Assembly (NCBI GenBank): GCA_049522015.1
Contig: JBEKOG010000018.1
Coordinates: forward strand, 17,864 to 81,863
DNA: 64,000 nucleotides
Source: Verrucomicrobiota bacterium
Lineage (GTDB): Bacteria > Verrucomicrobiota > Verrucomicrobiia > Limisphaerales > UBA11358
Direction: 5' to 3'
Under the pieces are notes generated by a model. That model had not been told where the DNA came from and searched no databases. It was given only the letters and a program-made list of their open reading frames with translations. Position numbers and translations under genes: made by a program. Position 1 is the stretch's first letter; each line of letters starts with the position of its first letter. Positions 1 to 64,000 of this stretch are shown here, in pieces.

Positions 1-1401
1 CCTCACCCCGCCCAAGCGGGGAGAGGGCTGGCTGGTCGCGCCGAAGCCGGGCGAAGGCGGAGGTGCGGGGATTTGATTTTCAAAACAATTGGTCTCCTCT
101 CCCCGGCCCTCTCCTCCTTTGGTGGAGGAGAGGGAGAATAATCGCGCCAGCGCGAACGCGGCGAGCAATGGCGCAAGAAAGGCCGTAAGTGTCACGTATT
201 TGATGGGATACGTCATCAAGCTGAGTTGCGGGATGATTTTTCGCAGGGCGGGATAAACGAAAGTATTTTCGCCGAGCGCAAAAATCAGTGCCACCATCGC
301 CACTGTGCCGAGCAGCCACACGCGCCTTTCCCGGACCGTCCAAACTGCCAGCAACGCCAGCCATAGCGCGCCGATGCCGAGATAATAAGACGACGTCCAT
401 GACTGTTCGTATTGAAAGAACACGCCTTCGGTCCAGGTGCGGCCGAAGGCCATCGGTACGAGAAAATTCGCCCAGCCCCAGCCGGGCATGGACCAGCGCG
501 TATCCGCGTATCCGGCGCTCCGCTGCGAATGGGCGGCGAGATCGAGGAACGGCAGCAGTTGCACCGCCGCCAGCGCAATCACCAGTGCCACGACCAATGG
601 AAAACGCCAGAACATGGAGACGTTGTAACGTGCTGCCGGCATCTTGCCGGCAGAACTGTCTTTGGCACATGTAAGCTCTGCCGGCGGGACGCCGGCAGCA
701 CGTTTGACTAATTGTTGAATCCACATCGCCAGCAGCAAAATCCACGTGAGAAAAATAATTTCCGGGCCGCCCGCGAGCATTTGCATGGCGCCGAGGAACG
801 CGGCAAAAATGATTTTTCGTCCGCCCTCGCGCCACGCGCCTTCGACGGCGAGCACGACCCACGGCATCCAACTGAGCGTGGCGATGTGGCTCGGCCACAT
901 GAGCAGGTTGAGCGTCAGGCCGTTGAACGCGAAGGCCACGCCCGCAAACGCCGCCGCGAAGGAGTTGCCCGCCTGCGTGGCCGTAGCTGCATTGCCAGAC
1001 AGGTGGGCCGAAACCGGCCAGGCGTTGCGTGCGTAAAAAAAAGACGACACTTCGGCGCGGTGAAGGCCCGTCCATCGTCGGGCGAGGAAAAACATGCCGA
1101 AGCCCGCGAACCACAAATGCAGCAGGCAGAAAAACCCCAGCGACCATGGCAGCGGCAACAGAAGGTAAATCAGCGAGGGCGGGTAGAGCGGCATGGTGTT
1201 CCATTGCGCGAGGAACGGCACACCGCAATTGTTGTAGGGGTCCCACAACGGCAGTTCGCCGTGCCGGAAACATTCCTGCTGAAAATGGGCGAGTGGATAC
1301 GCGAAAAATCCGTAGTCGCGGATGACGAAGGTTTCCAGGCCGGGCAGAACCTGTGGGAACGTGGCTAAAATCAGCAACGCAAGGAGGATTCCAAAGCGCA
1401 C
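1..1401 (-). CDS. YfhO-like polytopic membrane protein, partial (C-terminal end lies beyond the window start)
   Basis: Absent from the ORF track because it runs off the edge. My manual minus-strand translation in the frame with codons 1-3 ... 1399-1401 is stop-free. It reads ...RFGILLALLILATFPQVLPGLETFVIRDYGFFAYPLAHFQQECFRHGELPLWDPYNNCGVPFLAQWNTMPLYPPSLIYLLLPLPWSLGFFCLLHLWFAGFGMFFLARRW..., followed by more hydrophobic segments. I associate this N-terminal pattern with YfhO-type membrane proteins. Start uncertain (GTG 1399-1401 is one candidate). Listed ORFs 80..1273(-) and 712..1368(+) are Arg-rich out-of-frame shadows. Confidence 0.55.
   Translation of the reverse strand, partial: MRFGILLALLILATFPQVLPGLETFVIRDYGFFAYPLAHFQQECFRHGELPLWDPYNNCGVPFLAQWNTMPLYPPSLIYLLLPLPWSLGFFCLLHLWFAGFGMFFLARRWTGLHRAEVSSFFYARNAWPVSAHLSGNAATATQAGNSFAAAFAGVAFAFNGLTLNLLMWPSHIATLSWMPWVVLAVEGAWREGGRKIIFAAFLGAMQMLAGGPEIIFLTWILLLAMWIQQLVKRAAGVPPAELTCAKDSSAGKMPAARYNVSMFWRFPLVVALVIALAAVQLLPFLDLAAHSQRSAGYADTRWSMPGWGWANFLVPMAFGRTWTEGVFFQYEQSWTSSYYLGIGALWLALLAVWTVRERRVWLLGTVAMVALIFALGENTFVYPALRKIIPQLSLMTYPIKYVTLTAFLAPLLAAFALARLFSLSSTKGGEGRGEETNCFENQIPAPPPSPGFGATSQPSPRLGGVR
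629..702. repeat. GC-rich double-hairpin palindromic element lying in-frame inside the YfhO-like CDS
   Basis: CGTGCTGCCGGC (629-640) is the exact reverse complement of GCCGGCAGCACG (691-702). There are two local hairpins CTGCCGGC-N5-GCCGGCAG at 633-653 and 678-698. The element encodes ...AELTCAKDSSAGKMPAARYN... in the host frame. Confidence 0.7.
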
Positions 1402-1544
1402 AGGCGTGAAAAGTTTTTCGGCGAAGTTGTTGCTGCCGGTCGGTTGCACGCGCAGATTAAAACTGGCGGTGAGATAAAATGCAATGCGTTCTCGACAACA
1501 GAAATGGGCTGAATTAGGTTCTTTATAAGGCAAAAATAAAGTGC

Positions 1545-1967
1545 TTGAAAAAACTTTTCCCAAAATGGGTTCGATGGCCATTCTATTTCGGGTTGCTTTG
1601 CGTTGTTTTGGCGGCGTCTTTTGTTGGTTGTGGCAATCTTGAACAAAGAAAAACAGAAGCGCGGATTCGACATTATTTTGCCCTCAACCCGCGTGAGCCG
1701 CTGACAGGCTCTGTAATTGAGTCAAACTTGCTCGCACGTTTTCCAATCGGAACACCGGTGAACAAACTTCAAACATGGTTGGCCAGTCAAGGATTGGGTG
1801 TGGATGGGCATTCAAGGACCTGGCAAACAAACCAATATGTTTCTTATCAAGCTGACGATTATTCAGATGCTTGGTTCTCGATGCGCCATACCCAAGTGAC
1901 AGCTACTTTTGATAACCAGCAGAAAATCCAAAACATTCAGGCGCAGGTATACAGTTATTCCTTGTGA
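1545..1967 (+). CDS. hypothetical lipoprotein (140 aa)
   Basis: ORF track. The N-terminus MKKLFPKWVRWPFYFGLLCVVLAASFVGCG looks like a signal peptide with a lipobox-like FVGC. Divergent from the upstream membrane-protein gene. Confidence 0.45.
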   Translation: MKKLFPKWVRWPFYFGLLCVVLAASFVGCGNLEQRKTEARIRHYFALNPREPLTGSVIESNLLARFPIGTPVNKLQTWLASQGLGVDGHSRTWQTNQYVSYQADDYSDAWFSMRHTQVTATFDNQQKIQNIQAQVYSYSL

Positions 1968-2043
1968 CTTTTCCACGTTGCCGATTCCGAGTTGTCGAGT
2001 GCAATTGACGCTGACCCGCCAAGGTCTTACGCTAATCTTGTTT

Positions 2044-2922
2044 ATGAGCGAATTGCAAAATTCCCTGCTGGAATTGATCCGGCGCACCTCGGCGGAAATT
2101 CCCGACGACGTCAACCAGGCCATCCTCGCGTCGCTGGAACAGGAAAAGAAAGGCACGATTGCCGAGAGCGCGCTGAAGATCATTGACCAGAACATCCAAC
2201 TGGCCAAACGCAAGTCGCAGCCGATTTGCCAGGACACCGGCAGCATCCTGTTTTTTGTGGATTGCCCGGTCGGCTTCGACCAGATCACCTTCGAAGAAAC
2301 GGCCAAGGAAGCCGTTAAGCTGGCGACCAAGAAAGGTTTTCTCCGCCAGAACTCCGTGGATTCGCTCACCGGCGTGAACGACGGCACCAACGTCGGGCCG
2401 GGCGCGCCCGTGTTTCATTTTCACCAGCATCGCTCGCTGGAAGTGAGCGTGCGGTTGGTGCTCAAGGGTGGCGGTTGCGAAAACGTCGGCGCGCAATACT
2501 CGTTGCCAAACGAAAAGCTCCAGGCGAACCGCGACCTCGACGGCTGCCGCAAGGCGATTCTCGACGCGGTGTTGCAGGCGCAGGGCAAGGGCTGCGGCCC
2601 GGGCATCCTCGGCGTGTGCATCGGCGGCGACCGGGCGACCAGCTACGAGATGAGCAAGACGCAATTCCTTCGGCTGATCCCCGACCGCAATCCGAATCCG
2701 AAGTTGGACAAGCTGGAGCAGGACATTTTGAAGACGGCGAACGAACTCGGCATCGGCCCGATGGGTTTCGGCGGCAAGACAACGCTCTTGGGCGTGAAGA
2801 TTTGCGCTGCGAACCGTCTGCCCGCGTCGTATTTCGTCAGCATCAGCTACATGTGCTGGGCCTATCGCCGTCAAGGCGTGACACTGGATGCGCAAGGAAA
2901 GATTGGGAAGTGGTTGTATTGA
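2044..2922 (+). CDS. class I fumarate hydratase / Fe-S hydro-lyase, alpha (N-terminal-domain) subunit
   Basis: Inside ORF 1909..2922; ATG at 2044 gives MSELQNSLLELIRR.... Contains the QPICQDTGSILFFVD and GGGCENVG motifs typical of the two-subunit FumA/TtdA-type hydro-lyase alpha chain. Confidence 0.85.
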   Translation: MSELQNSLLELIRRTSAEIPDDVNQAILASLEQEKKGTIAESALKIIDQNIQLAKRKSQPICQDTGSILFFVDCPVGFDQITFEETAKEAVKLATKKGFLRQNSVDSLTGVNDGTNVGPGAPVFHFHQHRSLEVSVRLVLKGGGCENVGAQYSLPNEKLQANRDLDGCRKAILDAVLQAQGKGCGPGILGVCIGGDRATSYEMSKTQFLRLIPDRNPNPKLDKLEQDILKTANELGIGPMGFGGKTTLLGVKICAANRLPASYFVSISYMCWAYRRQGVTLDAQGKIGKWLY

Positions 2923-3000
2923 TGCAGTTGTAACCACAGATGGACATGGAATGAACAGATCAACTGGCGAGCATAACATCAAAATTGGTGTTGCAGGTTT

Positions 3001-3354
3001 ATGGAATTCAGTGTAGAGTTTTACGAGACTGTGGATGGCCGTTCGCCGGTGATGGAGTTTCTCGAAGAACTCAGGCGGAGCGATCCTCCCGATCATGCGG
3101 CAGTCCTTCGCGGGCTGGTAAAATTGCGCAACCGGCAGAATCATCGCGAGCCTCTGTCCAAGGCGCTGGGCGATGGCCTGTTTGAACTGCGCCATGTCGG
3201 CAAGTTGAACACACGCGTCCTGTGGTTCTTTGTGAGAGGCCGGCGCATCATTGCTGTCCACGGCATACGCAACAAAGGGCAGGCCGTCCCCATGCGCGAC
3301 CTCGACACCGCGCGGGAACGGATGCGCGACTGGCAGAACAGATTTGAACCATGA
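3001..3354 (+). CDS. type II toxin, RelE/ParE superfamily (HigB/Gp49-like)
   Basis: 117 aa, MEFSVEFYETVDGRSPVMEFLEEL...LFELRH...RVLWFFVRGRRIIAVHGIRNKGQAVP. This is the typical Gp49/HigB-like toxin pattern. The stop overlaps the next start (ATGA at 3351-3354). Confidence 0.75.
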   Translation: MEFSVEFYETVDGRSPVMEFLEELRRSDPPDHAAVLRGLVKLRNRQNHREPLSKALGDGLFELRHVGKLNTRVLWFFVRGRRIIAVHGIRNKGQAVPMRDLDTARERMRDWQNRFEP

Positions 3355-3710
3355 GAACCTTGAAAAAGACCAACTTTGACCTCTACCTGGAGGAACAACT
3401 CAAAGACCCCGTCTTTGCCGAGCGATTTGAAAGGGCGGGCGAAGCGTGGGACGTGGCTTTGCAGCTTGCGGCGTTGCGTGAAAAGGCCGGACTCTCCCAG
3501 CGTGACCTCGCCCGCAAGCTCAAAACCTCCCAGCAAAACATCAGCCGGCTGGAATCGCCGTCATACGAAGGACATTCCTTGAGCATGTTGCGCCGGGTTG
3601 CGGAAGCCCTCGGAGCAACCGTCCGCGTCGTTTTTGAATCCGATGCGCGCAGCGAAGCAAGTGTTTTGTCGGAATCTCCCGTTCCTTATCGTATCCGGAA
3701 GAAATCATGA
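3351..3710 (+). CDS. XRE-family HTH antitoxin (HigA-like)
   Basis: 119 aa with the HTH core LREKAGLSQRDLARKLKTSQQNISRLES. Position and 4-nt overlap with the upstream toxin gene support the call. Confidence 0.75.
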   Translation: MRTLKKTNFDLYLEEQLKDPVFAERFERAGEAWDVALQLAALREKAGLSQRDLARKLKTSQQNISRLESPSYEGHSLSMLRRVAEALGATVRVVFESDARSEASVLSESPVPYRIRKKS

Positions 3711-4057
3711 ATCTGCACCCGGCGCACAACCGAAACTGTAAAATGGTCATGCGGACGCTTGACAAGATGAGCCGCCGCCGGGCCGGGGCACTGGCCGGGA
3801 TGACGGTTCTGCTGGTGGATGATCAGGCGCGCGGTCTGGCGTGCGAATTGTTGGCTGAAAAAATACTTCCACCCGCTGCGGCATCCGATGCCATTCACGC
3901 GGCCGTGGCGTCGTTGAGCCAGGTGAATATTCTACTCACGTGGAATTGCCAGCATTTGGCCAATCCTCATTTCCTTGGGAAACTCCGCGAATTCGTGTGG
4001 CGTTACAGACTGACGCTGCCGGAGATTTGCACGCCCATCGAACTTATGGGAGGATAA
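3707..4057 (+). CDS. PIN-like (VapC-type) protein, apparently N-terminally truncated or remodelled
   Basis: The C-terminal two thirds (...DAIHAAVASLSQVNILLTWNCQHLANPHF...ICTPIELMG) match the LLTWNC-H-AN PIN-like family as I remember it. The N-terminal acidic-residue segment of that family is not recognisable. ATGA overlap with the preceding gene at 3707-3710. Confidence 0.5.
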   Translation: MNLHPAHNRNCKMVMRTLDKMSRRRAGALAGMTVLLVDDQARGLACELLAEKILPPAAASDAIHAAVASLSQVNILLTWNCQHLANPHFLGKLREFVWRYRLTLPEICTPIELMGG

Positions 4058-4061
4058 ACCT

Positions 4062-4307
4062 ATGAAAACGAATCCGATTCTGGAAGAAATCTGGCGCATC
4101 AAAGACGAATTGTCGCGCGAGTATGCCGCCGACCCGGATGCTTACTTTGCAAAGCTGGACGAGATTGCCAACGCCGAGGAAACGGCTGGGCGGAAAGTAA
4201 TCCGTTCGGCGGCGGAACTGCGCCGACTGATGGCCGCGGAGGAACGCCAGCGCGCCGAGAAGTCCGCGATGGCTCTCAACGAAAAACCGCCGCGCAAGAA
4301 GAGTTGA
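4062..4307 (+). CDS. small hypothetical protein, probable partner of the PIN-like gene
   Basis: 81 aa, MKTNPILEEIWRIKDELSREYAADPDAYFAKLDEI.... This is the pattern of small proteins I recall encoded next to this PIN-like family. Function unverified. Confidence 0.45.
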   Translation: MKTNPILEEIWRIKDELSREYAADPDAYFAKLDEIANAEETAGRKVIRSAAELRRLMAAEERQRAEKSAMALNEKPPRKKS

Positions 4308-4331
4308 TAGAGTAGTGGTGCCCAGGCAGCT

Positions 4332-5045
4332 ATGAACAAAACTCTTTCGATTTTTATCGGCATCGCCTTGTTGATTGTGGCGGCTGCCCTGGCCATTCAC
4401 CTGGCGGTTGTCCGGCCGGTTGTCCGTGTGGCGGAGAAAGCCGTGGATGCCCCGGAACGAATCGTTGAAAAGGTGTTTGATTTTGGCAAACACGGGATTG
4501 ATGCTTTCAAGGCCATTTTCCAGTCGCAGGTCAATGTAGTTTCCACGACGACCGTCTGCGACGCGACCCCCATCGCGGAACTGGCGGTGCTGCAAAGAAA
4601 TATTTGCGAGATAATCGATTATAAAAAAACCGACCTGCACAGCACCAAACGCATCATTGCCGAACAGACGTTCGTGGCCAAAATCGGGTTCGATCTTGCC
4701 GCCAGATTTTCCGCCGCCTACGACCCGTCCAACCAGGTGGTGACCATCATCCTGCCCGAACCCAAAATCCTGTCGCTGGAAACGGTCAACCCGGAGGCGA
4801 ATTACTATCTGGAGGAGGACGGTTACATCAACAGTTTAACCACCGCCGATCACCAGCGGGTTCTGATTCAACTCAAGGAGAAGGCCCGCAACAGCGCCGA
4901 CTCGACCCTGGCGGTGGGCGACGCCAAACAGATGATCGAAACCCGGTTTCGCGACCTGTTCCGGGCCTTCGACGTAAAGGTGTTCGTTTTGTTTTCTTCA
5001 AACCAGCCAAAGATAAGCGGAAAAGTGTCTGATTTAACCAAATGA
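4332..5045 (+). CDS. DUF4230-like membrane-anchored protein
   Basis: 237 aa with an N-terminal TM (LSIFIGIALLIVAAALAI). Body has ...ELAVLQRNICEIIDYKK...AKIGFDL...ILPEPKILSLE..., resembling DUF4230 family proteins (from memory). Confidence 0.55.
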   Translation: MNKTLSIFIGIALLIVAAALAIHLAVVRPVVRVAEKAVDAPERIVEKVFDFGKHGIDAFKAIFQSQVNVVSTTTVCDATPIAELAVLQRNICEIIDYKKTDLHSTKRIIAEQTFVAKIGFDLAARFSAAYDPSNQVVTIILPEPKILSLETVNPEANYYLEEDGYINSLTTADHQRVLIQLKEKARNSADSTLAVGDAKQMIETRFRDLFRAFDVKVFVLFSSNQPKISGKVSDLTK

Positions 5046-5064
5046 TTTTTGAGCCGGACATCCC

Positions 5065-5640
5065 ATGAAAAAATTAACCTTTCCATTTTCCGAACAAAAA
5101 ATCCGGGCGCTGAAAGTCGGCGACGAGGTGCTGATTTCCGGCGTCGTGTTCACCGGGCGCGACGCGGTTCACAAATACCTGCACGAGGGCGGCAAGCTGC
5201 CGCCGGGTGTGAATTTTCGTGACGGTATCCTGTATCACTGCGGTCCGGTGGTGATGAAGCAGGACGATGGCACTTGGAAAGCCACCGCCGCCGGCCCGAC
5301 GACTTCCATCCGCGAGGAGCCGTATCAGGCACATATCATCAAGGAATTTGGTCTGCGCGGCGTCATCGGCAAGGGCGGCATGGGCGACAAAACACTGGCA
5401 GCGTGCAAGGAATTCGGCTGTGTATATCTGCACGCGGTCGGCGGCGCGGCGCAAGTGCTGGCCGACTGCATCAAAAAGGTGCGCAATGTTTACCTGATGG
5501 ACAAATTCGGCGCGCCGGAGGCAATTTGGGAATTTGAAGTGCAGGATTTTCCGGCAGTGGTGACGATGGACTCGCACGGCAATTCGCTGCACAAGGAAGT
5601 CCTGGCGAAGAGCCAGGCGGAACTGGCGAAAAGAATTTAA
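5065..5640 (+). CDS. class I fumarate hydratase / Fe-S hydro-lyase, beta (C-terminal-domain) subunit
   Basis: 191 aa with GVVFTGRDAVHKYL, ILYHCGPVV, AAGPTTSIREEPY and IGKGGMG motifs of the FumA C-terminal/TtdB-type beta chain. Confidence 0.85.
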   Translation: MKKLTFPFSEQKIRALKVGDEVLISGVVFTGRDAVHKYLHEGGKLPPGVNFRDGILYHCGPVVMKQDDGTWKATAAGPTTSIREEPYQAHIIKEFGLRGVIGKGGMGDKTLAACKEFGCVYLHAVGGAAQVLADCIKKVRNVYLMDKFGAPEAIWEFEVQDFPAVVTMDSHGNSLHKEVLAKSQAELAKRI

Positions 5641-5647
5641 AATTAAA

Positions 5648-5719
5648 CCGCTAAAAACGCGAAATACGCGAACGGAATTTTCAAAAGTAATTTTTTCGCG
5701 TATTTTGCGTATTTTGCGG
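5648..5719. terminator. long imperfect inverted repeat between convergent genes (possible bidirectional terminator / REP-like element)
   Basis: CCGCTAAAAACGCGAAATACGCGAA (5648-5672) pairs with TTCGCGTATTTTGCGTATTTTGCGG (5695-5719) at about 22/25 positions. Lies between the stop of the beta-subunit gene (+) and the stop of the ligase-family gene (-). Confidence 0.5.
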
Positions 5720-5726
5720 TCGGAAA

Positions 5727-6470
5727 TTAAAATTTAAAATTCCACTCGCGCGTGGCGTATTTGTCCCGTGCCAGAGCAGTAATCCTTTCCAGAGGCGGAT
5801 TTTTTAATGGTTCTTCCGCTTTCCAGGCCTGTCGCAACGCCGCCTTCACTTTTTCCGCTGGCAAGTTCAAGTTGGTCAGAAATTCGGTGTGTGCGCGGTG
5901 CTCACGGTAATCGGGCTGCTTCGATGGCATCGACAAAAGTTCGCTGATGAGCGACAGGTCGAAGTTCAGCAGGAATGTCCCGTGAAAAAGCAGGAAGCGT
6001 TTGCGGCGGCGCTGGGAGTTGCCGGAGAATTTCAAACTATCAATCGCGAGATCGGTGTGGCCGCTGATGGAAAGGTTGAAGGTTGAAGGTTGAAGGTTGA
6101 AGGTTCTGAACAACGACTCAATCGCCGCGCGGTTGCGTTCCATGATGAACTGGTTGGCGATGCCGATGTTGTGGAGCGGGCCGTCTGCGGTAATTCGCAG
6201 AACCAGCGTGTAGTTGAGGCAGCCGGGTCCTTGCGCCACCGTGCCACCGCCGGAACAGCGTCGCAGAATCGGGATGCCGCGCGTCTCGCACGCCGCGACA
6301 TTCACTTCCGTCGCCACCTTGTTTGCATAGCCGACAACGATAAAAGATTCGCGCGATTCCCAGAAGCGCAGCACCTCGTCGCCGGTACCGGCTTCCGCGG
6401 CGTCCAGCAACGCCTCATCGCACGCCAGGTTTTCGGCGGGCGAGAGGAGCGTCAGATCGAGTAATTTCAT
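5727..6470 (-). CDS. lipoate-protein ligase / octanoyltransferase family protein (BPL/LPL catalytic domain)
   Basis: Inside ORF 5727..6593; ATG at 6470 gives MKLLDLTLLSP.... Motifs RRCSGGGTVAQGPGCLNYTLV and KFSGNSQRRRKRFLLFHGTFLLNFD are typical of LplA/LipM-type enzymes. Confidence 0.75.
   Translation of the reverse strand: MKLLDLTLLSPAENLACDEALLDAAEAGTGDEVLRFWESRESFIVVGYANKVATEVNVAACETRGIPILRRCSGGGTVAQGPGCLNYTLVLRITADGPLHNIGIANQFIMERNRAAIESLFRTFNLQPSTFNLSISGHTDLAIDSLKFSGNSQRRRKRFLLFHGTFLLNFDLSLISELLSMPSKQPDYREHRAHTEFLTNLNLPAEKVKAALRQAWKAEEPLKNPPLERITALARDKYATREWNFKF
6072..6105. repeat. heptanucleotide tandem repeat (AAGGTTG x4 plus a partial unit) inside the ligase-family CDS
   Basis: Read directly: aaggttg aaggttg aaggttg aaggttg aaggtt at 6072-6105. 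Encodes FRTFNLQPSTFNLS on the coding strand. Confidence 0.85.
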
Positions 6471-6572
6471 TTTGCAGTTGCGCTGATTTCGCTGGCGTTG
6501 AGTGTAGGGTTCCGTTTTAATCCTACCGAGCTTTTTTGTGAGATTGGAAAAATAGCGGATGACACAGTAAAC

Positions 6573-9308
6573 ATGGAGAAAAAAGAAATTCACGGTTCAA
6601 GCGACAAGTGGGCGGAGTCGCTACAGTCCGTCTTTGATCTGGCACTGGAAAACCAGGGGCCGGAACGCACGGCGCAATTGCTGAATAAACTTGCTGACCG
6701 CTTGCGCGCCTCGCAGGACGGGTTGCCGCGCGGCTTCAACACGCCCTACGTCAACACGATTCCGCCGGAGCAACAGCCGCCGTTCCCCGGTGACTGGCAG
6801 ATGGAGCGCCGGATCAAGAGCTACATCCGTTGGAACGCCATGGCGATGGTGGTCAAGGCCAACTCCACCACCAACGTCGGCGGCCACATCTCGACCTACG
6901 CCTCGGCGGCAACGCTTTACGAGGTTGGGTTCAATCACTTTTTCCGCGGACGCACGGAGAATTTTCCCGGCGACATGGTTTATTTTCAGGGTCACGCCGC
7001 GCCGGGCATTTATGCGCGTGCGTTTCTCGAAGGCCGTTTGGATGAAAAACATCTGCAGAATTTCCGGCAGGAACTCGCCGACGGCGGCGGGTTGTCGTCG
7101 TATCCGCATCCGTATCTGATGCCGGAGTTCTGGCAGTTCCCGACGGTCTCCATGGGACTTGGTCCGCTTTTGTCCATTTACCAGGCGCGATTTAATCGCT
7201 ATCTCCAGGCGCGCGGTCTGGCCAAATGGACGGAGGAACCAAAGGTCTGGTGTTTCGTCGGCGATGGCGAATCGGACGAGCCGGAAACGCTCGGTTCGCT
7301 CACACTCGCGTCGCGCGAGAACCTCGACAACCTCGTCTGGGTTGTGAATTGCAATTTGCAGCGCCTCGACGGTCCGGTGCGTGGCAACGGGAAGATCATC
7401 CAGGAACTCGAAGCCGCGTTTTTGGGCGCCGGCTGGAATGTCATCAAGGTAATCTGGGGCAGTGATTGGGACGATTTGCTCGCGCGCGACAAATCCGGCC
7501 TGCTCGTCAAGCGCATGGAAGAGGCGGTGGACGGCGATTACCAGAAGTATTCCGTCGAGCCGGGCAGCTACACGCGCCGGCATTTCTTCGGCAAATATCC
7601 CGAATTGCTCGAACTGGTGAATCACCTTTCCGATGACCAGATTCGCAAGCTGCAGCGCGGCGGTCACGACACGCGCAAAGTCCATGCCGCCTACCAGGCC
7701 GCGATGGAGCACAAAGGCCGGCCAACGGTGATCCTCGCCAAGACGGTGAAAGGTTACGGTCTCGGCGAAGCCGGTGAAGGCCGCAACATTTCGCATCAGC
7801 AGAAAAAGATGAACGAGAAGGAGCTTCGCGAATTCCGCGCGCGGTTCAACGTCCCCATCAGCGACGACGTCATTGCGGAAACGCCGTTTTATCGTCCACC
7901 GGCGGACAGCCCGGAGGCAAAATATTTGCTCGAACGACGCAAGGCGCTCGGCGGCTTTTTGCCCGCGCGCAAGGTCAATTCCGGTTTGCCGACACTCGAC
8001 GTGCCCAAGCCTGATTACTTCGCCGAGTTTTTCAAAGGCTCGAGCACGGGAGTTTCGACGACGATGGCTTTTGTGCGGCTGATCAGCGTTTTGCTGCGGC
8101 ACAAGGGTTTGAGCCGAAACATCGTGCCCATCATTCCCGACGAGGCACGCACGTTCGGCCTCGACGCGCTGTTCAAGGACATCGGCATTTACTCGTCCAA
8201 AGGTCAGGTTTACGAGCCGGTGGACAGCAGTTCATTGCTTTACTATAACGAAAAGAAAGATGGACAGATTCTCGAAGAAGGCATCACCGAGGCTGGTTCA
8301 ATGGCGTCGTTCATTGCGGCGGGCACTTCTTACGCGACCCATGGCGTGCCGATGGCGCCGTTTTATATTTACTACTCGATGTTCGGCCCGCAACGCGTGG
8401 GCGACTTGTTCTGGCTGGCTGGCGACATACGGGCAAAAGGTTTTCTGCTTGGCGCAACGTCCGGTCGCACCACGCTCAACGGCGAAGGACTCCAGCATCA
8501 GGACGGCCACAGCCTGCTCCATGCCGGCACCGTGCCGACGTTGCTGGCCTACGATCCGGCGTTCGCGTATGAAATCGCCGTCATTGTTGCCGATGGCCTG
8601 CGCCGGATGTATGCCGAGGGCGAGGACATTTTCTATTACCTCACGCTCTACAACGAAAATTATCCCATGCCGCCGATGCCGGCGGGCGTCGAAGACGGCA
8701 TCTTGAAGGGGTTGTATAAATTCAAGCCCGGTGCGGAAATTTCCCAACCTGGGAGCGCCGGCGTCTCGCCGGCACACACGAAACTCGCCGGCGTCTCGCC
8801 GGCGCTCCCGGGGCTTAAGGCCCACATTTTTGGCAGCGGGTCAATCATCAACTCGGCGCTCAAGGCGCAGGAAATCCTGGCCGAACGCTACGGTGTATCT
8901 GCGGATGTCTGGAGCGCGACGAGCTACAAACTGCTTCGTACTGACGCGCTGCGGTGCAAACGCTGGAACATGTTGCATCCGACGCAGCCACCGAAGAAAT
9001 CCTACGTCGAGACGTTGCTGGCGAAAGAGCAGGGGGTGTTTGTCGCGGTTTCGGATTACATGCGGCTGGTGCCCGACCAGATTGCGCCGTGGGTGCCGGG
9101 CGGTTTGATGACGCTGGGTACGGACGGTTTTGGCCGCAGCGACACGCGGGCACGATTGCGGCGCTTCTTCGAAGTGGACGCCGAATCCACCGTCATCGCC
9201 ACGCTCTTTGCGCTGGCCGAAAAGGGCCTGGTGGAACGGGAAGTCGTGGCCAGGGCGATCAAAGAATTGGGCGTGAACTTGGGAAAGGTGCATCCACAGA
9301 TTGTTTGA
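6573..9308 (+). CDS. aceE: pyruvate dehydrogenase E1 component, homodimeric type
   Basis: Inside ORF 6498..9308 (TTG-extended); ATG at 6573 gives MEKKEIHGSSDKW.... Collinear with E. coli AceE as I remember it (YIRWNAMAMVVKAN, GGHISTYASAATLYEVGFNHFFRG, VYFQGHAAPGIYARAFLEGRL, LGTDGFGRSD). Confidence 0.9.
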   Translation: MEKKEIHGSSDKWAESLQSVFDLALENQGPERTAQLLNKLADRLRASQDGLPRGFNTPYVNTIPPEQQPPFPGDWQMERRIKSYIRWNAMAMVVKANSTTNVGGHISTYASAATLYEVGFNHFFRGRTENFPGDMVYFQGHAAPGIYARAFLEGRLDEKHLQNFRQELADGGGLSSYPHPYLMPEFWQFPTVSMGLGPLLSIYQARFNRYLQARGLAKWTEEPKVWCFVGDGESDEPETLGSLTLASRENLDNLVWVVNCNLQRLDGPVRGNGKIIQELEAAFLGAGWNVIKVIWGSDWDDLLARDKSGLLVKRMEEAVDGDYQKYSVEPGSYTRRHFFGKYPELLELVNHLSDDQIRKLQRGGHDTRKVHAAYQAAMEHKGRPTVILAKTVKGYGLGEAGEGRNISHQQKKMNEKELREFRARFNVPISDDVIAETPFYRPPADSPEAKYLLERRKALGGFLPARKVNSGLPTLDVPKPDYFAEFFKGSSTGVSTTMAFVRLISVLLRHKGLSRNIVPIIPDEARTFGLDALFKDIGIYSSKGQVYEPVDSSSLLYYNEKKDGQILEEGITEAGSMASFIAAGTSYATHGVPMAPFYIYYSMFGPQRVGDLFWLAGDIRAKGFLLGATSGRTTLNGEGLQHQDGHSLLHAGTVPTLLAYDPAFAYEIAVIVADGLRRMYAEGEDIFYYLTLYNENYPMPPMPAGVEDGILKGLYKFKPGAEISQPGSAGVSPAHTKLAGVSPALPGLKAHIFGSGSIINSALKAQEILAERYGVSADVWSATSYKLLRTDALRCKRWNMLHPTQPPKKSYVETLLAKEQGVFVAVSDYMRLVPDQIAPWVPGGLMTLGTDGFGRSDTRARLRRFFEVDAESTVIATLFALAEKGLVEREVVARAIKELGVNLGKVHPQIV
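8751..8809. repeat. GC-rich double-hairpin palindromic element in-frame inside aceE
   Basis: GGGAGCGCCGGCG (8751-8763) is the reverse complement of CGCCGGCGCTCCC (8797-8809). Two copies of the local palindrome GCCGGCG-TCT-CGCCGGC lie at 8757-8773 and 8787-8803. Encodes ...QPGSAGVSPAHTKLAGVSPALPG.... Confidence 0.75.
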
Positions 9309-9384
9309 GCCAAAGGGGCACATCTCTACATTCATGACAGGAACGAATCGCGCCTTGAACGCCGTCCGCACCGGCCAAAGACAA

Positions 9385-9411
9385 AAACAGCTTTTAAGAT
9401 AAAGGCTGTTT
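9385..9411 (+). terminator. AT-rich hairpin downstream of aceE (weak terminator candidate)
   Basis: AAACAGCTTTT-aagat-AAAGGCTGTTT, about 10/11 pairing, 77 nt after the aceE stop. No clear U-tract. Confidence 0.3.
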
Positions 9412-9612
9412 GAAGGAGACGCTTTTTCGCTATTAACCGCTCACGTTAATGGGCAACCCCCTTAAGGAACCGGCCCGTTTACGCGTTAGATGATATTATC
9501 AATTGTTTTCAATTAATAGACGATTATGCTGTAACCAGAAATGCGGAGTATGCATTCTAAACTGGCAACCAAAATCAGTGGTAACATTAACCCTTTTCCC
9601 AGAGGAGGCGGT

Positions 9613-11259
9613 ATGGTTTTTTCAAATCTATTTAAGCGTTGTTCTAAGACTGGAAAGATACGCGGCATCAACATGAGCGCGTGGCCAAAATGGGCCCTGC
9701 TTTTTGCCGGATTAGCCGCATGCGTATGGTATCTGTTCCGTGTAATTCCAAAGCCGTCACGCGCGGCGTATCCCTGCCTGCGCGCGGCAGCGCCTCTACG
9801 GATTGGCTTTCTGGCGTATTGTGCCGCTCTTGCGGGATATGCATTCTCATTCGCCAAGGCCAAGTCGCTTTTAAGGGCCAAACGGCATTCTTGGGCCGGC
9901 CTCTTTTTTGTGGTGTTCGTTTTTATCGGGAGCGATGCGCGCGTATCTTTTGCAGCGTCCGGCACGCCCAAGGGGATTTTCCCCGGCCGCGTCGCATGGG
10001 TGTATAACACCGATGCGGCATTATGGACTGGCGCAGGAAACTACTGGGCCGCGGCCGTCAATCCACAGGCGGAATATGACAAGTCCTTTACCGCGGGGAT
10101 CGCGGCGCTTTCCGGCGGGACGAACGACGCCGATTCCTGGGACAAAATATTCCGCTGGTTCAACAATGCCCACGGTCGCGCAGGCGCGGGATATCAGGCC
10201 GGCGACATGATCGCCATCAAGATCAACCAGAACAACTCTGCTGCTCCGGCCGCAGACCATGGCAATGCCATGAACGCCAACCCCCAGACCTGCGTCGCCG
10301 TGGTCACAAGCCTGGTGAACGCGGGCGTTCCCCAGGCAGACATCTGGATCGGCGACCCGAGCCGCGCCGTCACGGACAATATTTTTAACGCGCTCACCAA
10401 CGCGTTCCCCAATGTAAATGTAGTTGACTATTTCGGCAACAACGGCCGCGTCACCACCGGCGTCACGAACGGCGTTTTCCCCAACAGCGACGTCAAGAAT
10501 GCGGAAGCGGCGTGTTTTTACAATGCACGATACATTATTTGCCAGCCCCTGCTCAAAGGCCATACCGGCCAGGTCATCACGTTCGGGTCAAAGAATTTTT
10601 ACGGGATTAACGGCATCCTGCCCGACTGGACAAAAAACGTCGGGCATCCCGGCGACAGCGCTCTTACCGCATATATGACAAACGCGAATTTCGGGGGCAA
10701 GGCCGTTTTGTGGTGCATGGACGCGATGTATCCGAGCCCGGCGCTGGACGGCGCCCCGTACAACGGCGTGGCCCTGACGCCCTTTAACGGCAAGCAGATG
10801 TCTAGCTTCATCATGTCGCTCGACGGCGTCGCCGAGGAATGCGTTTCGTACGACTTCTGGAGCACGATTTCCGGTCAGACCGGCGGGACAAACTACTTCA
10901 GTTACGCGGCCAATGCCGGTGCAGGCGTTGCCGACCATTGGAACAATTCCACGGCAAAGCAATACGCGAAAAACCTGAATCCGAATGCCAACGGCATCGA
11001 ACTGGTGTTGGTGCGCCCCGACCTTAATAGTTCGGGCACGCTCTCAGCGCCGGCACTGGCCATCGGCCTCAGCGGGACAAACGTCGTGATTTCCTGGCCT
11101 GCCTTGGCGAACTGGTCGCTGGAGACAGCGCCGGCGTTGGGATTGTCCAGCGGCTGGAACGCGATAACGACTGCTCCCGTGGTCCTGAATTTGGAATGCA
11201 TCGTCACGAATGCGGTCGGCGCGGCGGCGCAATTCTACCGCCTCGAACAGCAACCCTGA
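9613..11259 (+). CDS. DUF362-like protein with a C-terminal beta-sandwich-like domain
   Basis: Inside ORF 9541..11259. ATG at 9613 is preceded by AGAGGAGG (RBS-like); ATG 9673 is an alternative. Body (GRVAWVYNTDAALW...GDMIAIKINQNN...TCVAVVTSLVNAGVPQADIWIGD) resembles DUF362 proteins. The tail ...AAQFYRLEQQP resembles C-terminal domains common in PVC secreted proteins. Confidence 0.6.
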   Translation: MVFSNLFKRCSKTGKIRGINMSAWPKWALLFAGLAACVWYLFRVIPKPSRAAYPCLRAAAPLRIGFLAYCAALAGYAFSFAKAKSLLRAKRHSWAGLFFVVFVFIGSDARVSFAASGTPKGIFPGRVAWVYNTDAALWTGAGNYWAAAVNPQAEYDKSFTAGIAALSGGTNDADSWDKIFRWFNNAHGRAGAGYQAGDMIAIKINQNNSAAPAADHGNAMNANPQTCVAVVTSLVNAGVPQADIWIGDPSRAVTDNIFNALTNAFPNVNVVDYFGNNGRVTTGVTNGVFPNSDVKNAEAACFYNARYIICQPLLKGHTGQVITFGSKNFYGINGILPDWTKNVGHPGDSALTAYMTNANFGGKAVLWCMDAMYPSPALDGAPYNGVALTPFNGKQMSSFIMSLDGVAEECVSYDFWSTISGQTGGTNYFSYAANAGAGVADHWNNSTAKQYAKNLNPNANGIELVLVRPDLNSSGTLSAPALAIGLSGTNVVISWPALANWSLETAPALGLSSGWNAITTAPVVLNLECIVTNAVGAAAQFYRLEQQP

Positions 11260-11399
11260 GATTTGCCTTCGCGCACAATCAAATTGTTTTTTAATCCAGC
11301 GGGCTTTCGGACAAATCCTGGCGAATTCCGGTGGAATGTGCGTAATCTGGTTTGGAAACAAGGGCAACCGACTTCACCACCTAAAAGAGTAGGCTTGTG

Positions 11400-11600
11400 T
11401 CAATACTTAGGAGCGTCCACTAGCCAATAATATGCTTCTGTTTTGTCTAACACCATACACTGTGCGTGTGCAAAAATCGTGAACATTTTGTTACGAGGAT
11501 AGGTAAAAGAAAATTTGCCATCGGAGTTGGAAATCATTTTTTGGACGACGACTGGCAAAAAGTCCGCCAAGTAATCCGCAACTGTTGGGGAATTATCCAA
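11400..11600 (-). CDS. small ORF overlapping the 3' end of the lipoprotein gene in another frame (possible displaced C-terminus)
   Basis: TTG-initiated 66 aa, LDNSPTVADYLADFLPVVVQKMISNSDGKFSFTYPRNKMFTIFAHA.... The composition is protein-like, unlike the tail of the 11534 frame (RITWRTFCQSSSKK). Confidence 0.3.
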   Translation of the reverse strand: MDNSPTVADYLADFLPVVVQKMISNSDGKFSFTYPRNKMFTIFAHAQCMVLDKTEAYYWLVDAPKY

Positions 11601-11923
11601 GTTTTGTTCGCCGTAAACCAGTCAAAATTAGCTTGGGCTTTGTCTGCGTTTCCTAAAGCGGTAGCGACTTCTTGCTCTGCATTTGTGAGTTCTTGTCGCT
11701 TTGACGCCATTTCCAAATCAATAGCGGGTTGCTTCTTTTGCAAAAAGTCAGTCACTTGTGATTTTTCAACCAACAGAATTTCAACGTCCCCAAGCTTGAA
11801 ATTTTCCGCGCCTTTAGTGACGATGAACACTTGACCCGACACCGTGGTTGCTTTGGGTTTGCACCCCGCCAGTCCGAGTATTCCGACGGTTGCGGCAAGC
11901 GCGATGATAATTTTCATTTTCAT
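11534..11923 (-). CDS. hypothetical lipoprotein (possibly the 5' part of a frameshifted gene)
   Basis: Inside ORF 11534..12175; ATG at 11923 gives MKMKIIIALAATVGILGLAGCKPK (signal peptide plus lipobox). Followed by SGQVFIVTKGAENFKLGDVEILLV. The upstream part of the listed ORF runs through a REP-like element and is not coding. Confidence 0.5.
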   Translation of the reverse strand: MKMKIIIALAATVGILGLAGCKPKATTVSGQVFIVTKGAENFKLGDVEILLVEKSQVTDFLQKKQPAIDLEMASKRQELTNAEQEVATALGNADKAQANFDWFTANKTWIIPQQLRITWRTFCQSSSKK

Positions 11924-12094
11924 GGTTTCACTTTCAAGCAGATGAAATTCAAACGCCATTCGCTCAAATCGTCCATCCCAAAATGAATTCAGGAAAAGAG
12001 TTCCCCTTCGTTCCGCCTGTTTCCATTGCGGCATTCGGATTGCGGATTGTAGAATGGGGACTGCGCTCGTCCTGGCATCGGAAGAAAAACCGGA

Positions 12095-12190
12095 TGGTCT
12101 TGGACTGCGGCAGCCCTCTGCCGCTTTGGGGATATGATGCGCCAACGAAAGCGCCGGAGGGCCGGCGCACTCCAAGACGCTATCGCGCCA
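12095..12190. repeat. REP-like intergenic element with two GC-rich hairpins
   Basis: Hairpins GCGGCAG-ccct-CTGCCGC (12107-12124) and GCGCCGG-aggg-CCGGCGC (12151-12168). Surrounding text (...ctttgg...cactccaagacgctatcgcg) matches a dispersed repeat class I recall from PVC/Acidobacteria intergenic regions. From memory, unverified. Confidence 0.45.
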
Positions 12191-12318
12191 TTTCCCGCCA
12201 ACCCATTCCCTTCTGCCCTGGTATGTTTTCCGTAGCAGCCAGCGTGAACCAGTTCAAACTTCTCCGGCTTAAATAATGAGCGGACTCATCCCGCTTTGCG
12301 GGACTGCTTCATACTGTT

Positions 12319-13704
12319 TCACCGAAGGGCGCTCTCCGCAATTCGCCATCCTGTTCCCATTTCAGCCCAATGCCATCCAGCCAGAAAAATGACCGCTGGA
12401 ACCGTATGCAACAGCAACCGATCCATGATCATGGGCATCAGCAAGGTGAGGTCCCACGGTGTCACACTGAACGCCAGCGCATAACTCAGCAGGTGCAATC
12501 CCAGCAAAATCCACAGGGCCAGCACATATGGCCGTGTCAACGCCCGCCATCCCAGCAGCGCCATCACCCCTGCCATGATCCACAACAGACCCCAAACATT
12601 GAATTCTGCTATTTGCACCAGCATTGCCGGGATAATTTCTTTCAATCTTGGCAAATGGGTCACCAAAGCCGATGACAATAATTTCGATCCGTAATCTTCA
12701 TGGGTGCGCGGCAGGCTCCGGCTCCAGATCAACCATGCCGCATCCATTGCCAGCAAACCCATGAAAAAAGCCGCTGCTCCAACCCAGTCGCGCCGCCGAC
12801 CGCTACAAAGCCCAAATCCCAGGATTACCGCGCCATTCATCAGCGCCAATACCGTCCCTTCGTTTTTCGTGAACGCAACGAAGGCGCTGAACAGGATTGC
12901 CAGGATGAGATCCTGCCATTGCTGTCGGTCAATCCATCTGGCCACGTAAAGAATGCTGCCGGCATAAAACATCGCCAGCAGCAGATCCGCGCATCCGACG
13001 CCCGCGTATCGGAACATCACCGGTAGCATGGCCAGTATCGCGCTCAAGCACGCTGCCGGCAGTCGCCGCAGTTTCCATCGCAGCCCCAGGTACACCATCG
13101 GCACAATCAGAACATCCAGAAATGCCGACACCAGTTTCCCGGTCTGGTCATCAACCGTTCCCATCGCGGCATACGCGCCAGACGTCAGAAAAGGCACCAT
13201 CAACGGATAATCCAAATGGCTGTAGCTCAGGGTCGGATCATGGAAATAGGCCGGGGTCAAACGCAGGGCTTCGTAAGTCAACACCTTCGCCTTGAATCCC
13301 CAAATGGCGAATGCGTCCCACTCCACCAATGGCGACGAGAGGGCGCCCGTCGCAATCATCGCCAGCCCGGCCAGCGTTACGACCAACGGCACAACAATCC
13401 AACCGTCGCCTTTCTCCCAATCGGTTGCCAAGATCTTTATCTGTGCCAGCCGGTTCTTTTTTTTCATAACCAGCAAACTGGCCAGCGTCAGGACGCCAAT
13501 GATTGCCAACACCTTCCGCGAGGGGGCGAACCCGATCAATGATGCCCAAAACAGCAGCAAACCCATGGTTCCCGCGCCGACGGCCGGGCCAAGCCCAATC
13601 AATTGAACGATCGTCATCCGGCTTGAGGGATGGATGACCGAAAGCAGAGTGTACCCCACCAGCACAATCAGCAGCAGATACAAGCAACAGGCCAGGAGTG
13701 CCAT
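12319..13704 (-). CDS. polytopic membrane protein (possible GT-C-type glycosyltransferase or related)
   Basis: 461 aa ORF, very hydrophobic with many predicted TM stretches. The start overlaps the stop of the upstream gene (TGATG at 13702-13706). No specific family recognised. Confidence 0.6.
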   Translation of the reverse strand: MALLACCLYLLLIVLVGYTLLSVIHPSSRMTIVQLIGLGPAVGAGTMGLLLFWASLIGFAPSRKVLAIIGVLTLASLLVMKKKNRLAQIKILATDWEKGDGWIVVPLVVTLAGLAMIATGALSSPLVEWDAFAIWGFKAKVLTYEALRLTPAYFHDPTLSYSHLDYPLMVPFLTSGAYAAMGTVDDQTGKLVSAFLDVLIVPMVYLGLRWKLRRLPAACLSAILAMLPVMFRYAGVGCADLLLAMFYAGSILYVARWIDRQQWQDLILAILFSAFVAFTKNEGTVLALMNGAVILGFGLCSGRRRDWVGAAAFFMGLLAMDAAWLIWSRSLPRTHEDYGSKLLSSALVTHLPRLKEIIPAMLVQIAEFNVWGLLWIMAGVMALLGWRALTRPYVLALWILLGLHLLSYALAFSVTPWDLTLLMPMIMDRLLLHTVPAVIFLAGWHWAEMGTGWRIAESALR

Positions 13705-14288
13705 CAGTTGCCTCCTGATTTGTTGGTCGGCATCCCAGCCTGATCATCACGAGGCGGCAGGATCTCCAACCGTAGCGTCTCCCCGCCGGCGTTGTCGTTG
13801 CCAAAGGTAAATACGGAACGGACATCATGCTCATGCAACCATTGCTGGCTGGGACTGAATTCGATCCGCATCATGTCCCGGCCGTTATTGATGACTTGGT
13901 CAGCCGGGGCAACGTAGAGCCGCCTGGGATATAAAGCGTAACTTGTCCGAAAATAAACAAAACTCAGGGAATTTTCGACGACCGGGTTTGTCTTTGCGTA
14001 CCCGGCAAGCTTCAACAGCACGTTGCCATTGCCCGTTTGATCTGCAATCCGGTCAAGTTGCTCATACTGCATCAATGCCGTGCGGCTGGCCGTGGATTGT
14101 GTTGCAAAAGCATAGATCTGGTGCAGTTCCGATTCCGGCCGCAATTGCAACCAGCACAGATGAACCAGCACCAACAGCACGACTCCCCATGCTGCGTACC
14201 GGAAACTTCTGCCATCAGCAGGAATAAGCTGGTTCAAAATCGTCTCAAGTTTGCCGCTGTTCGGTCGGACCTGACCGCTCCGGCTCAT
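13704..14288 (-). CDS. hypothetical membrane-anchored protein
   Basis: Inside ORF 13704..14324 (TTG-extended); ATG at 14288 gives MSRSGQVRPN.... One TM (AAWGVVLLVLVHLCWL). Operonic with the flanking membrane-protein genes. Confidence 0.45.
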   Translation of the reverse strand: MSRSGQVRPNSGKLETILNQLIPADGRSFRYAAWGVVLLVLVHLCWLQLRPESELHQIYAFATQSTASRTALMQYEQLDRIADQTGNGNVLLKLAGYAKTNPVVENSLSFVYFRTSYALYPRRLYVAPADQVINNGRDMMRIEFSPSQQWLHEHDVRSVFTFGNDNAGGETLRLEILPPRDDQAGMPTNKSGGN

Positions 14289-14357
14289 TCCGGGCAAGGC
14301 TATTCCGCTCCAGCGGCGAGTCAATCGGGAAAACTGTGCGGTAGTGTCCCGATATGC

Positions 14358-14410
14358 TGTAGCGTCGAGCCTGTGGCTCGATTGAATCGGCGCACAGCGC
14401 CGACGCTACA
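14358..14410. repeat. long hairpin / REP-like element in an intra-operon gap
   Basis: TGTAGCGTCGAGCCTGTG (14358-14375) pairs with CACAGCGCCGACGCTACA (14393-14410) at 16/18 positions. Confidence 0.65.
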
Positions 14411-14448
14411 ACCCCAATTGAGGCACCATCGACCGTGGCCCGCGCGTT

Positions 14449-16203
14449 TCAGGGACAGGAAACGATTGGGGTGGCATTGGTCGCCAGCCCCACGAGCTGA
14501 CGGACCCTGAGCGGGAGCGGAGCCTGGGTGCGGGGAGTCAAAGCCTTAAGATCGAAAAACAGGATCGAACGGCCAATCAAGTCATTGGGAACGTATTGAT
14601 AGAAGAACCGGTAGAAGTCCTTGTCTTGAAAATCGATGCCTTGGTACTGATAGGCACTGAGGGCGACGAAACGGGATGGCGATTTGCCTTCGCGCAGGGC
14701 TGGTGAAGGTCGCAAGCCGCTGTTGGCCGAGGGAAGATATTCGTAATCGATGCCGTAGTGGGCGGGGTCCGCCGTTCCGAAGTAGCTCAACTGGACGCGG
14801 TCGATGCCGTGCTGAACCATGAAGCATTTCAGTTCCTTCAGGTCCTGACCCCAATCCAAATTTGAGTCGCCCAGCCAATGGTATCCGTTCCGAGGCCCGC
14901 CAATGAATTCATTAAAATACGCAAGATAATCGGGCCAGGTCCGGAGTGTGCCGGCAATGGTCCAGAAGGCCAGGAAACCAACGGCGATTCGCGTGACGAC
15001 GCTCCGCCGCAGGGCCGCTCCATAGTTGCCGAGCCAGATGAACAAAAGGGGATAAACGGGCAGAAGATAGCGGAACCCATTTTGAATGGTGTTGAAAAAG
15101 GAGAGATAAATGAACATCAGGACAAAGGGCATGACCAGGTACAGTTCATTCGGGCGCCATGTCATTCCCAGCTTTCGCCGGGCCAGGACGAGCCCCGCGA
15201 GCAGGATGAGAATGGCGACGGGAATTTTGATGAGGCAAACGACCAGAAAGTAATACCACCAGCCCGTGCTGGAATGCATGCCCATCAGGAAAAACGAATG
15301 CGGCGACCGGGATTGCAGATACTGAAAGACCGCCCCTTGAAAGTACGGCGCGGCCGGCAGGGTGAGCCACCGGCCCGATGGCAGCGCAAAACCCCCAACT
15401 TGGAATCCGTATGCGGCCCAGACCAGGAGGAAACCCATGCCTAGGAGCACCGGCCAGTGGCGCAATTCCTGCCAAAGACTTCCCGGGGAATGCAAGTGGA
15501 TCTGACCGGCCACGGTGCGATACGCGAAGTCGGTGGCGAAAAAGAACGGGACCAGGAGCAGGGCCGTGTATTTGCTCAGCAGCATCAGCCCCAGGGCCAA
15601 GCCGGCGTACAACAAATTGCGGACGCCGGGATTCTTCGCCAGGCTCCACAACCGCCAGGCGGTCAGCACGGCAAAACAGCTCAACGTCAGGTCTGGCGTG
15701 ATCAGCGGCGCATGGGCCAGAAGGTTCGGACAAAAACAAAAAAACACGAGGGATACGAGTCCACCTGCATCCCCATAAAGTTTCTGCGACCAGCAGAAGA
15801 CGATGAGGCCGAGCGCGACGGCGAATGGCAGCAACGTGAACCGGCAGGCATTCAACAACGCGTCATCCGGGCGCAAGGCGATGATTTCCTGGCCCCGGAT
15901 GGTTCCGTCCGGCTCGACCCAGACGTTTTTGGGACAAGACACCGTTAACAACGGCAGGTCGTGCCATACGGTCCAGAAAACCGGATGCAGCAGGCTGTCG
16001 GGAAGGTCCCAACGGTGGGTTTTCACCAGGTAATTTCCAGCGCCCAGATAATGAGTTTCATCATAGGTGGCGGATTTTTGCCAGGCGCTGGTGACACACA
16101 AGGTGACAAAGCTCAGCAACAGGACAAGAACCGACAGGCGAATCCAGTTTTTCCCGGCGGGAGGTGCGGCCGATGTTTGCGGCAATGATGATTGAGTTTC
16201 CAT
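14449..16203 (-). CDS. GT39/ArnT-like membrane glycosyltransferase
   Basis: Inside ORF 14449..16266; ATG at 16203 (METQSSLPQ...) avoids overlap with the upstream gene. The N-terminal ATYDETHYLGAGNYL motif plus about 12 TM segments is typical of PMT/ArnT-type GT-C enzymes. Confidence 0.7.
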   Translation of the reverse strand: METQSSLPQTSAAPPAGKNWIRLSVLVLLLSFVTLCVTSAWQKSATYDETHYLGAGNYLVKTHRWDLPDSLLHPVFWTVWHDLPLLTVSCPKNVWVEPDGTIRGQEIIALRPDDALLNACRFTLLPFAVALGLIVFCWSQKLYGDAGGLVSLVFFCFCPNLLAHAPLITPDLTLSCFAVLTAWRLWSLAKNPGVRNLLYAGLALGLMLLSKYTALLLVPFFFATDFAYRTVAGQIHLHSPGSLWQELRHWPVLLGMGFLLVWAAYGFQVGGFALPSGRWLTLPAAPYFQGAVFQYLQSRSPHSFFLMGMHSSTGWWYYFLVVCLIKIPVAILILLAGLVLARRKLGMTWRPNELYLVMPFVLMFIYLSFFNTIQNGFRYLLPVYPLLFIWLGNYGAALRRSVVTRIAVGFLAFWTIAGTLRTWPDYLAYFNEFIGGPRNGYHWLGDSNLDWGQDLKELKCFMVQHGIDRVQLSYFGTADPAHYGIDYEYLPSANSGLRPSPALREGKSPSRFVALSAYQYQGIDFQDKDFYRFFYQYVPNDLIGRSILFFDLKALTPRTQAPLPLRVRQLVGLATNATPIVSCP

Positions 16204-16249
16204 TTTTCCGCTATTCAGGCTGGAACCTGGCCGCCTGAACCGGCTCATT

Positions 16250-16972
16250 TTAGGGACAGCCTCCATGCCTCATCAAATGTTTTTCGGCTGTTTTGATGTC
16301 CTGGATGGTGCCGGTTTGGAACCATTGGCCGTGATGCGGCAGGCACGCAAGGCGGTTTTGCTTGAGCGCTTCGTGCCAGAGGATTTTGACGGTGAATTTC
16401 CCGTCCGGAGCATTCAATAAAATGCGGGGATGCATGATCCCGATGCCGGCAATGATGTAAGGCGCTTCCCGCTCGTTCCAGTCAAAGGTGTTGCCGGGTT
16501 TGATGAAAAGATGATCTTCGCCCTTGTCATGCCCAATGGCTTTTGCTTTGGGTTGTGTAAGGAGCAGAAAATCCATTTTGGTGTCATGCCAATAACGGGT
16601 CAGACGATCCAGCGCACTTTCCTGTTCATCTGTCCAGATGATGTCGCTGTTGATGGTGAAAACAGGCTCATTTCCCAGAAGTGGAAGCGCCTTTTTCAGT
16701 CCGCCGCCCGTTTCCAGCGGTTCGGTCTCCTCAGAAATTTTGATGGTCAGGTCATTGCAGGCAGACAAATAGGCGGTCAATTGGTCCTTGAGGTGCGAGA
16801 CATTGATGATGACTTCCTTGATCCCGTATGCCCGCAGCTTGTCGAGCGCATATTCAATCATCGGCTTGCTCGCGACCGGCACGAGCGGTTTGGGCATCCG
16901 GTCCGTCAATGGCTTCAGCCGCGTGCCGTATCCGGCGGCCAGAACCATGGCCTTTTTAATCTTACCGTGCAT
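16250..16972 (-). CDS. murU: sugar-1-phosphate nucleotidyltransferase, MurU-like
   Basis: 240 aa with AMVLAAGYGTRLKPLTDRMPKPLVPV (nucleotidyltransferase G-loop). Adjacent to and overlapping an AmgK-like kinase gene, the usual amgK-murU arrangement. Confidence 0.65.
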   Translation of the reverse strand: MHGKIKKAMVLAAGYGTRLKPLTDRMPKPLVPVASKPMIEYALDKLRAYGIKEVIINVSHLKDQLTAYLSACNDLTIKISEETEPLETGGGLKKALPLLGNEPVFTINSDIIWTDEQESALDRLTRYWHDTKMDFLLLTQPKAKAIGHDKGEDHLFIKPGNTFDWNEREAPYIIAGIGIMHPRILLNAPDGKFTVKILWHEALKQNRLACLPHHGQWFQTGTIQDIKTAEKHLMRHGGCP

Positions 16973-18083
16973 AGCGATCCATCCATCGTTTCACGCCGGC
17001 CAGCATGGGATGGTGCAAGGCCCTTTGCAACAGGCGTTCCACACGCGGCGAATGAAATTTCTTATAGTCATGCTTTCCCTCGTGCCGGCTTAACTTTTCA
17101 AAAATGGCCAGTACACGGGTGTGCCGCAGCGCCGCCAAGATGGCCAGAGAAGTTTCAAAAGTTGTCCGGTCGAGGGCAGGGAACCGGGCCAGGTAACGCG
17201 CTATCATCTTCTCCCTAAGCTCATCCGGAACATCGCGCCGGGCATCTTCCAGCAGCGACATCAGGTCATACGTGATCGGGCCTTGGTACGCATCCTGAAA
17301 ATCCAGAAGCCCGGCCTGCCGGACGCCCTCGCGTTCTGGAAGCAACATCAAATTGGCCACATGATAATCGCGCAACAGGAGCGAAGCGGGGACTTGGTGG
17401 GCGACAGACAACACTTCCCGCCAGACGGTTTTGAATTCCGCCTTGCCGGCTTCTGAAATCGTGGGGGTGCGCCATTCCAAAAACAGCCCGATGTCTTCCA
17501 GCATTTTTTCCGGATGATACGTCCGCAGGCCGGTTGGGATTGCCTCGGGATGCCGGTGCAGGGCAATCAAGACATCGGTGGCCAGCGTATAAAGCTTTTC
17601 CGGTTCAAACGATTTCTTAAAGAGATTCGGCGCATTGGTAGGGCGCGTCACTCCGTGCGCGCCGCAATTGTCAGGTTGATGGGCGGCGGGCAGAGGACTC
17701 CGATGAATCGCGAGCAGGCTGCCCGCCCTACCTGATGTTTGTTCCCGTTGCCGTTGGGAAATGGCATCGGGTTGACCATCCAGCAGGCGGGTAAAGGTTG
17801 CATCACCGAAATCTTCCAGCAGCAGGAGGCCTTTTTTCTCATCCCGGGCAAGGATGGCCGGCACGCTGAAACCGAGTTGATGGAGATGCTGGCTGATCTG
17901 GATGAAGGGGGCCACGCTCTCCAGGACCGATGAGGCATCCATCAGAACCGCGCTTTGTTCATCCTTTTGCAGGCGGAAATATTTTCGGGCGGAGGCATCG
18001 CCGGTGAGGGGTTCACTGGTGGCGTTGCTCCAGGCGGTGGCGTTAAGAAATTCGCGCGCGCTGTCGTTGAGAATTTTGACCAC
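16962..18083 (-). CDS. amgK: aminoglycoside-phosphotransferase-fold kinase, AmgK-like (anomeric MurNAc/GlcNAc kinase)
   Basis: 373 aa with LLRDYHVANLMLL and GLLDFQDAYQGPITYDLMSLLEDAR motifs, and synteny with the murU-like gene. Contains an extra low-complexity segment (see findings). Confidence 0.6.
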   Translation of the reverse strand: MVKILNDSAREFLNATAWSNATSEPLTGDASARKYFRLQKDEQSAVLMDASSVLESVAPFIQISQHLHQLGFSVPAILARDEKKGLLLLEDFGDATFTRLLDGQPDAISQRQREQTSGRAGSLLAIHRSPLPAAHQPDNCGAHGVTRPTNAPNLFKKSFEPEKLYTLATDVLIALHRHPEAIPTGLRTYHPEKMLEDIGLFLEWRTPTISEAGKAEFKTVWREVLSVAHQVPASLLLRDYHVANLMLLPEREGVRQAGLLDFQDAYQGPITYDLMSLLEDARRDVPDELREKMIARYLARFPALDRTTFETSLAILAALRHTRVLAIFEKLSRHEGKHDYKKFHSPRVERLLQRALHHPMLAGVKRWMDRYAR

Positions 18084-18347
18084 GGATGGAAACTGATTAG
18101 CACGGATGAGTCATCGGCGCGATGAAAAAACACCCGGCCCGCCATTGCTCACGCGGTCGCAACCGTCAGCTTTTCCTTCCGCAAGATTTGCCCACCCTAT
18201 CGGGGGAAGCTTACTTCTCAGTCAATCAATCAAACTCTCAATAAAGAATGCCTTCGTTGGATGTGAATAACTTATTCTGGACAGGAAAGGAGGTCGGCGT
18301 AGGATTGTAATCAATCAGTCGGGAAAAACTCGGATCTGTGAAACCCT

Positions 18348-19076
18348 ATGAAAACGAAAAGCCATTCCATCATTCGTGTCGCGTGTCATTCATTCGCCGG
18401 TCGAACTCGTCTGGCAATTCTGTTTACCGTCCTATGGCTGGCAACGCTTGCCAGCACCAGAGTGTCAGCGGCCGGGTTTAATTCTGGAATTATCGATTTC
18501 GACTACAATTGGACCGAAAGCGGCTATCCCGCGTACGGGCCTGGTGCTGCGGCAATCGGCTCTGCTGGCGATCTTTGGAATACGATCTCGGCAGACGGGC
18601 AGCAAAACAATCCGCTAAATCTTTACAACACCGACGGCACCTCAACGAGCGTCATATGGTCCCTTTCCAGCGGTGGCAGTCAAGGAAACGCCATCGGAGG
18701 AACTTACGGGAGACTGTTCGACGTCAGTGTTGCATTCTATTCCGCAACCATCACCGGCTTGACTCCAAACCGACAGTACAATCTATACCTGTTTAGTGCC
18801 GTTTGGAGCGAAGAAATCAGCGTAAACGGCATCGATTTTACGACTTCCGGAATCCACTCTGGCAGTGTCAATTCTCTGACTGCGGGAAGCCAATATGATA
18901 TTCATACCGTAACGGCCGACTCGTCCGGCACTCTGGCATTTGTGCCCATTTCAGCCCAATTCGGGACTCCGTACATTTCTTCATGGCAACTCACGCCTGT
19001 GCCTGAACCCTCGGTTTCGGGGTTGGTGGCCGTCGGCGCCACCGCACTCCTCATTCGCTGTCGCAAGGTGAAGTAG
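18348..19076 (+). CDS. PEP-CTERM-anchored secreted protein
   Basis: 242 aa with an N-terminal signal. The C-terminus TPVPEPSVSGLVAVGATALLIRCRKVK is a PEP-CTERM sorting signal. Confidence 0.75.
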   Translation: MKTKSHSIIRVACHSFAGRTRLAILFTVLWLATLASTRVSAAGFNSGIIDFDYNWTESGYPAYGPGAAAIGSAGDLWNTISADGQQNNPLNLYNTDGTSTSVIWSLSSGGSQGNAIGGTYGRLFDVSVAFYSATITGLTPNRQYNLYLFSAVWSEEISVNGIDFTTSGIHSGSVNSLTAGSQYDIHTVTADSSGTLAFVPISAQFGTPYISSWQLTPVPEPSVSGLVAVGATALLIRCRKVK

Positions 19077-19231
19077 AACGCGGCCCTGTTTCCTGCTCTG
19101 CACTTGGTTCATTCAACGCGATCAGGCGCAGGCGGCGGAATTGCGCAAGCATAAACAGAACGATGGAAATTTTGCCGATTTCGATCCAACGGTAGTTCAG
19201 TCAAAATAAAAAACTTAACCTTAAATCAACT

Positions 19232-20113
19232 ATGAAAAAACAAATTGTAATTATCAGCCTTATTTCAACGTGTGCCTGTGTGCAGGCGCAGAATCTGTTT
19301 GTGTCGGATTACGGCAGCGACAACATTATTGAATTCACACCAAGTGGAGTTCAAAGCACTTTTGCCTCCGGGTTGTCCTATCCTCAAGGACTGGCCTTTA
19401 ACAGCGCGGGTAATCTGTTTGAGGCGGATGGTGGCAGCGGCAACATCTATGAGTTCACGACGGGCGGAGCGCGAAGCACCTTTGCCTCCGGGTTGAACGA
19501 TCCTTTTGGGCTGGCCTTTAACAGCGCAGGCTATCTGTTTGTGTCGGATTTCTTCAGCGGCAACATCACTGAAATTACACCAAGTGGAGTTCAAAGCACT
19601 TTTGCCTCCGGGTTGTCCTATCCTCAAGGACTGGCCTTTAACAGCGCGGGCAATCTGTTTGTGTCGGAACAGGGCGGCAACATCTATGAGTTCACGACGG
19701 GCGGAGCGCGAAGCATCTTTGCCAGCGGGTTAAATAATCCTGTAGGGCTGGCTTTTAACAGCGCCGGCAATCTGTTTGTGGCAAATTACGCAGACGGCAA
19801 CATTATTGAATTCACACCAAGTGGCGCTCAAAGCACTTTTGCCTCCGGGTTGTCTCTACCTTATGGACTGGCCTTTAACAGCGCGGGCGATCTGTTTGAC
19901 ACGGATGATGGCTTTTCTGGCATCCCGAGCTACATCTATGAATTCACGCCGGACGGAGTTGAAAGCACCTTTGCCTCCGGGTTCGATTATATTACAGGAC
20001 TGGCCTTCCAGCCCGTGCCTGAACCCTCGGCTTTGGGGTTGCTGGCCGTCGGCGTCACTGCACTTCTCGTCCACCGCCGCCGCTGCGCTACCGCCACGCT
20101 GCGCCAGCGTTGA
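19232..20113 (+). CDS. six-bladed beta-propeller repeat protein (NHL/SMP-30-like) with PEP-CTERM anchor
   Basis: 293 aa. Six ~40-aa repeats (GNIxEFTxxGxxSTFASGLxxPxGLAFNSAGNLF). C-terminus QPVPEPSALGLLAVGVTALLVHRRR. Confidence 0.75.
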   Translation: MKKQIVIISLISTCACVQAQNLFVSDYGSDNIIEFTPSGVQSTFASGLSYPQGLAFNSAGNLFEADGGSGNIYEFTTGGARSTFASGLNDPFGLAFNSAGYLFVSDFFSGNITEITPSGVQSTFASGLSYPQGLAFNSAGNLFVSEQGGNIYEFTTGGARSIFASGLNNPVGLAFNSAGNLFVANYADGNIIEFTPSGAQSTFASGLSLPYGLAFNSAGDLFDTDDGFSGIPSYIYEFTPDGVESTFASGFDYITGLAFQPVPEPSALGLLAVGVTALLVHRRRCATATLRQR

Positions 20114-20280
20114 ACCCCATTGCAGAAACCAAATTTGACTATCTTTGGCGCGCTCGGATTTTTCGCGGCGGGCGTTGGCATCGGCAATCTGTTGGCGTTC
20201 GGTGATAGTCATAGCCTTTCAAGGTCAGCTTCCAAATCGGCGGGCGGGCGGGGCGGAAGGGCTTTGACGACCGCGGTTGG

Positions 20281-20806
20281 GTGGTGGCGCAGGCGCCGGA
20301 ACATGTCATCGAGAACCTCAAGCTGGCGGAAAAGTCGGCGCGGGACGGCAAGAAAACCGTGAAGCGCCCGCCACCGGAGAAAAATTTTGTCAACTGGGAC
20401 AAAAACACGTTCAACCGGCTGGTGGCGGCGCCGCCGGAACGATTTCGAATCGGTACTGGCGATGTTTGTTGGTTCCGGTGGAGTCGGACTGCCCGTTGGC
20501 CCGGACACGCCGCCGCGCGTCCCTATTGATGCGGACGGCCAGCCATGGACGGTGGAGCGACTGAAACAGGCGCTGGAGGCTTACCACGCCGACCACGAGC
20601 GCATCTGCCTGGAACCGAACGCTCGAAATGTCCGTCACACCTACATCACCCCATCGGAAGACAAACAGACCTGGCGGGTACAGCAAAGGGTTGTGGATCC
20701 GGAGGAGCACAACGACTGGCTTGTTGAATTCGGCGTGGACCTGGGCAGGTCACGGAAGCAGGGCGAACCGGCCTTGCGCCTGCGCCGAATGGGCAGCCTG
20801 ACTTGA
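20281..20806 (+). pseudogene. probable gene remnant (C-terminal fragment, frameshifted), possibly from a large DEAD/DEAH helicase
   Basis: Two abutting frames, 20281..20529 and 20387..20806. The latter ends ...TWRVQQRVVDPEEHNDWLVEFGVDLGRSRKQGEPALRLRRMG, which recalls the extreme C-terminus of DUF3516-type helicases (memory only). No matching N-terminal body upstream. Confidence 0.3.
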
Positions 20807-20853
20807 GTTTATGATTGACTCCTTTGTGTCTCTGGCGAGCATTCGTTCATTCC

Positions 20854-21105
20854 ATGAACAACCGGCACGAAAAAATTCTATTCTGGGGCTGTTTCATCGC
20901 CCTCATCACCACCAGTTACGCCTTCATCAGTCGCATGATTTTGTGCGGCGGACAGTTTGTCGCCGACTTTGGACTGGACAAAGTTGCGGTGGGGGAACTT
21001 CAGGGCGCGGGCATCTGGCCGTTTGGCGTGAGCATCATTTCCGCACTCGATCCCACCAGCGTAGCTGCTGCAACAGACGAGCCTGTCTCCGAAGCCAGCA
21101 ATTAG
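20854..21105 (+). pseudogene. 5' fragment of an MFS transporter gene
   Basis: MNNRHEKILFWGCFIALITTSYAFISRMILCGGQFVADFGLDKVAVGELQGAGIWPFGVSII matches the N-terminus of a PVC MFS family as I recall it. After about 21040 the frame reads non-membrane text (SALDPTSVAAATDEPVSEASN) and stops. Confidence 0.5.
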
Positions 21106-21161
21106 GCACGGAAGTTTCACTTGCTGGAAACGCGGGAATTCATCATAAATAGCACCATCTT

Positions 21162-22541
21162 ATGGACGCCTCCAACCAACTCCCCGATTACATCATCAGT
21201 GCCACGCCCAATCCCGCAGCCAATCGCGCACCGTGGTATAAAAACACCGCGCCAGCCTACGCCGGCATCTTCCTATGGTTTGTATTCTGGCAGGATGCCG
21301 CCAAAGCCGGTGCGCCCGGCGGCACGCTCGCGCAAGGACTCGGCTGGGCGTTGTTGAGCCTCGCTGTCGCGGCCATGATTTGCCACGCGTTGTTCTACCT
21401 CGTGCCCGGACTCTTTGGCATGCGCACCGGGCTGCCGCTCTACATTGTCGGCACCTCCACTTTTGGCGCCACCGGCGGCTTTCTCATGCCAGGCTTCCTC
21501 ATGGGCGTGTTGCAATTTGGCTGGGTCGGCGTCAATGTCTATTTCTCTTCGCTCGCATTGAGCGCCGTAATTCCGGTGGATGCGAAAATCATCATGGTCG
21601 TCTGGGGCGCGCTGGCGGCGTTCGTCGGACTGAAAGGCATTCAATACGTCGCCAAGGTTGCCACCTATCTGCCGCTGATTCCGCTGGTGGTGCTGCTGTG
21701 GCTGTTTTCCAAAACCGCCGGCGACGTCGGTCAGTTTGACGCGGCAACGATGATTGCCGCGGAGCGAACCGCCTCCGCCACGACTGCCGCGCCCTTGGGA
21801 CACCTCGGCGTGCTGGCCGCCATGCTTACTTATGTCGTCGGATTCTTTGCCACCGCCGGCGCGGCGGGCGTGGATTTCGGCACCAACAGCCGGGACAGCA
21901 AGGATGTGCAAATGGGGGGTCTCATCGGCATTGCGCTCGCCATTCTTCTGACCGCCGGGTTTTCGCTGGTCATTGTCGCGGGTGTGGCGGGCGGCGCAAA
22001 AGGCGTGGTCACCAGCTTGAGTTCGTTCGATCTGATTCCGGCCATTCTCGGCAAGGACACCGCGAAATGGGTGATGTTCTTGCTGGCGATTGCGGCGTTC
22101 CCGCCAGCGTGTTTCTCGTCATTCATCGCGGCGAACAGTTTCAAGACCACGCTGCCGAAAGTGAATCCGTTCATTTCGGTCGGCATCGGCACGGCCATCA
22201 GTGTGGTGCTGGCCGTGACTGGGCTGGTGGCCAAAGCGGTCACCGTGTTCGTCATCATCGGCGCCAGTTTCGGTCCGATCTGCGGCGCGATGTTGGTGGA
22301 CTACCTCCTCAGCAAGGGCGAATGGACCGGGCCGCGCGCCGGGTTTAATCCCGCCGGCTGGATCGCGTGGGCGCTCGGTTTCGTCGTCGGCATCTTGCCG
22401 AATCTCCATGCTTGGAATCCATCAATTCCCGATGTTCCCGCCGCGCCCGTGGTGGCGTTCGTTGTCGGCGCTGTGGTTTACTTTCTCTGCGCCCAAATGG
22501 GCCTGCAATCTGCGGTCGTCCCACTGCCGAAGAAAAGCTGA
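21162..22541 (+). CDS. NCS1/CytX-like purine-cytosine-type permease
   Basis: 459 aa, about 12 TM. The N-terminal NRAPWYKNTAPAYAGIFLWFVFW resembles purine-cytosine permease-like transporters. Confidence 0.65.
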   Translation: MDASNQLPDYIISATPNPAANRAPWYKNTAPAYAGIFLWFVFWQDAAKAGAPGGTLAQGLGWALLSLAVAAMICHALFYLVPGLFGMRTGLPLYIVGTSTFGATGGFLMPGFLMGVLQFGWVGVNVYFSSLALSAVIPVDAKIIMVVWGALAAFVGLKGIQYVAKVATYLPLIPLVVLLWLFSKTAGDVGQFDAATMIAAERTASATTAAPLGHLGVLAAMLTYVVGFFATAGAAGVDFGTNSRDSKDVQMGGLIGIALAILLTAGFSLVIVAGVAGGAKGVVTSLSSFDLIPAILGKDTAKWVMFLLAIAAFPPACFSSFIAANSFKTTLPKVNPFISVGIGTAISVVLAVTGLVAKAVTVFVIIGASFGPICGAMLVDYLLSKGEWTGPRAGFNPAGWIAWALGFVVGILPNLHAWNPSIPDVPAAPVVAFVVGAVVYFLCAQMGLQSAVVPLPKKS

Positions 22542-22933
22542 CGTTGAACGCGATGGGCGGTATCGGCATGTTGGCGGTCGGCATTCTCGGCGCGCCGTTC
22601 ATCGGTTATTTGCAGGAAACCTCCGCCACCCGGCAACTGGAAACCACGAATCCCGCGCTGTATCAGACGGTGACCGTGGAGAAAAACTATCTGCTGGGCA
22701 AATACCAGGCCATTGATCCCGTGAAAAGCGCGGCGGTGACGGAGGAAGCCGCCCAGGCGGCCATCAAGGAGGCGACGACCACCGGGCAGTTCAGCGCGCT
22801 TGGCAAGATGGCTCTGTTCCCCACGTTCATGCTCGCCTGTTACCTGAGCCTGATGTTCTATTTCAAGAGCCGGGGCGGTTACAAACCGGTGCACATCGGG
22901 GAAGCGACGGTTGGGCAGCAGAAGCTGAACTGA
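22538..22933 (+). pseudogene. 3' fragment of the same MFS transporter gene
   Basis: Frame of ORF 22367..22933. From LTLNAMGGIGMLAVGILGAPFIGYLQE... to the end it matches the C-terminal region of the MFS family whose N-terminus is at 20854. The upstream part of that ORF is an Arg-rich shadow of the permease gene. Confidence 0.5.
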
Positions 22934-23106
22934 CGGGATTGAACCACAAAGAACACAAAGGGCACAAAGCTTGAGGCTGTCAAACCCTCAACCTTCAGCC
23001 CTCAACTCTCAACCGATTCGTCACACCGGCGCGGCATTGGATGCCGTCGCTCGCTCTCTGGCGCAAACACCCGCGTCCAAACCAGCCAATCACAAGAACC
23101 ATCCGT

Positions 23107-25608
23107 TCAGGGTTGGGTTTCCCCGGTACGGTACACGAAGGCATCAACGTCCTGACATCCCCCATTCTTCACTACGATTTTGATGGTATGTCTGGCGTTC
23201 GGCAACCCCGACTCCTCGTAAAGCACCTGCCGTGGAAGCCAGGATGAGGCGCGCGTGTTCACGCTTTTTCGCAGCGCGCCGTCAATATAGACCTCAGCCT
23301 CGCCATGGTTGTCGTTCCTGCTTCCGATCCACCTGATGGCGGTCCCGGTGAATGAATACTCAGCGTAGTCGCCGGCGGCGCTGGAAAAGTGGCAATCGAC
23401 CCGGTAATACCCCGGGCTCGTCGTGACGTAGTTCCAACTCCCGGAATACGTAATGGCAGGGTGATTGTCGTCGATCGGCACCCAGGTTCCGGGCGGGATG
23501 GACGTCGGGGTCGCTGTGGTCTCCGGGATGGGGCCACCGCCCAGCCCCCAGTACTTGGCTATGGCGCTGATGTTCACGCCGGTCTCAAAACTGCGCAAAC
23601 CATTATTGGCATTCGGCACCCCATCCCCGTCGTAGGATTCATTGTAAGTGCCCCAGTATCCAACGGTGGGGCCATTGACCAGCGCTTCGTAAACCGCAGC
23701 CTTTTGAGGATCGCCGACCGCTACCAGGCTCCACAGCAGGTAACCAAGATCGTGTCCGAGCGATTTCCCGACCGGGACCCCGATCAAGGGCAGCAAACGG
23801 GTCGTCTGGTTGAAGTACTGCTTGACGGCATAAATGTCGTTCCTCGCGCCTTCCGGATATTTCAACGGTGTTCCGTAGTACAGTGGAAAGAGAGTAAAAT
23901 TGACGACCGGCGCTTGCGGCCAGCTCCCGTCGCTCTTGACCCGGAACCAGTCGTGAAAGCCGCTTGGAAACTCCGGCACATCAGTCCGCCAATAATCCCT
24001 CTCCAAGGCATCAGTTAGCCTGCCTAGTTCGTCATTGAGATTGAGGAGCCGGTGGTTCCGCGAGTTCAAGTACGACGCCGGGTTGGCCCCTTTCGCCTTC
24101 AGGTATTGTATGTAAAACTCCAACGAAGCCGAACAGAGGGCGATGGAGGTCATGGACCAGTAGTGCGACAACTGCCCATTAAACCCGGTTGGTCCCACGT
24201 CCCCGGCGGCAAGCTCCGTTTCGTCGCCGCTGAATTCCAATCGGTAGCCGTTGGTGACCGCTTGCTTCAATTGAATATCCATCGCATACCTCAACGAATT
24301 ATCGGCCTTGGTCAGCGTCTGCAAATCGTGGGTGGCGTTGTAGTAATCCCGGGCTGCCAGCAGGTACAATGCGGTAACCTCGACCGCCTGATTGGCTTCC
24401 GGACACGGCCCGCCGTCGTTGACCATGAGATGCGCGTAAGTATCGCTTCCGCCGGGGGCGGCATTGGGAATGAAACCGTGAACGGAATACTTGTGGTCCA
24501 GCCATTGAATGAAACTCTTCAATTCATCGAAATGCCCGCATTCACTCAGTCCCCGCAAACCGCAGTAGGCGTCACGTACGTAGGACATGTCGTAACCTCT
24601 TTCGTTGGCGACAATGCCCCCGTCGCGGCACTGGTTCATCTTGATGATTGCCAGGCCGCCCTCGACGATGTCCCGCGCCCGCTGATCTTTGATGTGGTCG
24701 AGCAAATACTTGGTGTCAACGCCGCCAAACCAGGTTTGCCACTGCTGGATGCACTGTTCAGCGTCGCCAGCCACGTTTCTTTCCCGGACCAGCTTCATGC
24801 AGTCGCTGTCCGTTTTGTCGTCATAGTGCATGTAGTGATACAAGGCTGCGTTGTAAGAACCGCCGGGGACGATACTCCTGGTCCCGGTATCGAGGATATA
24901 GACATCGCCGCTGCGGGTCGCGGTGGTGGTCGGTTCATTGAAGGTGATCAACGCATGCCGGTTGGCCCAGTTTTGGCAGAAACGATTCACCATGCATTTG
25001 AGCGACGTATCCAGTTTCAGACTCACGCCCGTGGCGCGCCCGCTGGAATCCCCGACCATTGAAGCGGTCCTCCCCTCACCGGTTATCGGGGTTATCACGG
25101 CCTGGACGCTGACCTTGTGTGTCCGGGTGGCGGACTTGTTTTTGATCATCACCAGCCTCGCCGTCCACGGTTCGCCGCGACTCGCATGGTCAATCACCCA
25201 GACTTCCAAGTCCCCGATAGTTGTCAGCCCATAGAAGATGCCCGTATTCCGGGCGCGGTGCACATCCATGGTCAGCGATTGTGGCGCGCCATCAATCACC
25301 AGGCGGATCTCCTCGTCGCTCAGATAATTCGGACAGGTGTAGTCCGGTCCCACTAAAAAATCCCACTTGCCGTCTGCAGTCCCGCCGCCACCGGCAATCC
25401 CGTTCCCAATAAAGAAGTATTCCTTCCTGTTCAGGTACGGGACCTGGTCGGGCAATGGTATTTTGCCGATGACCGTGCGGCTCCCTTTGGCGGTTCCCGG
25501 CTCCAGGTCGGAGGCGATGTGCGCTGCTGCATCGGCGTACGCCACGGCGGAGACCATGAGGAGAATCAGCAGGGCCGGATAACAAGGCGTTTTTGACGAC
25601 GGAGACAT
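23107..25608 (-). CDS. secreted glycoside-hydrolase-like protein (alpha/alpha-barrel, GH15-like) with a C-terminal carbohydrate-binding-like domain
   Basis: Inside ORF 23107..25800; ATG at 25608 gives MSPSSKTPCYPALLILLMVSAVAYA (signal). The central region (RDAYCGLRGLSECGHFDELKSFIQWL...) resembles glucoamylase-like barrels. The C-terminal ~130 aa (ITYSGSWNY...AEVYIDG...) looks CBM-like. Family assignment is tentative. Confidence 0.55.
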   Translation of the reverse strand: MSPSSKTPCYPALLILLMVSAVAYADAAAHIASDLEPGTAKGSRTVIGKIPLPDQVPYLNRKEYFFIGNGIAGGGGTADGKWDFLVGPDYTCPNYLSDEEIRLVIDGAPQSLTMDVHRARNTGIFYGLTTIGDLEVWVIDHASRGEPWTARLVMIKNKSATRTHKVSVQAVITPITGEGRTASMVGDSSGRATGVSLKLDTSLKCMVNRFCQNWANRHALITFNEPTTTATRSGDVYILDTGTRSIVPGGSYNAALYHYMHYDDKTDSDCMKLVRERNVAGDAEQCIQQWQTWFGGVDTKYLLDHIKDQRARDIVEGGLAIIKMNQCRDGGIVANERGYDMSYVRDAYCGLRGLSECGHFDELKSFIQWLDHKYSVHGFIPNAAPGGSDTYAHLMVNDGGPCPEANQAVEVTALYLLAARDYYNATHDLQTLTKADNSLRYAMDIQLKQAVTNGYRLEFSGDETELAAGDVGPTGFNGQLSHYWSMTSIALCSASLEFYIQYLKAKGANPASYLNSRNHRLLNLNDELGRLTDALERDYWRTDVPEFPSGFHDWFRVKSDGSWPQAPVVNFTLFPLYYGTPLKYPEGARNDIYAVKQYFNQTTRLLPLIGVPVGKSLGHDLGYLLWSLVAVGDPQKAAVYEALVNGPTVGYWGTYNESYDGDGVPNANNGLRSFETGVNISAIAKYWGLGGGPIPETTATPTSIPPGTWVPIDDNHPAITYSGSWNYVTTSPGYYRVDCHFSSAAGDYAEYSFTGTAIRWIGSRNDNHGEAEVYIDGALRKSVNTRASSWLPRQVLYEESGLPNARHTIKIVVKNGGCQDVDAFVYRTGETQP

Positions 25609-25925
25609 GAGGTCGTGGTCTGTTTGAAGCCGTGCAATCATTTGCCGATGTTTCCCACTCCCGGTGAGTAACAAATCAATCCGGCGGAGGCAAACTCCGA
25701 AAATGCGGATCTGAAGTCTGCGCACACTATTTCTGAACACCAAGCAACACATGGTGCAGTGCAAACTCGCCATCTGAACGAACATGCACCGTGTCGGCAC
25801 TGAATTCGTTAATCAGGCAATAAACGGGTTGGTTCCGAGTATTGTAGTATTTTCCCATTTCATCCTGTGGTTTTTCGCCGCTGTCGCGGCGCCACTTGAT
25901 TAGGGCATAAAGACGTAACTGCTGC

Positions 25926-27020
25926 TCAGGTGACCTTGACCCACTTGTGTTCCCGGGCGCCTTCGTAAATGGCCTGCATGACGGCGACGCGGGCGACGGC
26001 TTCACCGGGTTTCACCAGCGGTTCATTTTTGGCTCCGCCGACGGCATTGAGAAATTGTTCCAAGGGCGGCGGTGGTGAGGGCGGCAGGCTGGTCCACGGC
26101 TTGCGCGAATCGCTGTCGGCAATTTTCTGACTGCGATAAAACAACTGGCCGTTCAGAATCATCGCGTGACCTTCGGTGCCGCTGATGAGCAATTGCACCG
26201 GGTCTTCGATGTCCACCCAGCCGGCGGCCAGCGTGCCAATCACGCCATTTTTGAACTGGAGCAGCGCTTCGCCGGTTTCGTCGCAATCGCCGTAACGATG
26301 GGTGACGGGATGAATCTCGCCGGTGACGGAATCAATATCGCCCAGCAGCCACATCAGGATGTCAAGTTTGTGGGTGCCCAAATCGCCGAAAGCGCCTACG
26401 CCGGCAATTTTGGGGTCCGCCATCCATCGGTATTCATGGTCAAACCAGCCGCCCAACGAACCATTGTGGCAGTTGGATGCCCGGGCGCGGGTGATGATGC
26501 CAAAATTGCCCCTGGCGATTTCGTCTTTCAGGAAAATATGTTTCGGATCCGTCCGCGAGAAATAGCCGGTGGTGAACAAAACGCCGGCTTTTTCGATGGC
26601 ACTGGCCATCTCCCGGCTTTCTTTGGCGGTGATGCCCAGCGGTTTTTCCACAAACATGTTTTTGCCGGCCTTGGCGGCTGCCAGGACCAGCTCCGGATGC
26701 AGGTTGGTCTCCGCAAGAATGATCACGGCTGAGATTTCCGGATCCGACCAGATGACTTTTAAATCGCTGACGGTTTGCGCGCCCGTATCCCTGGCACGCT
26801 GCTCCGCGCGGTCGGCCTGATGATCCCAGACGTACTTGACGTGCACGTCGGAACGTTTTTTAAGCAAATCAATGTAACCCGGCGTGTGGATGTGCGCCAC
26901 GCCTACGAGCGCCACATTGATTTTGGATCCGGACTGCGCCCAGACCGGCAGGGTGGCCGTGGCCAGGGCAGCGGCACCAGTGGTTTTGATGAATCCCCGG
27001 CGGTTGAGGTTGGAATTCAT
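25926..27020 (-). CDS. Gfo/Idh/MocA-family oxidoreductase with TAT-type signal
   Basis: Inside ORF 25926..27185; ATG at 27020 gives MNSNLNRRGFIKTTGAAALATATLPVWAQ. Followed by the Rossmann NVALVGVAHIH. Confidence 0.8.
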   Translation of the reverse strand: MNSNLNRRGFIKTTGAAALATATLPVWAQSGSKINVALVGVAHIHTPGYIDLLKKRSDVHVKYVWDHQADRAEQRARDTGAQTVSDLKVIWSDPEISAVIILAETNLHPELVLAAAKAGKNMFVEKPLGITAKESREMASAIEKAGVLFTTGYFSRTDPKHIFLKDEIARGNFGIITRARASNCHNGSLGGWFDHEYRWMADPKIAGVGAFGDLGTHKLDILMWLLGDIDSVTGEIHPVTHRYGDCDETGEALLQFKNGVIGTLAAGWVDIEDPVQLLISGTEGHAMILNGQLFYRSQKIADSDSRKPWTSLPPSPPPPLEQFLNAVGGAKNEPLVKPGEAVARVAVMQAIYEGAREHKWVKVT

Positions 27021-27021
27021 A

Positions 27022-28521
27022 TCAAGCCAGTGTCCAGCCGGCGCGATTTTCCCGCTTGATGTACTGGGCCGCCTCCGGCGCGTTGATGGCGCGCATGGCC
27101 TGGCTGTCCCATTCAATCTTTTTGCCCACCCGCAGCGCGACATCGCCCAGCAGCGTGGTTTCCGTGAATGGCGCGGCGATGGCAAACCGCGAGTAACAGA
27201 GTTCCGGCTTGTTTTCCTTGATGGCTGCGATCCATTCCAAATGCTGCCGCTTGTCGTTGTCCCCGGTAAAAAGGTTGCGCGGGATGACCTGCGGGATCTG
27301 CGCCAGGGCCGGGTGTTTTTTGAAGTGCATGAATTTCTTGTCGTCGCGCAGCTTCACGAAAAACTCTTCACCGTAATCATCCGGGGAAAACACGGTGCCG
27401 TTATCGCCGACGAGCAGGCAGCCGCTGCCGGGAACTTCGCCGAGCATTTCGGCGATGTCCACCAGGAGTTCGCGCGGCGGCTTGTTGCTGTCATCGTGAT
27501 TGGTCGGATTGTCCGGGAGCGGCTGACCGCCGTCGTACCACCACAGGGTGACGGGAGCGAACTCAATCGTCTTGTGCGGGTGCAGGAAGGAAAAGAAGCC
27601 TTTGTGTTCGCCTTCGATTTCAAGCTTGCGCGCGGGAAATTGAAACCGGATTTTGGAGCCGATGGGATAAGACTCGCCGTTCATCCCGCCGAAAGCTTCC
27701 GCCTCGATTTCCGTCGGGTTGACCAGGTGCAAGGCGCGGAACGACATGTTCACTGTATGACACGCCATGTCGCCGATCGCCCCGGTGCCAAAGTCCAGCC
27801 AGCCGCGCCAGACGAACGGTTCATAGACTCCCTTTTTGTAAGGGCGCATCGGAGCCGGTCCGATCCAGATATCCCAGTCCAGGGTTTCGGGAACCGGGTC
27901 GGAACCGTTGGGCCGCGCCATGCCCTGCGGCCAGATGGGGCGGTTCGTCCAGATGTGAACATCATGCACCGGCCCGATGATTCCGGCCTGAATACATTCA
28001 ACAGCCCGGCGCAAGCCATCCGCCGCGCTGCCTTGATTGCCCATCTGCGTGACGACGCCAGTTTCCTTCGCGAGGTCGCGGAGGTACCGCGCCTCGTAAA
28101 TCGTCTGAGTCATCGGTTTCTGGCAGTAAACGGCCTTGCCCAGCCGCATGGCGTGGGATGCGGCGATGGCGTGAAAATGATCCGGGGTGGAAACCGTCAC
28201 CGCGTCGATGTTCTTGCCCGACTCATCGAACATTTTGCGGAAATCCTGGTAAAATTTTGCCTGCGGATATTTCTGCCGCTGTCCGGCGCAGTATTCCCCA
28301 TCCACATCGCACAACGCATAGATGCTTTCGCCGTCGCAACAATCCGTATCGCTGACGCCTTTGCCGGCTGCGCCGATCACCCCGATATTCAACTTGCTGT
28401 TCAGATTTTGACCGCGCAGCAGGGTCGGCACTCCGAAGGCCAGCGCCCCGGCGGTCAAGGTGGTGGTTTTCAGGAAGTCGCGACGATTCCAGCGCGAGGA
28501 AGGAGACGTGGTTTTTTTCAT
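27022..28521 (-). CDS. Gfo/Idh/MocA-family oxidoreductase with TAT-type signal
   Basis: Inside ORF 27022..28536; ATG at 28521 gives MKKTTSPSSRWNRRDFLKTTTLTAGALA. Followed by LNIGVIGAAGKG. Its stop abuts the next gene's start. Confidence 0.8.
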   Translation of the reverse strand: MKKTTSPSSRWNRRDFLKTTTLTAGALAFGVPTLLRGQNLNSKLNIGVIGAAGKGVSDTDCCDGESIYALCDVDGEYCAGQRQKYPQAKFYQDFRKMFDESGKNIDAVTVSTPDHFHAIAASHAMRLGKAVYCQKPMTQTIYEARYLRDLAKETGVVTQMGNQGSAADGLRRAVECIQAGIIGPVHDVHIWTNRPIWPQGMARPNGSDPVPETLDWDIWIGPAPMRPYKKGVYEPFVWRGWLDFGTGAIGDMACHTVNMSFRALHLVNPTEIEAEAFGGMNGESYPIGSKIRFQFPARKLEIEGEHKGFFSFLHPHKTIEFAPVTLWWYDGGQPLPDNPTNHDDSNKPPRELLVDIAEMLGEVPGSGCLLVGDNGTVFSPDDYGEEFFVKLRDDKKFMHFKKHPALAQIPQVIPRNLFTGDNDKRQHLEWIAAIKENKPELCYSRFAIAAPFTETTLLGDVALRVGKKIEWDSQAMRAINAPEAAQYIKRENRAGWTLA

Positions 28522-28689
28522 AAAGTTAATGAACAATAAACAAAACCGAATCGCAGAACGAGAAAATGATTTTTCCTCCGATGTTTTCTTATTCGTTAAT
28601 GTTTTCGTTTCAGACGGGCCGCCGCCGGGTGAACGGATTCATCCCGCCTGGAGCGGCCATCGGCCAAAAAGGCTGTGCGTATTTCATTG

Positions 28690-28745
28690 GATTGCATTGT
28701 TTGCGCAATCGGACATTGATTTACGGACATTGATTTACGTTGACA
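28690..28745 (+). promoter_or_regulatory. candidate operator/promoter region: palindrome, 14-bp tandem repeat, TTGACA
   Basis: GATTGC-N9-GCAATC (28690-28710). GGACATTGATTTAC occurs twice in tandem (28711-28724, 28725-28738), immediately followed by TTGACA (28740-28745), about 45 nt upstream of the ATG at 28791. Confidence 0.3.
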
Positions 28746-28790
28746 CGCTGACGCCGCCGCGCAATTTTCATTCAAAGTATCACACCTATC

Positions 28791-29660
28791 ATGAAAACCA
28801 ACAACTTAGTTCTGCTTTTTATACTCGCGGTTGGCCTGTCGTCGGCCGGATCCACCGGCCAGGCCGGACCCATCCCGGCCGATTGCCGGACCGGCGGCTT
28901 TGCCCTCGGCTGCCAGGCCTGGACTTTCCGCGAGTTCACCGTCCTCGACGCCATTGATAAAACCGCAGCCGCCGGGGGCAAGGTTATCGAACTTTACTCA
29001 GGACAAAAATTCAGCGCGGACAGGCCTGGCGTGGTTTTCGATCATAATGCCCCCGACGATATCATCGCCGAGCTAAAGGCCCGTCTGCAAAAAGACGGTA
29101 TCCGCGCCGTGAATTACGGCGTGGTCCCCATTCCCAACAACGAGGCCGAGGCCCGCAAAATATTTGATTTTGCGAAAAAACTCGGGCTCTATGGCATCAC
29201 CACGGAATCGGTGGAATCCATTGACCTTATCGAAAAACTCGTCAAGGAATACAATATCTGTGTCGGGTTTCACGATCATCCGCGCCGTCCGAACGACGCG
29301 AGCTATAAAATGTGGGATCCCAATTACGTGTTGAGCGTCGTCAAGAACCGAGACGCGCGCATCGGCGCGACGGCGGATGTCGGGCATTGGGTCCGCTCCG
29401 GATTAACCCCGGTGGACTGCCTGAAAATCCTGCGAGGCCGGGTCATCAGCGTGCACCTGAAGGATCTGAACGAAAAATCGCCGAACGCCCACGATGTGCC
29501 GTTCGGGACCGGGGTTTGCGATGTCCCGGGCATTCTCAACGAATTGAAACATCAGAAATTTGCCGGCAACATTTCCATCGAATACGAATACAATTGGACA
29601 AATAGTGTCGTCGATGTTGCCCAATGCATCGGCTTCGTCCGCGGTTACGGCGCGAAGTGA
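28791..29660 (+). CDS. sugar phosphate isomerase/epimerase (xylose-isomerase-like TIM barrel) with signal peptide
   Basis: 289 aa with an N-terminal signal. The body (GITTESVESIDLIEKL..., VGFHDHP, ATADVGHW, ISIEYE) is typical of the AP-endonuclease-2/xylose-isomerase-like fold. Confidence 0.7.
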   Translation: MKTNNLVLLFILAVGLSSAGSTGQAGPIPADCRTGGFALGCQAWTFREFTVLDAIDKTAAAGGKVIELYSGQKFSADRPGVVFDHNAPDDIIAELKARLQKDGIRAVNYGVVPIPNNEAEARKIFDFAKKLGLYGITTESVESIDLIEKLVKEYNICVGFHDHPRRPNDASYKMWDPNYVLSVVKNRDARIGATADVGHWVRSGLTPVDCLKILRGRVISVHLKDLNEKSPNAHDVPFGTGVCDVPGILNELKHQKFAGNISIEYEYNWTNSVVDVAQCIGFVRGYGAK

Positions 29661-29663
29661 TTT

Positions 29664-30500
29664 TTATGCCGCCGGCGGCAACGGGCGGTTGCCCAGATGC
29701 CGCCAGCTTCCGCCTTCGTTCAAAAAGACCAGCCACCGGTCGTTGTGAGCCAGGACGCCGGCGATGTCCGGCTCATCCAGCATCATGCACGCCGTCGAGA
29801 GTGCGTCTGACTCGGCGGCGGTATCCGTCAGGGCCCAGGCGCGGTTCCGGCGCGAGCCGGGCAGGCCGGTGCGCGGATCAACAATGTGTTGTCCCCGGAC
29901 GGTCAGGCCCGAACCGCTCAACGAACAGTGCTTCAGCCAGAACCGGTGCGGCGAATGATCGTCGCCCAAACCGCACGACCAGCCCGGAGTTTCCGCCGGC
30001 GGGTCGCCCGCGAGAATGCTGCTGCCGCCGGCGACGAGCAGGAACGCGGGGCAACTCCACTCGCGCAACACTTCAGCCATGCGGTCGAGCGCGAAGCCCT
30101 TGCCGATCGCGCCAAGATCGAACTCCAGCCGTCCGCTGTCGCAGCGGATGGAAAATTCCGTTTCCAGCAAGGACCACAGCGGCTTCGCCAACCGGGTTTT
30201 CATTGCCGCGGCGGTGACCGAAAACGCGCCGCGCATCGCGAGCTCCATCCAGCGGGCGATTTCCAAGCACGCGAAAACCGGCTCGCTCAGGCGAAGTGTG
30301 CCGCCGACGGCCAGTTGCGAGATCTGGGAAATCTCGCTGTCGGCCCGAAACCGGCTCAGCCGGGATTCCAGTTCGTCCGCCAGCGCCAACACGGCCTGGG
30401 CAGCCTGTTCGGCGTAGGCCTTTTCCTCGCCGGCGATGCGCACCTGGAATTGCGTCGCCATCGCGTGGTGGTTGAAAACGTGGATGACCGGCTCACTCAT
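29664..30500 (-). CDS. apbE: FAD:protein FMN transferase (ApbE family)
   Basis: 278 aa with HHAMATQFQVRI, SEISQISQL and DLGAIGKGFALDRMAEVL motifs of ApbE. Confidence 0.75.
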   Translation of the reverse strand: MSEPVIHVFNHHAMATQFQVRIAGEEKAYAEQAAQAVLALADELESRLSRFRADSEISQISQLAVGGTLRLSEPVFACLEIARWMELAMRGAFSVTAAAMKTRLAKPLWSLLETEFSIRCDSGRLEFDLGAIGKGFALDRMAEVLREWSCPAFLLVAGGSSILAGDPPAETPGWSCGLGDDHSPHRFWLKHCSLSGSGLTVRGQHIVDPRTGLPGSRRNRAWALTDTAAESDALSTACMMLDEPDIAGVLAHNDRWLVFLNEGGSWRHLGNRPLPPAA

Positions 30501-31965
30501 GTTTCGGCAAGGTTTCCGGCGGCGTCCACAAAATCAGCAGCACGTTGGGCCGCGCGCCGAAAAATTCCGGCCGGAAATGTCCCAGCCGTTCCGCCAGCGG
30601 GCCGGAAACTTCAGGCGGGGTGATGAAAAAATCCGCCGCGCCGGTTTCCTGTCCCGGCTGCCAGTAACCGACCTGCGAAAAGGTCCGCAGATACCACGGC
30701 AGCGGCCAGGCGTCGGCGGCGACGACGGCGATGCGCGGCTGGGCCAGCTGGCGTTCCCGGCAGATTTCTTCGATGCGCAACGGCAGGCCGAGAATGTCTT
30801 CGGTCGTGTGCGCGTAGGCGAGGGGATTGCGTTCATCGGCTGGACGATCAAAGGCCAGCGTCTTCGTTTGCTTGCCCGCGACCAGGATGAACGCCGCGAT
30901 GGCGATGGCGGCAATCCATCGGCCGGTGGCGGCTTTGATTTGGAGCCAGACGCCTTCGACACCAAAGCCGCACAGGAGCGCCAGCGGCAGCCAGAAATTC
31001 AGCGCCAGCCACGGCGTTTTGTAAGGAATGGCCGAGTAAATCAGGAAAATCAGCACCCCGTAAATCGCCAGCAGCAGCCCGGCCCGGCGCGTGCCGGCAA
31101 CGGCGTCGCAAATCACCGCGTAGATTCCGGTCGCCGCCACGATGAAAAAAAGGAATTGCGGATCCAGAATCGACAAATAATAACCAAAGGGTTTTTCATG
31201 ACCTTGTCCGCCGGCGCGTTCGGCAAAGTGCGGAATCGCCCGGAATAATTCTGCGAGCGCCGACCAGTTTTGCCCAAACCAGGTAAAGAGCAAAATCGAG
31301 GCAGCCAGAAAACTGATCGACGCCGTTAGCAGCATTTTCGCCGGCGGGATTTTTTCGGGTTGCTTGGCCAGCCAAAGGCAAATTACCGCCGCCACGGCAA
31401 GAGCGAAGAAGTGAATAATGGCGGTTTCCTTGCCGGCGAGCATCAGCGCGGCGCAAAATCCAGCCAGAGCGGCGACGAGGATTGAACGGCTCTTCAACGC
31501 GCGTCCGCCGGATAAAATCAATCCCCACGTCGCCGCCACAAACAGGGTTTCGTGGATGAAATAGCGGCTGTAATAAACGGGCAGGGGAGCGACGGCAAAC
31601 AGCAGCGCGGCGATGAGGCAGGGAATGAAGCCGAACATTTCCACACCCGCGCCGAACATCAACACCGTGGCGCTGCCGATGATGACCGGCGTGAGGCGCA
31701 GTTCGGCTTCCGTGAGCCCGGAAAAAGTCTTCGCTCCGCAAAGTTCCACGACCGGTTTGGCGAATAGATACAGGACCGGACCGTGGCGGTCCTGCGGGTC
31801 GTAATGATATTTTTCACCGGCGAGCAACCGGCCGGTGATGTAGGCGTTGATAGATTCGTCCGTGTGCATCGGCCGTTCGCCGAGTTGCGGCAGACGGACG
31901 GCCAGGGCGAGCAGGGCCAGGGCAATGAAGATTGCCCAGCGGATTTTAGGCGGCGGGTTTGCCAA
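30493..31965 (-). CDS. TIGR03663-like GT-C membrane glycosyltransferase family protein
   Basis: 490 aa. The N-terminal RLPQLGERPMHTDESINAYITGRLLAGEKYHYDPQDRHGPVLY plus many TM segments matches the pattern I associate with TIGR03663/ArnT-like proteins. Confidence 0.65.
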   Translation of the reverse strand: MANPPPKIRWAIFIALALLALAVRLPQLGERPMHTDESINAYITGRLLAGEKYHYDPQDRHGPVLYLFAKPVVELCGAKTFSGLTEAELRLTPVIIGSATVLMFGAGVEMFGFIPCLIAALLFAVAPLPVYYSRYFIHETLFVAATWGLILSGGRALKSRSILVAALAGFCAALMLAGKETAIIHFFALAVAAVICLWLAKQPEKIPPAKMLLTASISFLAASILLFTWFGQNWSALAELFRAIPHFAERAGGQGHEKPFGYYLSILDPQFLFFIVAATGIYAVICDAVAGTRRAGLLLAIYGVLIFLIYSAIPYKTPWLALNFWLPLALLCGFGVEGVWLQIKAATGRWIAAIAIAAFILVAGKQTKTLAFDRPADERNPLAYAHTTEDILGLPLRIEEICRERQLAQPRIAVVAADAWPLPWYLRTFSQVGYWQPGQETGAADFFITPPEVSGPLAERLGHFRPEFFGARPNVLLILWTPPETLPKHE

Positions 31966-32590
31966 ACACTTCGACCTCGATGTAGTGGTTCAGTTTGTTG
32001 GTCGTGTTGCCGTTGCTGTAAAGCCGGACGTAGCGGCCCTTGACGCCTTTTGCGTCAATCAATTTGCCTTCGTAGGTTTCGATGTAGGCCTTGTCCTTGC
32101 CGGTGCCGGCGGTGTTGTCAAAAATTGTCGTTACGTCTTTGCTGAAGGTCGGATCGTCGGAAATCTGCACCACGACATCGCGATAGACGCGGGCCTGCGA
32201 GTGGAAATGCCAGACGATGATGGCGTAGATGGCCGCCTCTTTTTCGAGGTCAATCTGCACCCATTGCTTGCCCGGGGCGAGTTCGACCCAGGAGCCTTCA
32301 TCGCCTTCCTTGTCGCCATCAGTGACGAGGTCAAGTGTGCCGACAACGGGTTCGTTGTCGCTGGCGGTGACCTTCTTGCCCCTGGCGAGGTTCGTCGTGC
32401 CGGCGGGAACCATGAAGTCCGGGCGCTTGCCTTTATGCGGCGGCTCCAGATTGGGCACGTTGATCGGTACCGGGGTGCCGACGAACAAGGGGGTGGGCAG
32501 CTTGGTTTGCAGCGGAACCTTGTCCTCCGCGAACACGGCGGTGACGGTCAGCAAAATGGCAATGGTCAGTCTGGCAACGGGTTGGTTCAT
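31946..32590 (-). CDS. discoidin (F5/8 type C) domain protein, secreted
   Basis: Inside ORF 31946..32605; ATG at 32590 gives MNQPVARLTIAILLTV.... The body has KKVTASDNEP...WVQIDLEKEAAIYAIIVWH...GRYVRLYSNGN...EVEVFG. Confidence 0.65.
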   Translation of the reverse strand: MNQPVARLTIAILLTVTAVFAEDKVPLQTKLPTPLFVGTPVPINVPNLEPPHKGKRPDFMVPAGTTNLARGKKVTASDNEPVVGTLDLVTDGDKEGDEGSWVELAPGKQWVQIDLEKEAAIYAIIVWHFHSQARVYRDVVVQISDDPTFSKDVTTIFDNTAGTGKDKAYIETYEGKLIDAKGVKGRYVRLYSNGNTTNKLNHYIEVEVFGKPAA

Positions 32591-32601
32591 ACGAATTTTA
32601 C

Positions 32602-33930
32602 TCAAGCTTCGGTTTCCTGGGGCGTAATTTCAAGTGTTTTGCGCGCGGCGATGGCTTCGTTCGCCTTGTGGATGACGTATTCGCTCGGGAACGCCTCATC
32701 GGCCGGACAGTTCAATTTTGCCTTGCCGCGGATGGCGTTGAAAAAGTTCTCCAGGTGCGGCTGGTGAATTTTTTTGCTGAAGGAGACGGGGATTTCGTAT
32801 TCCGCGAGCTGGGCGGTTTCGCGCACGTCCACTTTCGTGGCATCGGTGGCGGCGGCGGGCGCGGCCCTGGTGCGGAGGTAATTCTTGGCCACGAGTTCGT
32901 CCCAGGACGGGCTTTTGGCTTCCTTGTAAATCGCCGTCAGGTTGGGATTTTCGGATATCTTGAGCGCGCCTTCGTCGCCCATGAAATACTCGAAGTAGCC
33001 GCCGCCGGCGCTCGTCGTCGTCTGCACCTGGTAAAACGCGCGGGCCACGCCGTCGGGCAGGGGATATTCGTAAATCACCATCGCGTTGTCATACCACTCA
33101 TGGTTTTTGTAATAGTCAATCCCGCCGCTGGCCAGCACCGCCCGCGGCTCGACGCCAAACCACCAGTTGAAAATGTCAATCTGATGCGCGCCCAGATCTG
33201 AAAGCGGGCCGCCGCCCAGTCCCTTGAACCAGCGCCAGTTGCGGAACTGGTGCATGTCCGTGTAACCGTATTTGGCGAGCTGCTCCGCCGTCATGTCGGT
33301 GTGCTTCGGCCAGCCGAAGTCGGCGGTGGCGGCGCGGTTCCACTGCGCTTGCGCGGCGGTGAGCCGGCCCAAAAGTTTCGCGGCGCGGATGAGCCGGTTC
33401 AGCGCGAAGAGATAACGCGGATTGCTCCGGCGCTGGTGGCCGATCTGGAGAAGTTTTCCCGTCTCGCGCATCGTCTGCACCATCGAGCGGGCGCCTTCGA
33501 TGGTGTTGCTCATCATCTTTTCGCAATAGACGTGCAGGCCGGCCTTCAGGCAGGCGTTGGTGATGGGCGTGTGCCAGAAATCCGGCGTGGCCACGATCAC
33601 CGCCTGCAAATCCTTTTCATTCGCCAGCAGCTCCTCGTAATTTTCGTAGGTGCGGACCGGGTGGCCCAGCGTCTTGAGATAACGCTGGCCGTAGGTGCGG
33701 GCATAGGGCCAGATGTCCACGATGGCCGTGAGTTGAATGCCTTCAATCGCGAGCAACGACTCCAGCAACACGCGGCCCTGGGCGCCAAAACCGATGAGCG
33801 CGAGGTTCAGCCTGCTGTTCGCGCCGGTGGCCTGGGCCATGACTTTCGCTGGGGAAGCCAGCATCAGACCTGCGCCGGCGGCAGCGGCGGTGCCGATGAA
33901 TTCCCGGCGGTTGAGGGGTTGCGTTACCAT
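32602..33930 (-). CDS. Gfo/Idh/MocA-family oxidoreductase with TAT-type signal
   Basis: 442 aa with MVTQPLNRREFIGTAAAAGAGLMLA followed by LNLALIGFGAQGR. Confidence 0.8.
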   Translation of the reverse strand: MVTQPLNRREFIGTAAAAGAGLMLASPAKVMAQATGANSRLNLALIGFGAQGRVLLESLLAIEGIQLTAIVDIWPYARTYGQRYLKTLGHPVRTYENYEELLANEKDLQAVIVATPDFWHTPITNACLKAGLHVYCEKMMSNTIEGARSMVQTMRETGKLLQIGHQRRSNPRYLFALNRLIRAAKLLGRLTAAQAQWNRAATADFGWPKHTDMTAEQLAKYGYTDMHQFRNWRWFKGLGGGPLSDLGAHQIDIFNWWFGVEPRAVLASGGIDYYKNHEWYDNAMVIYEYPLPDGVARAFYQVQTTTSAGGGYFEYFMGDEGALKISENPNLTAIYKEAKSPSWDELVAKNYLRTRAAPAAATDATKVDVRETAQLAEYEIPVSFSKKIHQPHLENFFNAIRGKAKLNCPADEAFPSEYVIHKANEAIAARKTLEITPQETEA

Positions 33931-34493
33931 TTTTTGAGAAGCGCGAATTTATTGTGTTTGGCGAGCACAAGGGCAAACGCGACCAGCGCCACGTGGATGC
34001 CCAGCCAGGCAATGCCGTCGTCCTGCCGGATCAGAATCAACCCGACCGTCAGCATAATGTAAATGAGGCCCTGCAGGAACAGCGAGAGCCGCGTGCCGAG
34101 GCCGAGCAACAGCATCAGCCCGGTGATGATGAGCGCCGGACCGAGCATATAATTGAATGCCGCGAGGGAGAAATGCGGCAGGAACGGTTCATTGGCGAAC
34201 CGATCCTTCAACGAGGGCGGAATGCCGGAATAATTCGTAAGCGCATAAACTTTTATTTTCACATCCACCATGGCGCCGCTGGGATCCTCCAGGCCGGTGA
34301 CCGGGTCCACCAGCGGCTTTTGAATGATCTGGTAGGCGCCGAATTTTTCGATGCCGGTGGCAATGGCGCGGACCGCCAGCCAGCCGCGCAGGAGGAGAAA
34401 TGCCAGCGTATAGTCGCATTGGCAGTTGCCCGGGGCGGCGTTGTCCGCAGTGTTGCCGCCGCCGGCCTGATGATTTTCTTTTGCGTCGTTCAT
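33924..34493 (-). CDS. small membrane protein (DoxX-like guess)
   Basis: 189 aa with about 4 hydrophobic segments. Overlaps the downstream oxidoreductase start by 7 nt. Family call is weak. Confidence 0.45.
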   Translation of the reverse strand: MNDAKENHQAGGGNTADNAAPGNCQCDYTLAFLLLRGWLAVRAIATGIEKFGAYQIIQKPLVDPVTGLEDPSGAMVDVKIKVYALTNYSGIPPSLKDRFANEPFLPHFSLAAFNYMLGPALIITGLMLLLGLGTRLSLFLQGLIYIMLTVGLILIRQDDGIAWLGIHVALVAFALVLAKHNKFALLKKW

Positions 34494-34593
34494 CTTGTTT
34501 TTAGTGTAATGACAAAACCGGAATTTTAAAAGACTTTAGGGAGTCAGCGGCCTCCGGCAAAGCCGGGGGATTTCTCGAAACTTTAATTTTTGT

Positions 34594-36009
34594 TCAGGCC
34601 AGAACCCACGGCGGGCGGTATTCGCGGGTCAGCAGTTTGCTGGCCTCGGGATCGCCGATGATTTTTTCGTCCCCGACACTCCACCGGATTTTCCGGCCGG
34701 TGAGCATGGAAATCAAACCGAGGTGTCCGGGAATCGAGGAATGATGCCCGGTCTCCACCGGCGTGATGGTTGGCTGACGGGATTTCACGCAATCCAGAAA
34801 ATTCCGCTGGTGGTTGCGGGATTCGTACAATTTCACCTTGCGGAGCCGGTCGGACAGATTCTTGTTGCGCTTCCACTCGGGATTGGAACCTTCGAAGCCC
34901 TCGCGATCCACCCACACCCAGCCGTCGGTGCCAATCCATTTGGTGCCGTTGCGGATGTCGGGATAACCGCCGGCGATGGTCATGGTGATGTCCTCCGGAT
35001 ATTGCAATTCAATCCGGTATTTCGTGCAGGTGTTCCAAATGGCGTTGGCGGGCGGGAAGTCGCCCCGGCCTTCGATCTCCGACGGGCCGGACGCGTCAAA
35101 GCCAAGTCCCCAGTGCGCGATGTCGCAGTGGTGGCCGATCCAGTCGAGCAACTGGCCGCCGCCGGTGTTGTAATTCCAGCGCCAATTCATATGCACCCGG
35201 GCCTGGATGTAAGGCTCCATTTGCGACGGGCCGATCCAGGTTTCGTAATCCAATTCGGCCGGCGGTTCGGACACGGCGGCGTTCCAGGCATCCGTTCCGG
35301 GAATGATGGTGGCCAGGTATTCAGTATTCTCCGGCGGCTGCCCCAGCTTTTTCAGCAGGTCCGGCGCGGTACCGGCGAAATCATGATGGCCGGAGGGCAA
35401 ACCGACCTTGACACGGGTCACTTTGCCGATCAAGCCGTTGCGCACGATTTCCGCCGCTTTGCGAAACGGGGCCTGCGATCGCTGCCAGGAACCCGTCTGC
35501 CAGATGATTTTGTTTTCCTGCACGGCGCGGACAATGGCCTGCTGCTCGGCAATCGTCCGGGCCAGCGGCTTTTCGCCGTAAATATCCTTTCTGTGACGGG
35601 CCGCTTCCGTGGCGACCAGTTCGTGCCAGTGATCCGGCACCGCGAGCATCACAGCGTCAATGTCCGTGCGTGCCATCAGCTCGCGATAATCATGATACGC
35701 CTTGCAGTCCTTGTTTTCGTAATGGTCGTTGATGGTGTCCACCGCGCTTTGCAGATGGTTTTTATCGAGGTCACACGCGGCCACCACCTGGCAATCGTCC
35801 TCATAAAGGAATGACTTGGTGTTGCCCGGCCCCTGCATTCCCCAACCCACCACCCCCAGCGTGATGCGGTTTGAGGCGCGGGTGTGCCGGGTCGAGCCAG
35901 TGGCATAGCCGGGAAGAATCAGGGGTAAAACCATCGCTGCGCCGGTGGTCTTCAGAAATCGCCGGCGGTTGAAGCGTCCCGCTTGTGGATTGGATGATAG
36001 GTCTTGCAT
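34594..36009 (-). CDS. Gfo/Idh/MocA-family oxidoreductase with TAT-type signal
   Basis: 471 aa with NRRRFLKTTGAAMVLPLIL followed by ITLGVVGWGMQG. Confidence 0.8.
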   Translation of the reverse strand: MQDLSSNPQAGRFNRRRFLKTTGAAMVLPLILPGYATGSTRHTRASNRITLGVVGWGMQGPGNTKSFLYEDDCQVVAACDLDKNHLQSAVDTINDHYENKDCKAYHDYRELMARTDIDAVMLAVPDHWHELVATEAARHRKDIYGEKPLARTIAEQQAIVRAVQENKIIWQTGSWQRSQAPFRKAAEIVRNGLIGKVTRVKVGLPSGHHDFAGTAPDLLKKLGQPPENTEYLATIIPGTDAWNAAVSEPPAELDYETWIGPSQMEPYIQARVHMNWRWNYNTGGGQLLDWIGHHCDIAHWGLGFDASGPSEIEGRGDFPPANAIWNTCTKYRIELQYPEDITMTIAGGYPDIRNGTKWIGTDGWVWVDREGFEGSNPEWKRNKNLSDRLRKVKLYESRNHQRNFLDCVKSRQPTITPVETGHHSSIPGHLGLISMLTGRKIRWSVGDEKIIGDPEASKLLTREYRPPWVLA

Positions 36010-36424
36010 GTTATTTGGATTGTTGTTGGCTTGGCCGCGAATAATGGACTAATTTCGCCGCCTCGCAATATTTCATGTGGATTTCACGCAAATATTTTTT
36101 CAGCCCGAATGATATGTTTTTCTCCCGGGTTGTGCAGTAGCCAGTTTAGGGGACGGCACAGGTAAAGCCGGGTTTCAAAAAATTTGCCGTTTTGAAAACG
36201 TGGTGGGCGGTATTCTGCCGACCGCTGGTGGGTTTATGAGATGTCCGCAAAACAAAATCAACGGTGCCTGTTCCACCAGGTTTGCGGGCGGCCGACTCAC
36301 CGGTTGGTCTTTTTCAGGCAGGTGGGGGAGCGGCTGGGGTGGGGCAAAAACTGAAAACTTTTGCGCGAAGCGCTTGACCTGCCAGTATCGCTTGGCAGAA
36401 TCGTCGGACAAATCTTTTTTGCTT

Positions 36425-37459
36425 ATGTCACGACCTGTAACACTCTTCACCGGCCAATGGGCCGACCTTTCACTCACCGAACTCCTGCCGCTCGTCAAAA
36501 AAATGGGCTACGACGGCGTGGAACTCGCCTGCTGGGGCGACCATTTTGAAGTGGACCGCGCCCTCGCCGAACCGGATTACGTAAAAAAGAAATGGGCGCT
36601 GCTCGCCAAGCACGGACTCACCTGCCACGCGATTTCCACGCACCTCGTCGGGCAGGCCGTGTGCGATTTGATTGACGAGCGGCACAAGGCCATTCTCCCG
36701 ACCGACGTTTGGGGCGATGGCCAACCCGAAGGCGTCCGCCAGCGCGCCGCGGAAAAAGTGAAAGCCACCGCCCGCGCCGCGCGAAAATTTTTCAACGCCA
36801 GGCGTGGTGGCGACACTTCGTCGCCCGCCGTCGTCAATGGTTTCACCGGCTCCAGCATCTGGCACGCGTTTTACGCGTTTCCGCCGACGAGCCAGGAATT
36901 CCTGAACCAGGGTTTCGCCGACTTCGCCAAACGCTGGCTGCCGATTCTCGATGTGTTTAAAAAGGAAAACGTCAACTTCGCGCTCGAAGTGCATCCGACG
37001 GAAATCGCCTTCGACATCGCCTCCGCCCGGCGCGCGCTTGAAGCCGTGAAGCGTCATCCGCGTTTCGGTTTCAATTACGACCCGTCGCACCTCGGTTATC
37101 AGGGCGTGGATTATGTAAAATTCATCCGCGAATTCGGCGACCGCATTTTCCACGCGCACCTGAAGGACGTTTGGTGGGGACACGGCGACGGCTCGGTGGG
37201 CGTGTTTGGCGGACACACGGATTTCACCGACGCGCGACGCTTCTGGGATTTCCGCTCGCTCGGCCACGGCGACATCAACTTCGAGGAAATCATCGTGGCG
37301 CTGAACGACGTCGGCTATCGCGGTCCGCTCTCGGTCGAGTGGGAAGACGGCCGCATGGACCGCGTCCACGGCGCGACCGAGAGCTGCGCCTTCGTCCGCA
37401 AACTGGATTTCACCCCGAACCAGGCGGCTTTTGACGCGGCATTTTCCAGGAAGGAATAG
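36425..37459 (+). CDS. sugar phosphate isomerase/epimerase (xylose-isomerase-like TIM barrel)
   Basis: Inside ORF 36200..37459; ATG at 36425 gives [41 protein letters not shown].... Also FALEVHP, FHAHLKD, SVEWED. Confidence 0.75.
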
Positions 37460-37489
37460 CCATCAACATTACAGCCCGGAAAAATCTTT

Positions 37490-38680
37490 ATGCCAAACAG
37501 ACCTCTCAATGTTGGATTAGTGGGCGGCGGCAAAGGCGCCTTCATCGTCCATCCGCACCAAAAGGCCATTCACTTTGACGGCACCCGCCGCGTGGTCGCC
37601 GGCGCGCTGTTTCCCGATCCAAAAATCGCGCTGGAAGAAGCGGCCCGATGGCCTTATCCGATCAAGGGCTACGGCTCTTATGACGAGATGATCGCGGCGA
37701 ACCAGACTTTGCCCGAAGATCAGAAGCTGGATTACATCCTCATCGTCACGCCGAACTTCGTCCATTTCGACCCGGCGATGAAGGCGATGAAGGCCGGCAT
37801 CGCGGTGTTCTGCGAGAAGCCGCTCTGCCTGAATCTCAAGGAGGCGAACGAACTCGTGAAGACCGCGCGCAAGCTGAATGTCCCCTTCGGCGTGGCGCAT
37901 ACTTATCTCGGCCACTGGACGAGCCGCTTCAGCCGTTACATCGTCCAGAGCGGCCTGCTCGGCGACGTGCGCTGGGTGGACAGTTATTACCTCCAGGGCT
38001 GGCTCGCGACCAAGCTCGAAGCTACCGGCCAGCAGCAGGCGTCCTGGCGCGTGGACCCCAAGCGCGCTGGCAGTTCCGGCTGCGGCGGCGACATCGGCAC
38101 GCACGCGCTCATGCAACTGCGTTACGTCACCGGTCTGAATGTCACGGACGTTTCCGCGCAGATGGAAACCTTCGTCGAAGGCCGGCAGCTCGACGATCAT
38201 TTCACGATCTATTGCAAATTGAGCAACGGCGGCAAGGCGCTCGTGCGCGCGTCACAAATCTGCATCGGCCACAAGAACGATCTCGGCATCGTCGTCGCGG
38301 GCAGCAAAGGCACGCTCCGCTGGCGTCAGGAAGAGCCGGAAAGCATCACCATCTGCCTGCCGAACCAGCCCGACCGCGTTTATTGGCGCGGCGCGGTCAC
38401 GGGCGGCGACGGTTTCCTGCCGAAGGATTTACCTGCCGACCTGATGGCCGAGCCGACAATTCCGTCCGGCCACCCGGAAGCGTTTCACGACGCTTTTGCG
38501 CGGCTGCATCGCTGTTTCGAAGCCGATGTGCGCAAGTGGAAAGCCGGCGGGAAGTTCAATTGCGACGGCAGCAAATACGCCAACGTCCAGGACGGCTGGA
38601 CCGGCATTGCGTTTATTGAAACCGCCGTGAAGTCCGCCGCATCCAAAGGTAAGTGGACGAAGTTCCCCAAAATCAAATAA
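37490..38680 (+). CDS. Gfo/Idh/MocA-family oxidoreductase (cytoplasmic type)
   Basis: 396 aa with [14 protein letters not shown] at the N-terminus and FCEKPL. Confidence 0.8.
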
Positions 38681-38681
38681 A

Positions 38682-39515
38682 ATGAAAACTGGAATCCTTG
38701 TTCTCGCCCTCGTGGCCGTGGCCGCGAACGTGGCCCTGGCGCAAGCCGAGCCGAAACCGAAGATCACCGAAATCGTCATTGACGGCGTCGCGGGCTTTCA
38801 CGATACGCCGATGCAGCCGGACGGCAAATGGCATGTCCACGACCCGGCGCGGCCGCAGCCGCCCATCGTCACGCCCGGCACGTTCAGCGCGCAGGCCACG
38901 CCGCCCAGCGACGCGATTGTGTTGTTCGACGGCAAAAGCCTTTCAAACTGGCGCGACAAGAAGACCGGCGGCCCCGCGCCGTGGACGGTTGAGGACGGCG
39001 ACATGGTGGCCGCGAAGGGCGACATCCAGACGACGAATGAAATGGGCGACATGCAGTTGCATGTTGAATTTTGCGAGCCGGACCCGGGACAGCACGCCGG
39101 CCAGGACCGCGGCAACAGCGGCGTTTTCCTGATGGGCCGGTATGAGATTCAGGTGCTGGATTGTTACCATAACAAAACCTACGCGGACGGCGCGACGGCG
39201 GGGATTTACGGCCAGCATCCGCCGCTGGCGAACGCCTGCCGCCCGCCGGGCGAATGGCAGACCTACGACATCATTTTCAATGTGCCGCATTTCAATGATC
39301 AAGGCGAAGTGATCACGCCGGGTTATGTGACGGTGATCCACAACGGCGTCGTAGCGCAGAATCACCAGGCCATCCGCGGCGACACCAACTGGCGCGTGCC
39401 CGGCACATACACGGCGCACGGCCCGACCGGCCCGCTGGCCTTGCAGTTCCACAACCATCCCGTCCGCTTCCGCAATATCTGGGTGCGCCCGATTGCGGTG
39501 GTCAACGAGCCTTGA
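38682..39515 (+). CDS. DUF1080 (3-keto-disaccharide hydrolase-like) domain protein, secreted
   Basis: 277 aa with a signal peptide. Also WTVEDGDMVA..., GNSGVFLMGRYEIQVLD, LALQFHNHPVRFRNIWVRPI. Confidence 0.75.
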   Translation: MKTGILVLALVAVAANVALAQAEPKPKITEIVIDGVAGFHDTPMQPDGKWHVHDPARPQPPIVTPGTFSAQATPPSDAIVLFDGKSLSNWRDKKTGGPAPWTVEDGDMVAAKGDIQTTNEMGDMQLHVEFCEPDPGQHAGQDRGNSGVFLMGRYEIQVLDCYHNKTYADGATAGIYGQHPPLANACRPPGEWQTYDIIFNVPHFNDQGEVITPGYVTVIHNGVVAQNHQAIRGDTNWRVPGTYTAHGPTGPLALQFHNHPVRFRNIWVRPIAVVNEP

Positions 39516-39548
39516 GTTCAAGGCAAAATCAAACATTCAAAAACCGAT

Positions 39549-40409
39549 ATGAAAATATTCTCCATCCTTCTGGTTGCGGCGCTGGCGGCCACCACAGTGC
39601 AGGCCGCGCCCAAAAAACTTCTTGTGGTCACGACAACCACAGGCTACCGGCACACTTCGATTCCGAATCTGGAAAAGGTCCTGGCCCAGCTCGGCAAGGA
39701 CAGTGGCGACTTCACGGTGGACTTGGTGCAGCAGCCGCCGGGCAAACCGGCGAACCTGCAACCGGGCGCCTCGGATGAACAGAAGGCGGCATTCACTGCG
39801 GCCGAGGATAAGTGGGAAGCGGCATTGAAGGCGGAATTGCAAAAGCTGTCACCGGTGTCGCTCAAGAATTACGACGGCGTGGTCTTTGCCAGCACCACCG
39901 GGGATTTGCCGATTCCCGATCCGCAGGGATTGCTCGATTGGATCAAGGCGGGGCATGCGTTCATCGGCATTCACGCGGCGAGCGACACGTTTCATCGCTG
40001 GCCCGGCTATATTGACATGCTCGGCGGCGAATTCAAACATCACGGCCCGCAAGTCGGTGTCGAGTGCTTGAACGAAGACCCGCAGCATCCCGCTAATGCC
40101 GCACTCGGCAAGAGCTGGATGATTTCGCAGGAGGAGATTTACCAGTTTCAAAACTATGACGCGACGAAACTTCATGACCTGCTGATTCTCGACAAGCATC
40201 CGGAAAACAATTCGCCCGGACATTTTCCGGTTTCGTGGTGCAAAACATACGGTGCGGGCCGGGTCTTTTACACCTCGCTCGGCCATCGCGAGGATATCAT
40301 TGACGCCGACCCGAACTTGAAGGACCGCAAGAACGCGCCCGAAATCAGCAAGACCTATCAGGCGCACGTCCTCGGCGGCATCGAATGGGCGCTGGGGTTG
40401 AAAAAATAA
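39549..40409 (+). CDS. ThuA-domain protein, secreted
   Basis: 286 aa with a signal peptide. Also LLVVTTTTGYRHTSIP, FIGIHAASDTF, YTSLGH. Confidence 0.75.
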   Translation: MKIFSILLVAALAATTVQAAPKKLLVVTTTTGYRHTSIPNLEKVLAQLGKDSGDFTVDLVQQPPGKPANLQPGASDEQKAAFTAAEDKWEAALKAELQKLSPVSLKNYDGVVFASTTGDLPIPDPQGLLDWIKAGHAFIGIHAASDTFHRWPGYIDMLGGEFKHHGPQVGVECLNEDPQHPANAALGKSWMISQEEIYQFQNYDATKLHDLLILDKHPENNSPGHFPVSWCKTYGAGRVFYTSLGHREDIIDADPNLKDRKNAPEISKTYQAHVLGGIEWALGLKK

Positions 40410-40563
40410 CGACGTGAGGCCCCGAGTGGCTGACAGAATTCGAGGTGAACCCGGGCGGGTCAGTAAGTTGGATAAACCGCCCTTGAGCCTGCACCGAATG
40501 GCCGGTTTGATTTCGTTTGACTTGCCAATGAGCCGAACGCGGGGTTTAATGCGCGACCGCGCT

Positions 40564-40639
<76 letters not shown>

Positions 40640-40684
40640 TCTCCGATGCTTGGGCATCAATGAGTTGTGAGGAACCAAGTTGCA

Positions 40685-40706
40685 ACTGCCAGCAAAACTG
40701 CCAGCA
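40685..40706 (+). repeat. two tandem copies of the ACTGCCAGCAAA-type motif just inside attL
   Basis: aACTGCCAGCAAAACTGCCAGCAg read at 40685-40706. The same 12-mer recurs three times near attR (55311-55345), on the same strand. Confidence 0.7.
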
Positions 40707-40858
40707 GACGGCGGACTTGGTGAAGCTCGGGAACGACTCGCCAAAACCCGCTGAAACTCCGGCAGAACCTGCTGACGGGCACTTGGCCGCGCCGGATTGT
40801 GTAGGACTTACACAACGCGGACGCATCGCAGAATTACGCTGCTTCATGGAAAAAACAT

Positions 40859-41926
40859 ATGAAGCAACGATTCCGTCTTTATCGGCGCCACGGCATCTAT
40901 TACACACACGATGACCAAACCGGCAAACAGGCCAGTCTTGGAACCCGCGACCGTGGTGAAGCCTTCGAATTATTCAGCGCCAAAACCCAGGCACATCGGC
41001 AAGCGCATTTGAACCTTCGGCTCGCACGAACCTACCTGACGGCGACCGATCCGCTGATTGACAAGCGCAACTGGCAGACGGCAATGGAGGAACTGGCAAA
41101 ATCGAAACGCGGCACTTGGGGCGAGCGCTGGCAGCGTGCCATCAAAGACAAGTCATTTGATTGTCTTCGTGACATGACGATCCTTGAAACGCAGGGTGAA
41201 CACTTCCTGAAGGTGCTTCAGATCGGCACGGTTTCCACCAATGTGTATTTGCGCCGCATCCACAACTTTGCCTTGGACATGGGCTGGCTGCCCTGTCCAA
41301 TCCTTCCCAAACGTCAATGGCCGGCCGTGCGTTACAAGGAAAAACGGGCCATCACACGCGAAGAACACCTGGCCATATTGCAGAGGGAAAGGAATGACGA
41401 ACGGCGGGCCTTTTACGAAATGTGCTGGCATTTGGGCGGTTCACAAAGTGACATCGCCGCTTTGAAAGTTGAGGATGTTGATTGGGACGATCAGGTCATC
41501 AGCTTCTTTCGGAAAAAGACCAAGTCGGTTCAAATCATCCATTTTGGCGACGAGGTTGCGGCAATTTTGAACCGGCTGCCCGACCGGGGGCCGTTGTTTC
41601 CAAATTTCGGGCTGCTGGATGAAAAACATCGGGCAAGTTGGTTCCAAATGATTTGCCGCCGGACGGGGATTATAGGTGTATCCCTTCACTCCTACCGTTA
41701 TGCGTGGGCGGAACGCGCCAAGACCTGCGGCTATCCCGAACGCTTTGCCCAGGAAGCGCTGGGACACAACAGCAAGGCCATTCACCGTGCCTACGCCCGC
41801 AAGGCCAAGGTGAAGCTGCCGTCGCTTGAGGCTTACGAGAAGCGGGCGAGTGAAACTGAAATCATCCCCGTCCCGTTCCAGCGGGGAGTGGCGGTGGATC
41901 AAGCGGCTTTGGCGCTATACGCCTGA
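40859..41926 (+). CDS. tyrosine-type site-specific recombinase (integrase)
   Basis: 355 aa. The C-terminal catalytic region has HSYRYAWAERA (HxxR) and ALGHNSKAIHRAYAR (nucleophile Tyr). Sits next to the tRNA att site. Confidence 0.8.
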   Translation: MKQRFRLYRRHGIYYTHDDQTGKQASLGTRDRGEAFELFSAKTQAHRQAHLNLRLARTYLTATDPLIDKRNWQTAMEELAKSKRGTWGERWQRAIKDKSFDCLRDMTILETQGEHFLKVLQIGTVSTNVYLRRIHNFALDMGWLPCPILPKRQWPAVRYKEKRAITREEHLAILQRERNDERRAFYEMCWHLGGSQSDIAALKVEDVDWDDQVISFFRKKTKSVQIIHFGDEVAAILNRLPDRGPLFPNFGLLDEKHRASWFQMICRRTGIIGVSLHSYRYAWAERAKTCGYPERFAQEALGHNSKAIHRAYARKAKVKLPSLEAYEKRASETEIIPVPFQRGVAVDQAALALYA

Positions 41927-42238
41927 TGCGCGGGAGGGGTTGGACTGGCGTGGCTGGCCAGTCCGCCTTCGGGCGTTCTTGCGCCGCCAATGGGCACTGA
42001 TCGCGTCGGTGGCTTTCGCGAACCATTTTGCATCGCTGCGCAATGCGGTCAGGGTTGCCGTAAGAAAGAACTTCGGCGTGTTGGCGGGTGGATGACCGAG
42101 CGGACAGAGCAGGCCAGCGCCAACCAGGATCGGAATCTGATGGGGCTTGAAACCGAGATACCACGCCGTTTCAGCGGCCTGCAAGCGGGCCGGAAGGAGC
42201 GGCGCATTGAGAAATGAGTCCCGGTCGTCGTTTTTCAT
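41915..42238 (-). CDS. excisionase-like / HTH DNA-binding protein
   Basis: Inside ORF 41915..42256; ATG at 42238. LLPARLQAAETAWYLGFKPHQIPILVGAGLLCPLG resembles small HTH proteins found beside integrases. Function inferred from context. Confidence 0.5.
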   Translation of the reverse strand: MKNDDRDSFLNAPLLPARLQAAETAWYLGFKPHQIPILVGAGLLCPLGHPPANTPKFFLTATLTALRSDAKWFAKATDAISAHWRRKNARRRTGQPRQSNPSRASGV

Positions 42239-42278
42239 GGTGTCTGTTCTTAACAAGGGTGGATTGTTGGCTCTGTAA

Positions 42279-42536
42279 TTATCGCTGCCGGTTGGTAGGA
42301 CGCGTCCCGTGACAATTCATGGGAAACAAGTCGAGAATGGACACGCGCAGCACGGTGGCCAGACCTACGACTCCGGTGTCGGGAACCGAGATTTTACGGG
42401 TTTCCCAACGCGCGATCATGTCCCGCGTGACCCGGTAACCGGCTGTCTGGAGTTTTCGGGTCAAATCCACCTGGGTCCATCCGCGCTCACGTCGCAGGAG
42501 CCGGATTCGTTCTCCGATGATGTTGGTTCGTCTCAT
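42279..42536 (-). CDS. XRE-family HTH regulator (paralog 1)
   Basis: 85 aa, MRRTNIIGERIRLLRRERGWTQVDLTRKL.... The start overlaps the stop of the giant ORF. About 40 percent identical by eye to the ORF at 47726..48025. Confidence 0.7.
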   Translation of the reverse strand: MRRTNIIGERIRLLRRERGWTQVDLTRKLQTAGYRVTRDMIARWETRKISVPDTGVVGLATVLRVSILDLFPMNCHGTRPTNRQR

Positions 42537-45500
42537 ACTCGAATTCCTGTTTTGGGTTTAACGGTTTGGTGGCGGGTCTCGTCCGGTTGCTCATTCACGG
42601 CATTGGTTTCAGCGTTTTCAGACGCTTCAAGCTGGCTGGAAGCCTGATTTTTGGTGAGGTCCAACTTCTCCTCGATGTCCGACTGGCGTTTGGAAAGCTC
42701 GTGGTAACGCTGCTCGTGCTCGAAAGGCGCGCCGACCTTGGCTTCCAATTCGGTTGCCCGCTTTTGCGAGTCACGAATGTCGGAGTCCAACCGCGTGGCA
42801 CGTTCCTCAAACCCCTGTGCCATCATTTCCAGTGAACGGACGGTGCCCAGCGCCGTGTCGGTGATGCGCGTGCTGTAACTGTTTTTACCGCGCAAAACGA
42901 GTTCGGCGGTGTTGTTGAAACCGGAACGAATGAACAGGTCGAAACCGGCAAACCGCCCGACACGAACGTCCTCGCCGAAACGGAATTTCAACTTCTGCGC
43001 CTGGCGCACGATCAATTCACCGGCGATGCCGCGATGGTCGAGGGTCTGGCCGTCCAGTTCGATGCGGAATCTGTCACCGGAGGTGTCCTCCCGCACCGTC
43101 AAATCCTGCCGCAGATGGGCCAGCCGTTCGGTATAAGTTTCCGATTCCTCCCGCGCATGGCGCAGATTGGCACGGATGCGGTATTGTTCCTCGGCATGGG
43201 CAGAGCGCAGCCGGGTGAGCCGCATCAACCCAGCATCCACCTGTGCTTTTTCGATCACGAGCGGATTACCGGAAGCGATGGCCTTGACTTCGGCGTAGGT
43301 CAGGGCCGCCGAGTCGAGGTCTTCCACACGCCGAACGGTCATATCGCCGGTCATCACCTGGGCGATGAACTTGGCCTTGGTCTCCAACGTCTGCCACATA
43401 TAGGCGTCAAATGAGCCTTCGGTGACGTAGCGATAAACCTGCACGCTGGAATTCCGGTTCCCCTGCCGCAAGATACGCCCTTCGCGCTGTTCCACGTCGG
43501 CAGGCCGCCAGGGAGCGTCAAGGTGATGCAAGGCGATCAACCGCTCCTGAACATTGGTGCCTGAACCCATTTTCTGCGTGCTGCCGAAAAGGATGCGAAC
43601 CTTGCCGGCGCGAACGTCGCGGAACAAAGACAGCTTCCCCGCGTCCGAATCGTAATCCTGAATGAAGGCAATCTCCCCGCCGGGCACACCGAGACGTTCC
43701 AACTTCTGCGCCATGTCGCGGTAAACGGAAAAACCACGATCCCGGGGAGTGGAAAGGTCGCAAAAGACAAGCTGGCTCAGGCGATCATCTTTCGATGACT
43801 CCCAAATCCGATGAATGTTTTCGACGGCAATGTTGACCTTGCTTTGGGGATTGTCCGGCACGGACGGCAACATCAACCGAAGGTCGAGTGCGGCCTTCCG
43901 TCCCTCGGTCGTGATTTTGAGCATGTTATCTTCATGGGGATGGACTTGTCGCATTCGGATGCGGTCTGCGCGCTCAACCAGTTGCTGCACAAACTTTTTG
44001 AGTTCTGGTGTGGCGGGCGCACTGCGAATGGCCGGCTTGTCACCCTCCAGTTTCGGGCGCGGCAAATTGAGCATCTGGGCGGTCTGCACGTCCGCCGTCT
44101 GCCGGAACAACTGCATCAACTCCGGGACATTGATGAAACGGGCGAAGCGCGTGTTGAGCCGGTAGCCCGCGCCATCGGGCGCAAGTTCCATTGCGGTCAC
44201 CGGCTCGCCGAAGGTGGCCGCCCACGAATCGAAATGATTCAGGTTGTGTTTCTTCAAATCGTCCGGCTGAAGATACCGCTGCATGGTGAACATCTCGGCC
44301 ATGCTATTGGCGATGGGCGTGCCGGTGGCAAAAACAACACCACCACCGCCATTGATGGACTGGATATGACGCACCTTGAGGAACATATCGAATGCCCGTT
44401 CGCTGGCCGTCTGCGGCAGACCGGCGATGCGCGTCATTTTCGAGACGTAGAACAGGTTTTTGAAATAATGCGCCTCGTCCACAAAAAGACGGTCCACACC
44501 AAGTTCCTCAAAAGTCAGCGTGTTGTCTTTTTTGTGGTCGGCAGCCAATGCCTGCAACCGCGCTTCGAGCCGTTTCTTCGCTTTCTCAAGGTCTTTCACC
44601 AAACGGCGATTGGAACTGTCGGCATGTTCGCGCATCGCTTCTTCCAGTTCATCCAATTGCTCCTTGAAAAACCGAAGCTGGGTTTCCTGGGACAGCGGAA
44701 TGCGCTCAAAGCCAGAATGCGTGACGATCACCGCGTCCCAATTTCCCGTGGCGATGCGGCTGAACAGTTTCCGGCGGTTTTTGGTTTCAAAGTCTTCCTT
44801 GCCGGCGACCAGGATGTTCGCGCCCGGATACAGGATGAGCAACTCGGTCGAGAACTGGCCGAGCATGTGATTGGGCACGGCGAACATGGGTTTGCGCGCC
44901 AGCCCCAGCCGTTTCAACTCCATCGTGGCGGCGACCATCGTGTAGGTCTTGCCCGCGCCGACGACATGGCCAAGCAAGGTGTTGTTCGTCTGTAAAATGC
45001 GCCACACACCCGATTTTTGATGCAAATGCAGTTGAACGGCCGAACTTGCCCCGGGCAACGTCAGGTGCTCGCCGTTAAACGTGCGGAGACGCGAATGATT
45101 GAACGTGTCGTTGTAGAGGCGGCAAAGCCGCTCCCTTCTTGAATCATCCGACCAGATCCATTCCTTGAACCGTTCCTTGATGCGTTCCTGTTTCTCCCTG
45201 GCGGCTTCGGTTGCCTGCGCGTTGACGACGGGTTTCCGGTCCTTGGTGTAATCATAAACAGTCGGGGTCTTGAGATTCAGAGTTTCCTCAATGAGTTCGA
45301 GGCCGGAGTAACGGTTCGTGCCCCAATCCGTGGTATTGGCGGTCGCCCCTTTTGCCTCCCAATCGCCGGTGACATGCCATGAACCGAGCAAGTGGATGTG
45401 ATTCACCTCGACACCGGATGAAATGCCGAGCAGTTCGTGGGTGAACTGCTTCACGTCCTCCGGTGGCAGCCAGGATGCACCCAGGCGCACGTCAATCTCG

Positions 45501-47671
45501 GTGGCGGACAAATCCTCCGGCTGGACGGATTTCAACGCCCCGACGTTTTCATGGAAACGCGGGTCAGTGACGCTGGCGGCATCGGCGGCAACCAGCTTTT
45601 CGCGGACATTGCCGGAAAGATATTGGTCGTCGGTTTCCCATTGTTCGGTCTGCGGGTTAAAAAAAATCAGCCCCTTCAAATCAGGCAAAAAGTCCTCGGC
45701 CGGACGGGCCAACAGGCCGCTCATGTGTTCCAAATCCACGCAACCTTTTTCATTCAGCGAAACCAGCAAGGCCTCTTTCGGTGATGCAACCGACTCAATA
45801 GGTTGTTTGTGATGGATGGTGCGTTCGTGGAAAATTGAGGCTTTGACCGCCAGATTCATTTCCTCGTCGTAATGCTCCAAAGACAGGAGCAACGGGAAAT
45901 CGGGATCGCCGTCGAAGGCGTTTTGATTGACGCGGGCGTTGACGGGACCGAAACGGGAAACAAAGCGGTCATAGGCCAGATTCAACTGCTCCCTGGCTTC
46001 GATAACCTGGCTTTCGCTGCTGCCGTCGAGCTGCGAGCGGAGACAGACCCGGACGGCGTCACGCACTTCAATCAATCGCCGAATCCGTGAGCGCGTTTCG
46101 GCGGGCAGGTCGTCCAGCGGGCGCAATGCGTCCTCCTCACGGATGCAAACCCGCCCGTCTTCGTGAACGCAGAAGGCATTGGGCTTGATGAAATCAGGCG
46201 CGGGAATGCCGGCGTCGAAGGATTGCCCGGCAATTGCCTGAGCTTGCGACTCATAGATGTTTTGGGGAAGTCGCTCAACCGCTTCGGCCAGAGCCTTGCC
46301 CAAATCGCGTCCATCTGGTTCCAGCGTCGGTTCATTATCCCGATACATCCGGCCCGACAACCGCATTTTGCCCAGCATCATTTCAGGATGGGCGACAAAG
46401 TATTCGTTGAGCGAAAAAGCTTCGTTGCGGTCGTTGGTATAATTCGTCACCGCTTTCCATGCCGGGCCGTCAGGCAACTCACCGGGCCGGAGTTTACAGA
46501 GCATCACGATGTCGGTGGTGACTTCCGTGCCGGCGTTTTTCTTGAAGGCATCGTTGGGCAACCGGATCGCGCCGAGCAACTCCGTCCGAGCACCGAGCAA
46601 ATCACGCAAGGTCGAATCGAACTTATCCAGCGTGCTGTGCGTGGTGATGAACATGACCAACCCGCCGGGCCGCACCTTCTCCAAAGCGGCGGCGAAGAAA
46701 TAATCGTGAATGGAAAATTTGTATTTGTTCCAGCGCGGGTCGTGGACGGTGTAATCGCCGAAGGGCACATTGGAAATGGCCAGGTCGAAGGAATTGTCCG
46801 CAAGTTTCGCCTTTTCAAATGGTTGCTCGCGGATGTCGGAGTCGGAATAAAGCGCCCTGGCGATGCGGGCGGTCAGCGAATCAATTTCGATGCCGGTGAT
46901 GGTCGAACGGCGGAGCATTTCCTCTGGCATGAGGCCGATGAAATGGCCGATGCCACAGGCCGGTTCCAGAATCCTGCCACCTTGAAATCCGAATCGTTCC
47001 GCCGCCTGATACATGGCGCGGATGACCACGGGAGCCGTGTAATGAGCGTTGAGTGTGGTTGCGCGGGCCTGCTCGTATTCTTTGTTCGTAAGCTCTCGCT
47101 GCAACGCCTCCTGTTCCTTCGCCCAAGCGGAATTGGCGTCGTCAAACACCTGGGGCATGGCGCCCCAGCCGGCGTATTTGACCAACGCGGCCTTCTCGTC
47201 CGGGGTGGCAGGTCGCGCCTCGGCTTCCAGCACGCGAAGAATCTGGATGGCCCTGAAATTTTGCTGGAACTTCTGTTTGGGACCGCCTGCACCCAAACGG
47301 TTGTCGTCGGTGATGCGATGGTTGTTGAAATTGCTGGGAGATTTTCCGAGCGGCTCGCTGGTTAAGCTTCCGGTGGCAGGAGGATGTATTTCTCGCGCAC
47401 CAGCTCCCAAGCCTGGCGCTGGGCTTGCTCCGCCGTCTTGCCCTGCTTCATCAGTTCGAGCCGCAACGTGGCCATTTCGTCCTTCGTTTTTTCCTCCGCC
47501 TCCTGAAGCATCTGGTGCAGCAGTCCGTTCCGTTTCAACTCCTGCACCAGCTTCGGGCAATGTTCGCGCCAGTGTTTTTCGGCCATCGTTCCATATTGAG
47601 TCAGGGTGTTCATGTGAATTGGGAGCAAACAGCTCCAGTTGATCATCCGCCGTTGTTCGTTTGAGCGCCAT
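42533..47671 (-). CDS. fused N6-adenine DNA methyltransferase + SNF2/DEAD-like helicase (P1 DarB-like giant protein); 5' limit uncertain
   Basis: ORF 42533..47704; first ATG at 47671. MTase motifs: EPACGIGHFIG (SAM-binding) and ISNVPFGDY (motif IV). Helicase motifs: GHVVGAGKTY, DEAHYFKN, TQKMGSGTNVQ, QREGRILRQGN. The first ~110 codons are Gly/Ala/Arg-rich and overlap a better-looking ORF in another frame, so the true start may be near 47360. Confidence 0.8.
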   Translation of the reverse strand: MALKRTTADDQLELFAPNSHEHPDSIWNDGRKTLARTLPEAGAGVETERTAAPDASGGGGKNEGRNGHVAARTDEAGQDGGASPAPGLGAGAREIHPPATGSLTSEPLGKSPSNFNNHRITDDNRLGAGGPKQKFQQNFRAIQILRVLEAEARPATPDEKAALVKYAGWGAMPQVFDDANSAWAKEQEALQRELTNKEYEQARATTLNAHYTAPVVIRAMYQAAERFGFQGGRILEPACGIGHFIGLMPEEMLRRSTITGIEIDSLTARIARALYSDSDIREQPFEKAKLADNSFDLAISNVPFGDYTVHDPRWNKYKFSIHDYFFAAALEKVRPGGLVMFITTHSTLDKFDSTLRDLLGARTELLGAIRLPNDAFKKNAGTEVTTDIVMLCKLRPGELPDGPAWKAVTNYTNDRNEAFSLNEYFVAHPEMMLGKMRLSGRMYRDNEPTLEPDGRDLGKALAEAVERLPQNIYESQAQAIAGQSFDAGIPAPDFIKPNAFCVHEDGRVCIREEDALRPLDDLPAETRSRIRRLIEVRDAVRVCLRSQLDGSSESQVIEAREQLNLAYDRFVSRFGPVNARVNQNAFDGDPDFPLLLSLEHYDEEMNLAVKASIFHERTIHHKQPIESVASPKEALLVSLNEKGCVDLEHMSGLLARPAEDFLPDLKGLIFFNPQTEQWETDDQYLSGNVREKLVAADAASVTDPRFHENVGALKSVQPEDLSATEIDVRLGASWLPPEDVKQFTHELLGISSGVEVNHIHLLGSWHVTGDWEAKGATANTTDWGTNRYSGLELIEETLNLKTPTVYDYTKDRKPVVNAQATEAAREKQERIKERFKEWIWSDDSRRERLCRLYNDTFNHSRLRTFNGEHLTLPGASSAVQLHLHQKSGVWRILQTNNTLLGHVVGAGKTYTMVAATMELKRLGLARKPMFAVPNHMLGQFSTELLILYPGANILVAGKEDFETKNRRKLFSRIATGNWDAVIVTHSGFERIPLSQETQLRFFKEQLDELEEAMREHADSSNRRLVKDLEKAKKRLEARLQALAADHKKDNTLTFEELGVDRLFVDEAHYFKNLFYVSKMTRIAGLPQTASERAFDMFLKVRHIQSINGGGGVVFATGTPIANSMAEMFTMQRYLQPDDLKKHNLNHFDSWAATFGEPVTAMELAPDGAGYRLNTRFARFINVPELMQLFRQTADVQTAQMLNLPRPKLEGDKPAIRSAPATPELKKFVQQLVERADRIRMRQVHPHEDNMLKITTEGRKAALDLRLMLPSVPDNPQSKVNIAVENIHRIWESSKDDRLSQLVFCDLSTPRDRGFSVYRDMAQKLERLGVPGGEIAFIQDYDSDAGKLSLFRDVRAGKVRILFGSTQKMGSGTNVQERLIALHHLDAPWRPADVEQREGRILRQGNRNSSVQVYRYVTEGSFDAYMWQTLETKAKFIAQVMTGDMTVRRVEDLDSAALTYAEVKAIASGNPLVIEKAQVDAGLMRLTRLRSAHAEEQYRIRANLRHAREESETYTERLAHLRQDLTVREDTSGDRFRIELDGQTLDHRGIAGELIVRQAQKLKFRFGEDVRVGRFAGFDLFIRSGFNNTAELVLRGKNSYSTRITDTALGTVRSLEMMAQGFEERATRLDSDIRDSQKRATELEAKVGAPFEHEQRYHELSKRQSDIEEKLDLTKNQASSQLEASENAETNAVNEQPDETRHQTVKPKTGIRV
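47362..47613 (-). CDS. small helical protein (83 aa) embedded in the 5' end of the giant ORF in another frame
   Basis: MNTLTQYGTMAEKHWREHCPKLVQELKRNGLLHQMLQEAEEKTKDEMATLRLELMKQGKTAEQAQRQAWELVREKYILLPPEA has protein-like amphipathic composition. It resembles small proteins I recall next to MTase-helicase genes on conjugative elements (TnpV-like; memory only). Confidence 0.55.
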   Translation of the reverse strand: MNTLTQYGTMAEKHWREHCPKLVQELKRNGLLHQMLQEAEEKTKDEMATLRLELMKQGKTAEQAQRQAWELVREKYILLPPEA

Positions 47672-47725
47672 CGAAATCTTGCCCGTGCCGGCTTCAGGGA
47701 GCAAGCAAGGGCCGGTTTAACAGGT

Positions 47726-48025
47726 TTATGGTTTACGCTGGCGGTGTCGTTTCAGGGGCCGGACGTTCTCACGCTCGGCGAATTTTTCATCGAGTTCCTG
47801 AACCGCCTTGGGAAAAAGCAGGATGATGCGCACGCCAAACGCTCTTTGAAGGCCAACGACTTGTTCGTCCGTGACTTTGGTGCGGCCCGACTCGATGTTG
47901 GCCAGCATGTCGCGACTAACATCCACCCCCTGGCATTGCACACGCGCCGCCAGAATTTCCTGTGTCCACTTCCGCTCAAAGCGCAGTTTGGCCACCACCA
48001 AACCAATTACATTCTGCCGGCGCAT
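47726..48025 (-). CDS. XRE-family HTH regulator (paralog 2)
   Basis: 99 aa, MRRQNVIGLVVAKLRFERKWTQEILAARVQ...VVGLQRAFGVRIILLFP. Confidence 0.7.
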   Translation of the reverse strand: MRRQNVIGLVVAKLRFERKWTQEILAARVQCQGVDVSRDMLANIESGRTKVTDEQVVGLQRAFGVRIILLFPKAVQELDEKFAERENVRPLKRHRQRKP

Positions 48026-48347
48026 GATGCCCCTCTCCCTTTAATCTCCGCCCGGGCAGGTTTCCGCCACAAAATCTTGGCTTGGAATTGATGTCATTCC
48101 GTTCCGATTTTTGGGCTTTGCTTCCGGCGACGAGAAAGAGGCGAGGGAGGCCAGGGCCATTCAAACGAAGGCTGGTTTGCTCCTGAACCGAAATGTCCAG
48201 AAACTTGCCAATGCACACAACATACTGGACGAGCGGTTGCATAGAGAACCCACGAGGCTTCCAATGATTCATAGTAAGCAAATATAATGCCCATGAAATA
48301 AAGGCTCTTGATCGCATCGTTATCGTGAACTGATTGGTTCGCCGTGG

Positions 48348-48380
48348 CCGGTCTGGACTCCGTTGCCAGAGTCAGACCGG
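48348..48380 (-). terminator. hairpin after the TrbI-like operon (no clear U-tract)
   Basis: CCGGTCTGGACTC-cgttgcca-GAGTCAGACCGG, 14 nt downstream of the stop at 48394. Confidence 0.35.
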
Positions 48381-48393
48381 CACAGGGGGCGGA

Positions 48394-48801
48394 TCAAACA
48401 CCGACGGCTTCTCCTTTCGTTTGTTGTTGTCCCTGCGAGCGGGAGACGGCGCGTTGCGTCTGCCGGGCGATCTGGGTCATGACCTCTTCGCGCTGGTCTT
48501 GGGGCACGTTCTTGACCAGCGTCTCGTAAGCTTGTTTCAGTTCCGGGCTTGCGTTGATGCGTTTCATCGTGCCCTCGCGCATCCGCTGCTGGCGGTCGAG
48601 CTGGCGGACTTCGTTCAGGACGACGGTTCGTTCCAGCCGGTCACGGGGCATGGCCTGGATGAAGTTCCAATACTTGGGATTTTCTTTGATGTAGGAGTCG
48701 ATTTTGGCGTCCACCTCCGGATTGCTCCGAAAGTTGGGCGCGTCGGCGACGGGAGAGCCGCCATTGGACGGCGCATTGGGGGGTGTTTTTACTTTGCTCA
48801 T
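48394..48801 (-). CDS. hypothetical protein (135 aa), last gene of the TrbI-like operon
   Basis: Inside ORF 48394..48852; ATG at 48801 gives MSKVKTPPNAPSNGG.... The remainder is charged and helical (YIKENPKYWNFIQAMPRDRLERTVVLNEVRQLDRQQ...). Confidence 0.5.
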   Translation of the reverse strand: MSKVKTPPNAPSNGGSPVADAPNFRSNPEVDAKIDSYIKENPKYWNFIQAMPRDRLERTVVLNEVRQLDRQQRMREGTMKRINASPELKQAYETLVKNVPQDQREEVMTQIARQTQRAVSRSQGQQQTKGEAVGV

Positions 48802-48878
48802 AATGAGTTTGGTTTTTGGTTTCGAGTTGCCGGCGGAAAGGGTCAGATTCACGGCCCCTTCAATGCGCCGGCAAAGTG

Positions 48879-49457
48879 TCAGGGATTCAGCAAATCGGGC
48901 GGTTCATTGGTTGCGGGTGAAGCCGGGAGGACCAACGATTGTCCTTGATTGGCTTCGAGCGCATCGAGCCGCTGTTTCATCTCGCTCACTGTTGCGCGCA
49001 TGGCCGCCGTTGCCTGCAAATTGGTTTTGGTGTCCAGCAAGGTGATTTGAACCCGCGCCAGCGCCACCGACAAAAGCCGCGCTTGGGCCATGATTTGGGC
49101 CGTGGCAATTCTTTGGGAATTGACCTCGGCCAGGATGGCGTCGTTGACCGGCACGGGCGAAAACGCCGAATCATGTGCGGACGGCAGCGCGACGACGCTG
49201 CCGTCAACGGGACCGGGATGAAAATTCCAGCGGGTGTTTTCCTCGACGCGATAGACGACATGCTGTTCGTGCAGGATCAGGTCGTCATTCGGGTCGGTGT
49301 AGCGCCCGACATGATAGGCGCGGACAGCTTCGGGATAGCGAACGGCCGAATTTTCCATTGCTGGCGGTGCCGGTTGTGGCAGCGGTCGCAGCGTGAGCTT
49401 GGGGGCGGTCGAGCAAGCGGTCAGAAACAACAAGGGAATAAGATAGAGCGTTTTCAT
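48879..49457 (-). CDS. lipoprotein (192 aa)
   Basis: MKTLYLIPLLFLTACSTAPK is a signal peptide with lipobox LTAC. Overlaps the upstream TrbI-like stop by 4 nt. Confidence 0.6.
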   Translation of the reverse strand: MKTLYLIPLLFLTACSTAPKLTLRPLPQPAPPAMENSAVRYPEAVRAYHVGRYTDPNDDLILHEQHVVYRVEENTRWNFHPGPVDGSVVALPSAHDSAFSPVPVNDAILAEVNSQRIATAQIMAQARLLSVALARVQITLLDTKTNLQATAAMRATVSEMKQRLDALEANQGQSLVLPASPATNEPPDLLNP

Positions 49458-50518
49458 GGTTTCGTTTTGGTTGAAACTTGTTCGTCCTTTTCTTCAACGA
49501 TGCCCGTGCCGCCGAACGTGGCATCGGCACGGTCAATGGTCTGGAGCACGTAGAGATAAAACTGTTTGCCGCTGGGCACGCGGATGTAAAAACCGTCCTT
49601 TTGAATCGATTCCAAGATGCGCTGGGCATAGGTCTGGAGCACCTGTTGCGCACCCGCAAACGGAGCGTTGTTCAATGACGGACTGTTGATCGGCCCAAAA
49701 AGTGTTTCCTGCTTTTCGGTCAAGGCGTTGGCCGCGCCGGAAAGAAACGTGGCGGCAAAAAGTTTGATGTCGGCCAGATTGTCGGACTTGATGACTTCAC
49801 CGCGTAACCCGGCGCTACCGTCAGTGATTGCCCACCCCGTTTGATTGGTGCTGTTTTCAAATTCACGGTCCAACGCGATGGCCTTGAGTTGCATCTCCTC
49901 GCCGTTCTGCCAGACAAAAGTCCAACTGCTGCTGCTGGCGATCCGCTCGCGCTGGTGGTCGGTCTGCGCCGTGCCGTGAACCTCTGTACCCGCTGGAATA
50001 ACCAGTTTACCGCCGAAATAAACGTCCTCGGTGACCAGGCCGATGATGGGTGTGCGGATGGAAGCGGAATCCACCGTGACGACAGTTTCACAGGGAATAA
50101 GACGGCCGAACGGTGCATAGATGGGACTCAACTTTTTGGGTTGGGGAACGCCCGCTGTGCTGTCGGCAAACAAACTGATGGGAGAGAGTTGTTGCAACTG
50201 GCTGGGAGGAACAACCGGCAACGGTTGCGGTGATGCGTTCGTGAATCCGGACAGACCTGATGGTGATGACTGTGCTGGTTGTGGCTTGGGTGACGGCGGA
50301 TGAAAAGCCTGCATGGGCCGCACGACGGATTGCACTACCTGGGGTTTGCCGCCAACGCTGTTGGTGGCCAGTGGCGTGACCGGAATGGTGTCTTCAGGCG
50401 CTGTGTGACGTTTGCGCATGACGCTGAAAAGGATCAACGCCACGGCAAACACGGCAGCGAACGTAATCAACTTGCCGCTTCCGGTTTTGAAGAAATTGAG
50501 AAAATCGCGCGGTTTCAT
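49454..50518 (-). CDS. TrbI/VirB10-like protein
   Basis: Inside ORF 49454..50746; ATG at 50518 gives MKPRDFLNFFKTGSGKLITFAAVFAVALILFSV (cytoplasmic tail plus TM). A Pro-rich linker follows, then GRLIPCETVVTVDSASIRTPIIGLVTEDVYFGGKLVIPAGTEVHG...FYIRVPSGKQFYLYV, matching the TrbI/VirB10 C-terminal pattern. Confidence 0.6.
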   Translation of the reverse strand: MKPRDFLNFFKTGSGKLITFAAVFAVALILFSVMRKRHTAPEDTIPVTPLATNSVGGKPQVVQSVVRPMQAFHPPSPKPQPAQSSPSGLSGFTNASPQPLPVVPPSQLQQLSPISLFADSTAGVPQPKKLSPIYAPFGRLIPCETVVTVDSASIRTPIIGLVTEDVYFGGKLVIPAGTEVHGTAQTDHQRERIASSSSWTFVWQNGEEMQLKAIALDREFENSTNQTGWAITDGSAGLRGEVIKSDNLADIKLFAATFLSGAANALTEKQETLFGPINSPSLNNAPFAGAQQVLQTYAQRILESIQKDGFYIRVPSGKQFYLYVLQTIDRADATFGGTGIVEEKDEQVSTKTKP

Positions 50519-50579
50519 GGCTGGCCTCTGGGTGGACGAATTGGATGCACGCTCGGAGCATTGGTAACGATGGTAACGG

Positions 50580-53291
50580 GTGGCCGGCCAGTGGTTCGGG
50601 GCGGGTGCGGACCAGCTTGGCTTGTCCGGCAAGATTCGCGCAGACGACTTCCTGCGGCTCTGTGAGAACCAACATCCGGTCACGGGCCAGACATTGACGC
50701 AGCGGTTGAACACGGTACGGATGGAAAAGGGGGAAAGCGCGGTCAACCGGCGGGTGTTTTACGATTTCACATTCTCACCGCCCAAATCGGTTTCCATTGC
50801 GGCGCTGGCCATGGCAGATGAGCGTATCGTTGAGGCGCATGAGCGAGCTGTCCGGTCGGCGTTGCGGGAATTTGAAACCTTTACCACAACTCGGGTTCGG
50901 GTTGGGGGAGCGCATGGCGACCGTTCCACCGGCAATTTTGTCGCCGCCCTGTTTACCCATGACACGTCCCGTGCCCTGGACCCACATTTGCACACGCATT
51001 GCGTCGTTTTTAACGCAACCTTTGATCCGGTCGAGAAACGTTGGAAAGCACTACAAAATTACGAATTGTTGCGTGCGCGAAAATATGCCGAGAACGTCTA
51101 TTACCACGAACTGTCACGCCAACTGCGGAGCTTTGGTTATCAGATTCGCAACCAGGTGCGGGGTGATTTTCAAATTGAGGGCGTTTCCGAAGGCATTTGT
51201 GAACGCTTTTCCAAGCGGCGCACACAGATTGATGAAGGACTTCAAAAGTTGCTGGCCGAAAAACCGGAATGTGCGCGCGGTGATTTAATGGCGATGCGTC
51301 GGTTGCTGGCAACTGAGGAGCGGACGCGAAAACAAAAGGATTTGAGCCGGAATGAACTGCAGGCTTTATGGGACTCACAGTTGAGTGAAACTGAACGCGC
51401 CTCCCTGCGCCAGCTTTCAAACCGGTCGGTGAAGGCCATTGACAGGCGCATTGATATCGGTGAGGCGGTACAATGGGCCGAGGACCATTTGTTTGACCGC
51501 AACTCGGTCGTGCTGGAATGCCAGGTGTGGCAGCACGCTTTGGAACATGCGCGCGGTGAAGGTTTTTCCATTGCTGAACTCAAGGATCTGACGCGCCGGC
51601 GTCCTTACATCCGCAATGCTGAACACCCAAGTGAAGTGACGTTGCGCGATGTGCTGTTACGCGAGACAGAAATTGTCCAGAACGTCAAGGACGGTGCGGG
51701 CAATTGCCGCCCATTGGTGGACATTCCCTCCACGGTAAATCCAAAATTGGATGACGAACAGCGCCATGCTTTGGACACATTGCTTGGTTCGACCAATGCG
51801 GTGTCGCTTTTCCGGGGCGGCGCGGGCACAGGCAAAAGTTTTGTCCTGCGTGAGTTGGTCGAGCAGGTCAGGCAAAAGGGCAGGGCAGTGGCTGTCCTCG
51901 CGCCTCAGCGGCAGCAAGTCGTGGACATGGAAAGGGCAGGTTTCCCGGCACTGACGACGGTGGCGAATTTTCTGCTCAGGGGTGAACTGGCCGAAGGCAC
52001 GGTCATTGTCGTGGACGAAGCCGGTCAAATTGGTGGCCGGCAAATGCACCAGTTGTTGCAACTGGCGCGTGAGCGGAATGCGCGGATGATTCTTTCCGGC
52101 GATACCCGGCAACATGGTGCGGTCGAGGCTTCGGATGCGCTTCTAGCCATTGAGCGATATTCCGGCATCAAGCCGGTCGAATTGCACACCATCCGGCGGC
52201 AGGACCCGGCGCTGGCTCGCAATGCGAATGAGCGGACGCGCATCACGCAATATCGCAAGGCCGTCGAAGCTGCTGCGGCCGGCAGGCTGGCCGAATCATT
52301 CAAGCGGCTCGAAAAGATGGGCGCGGTGGTTTCCTGCGGTTTGGGCGAGCAGGCTGGCAAGTTGGCCGACGAATACCTCCGGCTGGCGAAGCAAAACGTT
52401 TCCGCCGTCGTCGTGTCGCAGACCTGGGCTGAAGTTCATCGGGTCAATTCGCAAGTGCGCGACGCGCTTAAAGGAAAAGGATTGCTCGGCGCAAAAGACG
52501 TAGCGGTTCAGGCGTTGGACAAACTGGATTTGACCAATGCACAAAAACGTGATGAGCGGTTTTATCCGAAGGATGCGGTGATTGTGTTCAACCAAAAGGT
52601 GCGCCAAGCCGAGCCGGGTACAAAAGGGAAGTTGATGGGCGTCGTCAAGGCCGGGGTTCTGGCCGAAGTTGATGGCAAATGCGTCACCGTTTCAAATAAG
52701 TTGCTCGATAAAATCACCGTCTGCTTGCCGCGTGAAATCTCTATCGCAGAAAATGACCGTCTGCACCTGAAAGCCAACCGGAGATTGGCCACCGGTGCGC
52801 GTGTTACCAACGGGGAACTGGTCACAGTGAAGACAGTTCGCGCCGATGGCGGAATTGAGCTTACGGACGGTCGTGTCCTGGATAAAAGTTTCCGCGAGTT
52901 TCTCCCTGGCTACGCCGTCACATCCTACGGCTCACAAGGCAAGACGGTGGATTATGTTCTCTTTTCCGATTCCACCATCAAGGCTGCGACTAATGCTCAA
53001 CAATGGTATGTGACGATTTCACGCGGCCGGCGCGGCATCCGTATTTTCACGCCGGACAAGGAGCAACTGCGGGAAAACCTGACCCGCTCCGGCCACAGGC
53101 TGCTGGCATTGGAGTTTGCGGGGGGACTCCGCCCGCGCAATGGCAATCGGCTTTGGGACCGGCTGCATGGCTGTCTCCTTCGTTTCGGCCAGCGGGCCGC
53201 CGACACCTTTTGCCAGTTAAAACAATCCCGTCGTCACCACCAACACTTGCAGAAACATGAGCACCAAGTCACCCGAATGTTACACCACTGA
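50580..53291 (+). CDS. MOBF (TrwC/TraI-type) relaxase-helicase lacking the N-terminal catalytic-tyrosine segment
   Basis: GTG-initiated 903 aa. GQWFGAGADQLGLSG aligns with TrwC residues ~34-48 as I remember them. Has FTFSPPKSVS and the His triad DPHLHTHCVVFN, plus a C-terminal RecD-like helicase (GGAGTGKSF, VVDEAGQIG, TSYGSQGKT). In-frame stops lie at 50565-50567 and 50574-50576 immediately upstream. Confidence 0.75.
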   Translation: MAGQWFGAGADQLGLSGKIRADDFLRLCENQHPVTGQTLTQRLNTVRMEKGESAVNRRVFYDFTFSPPKSVSIAALAMADERIVEAHERAVRSALREFETFTTTRVRVGGAHGDRSTGNFVAALFTHDTSRALDPHLHTHCVVFNATFDPVEKRWKALQNYELLRARKYAENVYYHELSRQLRSFGYQIRNQVRGDFQIEGVSEGICERFSKRRTQIDEGLQKLLAEKPECARGDLMAMRRLLATEERTRKQKDLSRNELQALWDSQLSETERASLRQLSNRSVKAIDRRIDIGEAVQWAEDHLFDRNSVVLECQVWQHALEHARGEGFSIAELKDLTRRRPYIRNAEHPSEVTLRDVLLRETEIVQNVKDGAGNCRPLVDIPSTVNPKLDDEQRHALDTLLGSTNAVSLFRGGAGTGKSFVLRELVEQVRQKGRAVAVLAPQRQQVVDMERAGFPALTTVANFLLRGELAEGTVIVVDEAGQIGGRQMHQLLQLARERNARMILSGDTRQHGAVEASDALLAIERYSGIKPVELHTIRRQDPALARNANERTRITQYRKAVEAAAAGRLAESFKRLEKMGAVVSCGLGEQAGKLADEYLRLAKQNVSAVVVSQTWAEVHRVNSQVRDALKGKGLLGAKDVAVQALDKLDLTNAQKRDERFYPKDAVIVFNQKVRQAEPGTKGKLMGVVKAGVLAEVDGKCVTVSNKLLDKITVCLPREISIAENDRLHLKANRRLATGARVTNGELVTVKTVRADGGIELTDGRVLDKSFREFLPGYAVTSYGSQGKTVDYVLFSDSTIKAATNAQQWYVTISRGRRGIRIFTPDKEQLRENLTRSGHRLLALEFAGGLRPRNGNRLWDRLHGCLLRFGQRAADTFCQLKQSRRHHQHLQKHEHQVTRMLHH

Positions 53292-53613
53292 ACCGCAGGC
53301 CCGCTGCCTTCGCGTTGAGATTTCGCCGGGGCGCTCGCTCCTGCTGCCGCTCGATCAATTCGCGTTTGCCGAATTCATTAGCGCCGACAAGGAACAGCAA
53401 CTGCGCCTAGTTTTCGCAACCCATGAGGTCGTGATTCGCGGTTTTACGCTACGGCGAATCGAAGCGGCCATGCACCGGATGGAATTGGCGTCCATCGTGA
53501 CGCTGCCAGCCAAATATCAACCACTAATTGCTGATGGCCAGCCCAAGATTCGGGAGATTGCGGTGACCGAGGCCAAGGCAGTCGGCCTTCAATCAGAGGC
53601 ATCTCTTAATTGA
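53257..53613 (+). CDS. hypothetical protein (118 aa) downstream of the relaxase
   Basis: ORF track. Overlaps the relaxase 3' end by 35 nt. No recognisable motif. Confidence 0.4.
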   Translation: MSTKSPECYTTEPQARCLRVEISPGRSLLLPLDQFAFAEFISADKEQQLRLVFATHEVVIRGFTLRRIEAAMHRMELASIVTLPAKYQPLIADGQPKIREIAVTEAKAVGLQSEASLN

Positions 53614-53749
53614 TAACGGCTTGTTCTTGCCGATTCTATCCTGTGGCATCCGTCGTTGTTTTGTATCCGTCTGAAGGACCACGGTTGTTGCCCCGGAGGA
53701 ACTCGGCCTGCGGTTGCTTAAAATTGCCCGTCAGGTGAAACTTTTTCAG

Positions 53750-53785
53750 CCCCAAAACAAAAACCCCGCACCTTGTGATGCGGGG
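53750..53785 (-). terminator. rho-independent terminator of the PEP-CTERM gene
   Basis: On the minus strand: CCCCGCA-tcacaagg-TGCGGGG followed by TTTTTGTTTTGGGG, 20 nt after the stop at 53806. Confidence 0.75.
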
Positions 53786-53805
53786 CTGGTGAAAGCGTTG
53801 TCGGG

Positions 53806-54483
53806 TTATTTCCGGCGGCGGAACAGCAACAGGCTCATGCTTCCCAGACCGGCCAGCGCCAGCGTGGAGGGTTCGGGGGCTGGCGTCACCACCATCAATG
53901 ATGGATCGTAACTAGAACCCATCTGCTCCGTTGCACTAACGACAGAATATTGGTCGGCGGAATAGGTGGCACCTGGATTCAGCAGCGTCCCATATTGCCA
54001 ATCCGACGAAATTGATGCGGTGTATGTGCCGGCCAGAAAGGTGATGGTGTCACCCGGGTTAAATGCACATTCATCGTTCCAGCCAAAGCTTAATGTCAGG
54101 GCATCAGCGCCACTGGGACCGCTATGAAAACTATAGAACTGCATCAGCCCATAGGTAATCCCAATAGAGTAGGGGTCGGTAATGTCTGTAACCGTTCCGC
54201 CTTGATTCAGCTCCAAGCCTCCACCGCTTACGGACACCGGATATCCCATATAACCAAGGGTAGTGCTGGAATCCATGACATTGGCGAATGAAATGCCAAA
54301 ATCATAGGCACTGAAAGAGCCTTCTGGCCCAACAGTAATGGTGTAATCGTTCAACAGCGAAACCTGCAGGCCGGTGCTGTCGGTGGTCATGTTCAATTGT
54401 AATTGTGCCTGCCCGGACAGACACGTCAGCATTGTTATTCCTGTGATAGTCGCGAACTGCTTGAAGTTTGTTTTCATAATCAT
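53806..54483 (-). CDS. PEP-CTERM-anchored secreted protein (cargo of the integrative element)
   Basis: 225 aa with an N-terminal signal. The C-terminus TPAPEPSTLALAGLGSMSLLLFRRRK is a PEP-CTERM signal. The region looks less GC-rich than its surroundings by eye. Confidence 0.7.
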   Translation of the reverse strand: MIMKTNFKQFATITGITMLTCLSGQAQLQLNMTTDSTGLQVSLLNDYTITVGPEGSFSAYDFGISFANVMDSSTTLGYMGYPVSVSGGGLELNQGGTVTDITDPYSIGITYGLMQFYSFHSGPSGADALTLSFGWNDECAFNPGDTITFLAGTYTASISSDWQYGTLLNPGATYSADQYSVVSATEQMGSSYDPSLMVVTPAPEPSTLALAGLGSMSLLLFRRRK

Positions 54484-54803
54484 ACCCGGTTAATGCTTTG
54501 GTCAGAAAATCAGCATAGCAGATGCCACTCGTGGGTTGGGTTGGATAATTAACAAGCCGGGTAATTGATAATGTTTACATGATGATTCCGTTGCGGGCTG
54601 CCCTCCTCAGGCGGGACGGAACAAGCGGCTGCACATTATTGGGGCATTCATTGTGTCAGAGAAAGCCAAAGCATACGAAGCTCAAACGACAAAATTTCCT
54701 TCCGCTTAAGTTTTGCGATTATTCCGTATGCGGCTGGGGCACGCCCCCGACACGGCCCGGAAGTTGAAAACGGGAGTCTACGTTCAAGCGGCTGCCAATT
54801 TGC

Positions 54804-55244
54804 TCAAGCGGCCTGGGCAAACACTTTCTCTTTCGCTTTGGCCCACGCGGCTGGCGTAAACTCTTTGATCTGGGTGATTTTTACCGCTGGTAAACGCGTG
54901 AACAAATCTTTCAAATAATCAAAGGGGTTGACGCCATGCCGCCGACAATTACCCAGCAACGTGTATATCACGGCACTGCGTTCTCCGGCATCGGGATGGC
55001 CGAAAAATAAAAAGTTCCTTTTTCCGAGGGCGCTGGGCCGAATCGCGTTCTCGATCAAGTTGTTGTCGATCTCCAGCGTGCCGTCTTCCACGAACCGTAT
55101 CAGTGCCTCCCACCGTTTCAGAGTGTAATCAATCGCCTGTCCAAGCAGACCTTGCGGTAAAGTTTTTCTCCGTATCAACTCCATTGCCCGGTGCAGCCGA
55201 GTCAATACCGGTTGCGCCTGCCACCCGCCATTCAAACAGCACAT
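54804..55244 (-). pseudogene. IS66-family transposase, C-terminal fragment only
   Basis: ...AIDYTLKRWEALIRFVEDGTLEIDNNLIENAIRPSALGKRNFLFFGHPDAGERSAVIYTLLGNCRRHGVNPFDYLKDLFTRLP is the conserved IS66 C-terminal region. The DDE catalytic body is absent. Confidence 0.75.
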
Positions 55245-55310
55245 CCCCGCCAGGCCGACTGTATGTCCAAAGATACCAGCAAAAACGGGTCATGGTTTTA
55301 TGGTTTTCGA

Positions 55311-55345
55311 CTGCCAGCAAAACTGCCAGCAAAACTGCCAGCAAA
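55311..55345 (+). repeat. three tandem copies of CTGCCAGCAAAA just inside attR
   Basis: ctgccagcaaaa ctgccagcaaaa ctgccagcaaa at 55311-55345, plus a degenerate copy ataccagcaaaaa at 55274-55286. Confidence 0.8.
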
Positions 55346-55492
55346 GGTGTAATAAAAGAGTAATGCGGGAGTTGTTTTAGAGTTTTGAAGGGGTAGTTAA
55401 AAGCTTGACGAAAGCGTCAAAACCTGCGATTTATCAGGGGTTGCAGCGTAAGTTCTGCAACTTGCGTTCTGGCGGGGACATCGGAAGTTTGG

Positions 55493-55516
55493 TCAATTCC
55501 GCCCCCAGCCACCATC
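55493..55516 (+). repeat. attR core: right copy of the 24-bp direct repeat (orphan tRNA-Phe 3' end)
   Basis: TCAATTCCGCCCCCAGCCACCATC. No tRNA body lies upstream of it. Confidence 0.8.
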
Positions 55517-55539
55517 CTACGCTCTCCGCTATGCTGCGA

Positions 55540-55699
55540 GCTACGGATGGCAGGCCAGCCTTCTGAAGCGGGGGAACGCAGACCGGGCTATGAGCGCTTA
55601 AACAAAAAAGACGCTCCGAGCTTCGACCCGGCAAGCGGGTCAATCATTCATAGCGAGGACTTTCCTGCTACGAATTCCGGGCTACGGATGGCAGGCCAG
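55540..55699 (+). repeat. two direct copies of the GCTACGGATGGCAGGCCAG REP-type motif
   Basis: Copies at 55540-55558 and 55681-55699 (the second extends as CCGGGCTACGGATGGCAGGCCAG from 55677). An inverted copy lies at 58040-58062. Confidence 0.7.
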
Positions 55700-55753
55700 T
55701 TAAATTTTAGGATTTCGGATTTTATGTTTTGGCTCTAGGGTTTTGCCAGACGC

Positions 55754-56920
55754 TTGAAAACGCTGCACAAATATCTGACCGGCCAGGTGCTCGCCTCGTT
55801 GGTGCTGACGGTGGCAGTGTTCACCTTTGTGCTGTTGCTCGGCAATGTCATCAAGGAGATTTTGAGCCTGCTCATCAACGGTCAGGCGCGTCCCGGCATT
55901 GTCTTCCAGGCCATCGGCCTGTTGATTCCTTTTGTATGGGTCTTTGCGCTGCCCATGGGTTTGCTGACGGCGACGCTGCTGGTGTTCGGCCGTTTCAGCG
56001 CGGATCAGGAACTCACCGCCGCGCGCGCCAGCGGCGTCAGCCTGCTTTCGCTCATCACGCCCACTTTGTTGTTAAGTCTTTTCTGCTGCGGGCTCAGCGC
56101 CTGGATCAACACGAACCTCGGCCCGCGTTCACGGGTGGCCTACAAGAATTTGCTTTTCCAGGTCCGGGCTGAACTGGTGAACGCCCAACTGCCTGAAGGC
56201 CGGTTTATTCATGATTTTCCGGGCTACATTTTTTACACGGAAAAAAATCGCGGCGGCAATTTGCAAGGCGTGATGATCTTCAAGCTCGAAAATGAGACCA
56301 ACGTGGAAACAACTTTGCGCGCGCCGCGGGGTCGGTTCGAAACCGACGTGGCGAACAAACAACTGATTTTACACTTGTTCGACGCCCGCACCGTGACGTT
56401 ATCTGGACCACGGGTGGGAATCACCGCATCCCCGGAAATGACATTGAATTTCGACCTGAACACGGCGACGAACCAGCCGGGAAAACCCAAAGTCAGCGAC
56501 ATGACGTTCTGGCAATTGCGGGATGAACTGCGCGATTTGGAGCGGCGAATCGGCCTGCCGCCGGAGGCCACCCTGACCTCCGATGAATTGCGCGCCCAAG
56601 CCCGGGAATTTGACCGACAGCGAAACGATTTGACCGAGCCGATTCGCGTGGAGATGAACCGGGAGATCTCGTTTTCGTTTGCGTGTTTTGGCTTCACGCT
56701 CGTCGGAATTCCTCTCGGCATTCGCATGCACCGGCGCGAGACGAATGTTGGCGTCGCCATCGCGCTTTTGCTCGTGCTGGTTTATTACAGCTTCATCATT
56801 GCCGGCGAACAGTTGTCCGGACGGCCTGAGCTGGTGCCGCATTTGATTCTCTGGCTGCCGAATTTTATCTTTCAAGCCGTCGGCGCCGTGCTGCTGTGGC
56901 GCGCGAATCGCGGAATTTGA
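55754..56920 (+). CDS. LptF/LptG-family LPS export permease
   Basis: TTG-initiated 388 aa. (M)[35 protein letters not shown] has the typical YjgP/YjgQ topology with a central periplasmic domain. Confidence 0.7.
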
Positions 56921-57165
56921 GGATAACATCAAACAAAAATCAGCGGGGCGTATCCCAGCACTGTACTTGAACAAGGTCTGGCAAGGTGGCGGAGCGCGGC
57001 TTGTCCCAAGCCGCAGCACTCCCGGGAGCGCCTTGGGCTGTGAAATTTTTCTCAACCGCTTCCCGGCGGAAGCGGCGGCTGCGAGTTGAGACAACTCGCG
57101 CTCCGGGGCAGTGCCCGGTGGTGCACCCCTTCAGTGTTCGGCGTTCAATGTTGAATGTTCGATGT

Positions 57166-57975
57166 TTAATTTTTTCTTCGGTAAATTTTGTGTATCGCTG
57201 CCTGGTCAACCGGCTTGACGAGCAGTTCGTCAATGTTTACGTGCGGCGGGCGGCTGGCAACCCAGACCAAAATTTCCGCGATGTCTTCCGCCGTCAGGGG
57301 ATTTATGCCTTCGTAAACTTTTTCCGCGCGCACGGCGTCGCCTTTGAAACGCACGAGCGAAAATTCTGTTTCCGCCAGGCCGGGATCAACCGTGCTGACG
57401 CGAATACCGGTGCCGTTTAATTCCATTCGCAATGCGCGCGTGATTTGCAACTCACCTGCTTTGGCCGCGCAATACACCGCGCCGCCTTCGTAAGCCGTGT
57501 GGCCGGCAACCGAGCCGATGTTGATGATGCTCGCGCCCGCGTCGTGCGGCATCAACGGCAGCGCCGCGCGCGTCACGCGCAACACGCCGAGCACGTTCGT
57601 TTGCAGCATCGTTTCCCAATCCGCGTCCTTGCCCTCGGCGACGCTGTCCTGGCCGTGCGCGCCGCCGGCGTTGTTGATCAAAACATGCAGGCACGTCGGG
57701 CCTGGCGTCTGGCATCCGGGGTTTTGGATTTTGGATTTTGCCCAGACGATGAAGGCTTTGACACTTGGCGTATTCGTCACGTCTAATTTGTGAAAATATG
57801 CTTCCGCCGCGCCGGCCTTGCGCGCTTCGGCGGCGACTTTTTCCAAACGGTCAACGCGGCGCGCGCCGAGCAAAAGTTTTGCGCCTTCCACGCCGAACGC
57901 CCGTGCCGCCGCCGCGCCAAATCCACTCGATGCGCCGGTGATTAAAACCCATTTGTCTTTCAACAGCATTTTCAT
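57166..57975 (-). CDS. SDR-family oxidoreductase
   Basis: 269 aa with VLITGASSGFGAAAARAF (TGxxxGxG), NNAG and YCAAKAG (YxxxK). Confidence 0.8.
   Translation of the reverse strand: MKMLLKDKWVLITGASSGFGAAAARAFGVEGAKLLLGARRVDRLEKVAAEARKAGAAEAYFHKLDVTNTPSVKAFIVWAKSKIQNPGCQTPGPTCLHVLINNAGGAHGQDSVAEGKDADWETMLQTNVLGVLRVTRAALPLMPHDAGASIINIGSVAGHTAYEGGAVYCAAKAGELQITRALRMELNGTGIRVSTVDPGLAETEFSLVRFKGDAVRAEKVYEGINPLTAEDIAEILVWVASRPPHVNIDELLVKPVDQAAIHKIYRRKN
57722..57740. repeat. heptamer tandem repeat (TTTTGGA x2.7) inside the SDR CDS
   Basis: ttttgga ttttgga ttttg read at 57722-57740. Encodes KSKIQNP just upstream of the NNAG motif. Confidence 0.8.
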
Positions 57976-58039
57976 GGTTTGATGAATTTATTCGGCAGTT
58001 TTCAATGATTTAGGTGTAAAAACAGAATAATTGTCGGGG

Positions 58040-58062
58040 CTGGCCTGCCATCCGTAGCCCGG
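58040..58062 (-). repeat. inverted copy of the CCGGGCTACGGATGGCAGGCCAG REP-type motif
   Basis: ctggcctgccatccgtagcccgg at 58040-58062 is the exact reverse complement of 55677-55699. Confidence 0.75.
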
Positions 58063-58104
58063 AACTTGTGGCGGAGAGTCCTCCTCCGCCAAGGCTAAGG
58101 AGGA

Positions 58105-58156
58105 CACCATCCTACGCCCGAAACCTCCAAACGTCGGTTCCGGGCGTAGGATGGTG
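58105..58156 (-). terminator. perfect 16-bp inverted repeat abutting and overlapping the 3' end of tRNA-Ala
   Basis: CACCATCCTACGCCCG (58105-58120) pairs with CGGGCGTAGGATGGTG (58141-58156). The right arm includes the tRNA CCA end. Confidence 0.5.
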
Positions 58157-58227
58157 GAGCCGACAGGAATCGAACCTGCGACCTTCTCATTGCGAACGAG
58201 ACGCTCTGCCAACTGAGCTACGACCCC
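58152..58227 (-). tRNA. tRNA-Ala (anticodon CGC)
   Basis: Hand-folded from the reverse complement: GGGGTCG...TAGCTCAGTTGGCAGAGC...TCTCG-TTCGCAA-TGAGA...GCAGG-TTCGATT-CCTGT-CGGCTCC-A-CCA. A G3:U70 wobble pair is present, as expected for tRNA-Ala. Confidence 0.85.
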
Positions 58228-58305
58228 ATCCACGTCAGCCGCAAATAATTTTGCCAGAAAAAACGCCGTGCTGCAACCGTTAAGTAAATGTGCGAATGGC
58301 TGTAC

Positions 58306-58377
58306 GTTTGGAGTTCCGCGTTTACGCGGTCCTTGTGGCACATGAAGTCCGCGCCGCGTAAACGCGGAACTCCAAAC
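58306..58377. repeat. perfect 24-bp inverted repeat (REP-like cruciform) upstream of cdsA
   Basis: GTTTGGAGTTCCGCGTTTACGCGG (58306-58329) and CCGCGTAAACGCGGAACTCCAAAC (58354-58377). Each arm contains its own palindrome CCGCG-N4-CGCGG. Confidence 0.8.
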
Positions 58378-58447
58378 CGATCCGTGCCCGGCCTGCAATG
58401 CGATTCGGAATTGGCAATTCCTGTCGGCCCTGCTATTTTCCGGGCGC

Positions 58448-59362
58448 ATGTCCGACACGGCTGTTGTGGCCCAAACGCCCTCGAAGGCACAAGTGTTTCT
58501 CCGCCGGTTGATCACCACGGTGATTCTCTGGACGGTGATTCTTGCGGCTTTGTTTTCCGAAAACCGCCTCGTTGCCAACGGCGGGTTTGTTCTCATCATG
58601 ATATTTCTCGCGACAGCCGGGCTTGCGGAATTTTACGGACTCGTTGAAAGGCGCAATCTTGTCTGCTTCAAGTGGTGTGGTCTGCTCGGGGGTGTGTTGC
58701 TCATGGTGGGCACGTTTTTGCATTTGACCGGACATCTCGGCATTTACAACTCGCCGTCGCGCGCGAACGATTTTGAAACGGGTTTCCTCATTCTGTTCGT
58801 GCTCGGTTTGTGCGTGCGGCAATTCGTTTCGCGCAGCAACACCGCGGGCATTCTGGCCATCTCCACGACCTTGTTTGGCCTGATGTATGTGCCGTGGCTG
58901 TTGAACTTCATCCAGAAAATCAATTTCTTTCCCGGCGTGGACGGCCGGTTCTACGTCCTTTACTTCGTCCTCGTGACGAAATTCAGCGACACTGGCGCGT
59001 ATGCCGTCGGCTCGCTCATTGGCCGGCATAAAATGATTCCACGCATCAGCCCCGGCAAAACGTGGGAGGGCTTTGGCGGCGCAATTTTTCTTTCGACCGT
59101 GACGAGCCTCGTCTTTGCGCATTTTTTTGGCGATAAAATGGCGGGCATGAACTGGCGGCACGCGATGGTGCTGGGTGTTTTGCTGGGTTTGACGGCGGTC
59201 ATCGGTGACTTGATTGAATCGCTCTTCAAGCGCGAAGCGGGCGTCAAAGATTCCGGCGGACTGTTTCCCGGCATCGGCGGCATCCTCGACTTGCTGGACA
59301 GTTTGCTGTTCAATGCGCCCATCATGTATCTCTATTTGCGGCATATTCTCACGCATACATGA
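58448..59362 (+). CDS. cdsA: phosphatidate cytidylyltransferase
   Basis: 304 aa, multi-TM, with the signature KFSDTGAYAVGSLIGRHKMIPRISPGKTWEGFGGA. Confidence 0.85.
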   Translation: MSDTAVVAQTPSKAQVFLRRLITTVILWTVILAALFSENRLVANGGFVLIMIFLATAGLAEFYGLVERRNLVCFKWCGLLGGVLLMVGTFLHLTGHLGIYNSPSRANDFETGFLILFVLGLCVRQFVSRSNTAGILAISTTLFGLMYVPWLLNFIQKINFFPGVDGRFYVLYFVLVTKFSDTGAYAVGSLIGRHKMIPRISPGKTWEGFGGAIFLSTVTSLVFAHFFGDKMAGMNWRHAMVLGVLLGLTAVIGDLIESLFKREAGVKDSGGLFPGIGGILDLLDSLLFNAPIMYLYLRHILTHT

Positions 59363-59408
59363 GAAACGAACGCAGCGAAATTCTGAGGCGCCCTGAAACC
59401 GGGGGGTT

Positions 59409-59463
59409 GGAGTGTTGGAGTGTTGGAGTGTTGAATTCCAGTGCTCCATTACTCCAGTACTCC
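59409..59463. repeat. octamer tandem repeat (GGAGTGTT x3) forming an imperfect inverted repeat with downstream CTCCA-rich text
   Basis: ggagtgtt x3 at 59409-59432. The partner arm ttccagtgctccattactccagtactcc runs to 59463, centred on GAATTC. Located in the cdsA-dxr gap. Confidence 0.6.
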
Positions 59464-59480
59464 ATCTCTCCATTCCGCCG

Positions 59481-60617
59481 ATGAAAAATGTAGTTTTACT
59501 CGGTTCGACCGGCTCCATCGGCACCAGCAGTGTCAAAGTGGCCGAGGATTTGCCGGACCGCATCCGGCTGGTCGGCCTGGCCGCCGGAAACAATGCCGAA
59601 CTGTTGCTCAAACAGGCGCGCAAACACCGGCCTGAGGCCATTTCAATCAACAACCCCGAAAAGGCCGGCGACTTGGGAAAATTCTTCGGAGCGGCGACGC
59701 AGATTTATTCGGGCGATGAAGGCTTGATCAAACTCGCCACGCTGCCGGCGGCGGACATCGTGCTCATTGCCATCGTCGGCACGGCGGGATTGAAGCCCGC
59801 ACTTGCCGCGATTCGTGCGGGCAAGGACATCGCCATCGCGTCGAAGGAAATTCTGGTGATGGCCGGCGAAATCGTGATGAGCGAGGCGCGCAAACACGGC
59901 GTTCGCGTGCTCGCCGTGGACAGCGAACATTCGGCGATTTTTCAGTGTCTTGATGGCAAGCCGTCCAGTTCCGTCCGCAAACTCTGGCTGACGGCGTCCG
60001 GCGGACCGTTTCGCACCACGCCGAAGGAGGAATTTCCCGGCATCACCGTTGAGCGTGCGCTCAAACATCCGTCGTGGGTCATGGGCAAAAAAATCACCAT
60101 TGATTCAGCGACGTTATTCAACAAGGGACTGGAAATGATTGAAGCGCGCTGGCTGTTTGACATCGGCATGGAACGTGTGGGCGTGCTGGTGCATCCGCAA
60201 AGCATCGTTCACTCATTGGTGGAATTTGTGGATGGAGCGTTGCTCGCGCAGCTTTCCACGCCGGACATGTGCCTGCCGATTCAATATGCGTTGACCTACC
60301 CCGACCGTGTGCCGAGTGAGCGGGTGCAGACCAATTTTACCAGACTCGGCAGCCTGACGTTTGAGGAACCGGATGTGGAACGTTTTCCGGCGCTGAAACT
60401 CGCGCGGCGGGCAGGGGAGGTGGGCGGCACATTGCCGGCGGTGTTGAACGCGGCGAACGAAGTGGCGGTGGCGGCGTTCTTGAACCGCAAAATCAATTTT
60501 CCGCAAATCACGGAAATCGTGCGTCGTACGATGAATGCGCACAAAGTTGTGTTGCATCCGACCCTGGAACAAATTTTGGAGGCTGACGCCTGGGCGCGGC
60601 GCGAGGCGGCGAAATAA
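59481..60617 (+). CDS. dxr: 1-deoxy-D-xylulose 5-phosphate reductoisomerase
   Basis: Inside ORF 59412..60617; ATG at 59481 gives MKNVVLLGSTGSIGTSS.... Also LAVDSEHSAIFQC, NKGLEMIEA, HPQSIVHS. Confidence 0.9.
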   Translation: MKNVVLLGSTGSIGTSSVKVAEDLPDRIRLVGLAAGNNAELLLKQARKHRPEAISINNPEKAGDLGKFFGAATQIYSGDEGLIKLATLPAADIVLIAIVGTAGLKPALAAIRAGKDIAIASKEILVMAGEIVMSEARKHGVRVLAVDSEHSAIFQCLDGKPSSSVRKLWLTASGGPFRTTPKEEFPGITVERALKHPSWVMGKKITIDSATLFNKGLEMIEARWLFDIGMERVGVLVHPQSIVHSLVEFVDGALLAQLSTPDMCLPIQYALTYPDRVPSERVQTNFTRLGSLTFEEPDVERFPALKLARRAGEVGGTLPAVLNAANEVAVAAFLNRKINFPQITEIVRRTMNAHKVVLHPTLEQILEADAWARREAAK

Positions 60618-60628
60618 ACGGCTCCTTC

Positions 60629-60676
60629 CCTCAACGATTTGAAGCTTCGGTTGTGCAGCCGATCCTGATGTTAGGC
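60629..60676 (-). repeat. short attC-like site (terminal site of the putative cassette array)
   Basis: On the minus strand: (ATGCC)GCCTAAC-ATCAGGATCGGCTGCACAACCGAAGCTTCAAATC-GTTGAGG. The inverse cores are imperfectly complementary. Starts 21 nt after the stop of the small ORF and ends 11 nt from the dxr stop. Shorter than typical attC sites. Confidence 0.3.
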
Positions 60677-60700
60677 GGCATTAACGTCGAAACCATAATC

Positions 60701-60895
60701 TCATGGTGACTGACTCTGTCGGCCTGCCATCGCATTTGTGCTAATCGTAACGCTTACTGAAGGCGCGGAGTTTTCGCCCTGAATCTGGGTGCTGTGGCGA
60801 CGAATCTTGGAGCTCTGAATGGGTGGGAGCAGTAAGCCTGCTGCCAACACCAAACCGATGAAGGCTCCGAGAATGAACATATGTTTGCGACTCAT
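60701..60895 (-). CDS. small membrane protein (64 aa), putative cassette ORF
   Basis: Inside ORF 60701..60937; ATG at 60895 gives MSRKHMFILGAFIGLVLAAGLLLPP (one TM). Preceded on its strand by GTTAGCCGGCAT (60948-60937). Confidence 0.4.
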   Translation of the reverse strand: MSRKHMFILGAFIGLVLAAGLLLPPIQSSKIRRHSTQIQGENSAPSVSVTISTNAMAGRQSQSP

Positions 60896-61097
60896 ATGAT
60901 TCCTTTGACAGTGCGGTCCATAAATACTCACACGCAATGCCGGCTAACGACTACTCAAGAGGGCGTCTATATTGCATGACGACTTTTCTATATTGCCGTC
61001 GCCGGGTCAAGCCTGCGGGAACACAAAAAAACCATCAACCCCGTAAAGGGGCGTGGCCCCCACGGGGCTTTACGCTCCTCAACCCTCAACCGCACAA

Positions 61098-61253
61098 ATG
61101 AACACACCGCATCCCTATGACCTGGTCATCGGCCTGGATCGCTCCGACAAAAAGGCCGACCTGCACCTCATCACCACCGCCACCGGCCAGCGCCGGTCCC
61201 AAACCATTGACACCACTCCCGAAGCACTCTGGGACTGGCTGCGGCCCGACTGA
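61098..61253 (+). pseudogene. IS110-family transposase, N-terminal ~50-aa fragment
   Basis: MNTPHPYDLVIGLDRSDKKADLHLITTATGQRRSQTIDTTPEALWDWL resembles the N-terminus of IS110/IS1111-type DEDD transposases. The ORF stops at 61253 where attC-like sequence begins. Confidence 0.45.
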
Positions 61254-61292
61254 GTCCGAATAGGTGTTTAGCCGGATGCCCAGCGTCCGAGC

Positions 61293-61439
61293 TGCCAACT
61301 GAAATTAAGTCGGCCTGCCCGCCGTAGCCTTGGGCGAAGGCGGGAGTTCCACTTCTGAGGTCGCGAAAACGGAAAGAAAAATCTTTCCGCAAGGGAATGC
61401 TTTTTTCTATTGACCGTCCGGGCTTAATAGGTGTTAGGC
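61293..61439 (-). repeat. attC-like imperfect palindrome (site D)
   Basis: On the minus strand: GCCTAAC-ACCTATTAAG ... CTTAATTTCA-GTTGGCA (147 bp), with a central CCCGCC/GGCGGG stem. The stop codon of the Zn-ribbon ORF lies inside it. Confidence 0.4.
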
Positions 61440-61858
61440 GGCATTTGGTCATCCTTCAAACCCAACTCCTGTGCTGAATGCTTTTCCTTCAGTATCTCCC
61501 AGAACTCTTGGATCTCTTTGACTGAGTAGCCTACTTGTGAAAACACAGATTCGTTCCGATTTGGCCAGGAGTGGAGCCAATCCAGCAGAGGCCAAACTTG
61601 GAAACCGCTGGCGATGCCCTCTTTGAAGTAACATATCACGGCCTCACGGGTCGCCCGAAAATTACCGCGAGCCTTTCGCAATTGACGCAGCGTCTGGGCA
61701 AGAAACTCAATCGGGACGTCTGTCGTTCCGGCCAGTTTGTCTGCCATCTCTGGCGAAAGGAACAACAACGTGGCGGGTAGCTCAGCGCCGCAGAACGCAC
61801 AAACGTAATTTCTACGGTCGTAGATGATGCCGTTACATTTTGGGCAACGATAGCTCAT
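61424..61858 (-). CDS. hypothetical protein with N-terminal zinc-ribbon (144 aa), putative cassette ORF
   Basis: MSYRCPKCNGIIYDRRNYVCAFCGAEL contains CxxC...CxxC. The ORF fills the space between perfect 12-bp inverted repeats GTTAGGCGGCAT (61433-61444) and ATGCCGCCTAAC (61867-61878). Confidence 0.55.
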   Translation of the reverse strand: MSYRCPKCNGIIYDRRNYVCAFCGAELPATLLFLSPEMADKLAGTTDVPIEFLAQTLRQLRKARGNFRATREAVICYFKEGIASGFQVWPLLDWLHSWPNRNESVFSQVGYSVKEIQEFWEILKEKHSAQELGLKDDQMPPNTY

Positions 61859-61871
61859 AGGGCTAGATGCC

Positions 61872-61967
61872 GCCTAACGAGAGAACTGAGCGATGCGGGC
61901 GGCCCAGCGCGTCCGCATTGGCCACCAGCGTGGCCCGCCCGCCTTCGATCCAGTGATTTTGTTCGGC
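61872..61967 (-). repeat. attC-like imperfect palindrome (site A, 96 bp)
   Basis: Plus strand: GCCTAACGAGAGAACTGAGCGATGCGGGCGGCC...GGCCCGCCCGCCTTCGATCCAGTGATTTTGTTCGGC. The two halves are imperfect reverse complements along most of their length. Inverse cores are GCCTAAC / GTTCGGC. Confidence 0.5.
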
Positions 61968-62008
61968 TCGCGTGTCATACAGATCCCAATTCCGCCGTGC
62001 ACTTGGGT

Positions 62009-63139
62009 TCAAGGTTGGTCACTGATCTTCAGATACAACTGCTCGCGGCCGTAGTAGCCGCTGTTGTAGAAAAGGGCGGCGCGACCATCGGGCAAGAGGT
62101 GAATGAACTGTCGCCATAGGTTGTAGCCCTCGCCAGCGTCGAGCGCGGCCTTCGGGATGTCTTTAACCCATTCAATCGGCTCCGGCGCGAAATGCCATCC
62201 CTGCACCGGCCATTCCTCATCGCACCACGCAAAGCCGCCCAGGCTCGGCGGCGGCTCTTCGGTCCAGACGGCTTTCTGGCCAGGATCCGGCGCGGTGGGC
62301 GACGCGTTGACCACTGCCACCCATTTGTGTTGACGACCGCGCAGGAGTTGGAGGCCGCCAACCCAACCCGAAGCCCAGTGCCCCACCTGCTGGCAAGGCT
62401 CGAGGACCACGCCTCGTTTGGTTGCGACTGTCTCGCCCAGCTTTTGTGTCGCGACCGCCTGTGCCGAGCCAAACGGGCTGATCTTCCGCTGTTGCGCTTT
62501 GCGCGGATAGCCCATGTAGAAATACAGAAACTCCTTGCGTTCCGGAAAATAGTAGCCGGTGACCGCATCTGTGTGCTTGGCGTCGAATTCGTCCTCCGCG
62601 CCAGGCGGAATAATCGGTTGAGGCTCGAACGTCCACGGGCCGGCGAGCTTTTTCGCCCACGCGCGCTGGACTTGTTTGTGCCCGTCCTTAAAGCTTACCA
62701 CGAGCAGCCAATAGCGCCCGTCAACCTTCGCGGCCTGATTCGGATGGTCTGGGTCCATCACGATGAAGGGCTTGTGGAATCCGCCCACCGCCTCCGGGTT
62801 GGTCACCGGCAGGGGACCTTCTAACTTCCATTGTCCCGGTCCGAGATTCTCGCGATTCGTGCAGATGGCCTGGGCGTGTCCCCAAGGATCGCAGAACAGT
62901 ACCATTCGCCAGCCTTGGATCGCTTCATCCCAGACAATGCACGGGTCGCCGCTCACGCCCTGGTCGCTACGCTGCCGTTGCAGCACCACGCCCCGCCGAG
63001 TCCACGAACTCGGGATCGCGAAGCCGCCGCGCAGTTTCGAGTTGGCCGCGGGTTTTGGGGAAACCTCCTGCGCGTGGGCCGCGCTCGTCACGACGCTGGC
63101 CCCGCAAAGAAGGGGAAGGATCAACAACAGTGGTCTCAT
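62009..63139 (-). CDS. secreted hypothetical protein (376 aa), possibly glycoside-hydrolase-like beta-propeller
   Basis: Inside ORF 62009..63535; ATG at 63139 gives MRPLLLILPLLCGASVVTSAAHAQ (signal). The upstream part of the listed ORF runs through the 150-bp repeat. Fold guess is weak. Confidence 0.55.
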   Translation of the reverse strand: MRPLLLILPLLCGASVVTSAAHAQEVSPKPAANSKLRGGFAIPSSWTRRGVVLQRQRSDQGVSGDPCIVWDEAIQGWRMVLFCDPWGHAQAICTNRENLGPGQWKLEGPLPVTNPEAVGGFHKPFIVMDPDHPNQAAKVDGRYWLLVVSFKDGHKQVQRAWAKKLAGPWTFEPQPIIPPGAEDEFDAKHTDAVTGYYFPERKEFLYFYMGYPRKAQQRKISPFGSAQAVATQKLGETVATKRGVVLEPCQQVGHWASGWVGGLQLLRGRQHKWVAVVNASPTAPDPGQKAVWTEEPPPSLGGFAWCDEEWPVQGWHFAPEPIEWVKDIPKAALDAGEGYNLWRQFIHLLPDGRAALFYNSGYYGREQLYLKISDQP

Positions 63140-63160
63140 ATGCTCATGGTCCAGGCTTGT

Positions 63161-63310
63161 GCCGAACGTCCAGAGTTCAGGCACGCGGGGCTGATGACGT
63201 CCTCCGCGAAAGCGGAACCCCGAAGGCTTTCGGGGCTGGCCGGCTGTACGCCATCCCGTTGCCTGCTCGCGATGCTGTTTATCGGAGTTGCCTGCAGCGA
63301 TTTGTTCGGC
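63161..63310 (-). repeat. 150-bp attC-like repeat, copy B
   Basis: Starts GCCGAAC and ends GTTCGGC. Central hairpin CCCCGAAGGCTTTCGGGG. About 94 percent identical to 63625-63774, with similarity ending exactly at both cores. Confidence 0.5.
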
Positions 63311-63365
63311 GTTTTCATTTGCTGCCACGATTGAAACTCTGGCCGCGAAATGGTAGCATGATCTC

Positions 63366-63596
63366 ATGGAATACGACAAAGACAAAGTCGACGAGATGGT
63401 GCTCGCACTTCTCTTCCTGACAATCCATGACAACGGACGTGCATGGAAAGGACACGACTGGGATGCGATGAACCGGCTGCACAACAAGGGAATGATCCTC
63501 GATCCGGTGGGCAAGGCCAAATCGGTCGTGCTCACCGAACAAGGTGAGAAACGGTGCGAGGAACTCTTCCGTAAACATTTTTGTTCTTCCCTCTGA
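63366..63596 (+). CDS. DUF6429-like small protein (76 aa)
   Basis: MEYDKDKVDEMVLALLFLTIHDNGRAWKGHDWDAMNRLHNKGMILDPVGKAKSVVLTEQGEKRCEELF matches the DUF6429 pattern as I recall it. Confidence 0.55.
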   Translation: MEYDKDKVDEMVLALLFLTIHDNGRAWKGHDWDAMNRLHNKGMILDPVGKAKSVVLTEQGEKRCEELFRKHFCSSL

Positions 63597-63624
63597 AGGC
63601 CGAAACCTCGGACGGCCCCCTCAC

Positions 63625-63774
63625 GCCGAACGTCCAGAGCTCAGGCACGCGGGACCGATGACGTAGTCCGCGAAAGCGGAACCCCGAAGGCTTTCGGGGC
63701 TGGACGGCTGTACGCCATCCCGCCGCCTGCTCGCGATGCTGTTTATCGGAGTTGCCTGCAGCGATTTGTTCGGC
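63625..63774 (-). repeat. 150-bp attC-like repeat, copy C
   Basis: See copy B. Begins 14 nt downstream (minus strand) of the stop of the partial transporter gene. Confidence 0.5.
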
Positions 63775-63790
63775 CAACGGATTGTCATGG

Positions 63791-64000
63791 CTACTTGTGC
63801 TGTAATTGGGAAACCGCCTGTGGTGTCGCTCCGCCGGTTGGCTTCGCCTGCCCACTGGTACTAATCAGTGCCGCACCAATCATGCTTAGTATCACTCCTG
63901 CCCAGCGAAGTGAAGAAACGTGCTCGTGTAGAAAAATAGCCCCAGCGACCGTAGCGACCACAAAACCGAGGCCCGTAAGAGGCCATAGAAAGCTGATGTC
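63791..64000 (-). CDS. DMT/SMR-superfamily (EamA/ArnE-like) small transporter, partial (N-terminus beyond window end)
   Basis: Manual minus-strand translation from 64000: DISFLWPLTGLGFVVATVAGAIFLHEHVSSLRWAGVILSMIGAALISTSGQAKPTGG...HK, stop at 63791-63793. Not in the ORF track because it runs off the edge. Confidence 0.5.
   Translation of the reverse strand, partial: DISFLWPLTGLGFVVATVAGAIFLHEHVSSLRWAGVILSMIGAALISTSGQAKPTGGATPQAVSQLQHK

Follow-up and report, generated by a model that had tools for sequence, protein, structure and literature searches.

The window analysed here is a stretch of 64,000 nt from a Verrucomicrobiota bacterium (GCA_049522015.1, contig JBEKOG010000018.1, positions 17,864–81,863, forward strand). 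From about 61.3 kb to position 64000 it carries short minus-strand genes alternating with imperfect palindromes of attC anatomy (61872–61967, 63161–63310, 63625–63774 and, less certainly, 61292–61439). The region 61.3–64.0 kb is, with high confidence, the distal part of an integron-type gene-cassette array, a CALIN, whose decayed tail extends leftwards to 60.63 kb. It adjoins dxr in an uncultured Verrucomicrobiota genome and has no intI, attI or Pc alongside; it is therefore a CALIN and an ordinary member of that known class. We read the array as integron-type because of the attC geometry, the insertion-bearing recombinases found beside the same repeat family, the chain of R-box matches, the cassettes shared between genomes and a relative free of the array. 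A preliminary description had already proposed such an array, with attC sites, minus-strand cassettes and crossover at G/TT, and the geometry, integrase linkage, R-box chain and shared cassettes bear it out; the cores, spacings and complementarities that it listed are present in the sequence.

attC sites of the window

The plus strand corresponds to the bottom strand of attC: its R box is of the form RYYYAAC/GTTRRRY, its spacer is unpaired, and so are the bases at the canonical positions 16 and 23; this strand convention was checked on the aadA1 attC of plasmid R100. In the attC of the EamA cassette (c2, 63625–63774, 150 nt), the minus strand is thus the top strand and the plus strand the recombining bottom strand, which reads GCCGAAC, GTCCAGA, the L box, then TGCCTG[C]AGC, GATTT and GTTCGGC. 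GCCGAAC differs from RYYYAAC at the fourth base. The unpaired bases of c2 are C at position 16 and T at position 23, numbered from the 3' end, and these positions and the spacing between them are as given for attC (PMC5027507). Site c1 (63161–63310, minus strand, 150 nt), the attC of the DUF6429 cassette, is 95% identical to c2, and site C (61872–61967, minus strand, 96 nt, GCCTAAC...GTTCGGC) is the attC of the secreted-protein cassette. The 3' tail CGGC of site C matches GCCG of c1, and its 5' GCCT matches AGGC of site D.

A covariance model built only from 53 sites of other genomes was run over the window with filters off. It matched at 63625 (E = 2e-5), 61872–61967 (E = 2e-5; the alignment takes in the R box, L box and bulge of site C) and 63161 (E = 5e-5), and beyond these three matches nothing in the whole 64 kb fell below E = 0.04. 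The 150-nt sites align poorly to the family model because they carry a 31-nt internal duplication; their length is slightly above the published attC range of 57–141 nt. Single-strand folding compared with shuffles, on the best strand, gave z-scores of −3.6 at 63625, −2.9 at 61872, −2.2 to −2.4 at site D (61292) and −2.1 at 63161. Rfam contains no attC family.

Site D (61292–61439, minus strand) has the attC-like layout TGCCAAC TGAAA TTAAGTCGG ... CCGGGCTTAA TAGGT GTTAGGC and is probably the attC of the Zn-ribbon cassette, although its status is uncertain; the family covariance model matched neither here nor at site A. It belongs to a conserved non-coding module (61238–61445) that recurs in at least eight other arrays, including that of a complete integron (L086), and whose copies always end at GTTAGGC, where the flanks diverge. 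Further left, between 60.6 and 61.3 kb, the array is degenerate. Site A (60629–60676, minus strand, 48 nt, CCTCAAC...GTTAGGC), which adjoins the dxr stop codon and shares a 14-nt exact repeat with 61432–61445, is a degenerate terminal site, attC-like at its GTTAGGCGGCATT end only, and showed no significant hairpin when folded against shuffles (z = −0.2 to −0.5). An orphan half-site, GGCTAAC at 60942–60948, is a partnerless R-box core directly abutted by an IS110-family remnant. Of the palindromic sites listed from 60.6 kb onwards in the preliminary description, those at 61872, 63161 and 63625 stand, 61292 is uncertain and the two leftmost are degenerate or IS-disrupted; site A is a poor palindrome.

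Cassette genes

The array enters the window with the 3' part of an EamA-family small transporter gene (63791–64000, minus strand; Pfam EamA, E = 1e-4), complete on a longer contig (L001, 10426–10869, 143–147 aa) and present in another locus (L006) as a 97% identical copy with a different neighbour order. Next comes the DUF6429 gene (63366–63596; PF20008, E = 4e-34), which lies on the plus strand and is inverted in its own cassette (63167–63630 by the AA|C rule). The secreted-protein gene (62009–63141, minus strand, 376 aa, with a signal peptide and a weak GH43-like match) occupies the cassette 61878–63166; in L006, a copy of it (85% identical) precedes a different cassette. The zinc-ribbon protein gene (61424–61858, minus strand, 144 aa) has a Zn_Ribbon_TF match below the Pfam threshold; within its cassette (61298–61877), ATGCCGCCTAAC and GTTAGGCGGCAT are complementary at 12/12 positions. 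The putative last cassette holds a small membrane ORF (60701–60895, minus strand, 64 aa) with no Pfam family, and its start GTTAGCCGGCATT matches AATGCCGCCTAAC (60670–60682) at 12/13 positions.

Genes and sites are closely packed, as had been described: the gaps are 16 nt from the EamA stop codon to its site, 19 nt from a site to the ATG of the secreted-protein gene, 41 nt from the stop codon of that gene to its site and 13 nt from there to the ATG of the Zn-ribbon gene, the stop codon of which falls inside site D (61292–61439).

Extension of the array and search for an integrase

The DUF6429 protein of the window is also encoded on the longer contig L001, where the array runs about 5 kb past position 64000. 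Further minus-strand genes there (EamA, C-type lectin, DJ-1/PfpI and a 116-aa membrane protein) are each followed by the same repeat, and the last attC lies at the contig end (15430–15525). No tyrosine recombinase, and no IntI, is encoded in the 64-kb window, and the 5.3 kb past it contain no IntI, the sole recombinase there being of another kind. A further locus (L123) has the last cassette in common, at 100% identity; only about 690 shared nt tie its upstream region to the window genome. The next 10 kb upstream in L123 hold a PIN toxin, a Rep-like gene, a BspA-type LRR gene and hsdM, with no IntI or tyrosine recombinase. Neither attI nor Pc was identified. The expectation that intI and attI would lie just past 64000 was thus not borne out.

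A complete chromosomal integron, with intI, attI and Pc further past the window end or split off only by the insertion of an IS91-family element, is improbable. The array does continue past 64000, an attC still stands at the end of the longest contig, assemblies break at the far end of the array and relatives carry complete integrons whose attC sites are of the same family; but the one recombinase within the following 5.3 kb is no IntI, and L123, with its identical last cassette, has no tyrosine recombinase over 10 kb upstream.

The repeat family and its linked integrases

The CALIN of the window belongs to a repeat family that fills cassette arrays of many Verrucomicrobiia MAGs from soil and peat. 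A 19-nt family motif is found in more than 117 stretches, mostly from Verrucomicrobiia and Limisphaerales MAGs, and the family layout is RYYYAAC, 7 nt unpaired, GCT-CAGGCA-CGCGGGA ... TCCCGCG-T-TGCCTG-C-AGC, 5 nt unpaired, GTTRRRY. The unpaired bases 16 and 23 lie on the arm facing AAC with a 6-bp stem between them. Pairing covers 96% of cells over 53 sites, with compensatory changes at seven pairs, values that none of 500 shuffles attained. In 66 of 83 cassettes the top strand carries the longest ORF, and the median spacer is 447 nt.

At eight of the loci found by the motif there is a tyrosine recombinase bearing the integron-specific insertion. Seven of these were scored with TIGR02249 (curated cutoff 265), and five pass with 457, 428, 419, 274 and 266 bits; the L086 recombinase reaches 261 bits and its near-identical L074 copy is taken as the same, while that of L052 is known by its insertion motif only and is unscored. 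All eight loci have the canonical divergent geometry, with the sites upstream of intI and their bottom strand on the intI coding strand, and one MAG contig (L009 and L051) shows at least 14 sites followed by intI. The preliminary description knew of no characterised chromosomal integron in this lineage, but Verrucomicrobia/Verrucomicrobiota integrons are already in surveys (PMC4889954, PMC8618304); the lineage is not new for integrons.

It is very unlikely that the palindromes are generic REP, BIME or MITE repeats or terminators merely resembling attC cores. The repeats are indeed GC-rich hairpins just 3' of stop codons, large contigs of related MAGs contain single copies, and several modules (a 41-nt hairpin and a 183-nt unit among them) behave as small mobile repeats. 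Against this, the remaining 60 kb of the window have no further copy (blastn-short found none of either 150-nt repeat or of the other sites), the bases at positions 16 and 23 are unpaired, and all eight loci link the family to integron-type integrases in a fixed geometry. Cassettes are also common to genomes as units, and the directional chaining of R boxes described below cannot come from a REP or terminator model.

Crossover signature and cassette mobility

In the integron-type array, the outer 4 nt of the 5' R box of a site are complementary to the 3' tail of the neighbouring site and not to that of the site itself, as crossover at G/TT predicts. The circular-cassette test of the preliminary description, which compared the start of each cassette with its own downstream site, holds, and along the window and L001 it extends to perfect 4-mer matches in 8/8 cases. 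In the other arrays 53/70 matches are perfect, compared with 22/70 when read in the wrong direction; restricted to informative cases, the figures are 27/36 and 3/36. The complementarity reaches 3–4 nt further outward in the right direction only.

Comparison of cassette content among related genomes, suggested earlier, revealed differences at the level of cassettes, with single cassettes recurring in other contexts. L006 lacks exactly the 464-nt DUF6429 cassette and keeps one attC in place; homologous recombination between the two 95% identical repeats could alternatively explain this absence. The DUF6429 cassette is present in two further loci (L044 and L055) at 92–94% nucleotide identity in other contexts, and both it and the lectin cassette are found elsewhere with other neighbours. 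In these comparisons the cassettes act as units. Nor is the region invariant among relatives, which had been named among the findings that would tell against the array: in a relative whose dxr DNA is 91.5% identical, dxr is followed by a small ORF, rseP and ispG without an array, and homology to the window ends at the end of dxr.

Each unit is made up of a single short gene and the attC site behind it, the gene lying on the minus strand as a rule. The plus strand, when single-stranded, folds into the R box, an unpaired spacer, an L box in which bases 16 and 23 stay unpaired, and a tip that varies. An integron integrase like those beside identical sites in relatives would cut A|C of 5'-AAC-3' on this strand, and strand exchange with another attC or attI would excise the cassette as a circle or insert it. 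As a CALIN, the array is a cassette store that could be mobilised by an integrase encoded elsewhere. Present-day recombination activity of the array and the mode of cassette expression we infer.

Comparison with known systems

As in CALINs (PMC4889954), at least two attC sites lie within 4 kb and no intI within 10 kb, the cassettes are mostly of unknown function with no resistance genes, IS elements lie in or beside the array and related genomes hold complete integrons of the same attC type. Nothing essential differs, the source here being uncultured Verrucomicrobiota from peat and soil metagenomes; the window array is distinct in adjoining dxr, where the relative has rseP-ispG.

The family resembles sedentary chromosomal integrons with homogeneous attC families, of which the Vibrio cholerae superintegron with its VCR repeats is one. 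Its attC is highly similar throughout the lineage (99-nt modal form, approximately 90% column identity), its arrays are long, with at least 14 sites ahead of intI in one MAG, toxin-antitoxin genes lie close by and the ORFs are mostly co-oriented. The window array differs in its absence of intI, and the family in a bottom-strand 5' spacer of 7 nt instead of 5–6 and in the unpaired base at position 16, which is C in more than 90% of sites and not G, the usual base in known attC.

The attC of the aadA1 cassette (class 1 integron In2, plasmid R100) has no sequence similarity to the sites here past the AAC/GTT cores and is only 60 nt long with a tiny tip, whereas ours span 96–192 nt with branched tips. 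Its top strand has the same order of a 7-nt R'', a 5-nt spacer, three paired bases and an extra base, with the same crossover at G/TT and a stop codon at or in R''.

Insertion sequences in and beside the array

The array has been invaded by insertion sequences, an IS110 remnant inside the window and an IS91-family element just outside it. The remnant (60949–61253, plus strand) comprises the left non-coding end and about 50 N-terminal transposase codons, 73% identical at the amino acid level to a full-length 453-aa IS110-type gene in L008 (288 nt homologous). In the same way, the L008 copy lies directly against CTCTAAC, and it interrupts an attC of the same repeat family; both, like known attC-invading elements, abut the AAC of an attC R box. 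Past the window, the IS91-family element pairs its transposase with its own non-IntI tyrosine recombinase and, again like attC-invading elements, is joined to attC sites at the same nucleotide (TTGTT|) in several genomes. The two best family matches of this recombinase, both sub-threshold, are XerA ('site-specific tyrosine recombinase/integron integrase') and TIGR02249. As an IntI it is ruled out by its 139 bits on TIGR02249 against the cutoff of 265, its lack of the integron-specific insertion and its membership of the IS91-family element.

That the sites are targets of this recombinase, which is paired with the IS91-family transposase and would build the array in place of an integron integrase, is the least likely explanation of all, despite the XerA and TIGR02249 matches and the recurrent junction, since the module is missing from most family arrays, which carry insertion-bearing recombinases instead and appear to be distributed independently of it, is in every case an inserted passenger with its own ends, and has a like counterpart (recombinase and IS91-family transposase) in a class 1 integron carried on an E. 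coli plasmid, where the cassettes are known IntI1 substrates.

Mobile elements that invade attC sites include the IS1111-attC group of the IS110 family and group IIC-attC introns. Both are mentioned in PMC9229058. An IS91-family element at attC appears, in the literature found, to have a single passing mention, that of ISShvi3 (PMC9229058).

A cassette array without a local integrase downstream of dxr

The DNA following dxr, which ends at 60617, is a true array of integron-type cassettes with no integrase nearby, which makes it a CALIN (cluster of attC sites lacking adjacent integron integrase). As noted in the preliminary description, short ORFs alternate from there to the end of the window with palindromes whose ends resemble RYYYAAC...GTTRRRY. 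The ORFs encode a small membrane protein (60701-60895, minus strand), a Zn-ribbon protein (61424-61858, minus), a 376-amino-acid GH43-like secreted protein (62009-63141, minus), a DUF6429 protein (63366-63596, plus) and an EamA-type transporter (63791 to beyond 64000, minus); Pfam support is strong for DUF6429 and weak for the Zn-ribbon, GH43-like and EamA assignments. The core ends were found as claimed, GCCTAAC...GTTCGGC in site C (61872-61967) and GCCGAAC...GTTCGGC in c1 (63161-63310) and c2 (63625-63774), two 150-nt palindromes that share 95% identity. The palindromic character attributed to all the sites held for four of them, which fold better than shuffled controls as single-stranded DNA (z -2.1 to -3.6), and not for the 48-nt site A beside dxr (60629-60676), which folds no better than its shuffles, is not a hairpin and is attC-like at its GTTAGGCGGCATT end only. 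A covariance model of this repeat family, built from 53 sites of other genomes, matched site C, c1 and c2 (E ~2-5e-5) and nothing else in the window below E = 0.04. Rfam 15, which holds no attC family, returned two tRNAs and chance matches and no attC-type match at either gathering or permissive thresholds. The window also contains a near-perfect palindrome unrelated to the attC family (GTTTGGAGTTCCGCGTTTACGCGG ... CCGCGTAAACGCGGAACTCCAAAC, 58306-58377) beside a tRNA gene (58155-58227); it surfaced solely as a weak attC-model match, on both strands.

Structure of the attC sites

The features that define attC sites are an AAC in the bottom-strand R', a hairpin of R and L boxes, spacers of 5-6 nt, a length of 57-141 bp and, opposite the AAC, extrahelical bases at position 16 (usually G) and 23/24 (a conserved T) with a 6-bp stem between them (PMC5027507). 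The inverse cores RYYYAAC and GTTRRRY are present at the window sites, GCCGAAC deviating by a G as fourth base. The family consensus ends are GCCTAAC...GTTAGGC, with AAC and GTT invariant in 53/53 sites, and the modal site of 99 nt reads GCCTAAC GTCCAGA GCT CAGGCA CGCGGGA ... TCCCGCG T TGCCTG C AGC GATTT GTTAGGC, where the unpaired spacers between R and L boxes are GTCCAGA (7 nt) and, on the opposite arm, GATTT (5 nt). Counted on the plus strand from the 3' end, the R box (1-7) and the spacer (8-12) are followed by 3 bp, an unpaired C16, a 6-bp stem and an unpaired T23. Positions and spacing of the extrahelical bases are as in known attC sites; the only departure in this arrangement is the base at position 16, where over 90% of the family have C in place of G. 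A family with C as its first extrahelical base is informative about the stringency with which IntI recognises this position.

When the 53 distinct sites are aligned, pairing in the R, L and inner stems reaches 96% and compensatory changes occur at seven pairs; the pairing measures of the alignment all exceed 500/500 shuffles and every slid control. The modal length of 99 nt is that of 82/142 sites; site C is 96 nt long, c1 and c2 150 nt, and one site of L001, a longer contig that carries the window array onward, 192 nt, against the published range of 57-141, the extra length of the 150- and 192-nt sites being insertions in the tip. The strand convention was checked on the aadA1 attC of plasmid R100, whose top strand is the aadA1 strand, opposite to intI1, and carries its extra base in the 5' arm, as far from R'' as in the window family. 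By this convention the plus strand of the window is the bottom strand and the minus strand the top strand, in agreement with the orientation of the ORFs and with intI geometry in relatives.

Crossover signature in adjacent sites

Crossover at the bottom-strand AA|C implies that the first bases of an arrayed site come from the neighbouring cassette, and they should therefore complement the 3' tail of the left-hand site and not their own tail. Along the window and L001, the successive pairs of left-site tail and next-site start are AGGC and GCCT, three times CGGC and GCCG, again AGGC and GCCT, then AGCC and GGCT, GAAC and GTTC, and AGAC and GTCT, so that the chain is perfect in 8/8 cases, six of these sites mismatching their own tail. 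Other arrays gave 53/70 perfect adjacent pairs vs 22/70 in the wrong direction and, for informative pairs, 27/36 in the right direction vs 3/36 in the opposite one. The complementarity runs 3-4 nt past the 7-mer in the predicted direction only, which explains the 12/12 match reported in the preliminary description. The circular-cassette test of that description, in which the first bases of a cassette complement the first core of its own downstream site, is upheld. The array is a clear example, found in nature, of the signature that crossover at G/TT leaves behind. If the palindromes were REPs, MITEs or terminators, none of this directionality would be predicted. Taken with the linkage to IntI in relatives, the signature leads us to predict that the window sites are substrates of an integron integrase in their folded single-stranded form.

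The repeat family and integron integrases in related genomes

A 19-nt motif of the conserved left arm was found in more than 117 stretches of a species-representative genome collection, where about 35 chance matches are expected. None of the loci retrieved with this motif resembled the last 8 kb of the window at near-identity. Among the matches listed, nearly all those with AAC in front came from Verrucomicrobiia/Limisphaerales MAGs of soil and peat, and those from other phyla mostly lacked the AAC. Family sites were also seen on contigs binned as Acidobacteriota, Pirellulales, Acidiferrales, 'Klebsiella' and Bifidobacteriaceae (loci L006, L026, L027, L064/L073, L071/L113 and L099), which are either mis-binned repeat-rich contigs or the product of cassette spread across phyla.

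Among the loci listed (8 kb each), at least eight encode a tyrosine recombinase with the insertion KYP...W.W.W(V/L)FP...RRHH. Five of these pass the cutoff of 265 bits of the integron integrase profile TIGR02249 (457, 428, 419, 274 and 266 bits) and that of L086 falls below it with 261 bits; seven are counted as scored, the L074 recombinase, near-identical to that of L086, being taken to match it, and the eighth, in L052, was recognised by its insertion motif only. At 8/8 loci the sites precede the start of intI, whose coding strand is the strand that was modelled; this is the classical divergent layout of integrons. On one MAG contig, the adjacent blocks L009 and L051 together hold at least 14 sites followed by intI; singleton family sites occur on some large MAG contigs. 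A metagenome contig, L125, bears 12 family sites within 5 kb (1-5100), a density that is typical of sedentary integrons; one of its cassettes encodes a homologue, 42% identical, of a 116-amino-acid membrane protein located beyond the window. The chaining statistics exclude L125, the 12 sites of which were missed by the half-site nhmmer search and found by the covariance model.

Dispersed repeats of the REP, BIME or MITE type are very unlikely. The preliminary description would have counted palindromes scattered genome-wide without bounding ORFs against an integron; short-word BLAST detected none of the sites a second time in the remaining 60 kb of the window. In relatives the sites are linked to IntI, and they occur in clusters, all on a single strand, each spacer containing one ORF.

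Cassettes as exchangeable units

The longest ORF is on the top strand in 66/83 inter-site spacers, the median spacer being 447 nt. The locus L006 carries whole cassettes common to the window, with the EamA and secreted-protein cassettes at 97% and 85% amino acid identity. It lacks exactly the 464-nt DUF6429 cassette, a single site taking the place of the two in the window, and continues with a different cassette; homologous recombination between the two repeats could also be the source of this lack. L044 and L055 have the DUF6429 cassette as well, and L058 has the lectin cassette of the extended array, each with unrelated neighbours. Nor is the region syntenic and invariant, a situation that the preliminary description had weighed against its own proposal: a relative with dxr DNA 91.5% identical to that of the window has cdsA, dxr, a small ORF, rseP and ispG and no array, its homology to the window ending at the end of dxr.

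A relative, L136, shares blocks with the window at 82-93% DNA identity. In L136 little DNA separates the counterparts of the window stretches 14.0-18.3 kb and 55.6-60.6 kb, and the window thus carries about 37 kb of extra DNA (18.3-55.6 kb), within which only a tRNA region (40521-40639) is common to both. This extra DNA may correspond to one or two genomic islands.

Extension of the locus and absence of IntI

A protein look-up found the DUF6429 protein, residue for residue, on contigs of several peat and soil metagenomes. One of them is L001 (L001 coordinate = window coordinate - 53365), which extends 5.3 kb past the window end and has the same repeat after each further minus-strand gene, namely those for the EamA transporter, a C-type lectin, a DJ-1/PfpI protein and the 116-amino-acid membrane protein. 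It holds at least eight sites, spaced by 0.3-1.3 kb apart from an IS insertion. A scan with the 116-amino-acid cassette protein added the metagenome contig L123, which shares the last cassette at 100% identity, differs downstream of the gene for this protein and provides 10 kb upstream, with genes for a PIN toxin, a Rep-like protein and an LRR protein and with hsdM.

The integrase had been expected just beyond 64000. No tyrosine recombinase is encoded in the 64-kb window or in the 10 kb upstream in L123, and the sole one in the 5.3 kb following the window, a plus-strand protein of 304 amino acids encoded next to one of the repeats (L001 12636-13550), was rejected as the missing IntI. It scores 138.9 bits on TIGR02249 vs a cutoff of 265, the match being broken into two around the integron-specific domain (profile positions 175-255 unmatched), and 12 nt downstream lies the gene of an IS91-family transposase (354 bits), the same gene pair being annotated in plasmids. 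A complete integron is unlikely at this locus, where no adjacent divergent intI with attI and Pc was found; related MAGs do have intI in this layout. IntI was looked for over about 10-15 kb on the upstream side of the array and 60 kb on the downstream side, with no match, and the window has at least three confident sites, where a CALIN is defined by at least two attC within 4 kb with no intI nearby.

Proteins of the host Verrucomicrobiota population are deposited as MGA3143247.1 and MGA3143251.1. The preliminary description was unaware of a characterised chromosomal integron in this lineage; integrons have already been reported in Verrucomicrobia/Verrucomicrobiota, and CALINs in general are common (PMC4889954, PMC8618304); bulk counts of integrons exist for permafrost-peat MAGs (PMC13323075). 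The finding of a CALIN leaves the understanding of integrons unchanged. Integrons of this phylum have so far been counted in bulk surveys only; the array adds a case described individually, from uncultured Verrucomicrobiota of soil and peat and with an attC family of its own, and provides a lineage-specific attC model.

IS91-family elements at attC sites

A more useful lead comes from IS91-family elements carrying a tyrosine recombinase, which are found at a fixed attC nucleotide in very different bacteria, including in a clinical class 1 integron. In L001 the element, with its non-IntI recombinase gene upstream of the transposase gene, spans about 2.5 kb (12530-15062) and starts about 1.9 kb past the window end. 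Other copies were found in L022 (680-3260), L055 (from 7213), L008 (2935-5284), L129 (2334-4672), L130 and L131. The junction to attC is TTGTT|GAAC in three Verrucomicrobiia arrays (L001, L022 and L055), and the element ends in ...GTTCAAC in L001, L022 and L008. In L001 this GTTCAAC opens a strong hairpin ending in ...GTT|AGAC. A clear pseudo-attC hairpin at the right end is present in L001 and in three plasmid copies; the right end of L022 reads GTTCAAC...GTTAGGC with a fold that is not significant, and L008 has GTTGAAC and GTTCAAC ends only.

The plasmid relatives were found at the protein level in annotated plasmids and have the same architecture. On an E. coli IncC plasmid the insertion falls within a class 1 integron, where it divides the aadA1 attC at GTT|AGAC. 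The copy of a Salinivibrio replicon belongs to a cassette array and follows a VCR-like site. In both of these the left junction, TTGTT|GAAC, lies beside an attC. A Photobacterium plasmid has the element, with the same junction sequence, next to a group II intron. A megablast search for further plasmid copies of the E. coli IS91-type element returned that single record only. The possibility that the recombinase and IS91 transposase genes form a plain gene cassette was rejected, since the E. coli copy splits the aadA1 attC and brings its own terminal hairpin, which shows it to be an inserted element mimicking a cassette.

In the behaviour that we propose, the elements would target attC bottom strands at the TTGTT| end. 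They would have GAAC-GAAGCCGC...GCGGC as left end and, as right end, a pseudo-attC made of GTTCAAC, a hairpin and then ...TTTGTT. Together the ends form a perfect GTTCAAC/GTTGAAC R box around the inserted element, which is thereby flanked like a cassette. An integron integrase could then move the element as it does a gene cassette, the host cassette keeping a swapped attC. We found no systematic description of IS91-family elements at attC in the literature. Whether the recombinase and IS91-transposase module represents a widespread IS91-family subgroup that parasitises integrons appears to us evenly balanced.

IS110 remnant, site D and a conserved non-coding module

Near its left end the array contains the remnant of an IS110-family element (60949-61253), consisting of the left end and about 50 N-terminal codons, which are 73% identical to a full-length gene of 453 amino acids in L008. 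Each copy lies directly against the AAC of an R box, and that of L008 (1283-2700) splits a family attC in its spacer, which suggests that this IS may target attC in the manner of the IS1111-attC group.

Site D (61292-61439) resembles attC at both ends and in its L box, where a G on the correct arm is unpaired, and is probably the attC of the Zn-ribbon cassette. It lies in a conserved non-coding module (61238-61445) that contains no ORF and has no match in Rfam. The module recurs in at least eight other arrays, including inside the complete integron L086 (3050-3515), with copies in L040 (2714-3195), L090, L103, L005, L053 and L010; it measures 183-482 nt, contains a direct repeat (AATAGGTGTTTAGCC and AATAGGTGTTAGGC) and terminates in every case at a GTTAGGC that resembles attC. 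Two contexts with different flanks share a 482-nt version at 99.6% identity, and the module therefore appears to be mobile. Two other identities were rejected for it: a group II intron or other known RNA, given the Rfam result, and the right end of the IS110 remnant, since no homologue lies beside the full-length IS in L008.

Several attC sites have in their variable tips a GC-rich hairpin of 41 nt (CCCCGTAAAGGGGCGTGGCCCCCACGGGGCTTTACG), conserved at 85-95% identity. Copies were found in L001 (11601-11640), L052, L004, L118 (two), L055, L036, L101 and L110, and in the window (61037-61077), there within the left end of the IS110 remnant.
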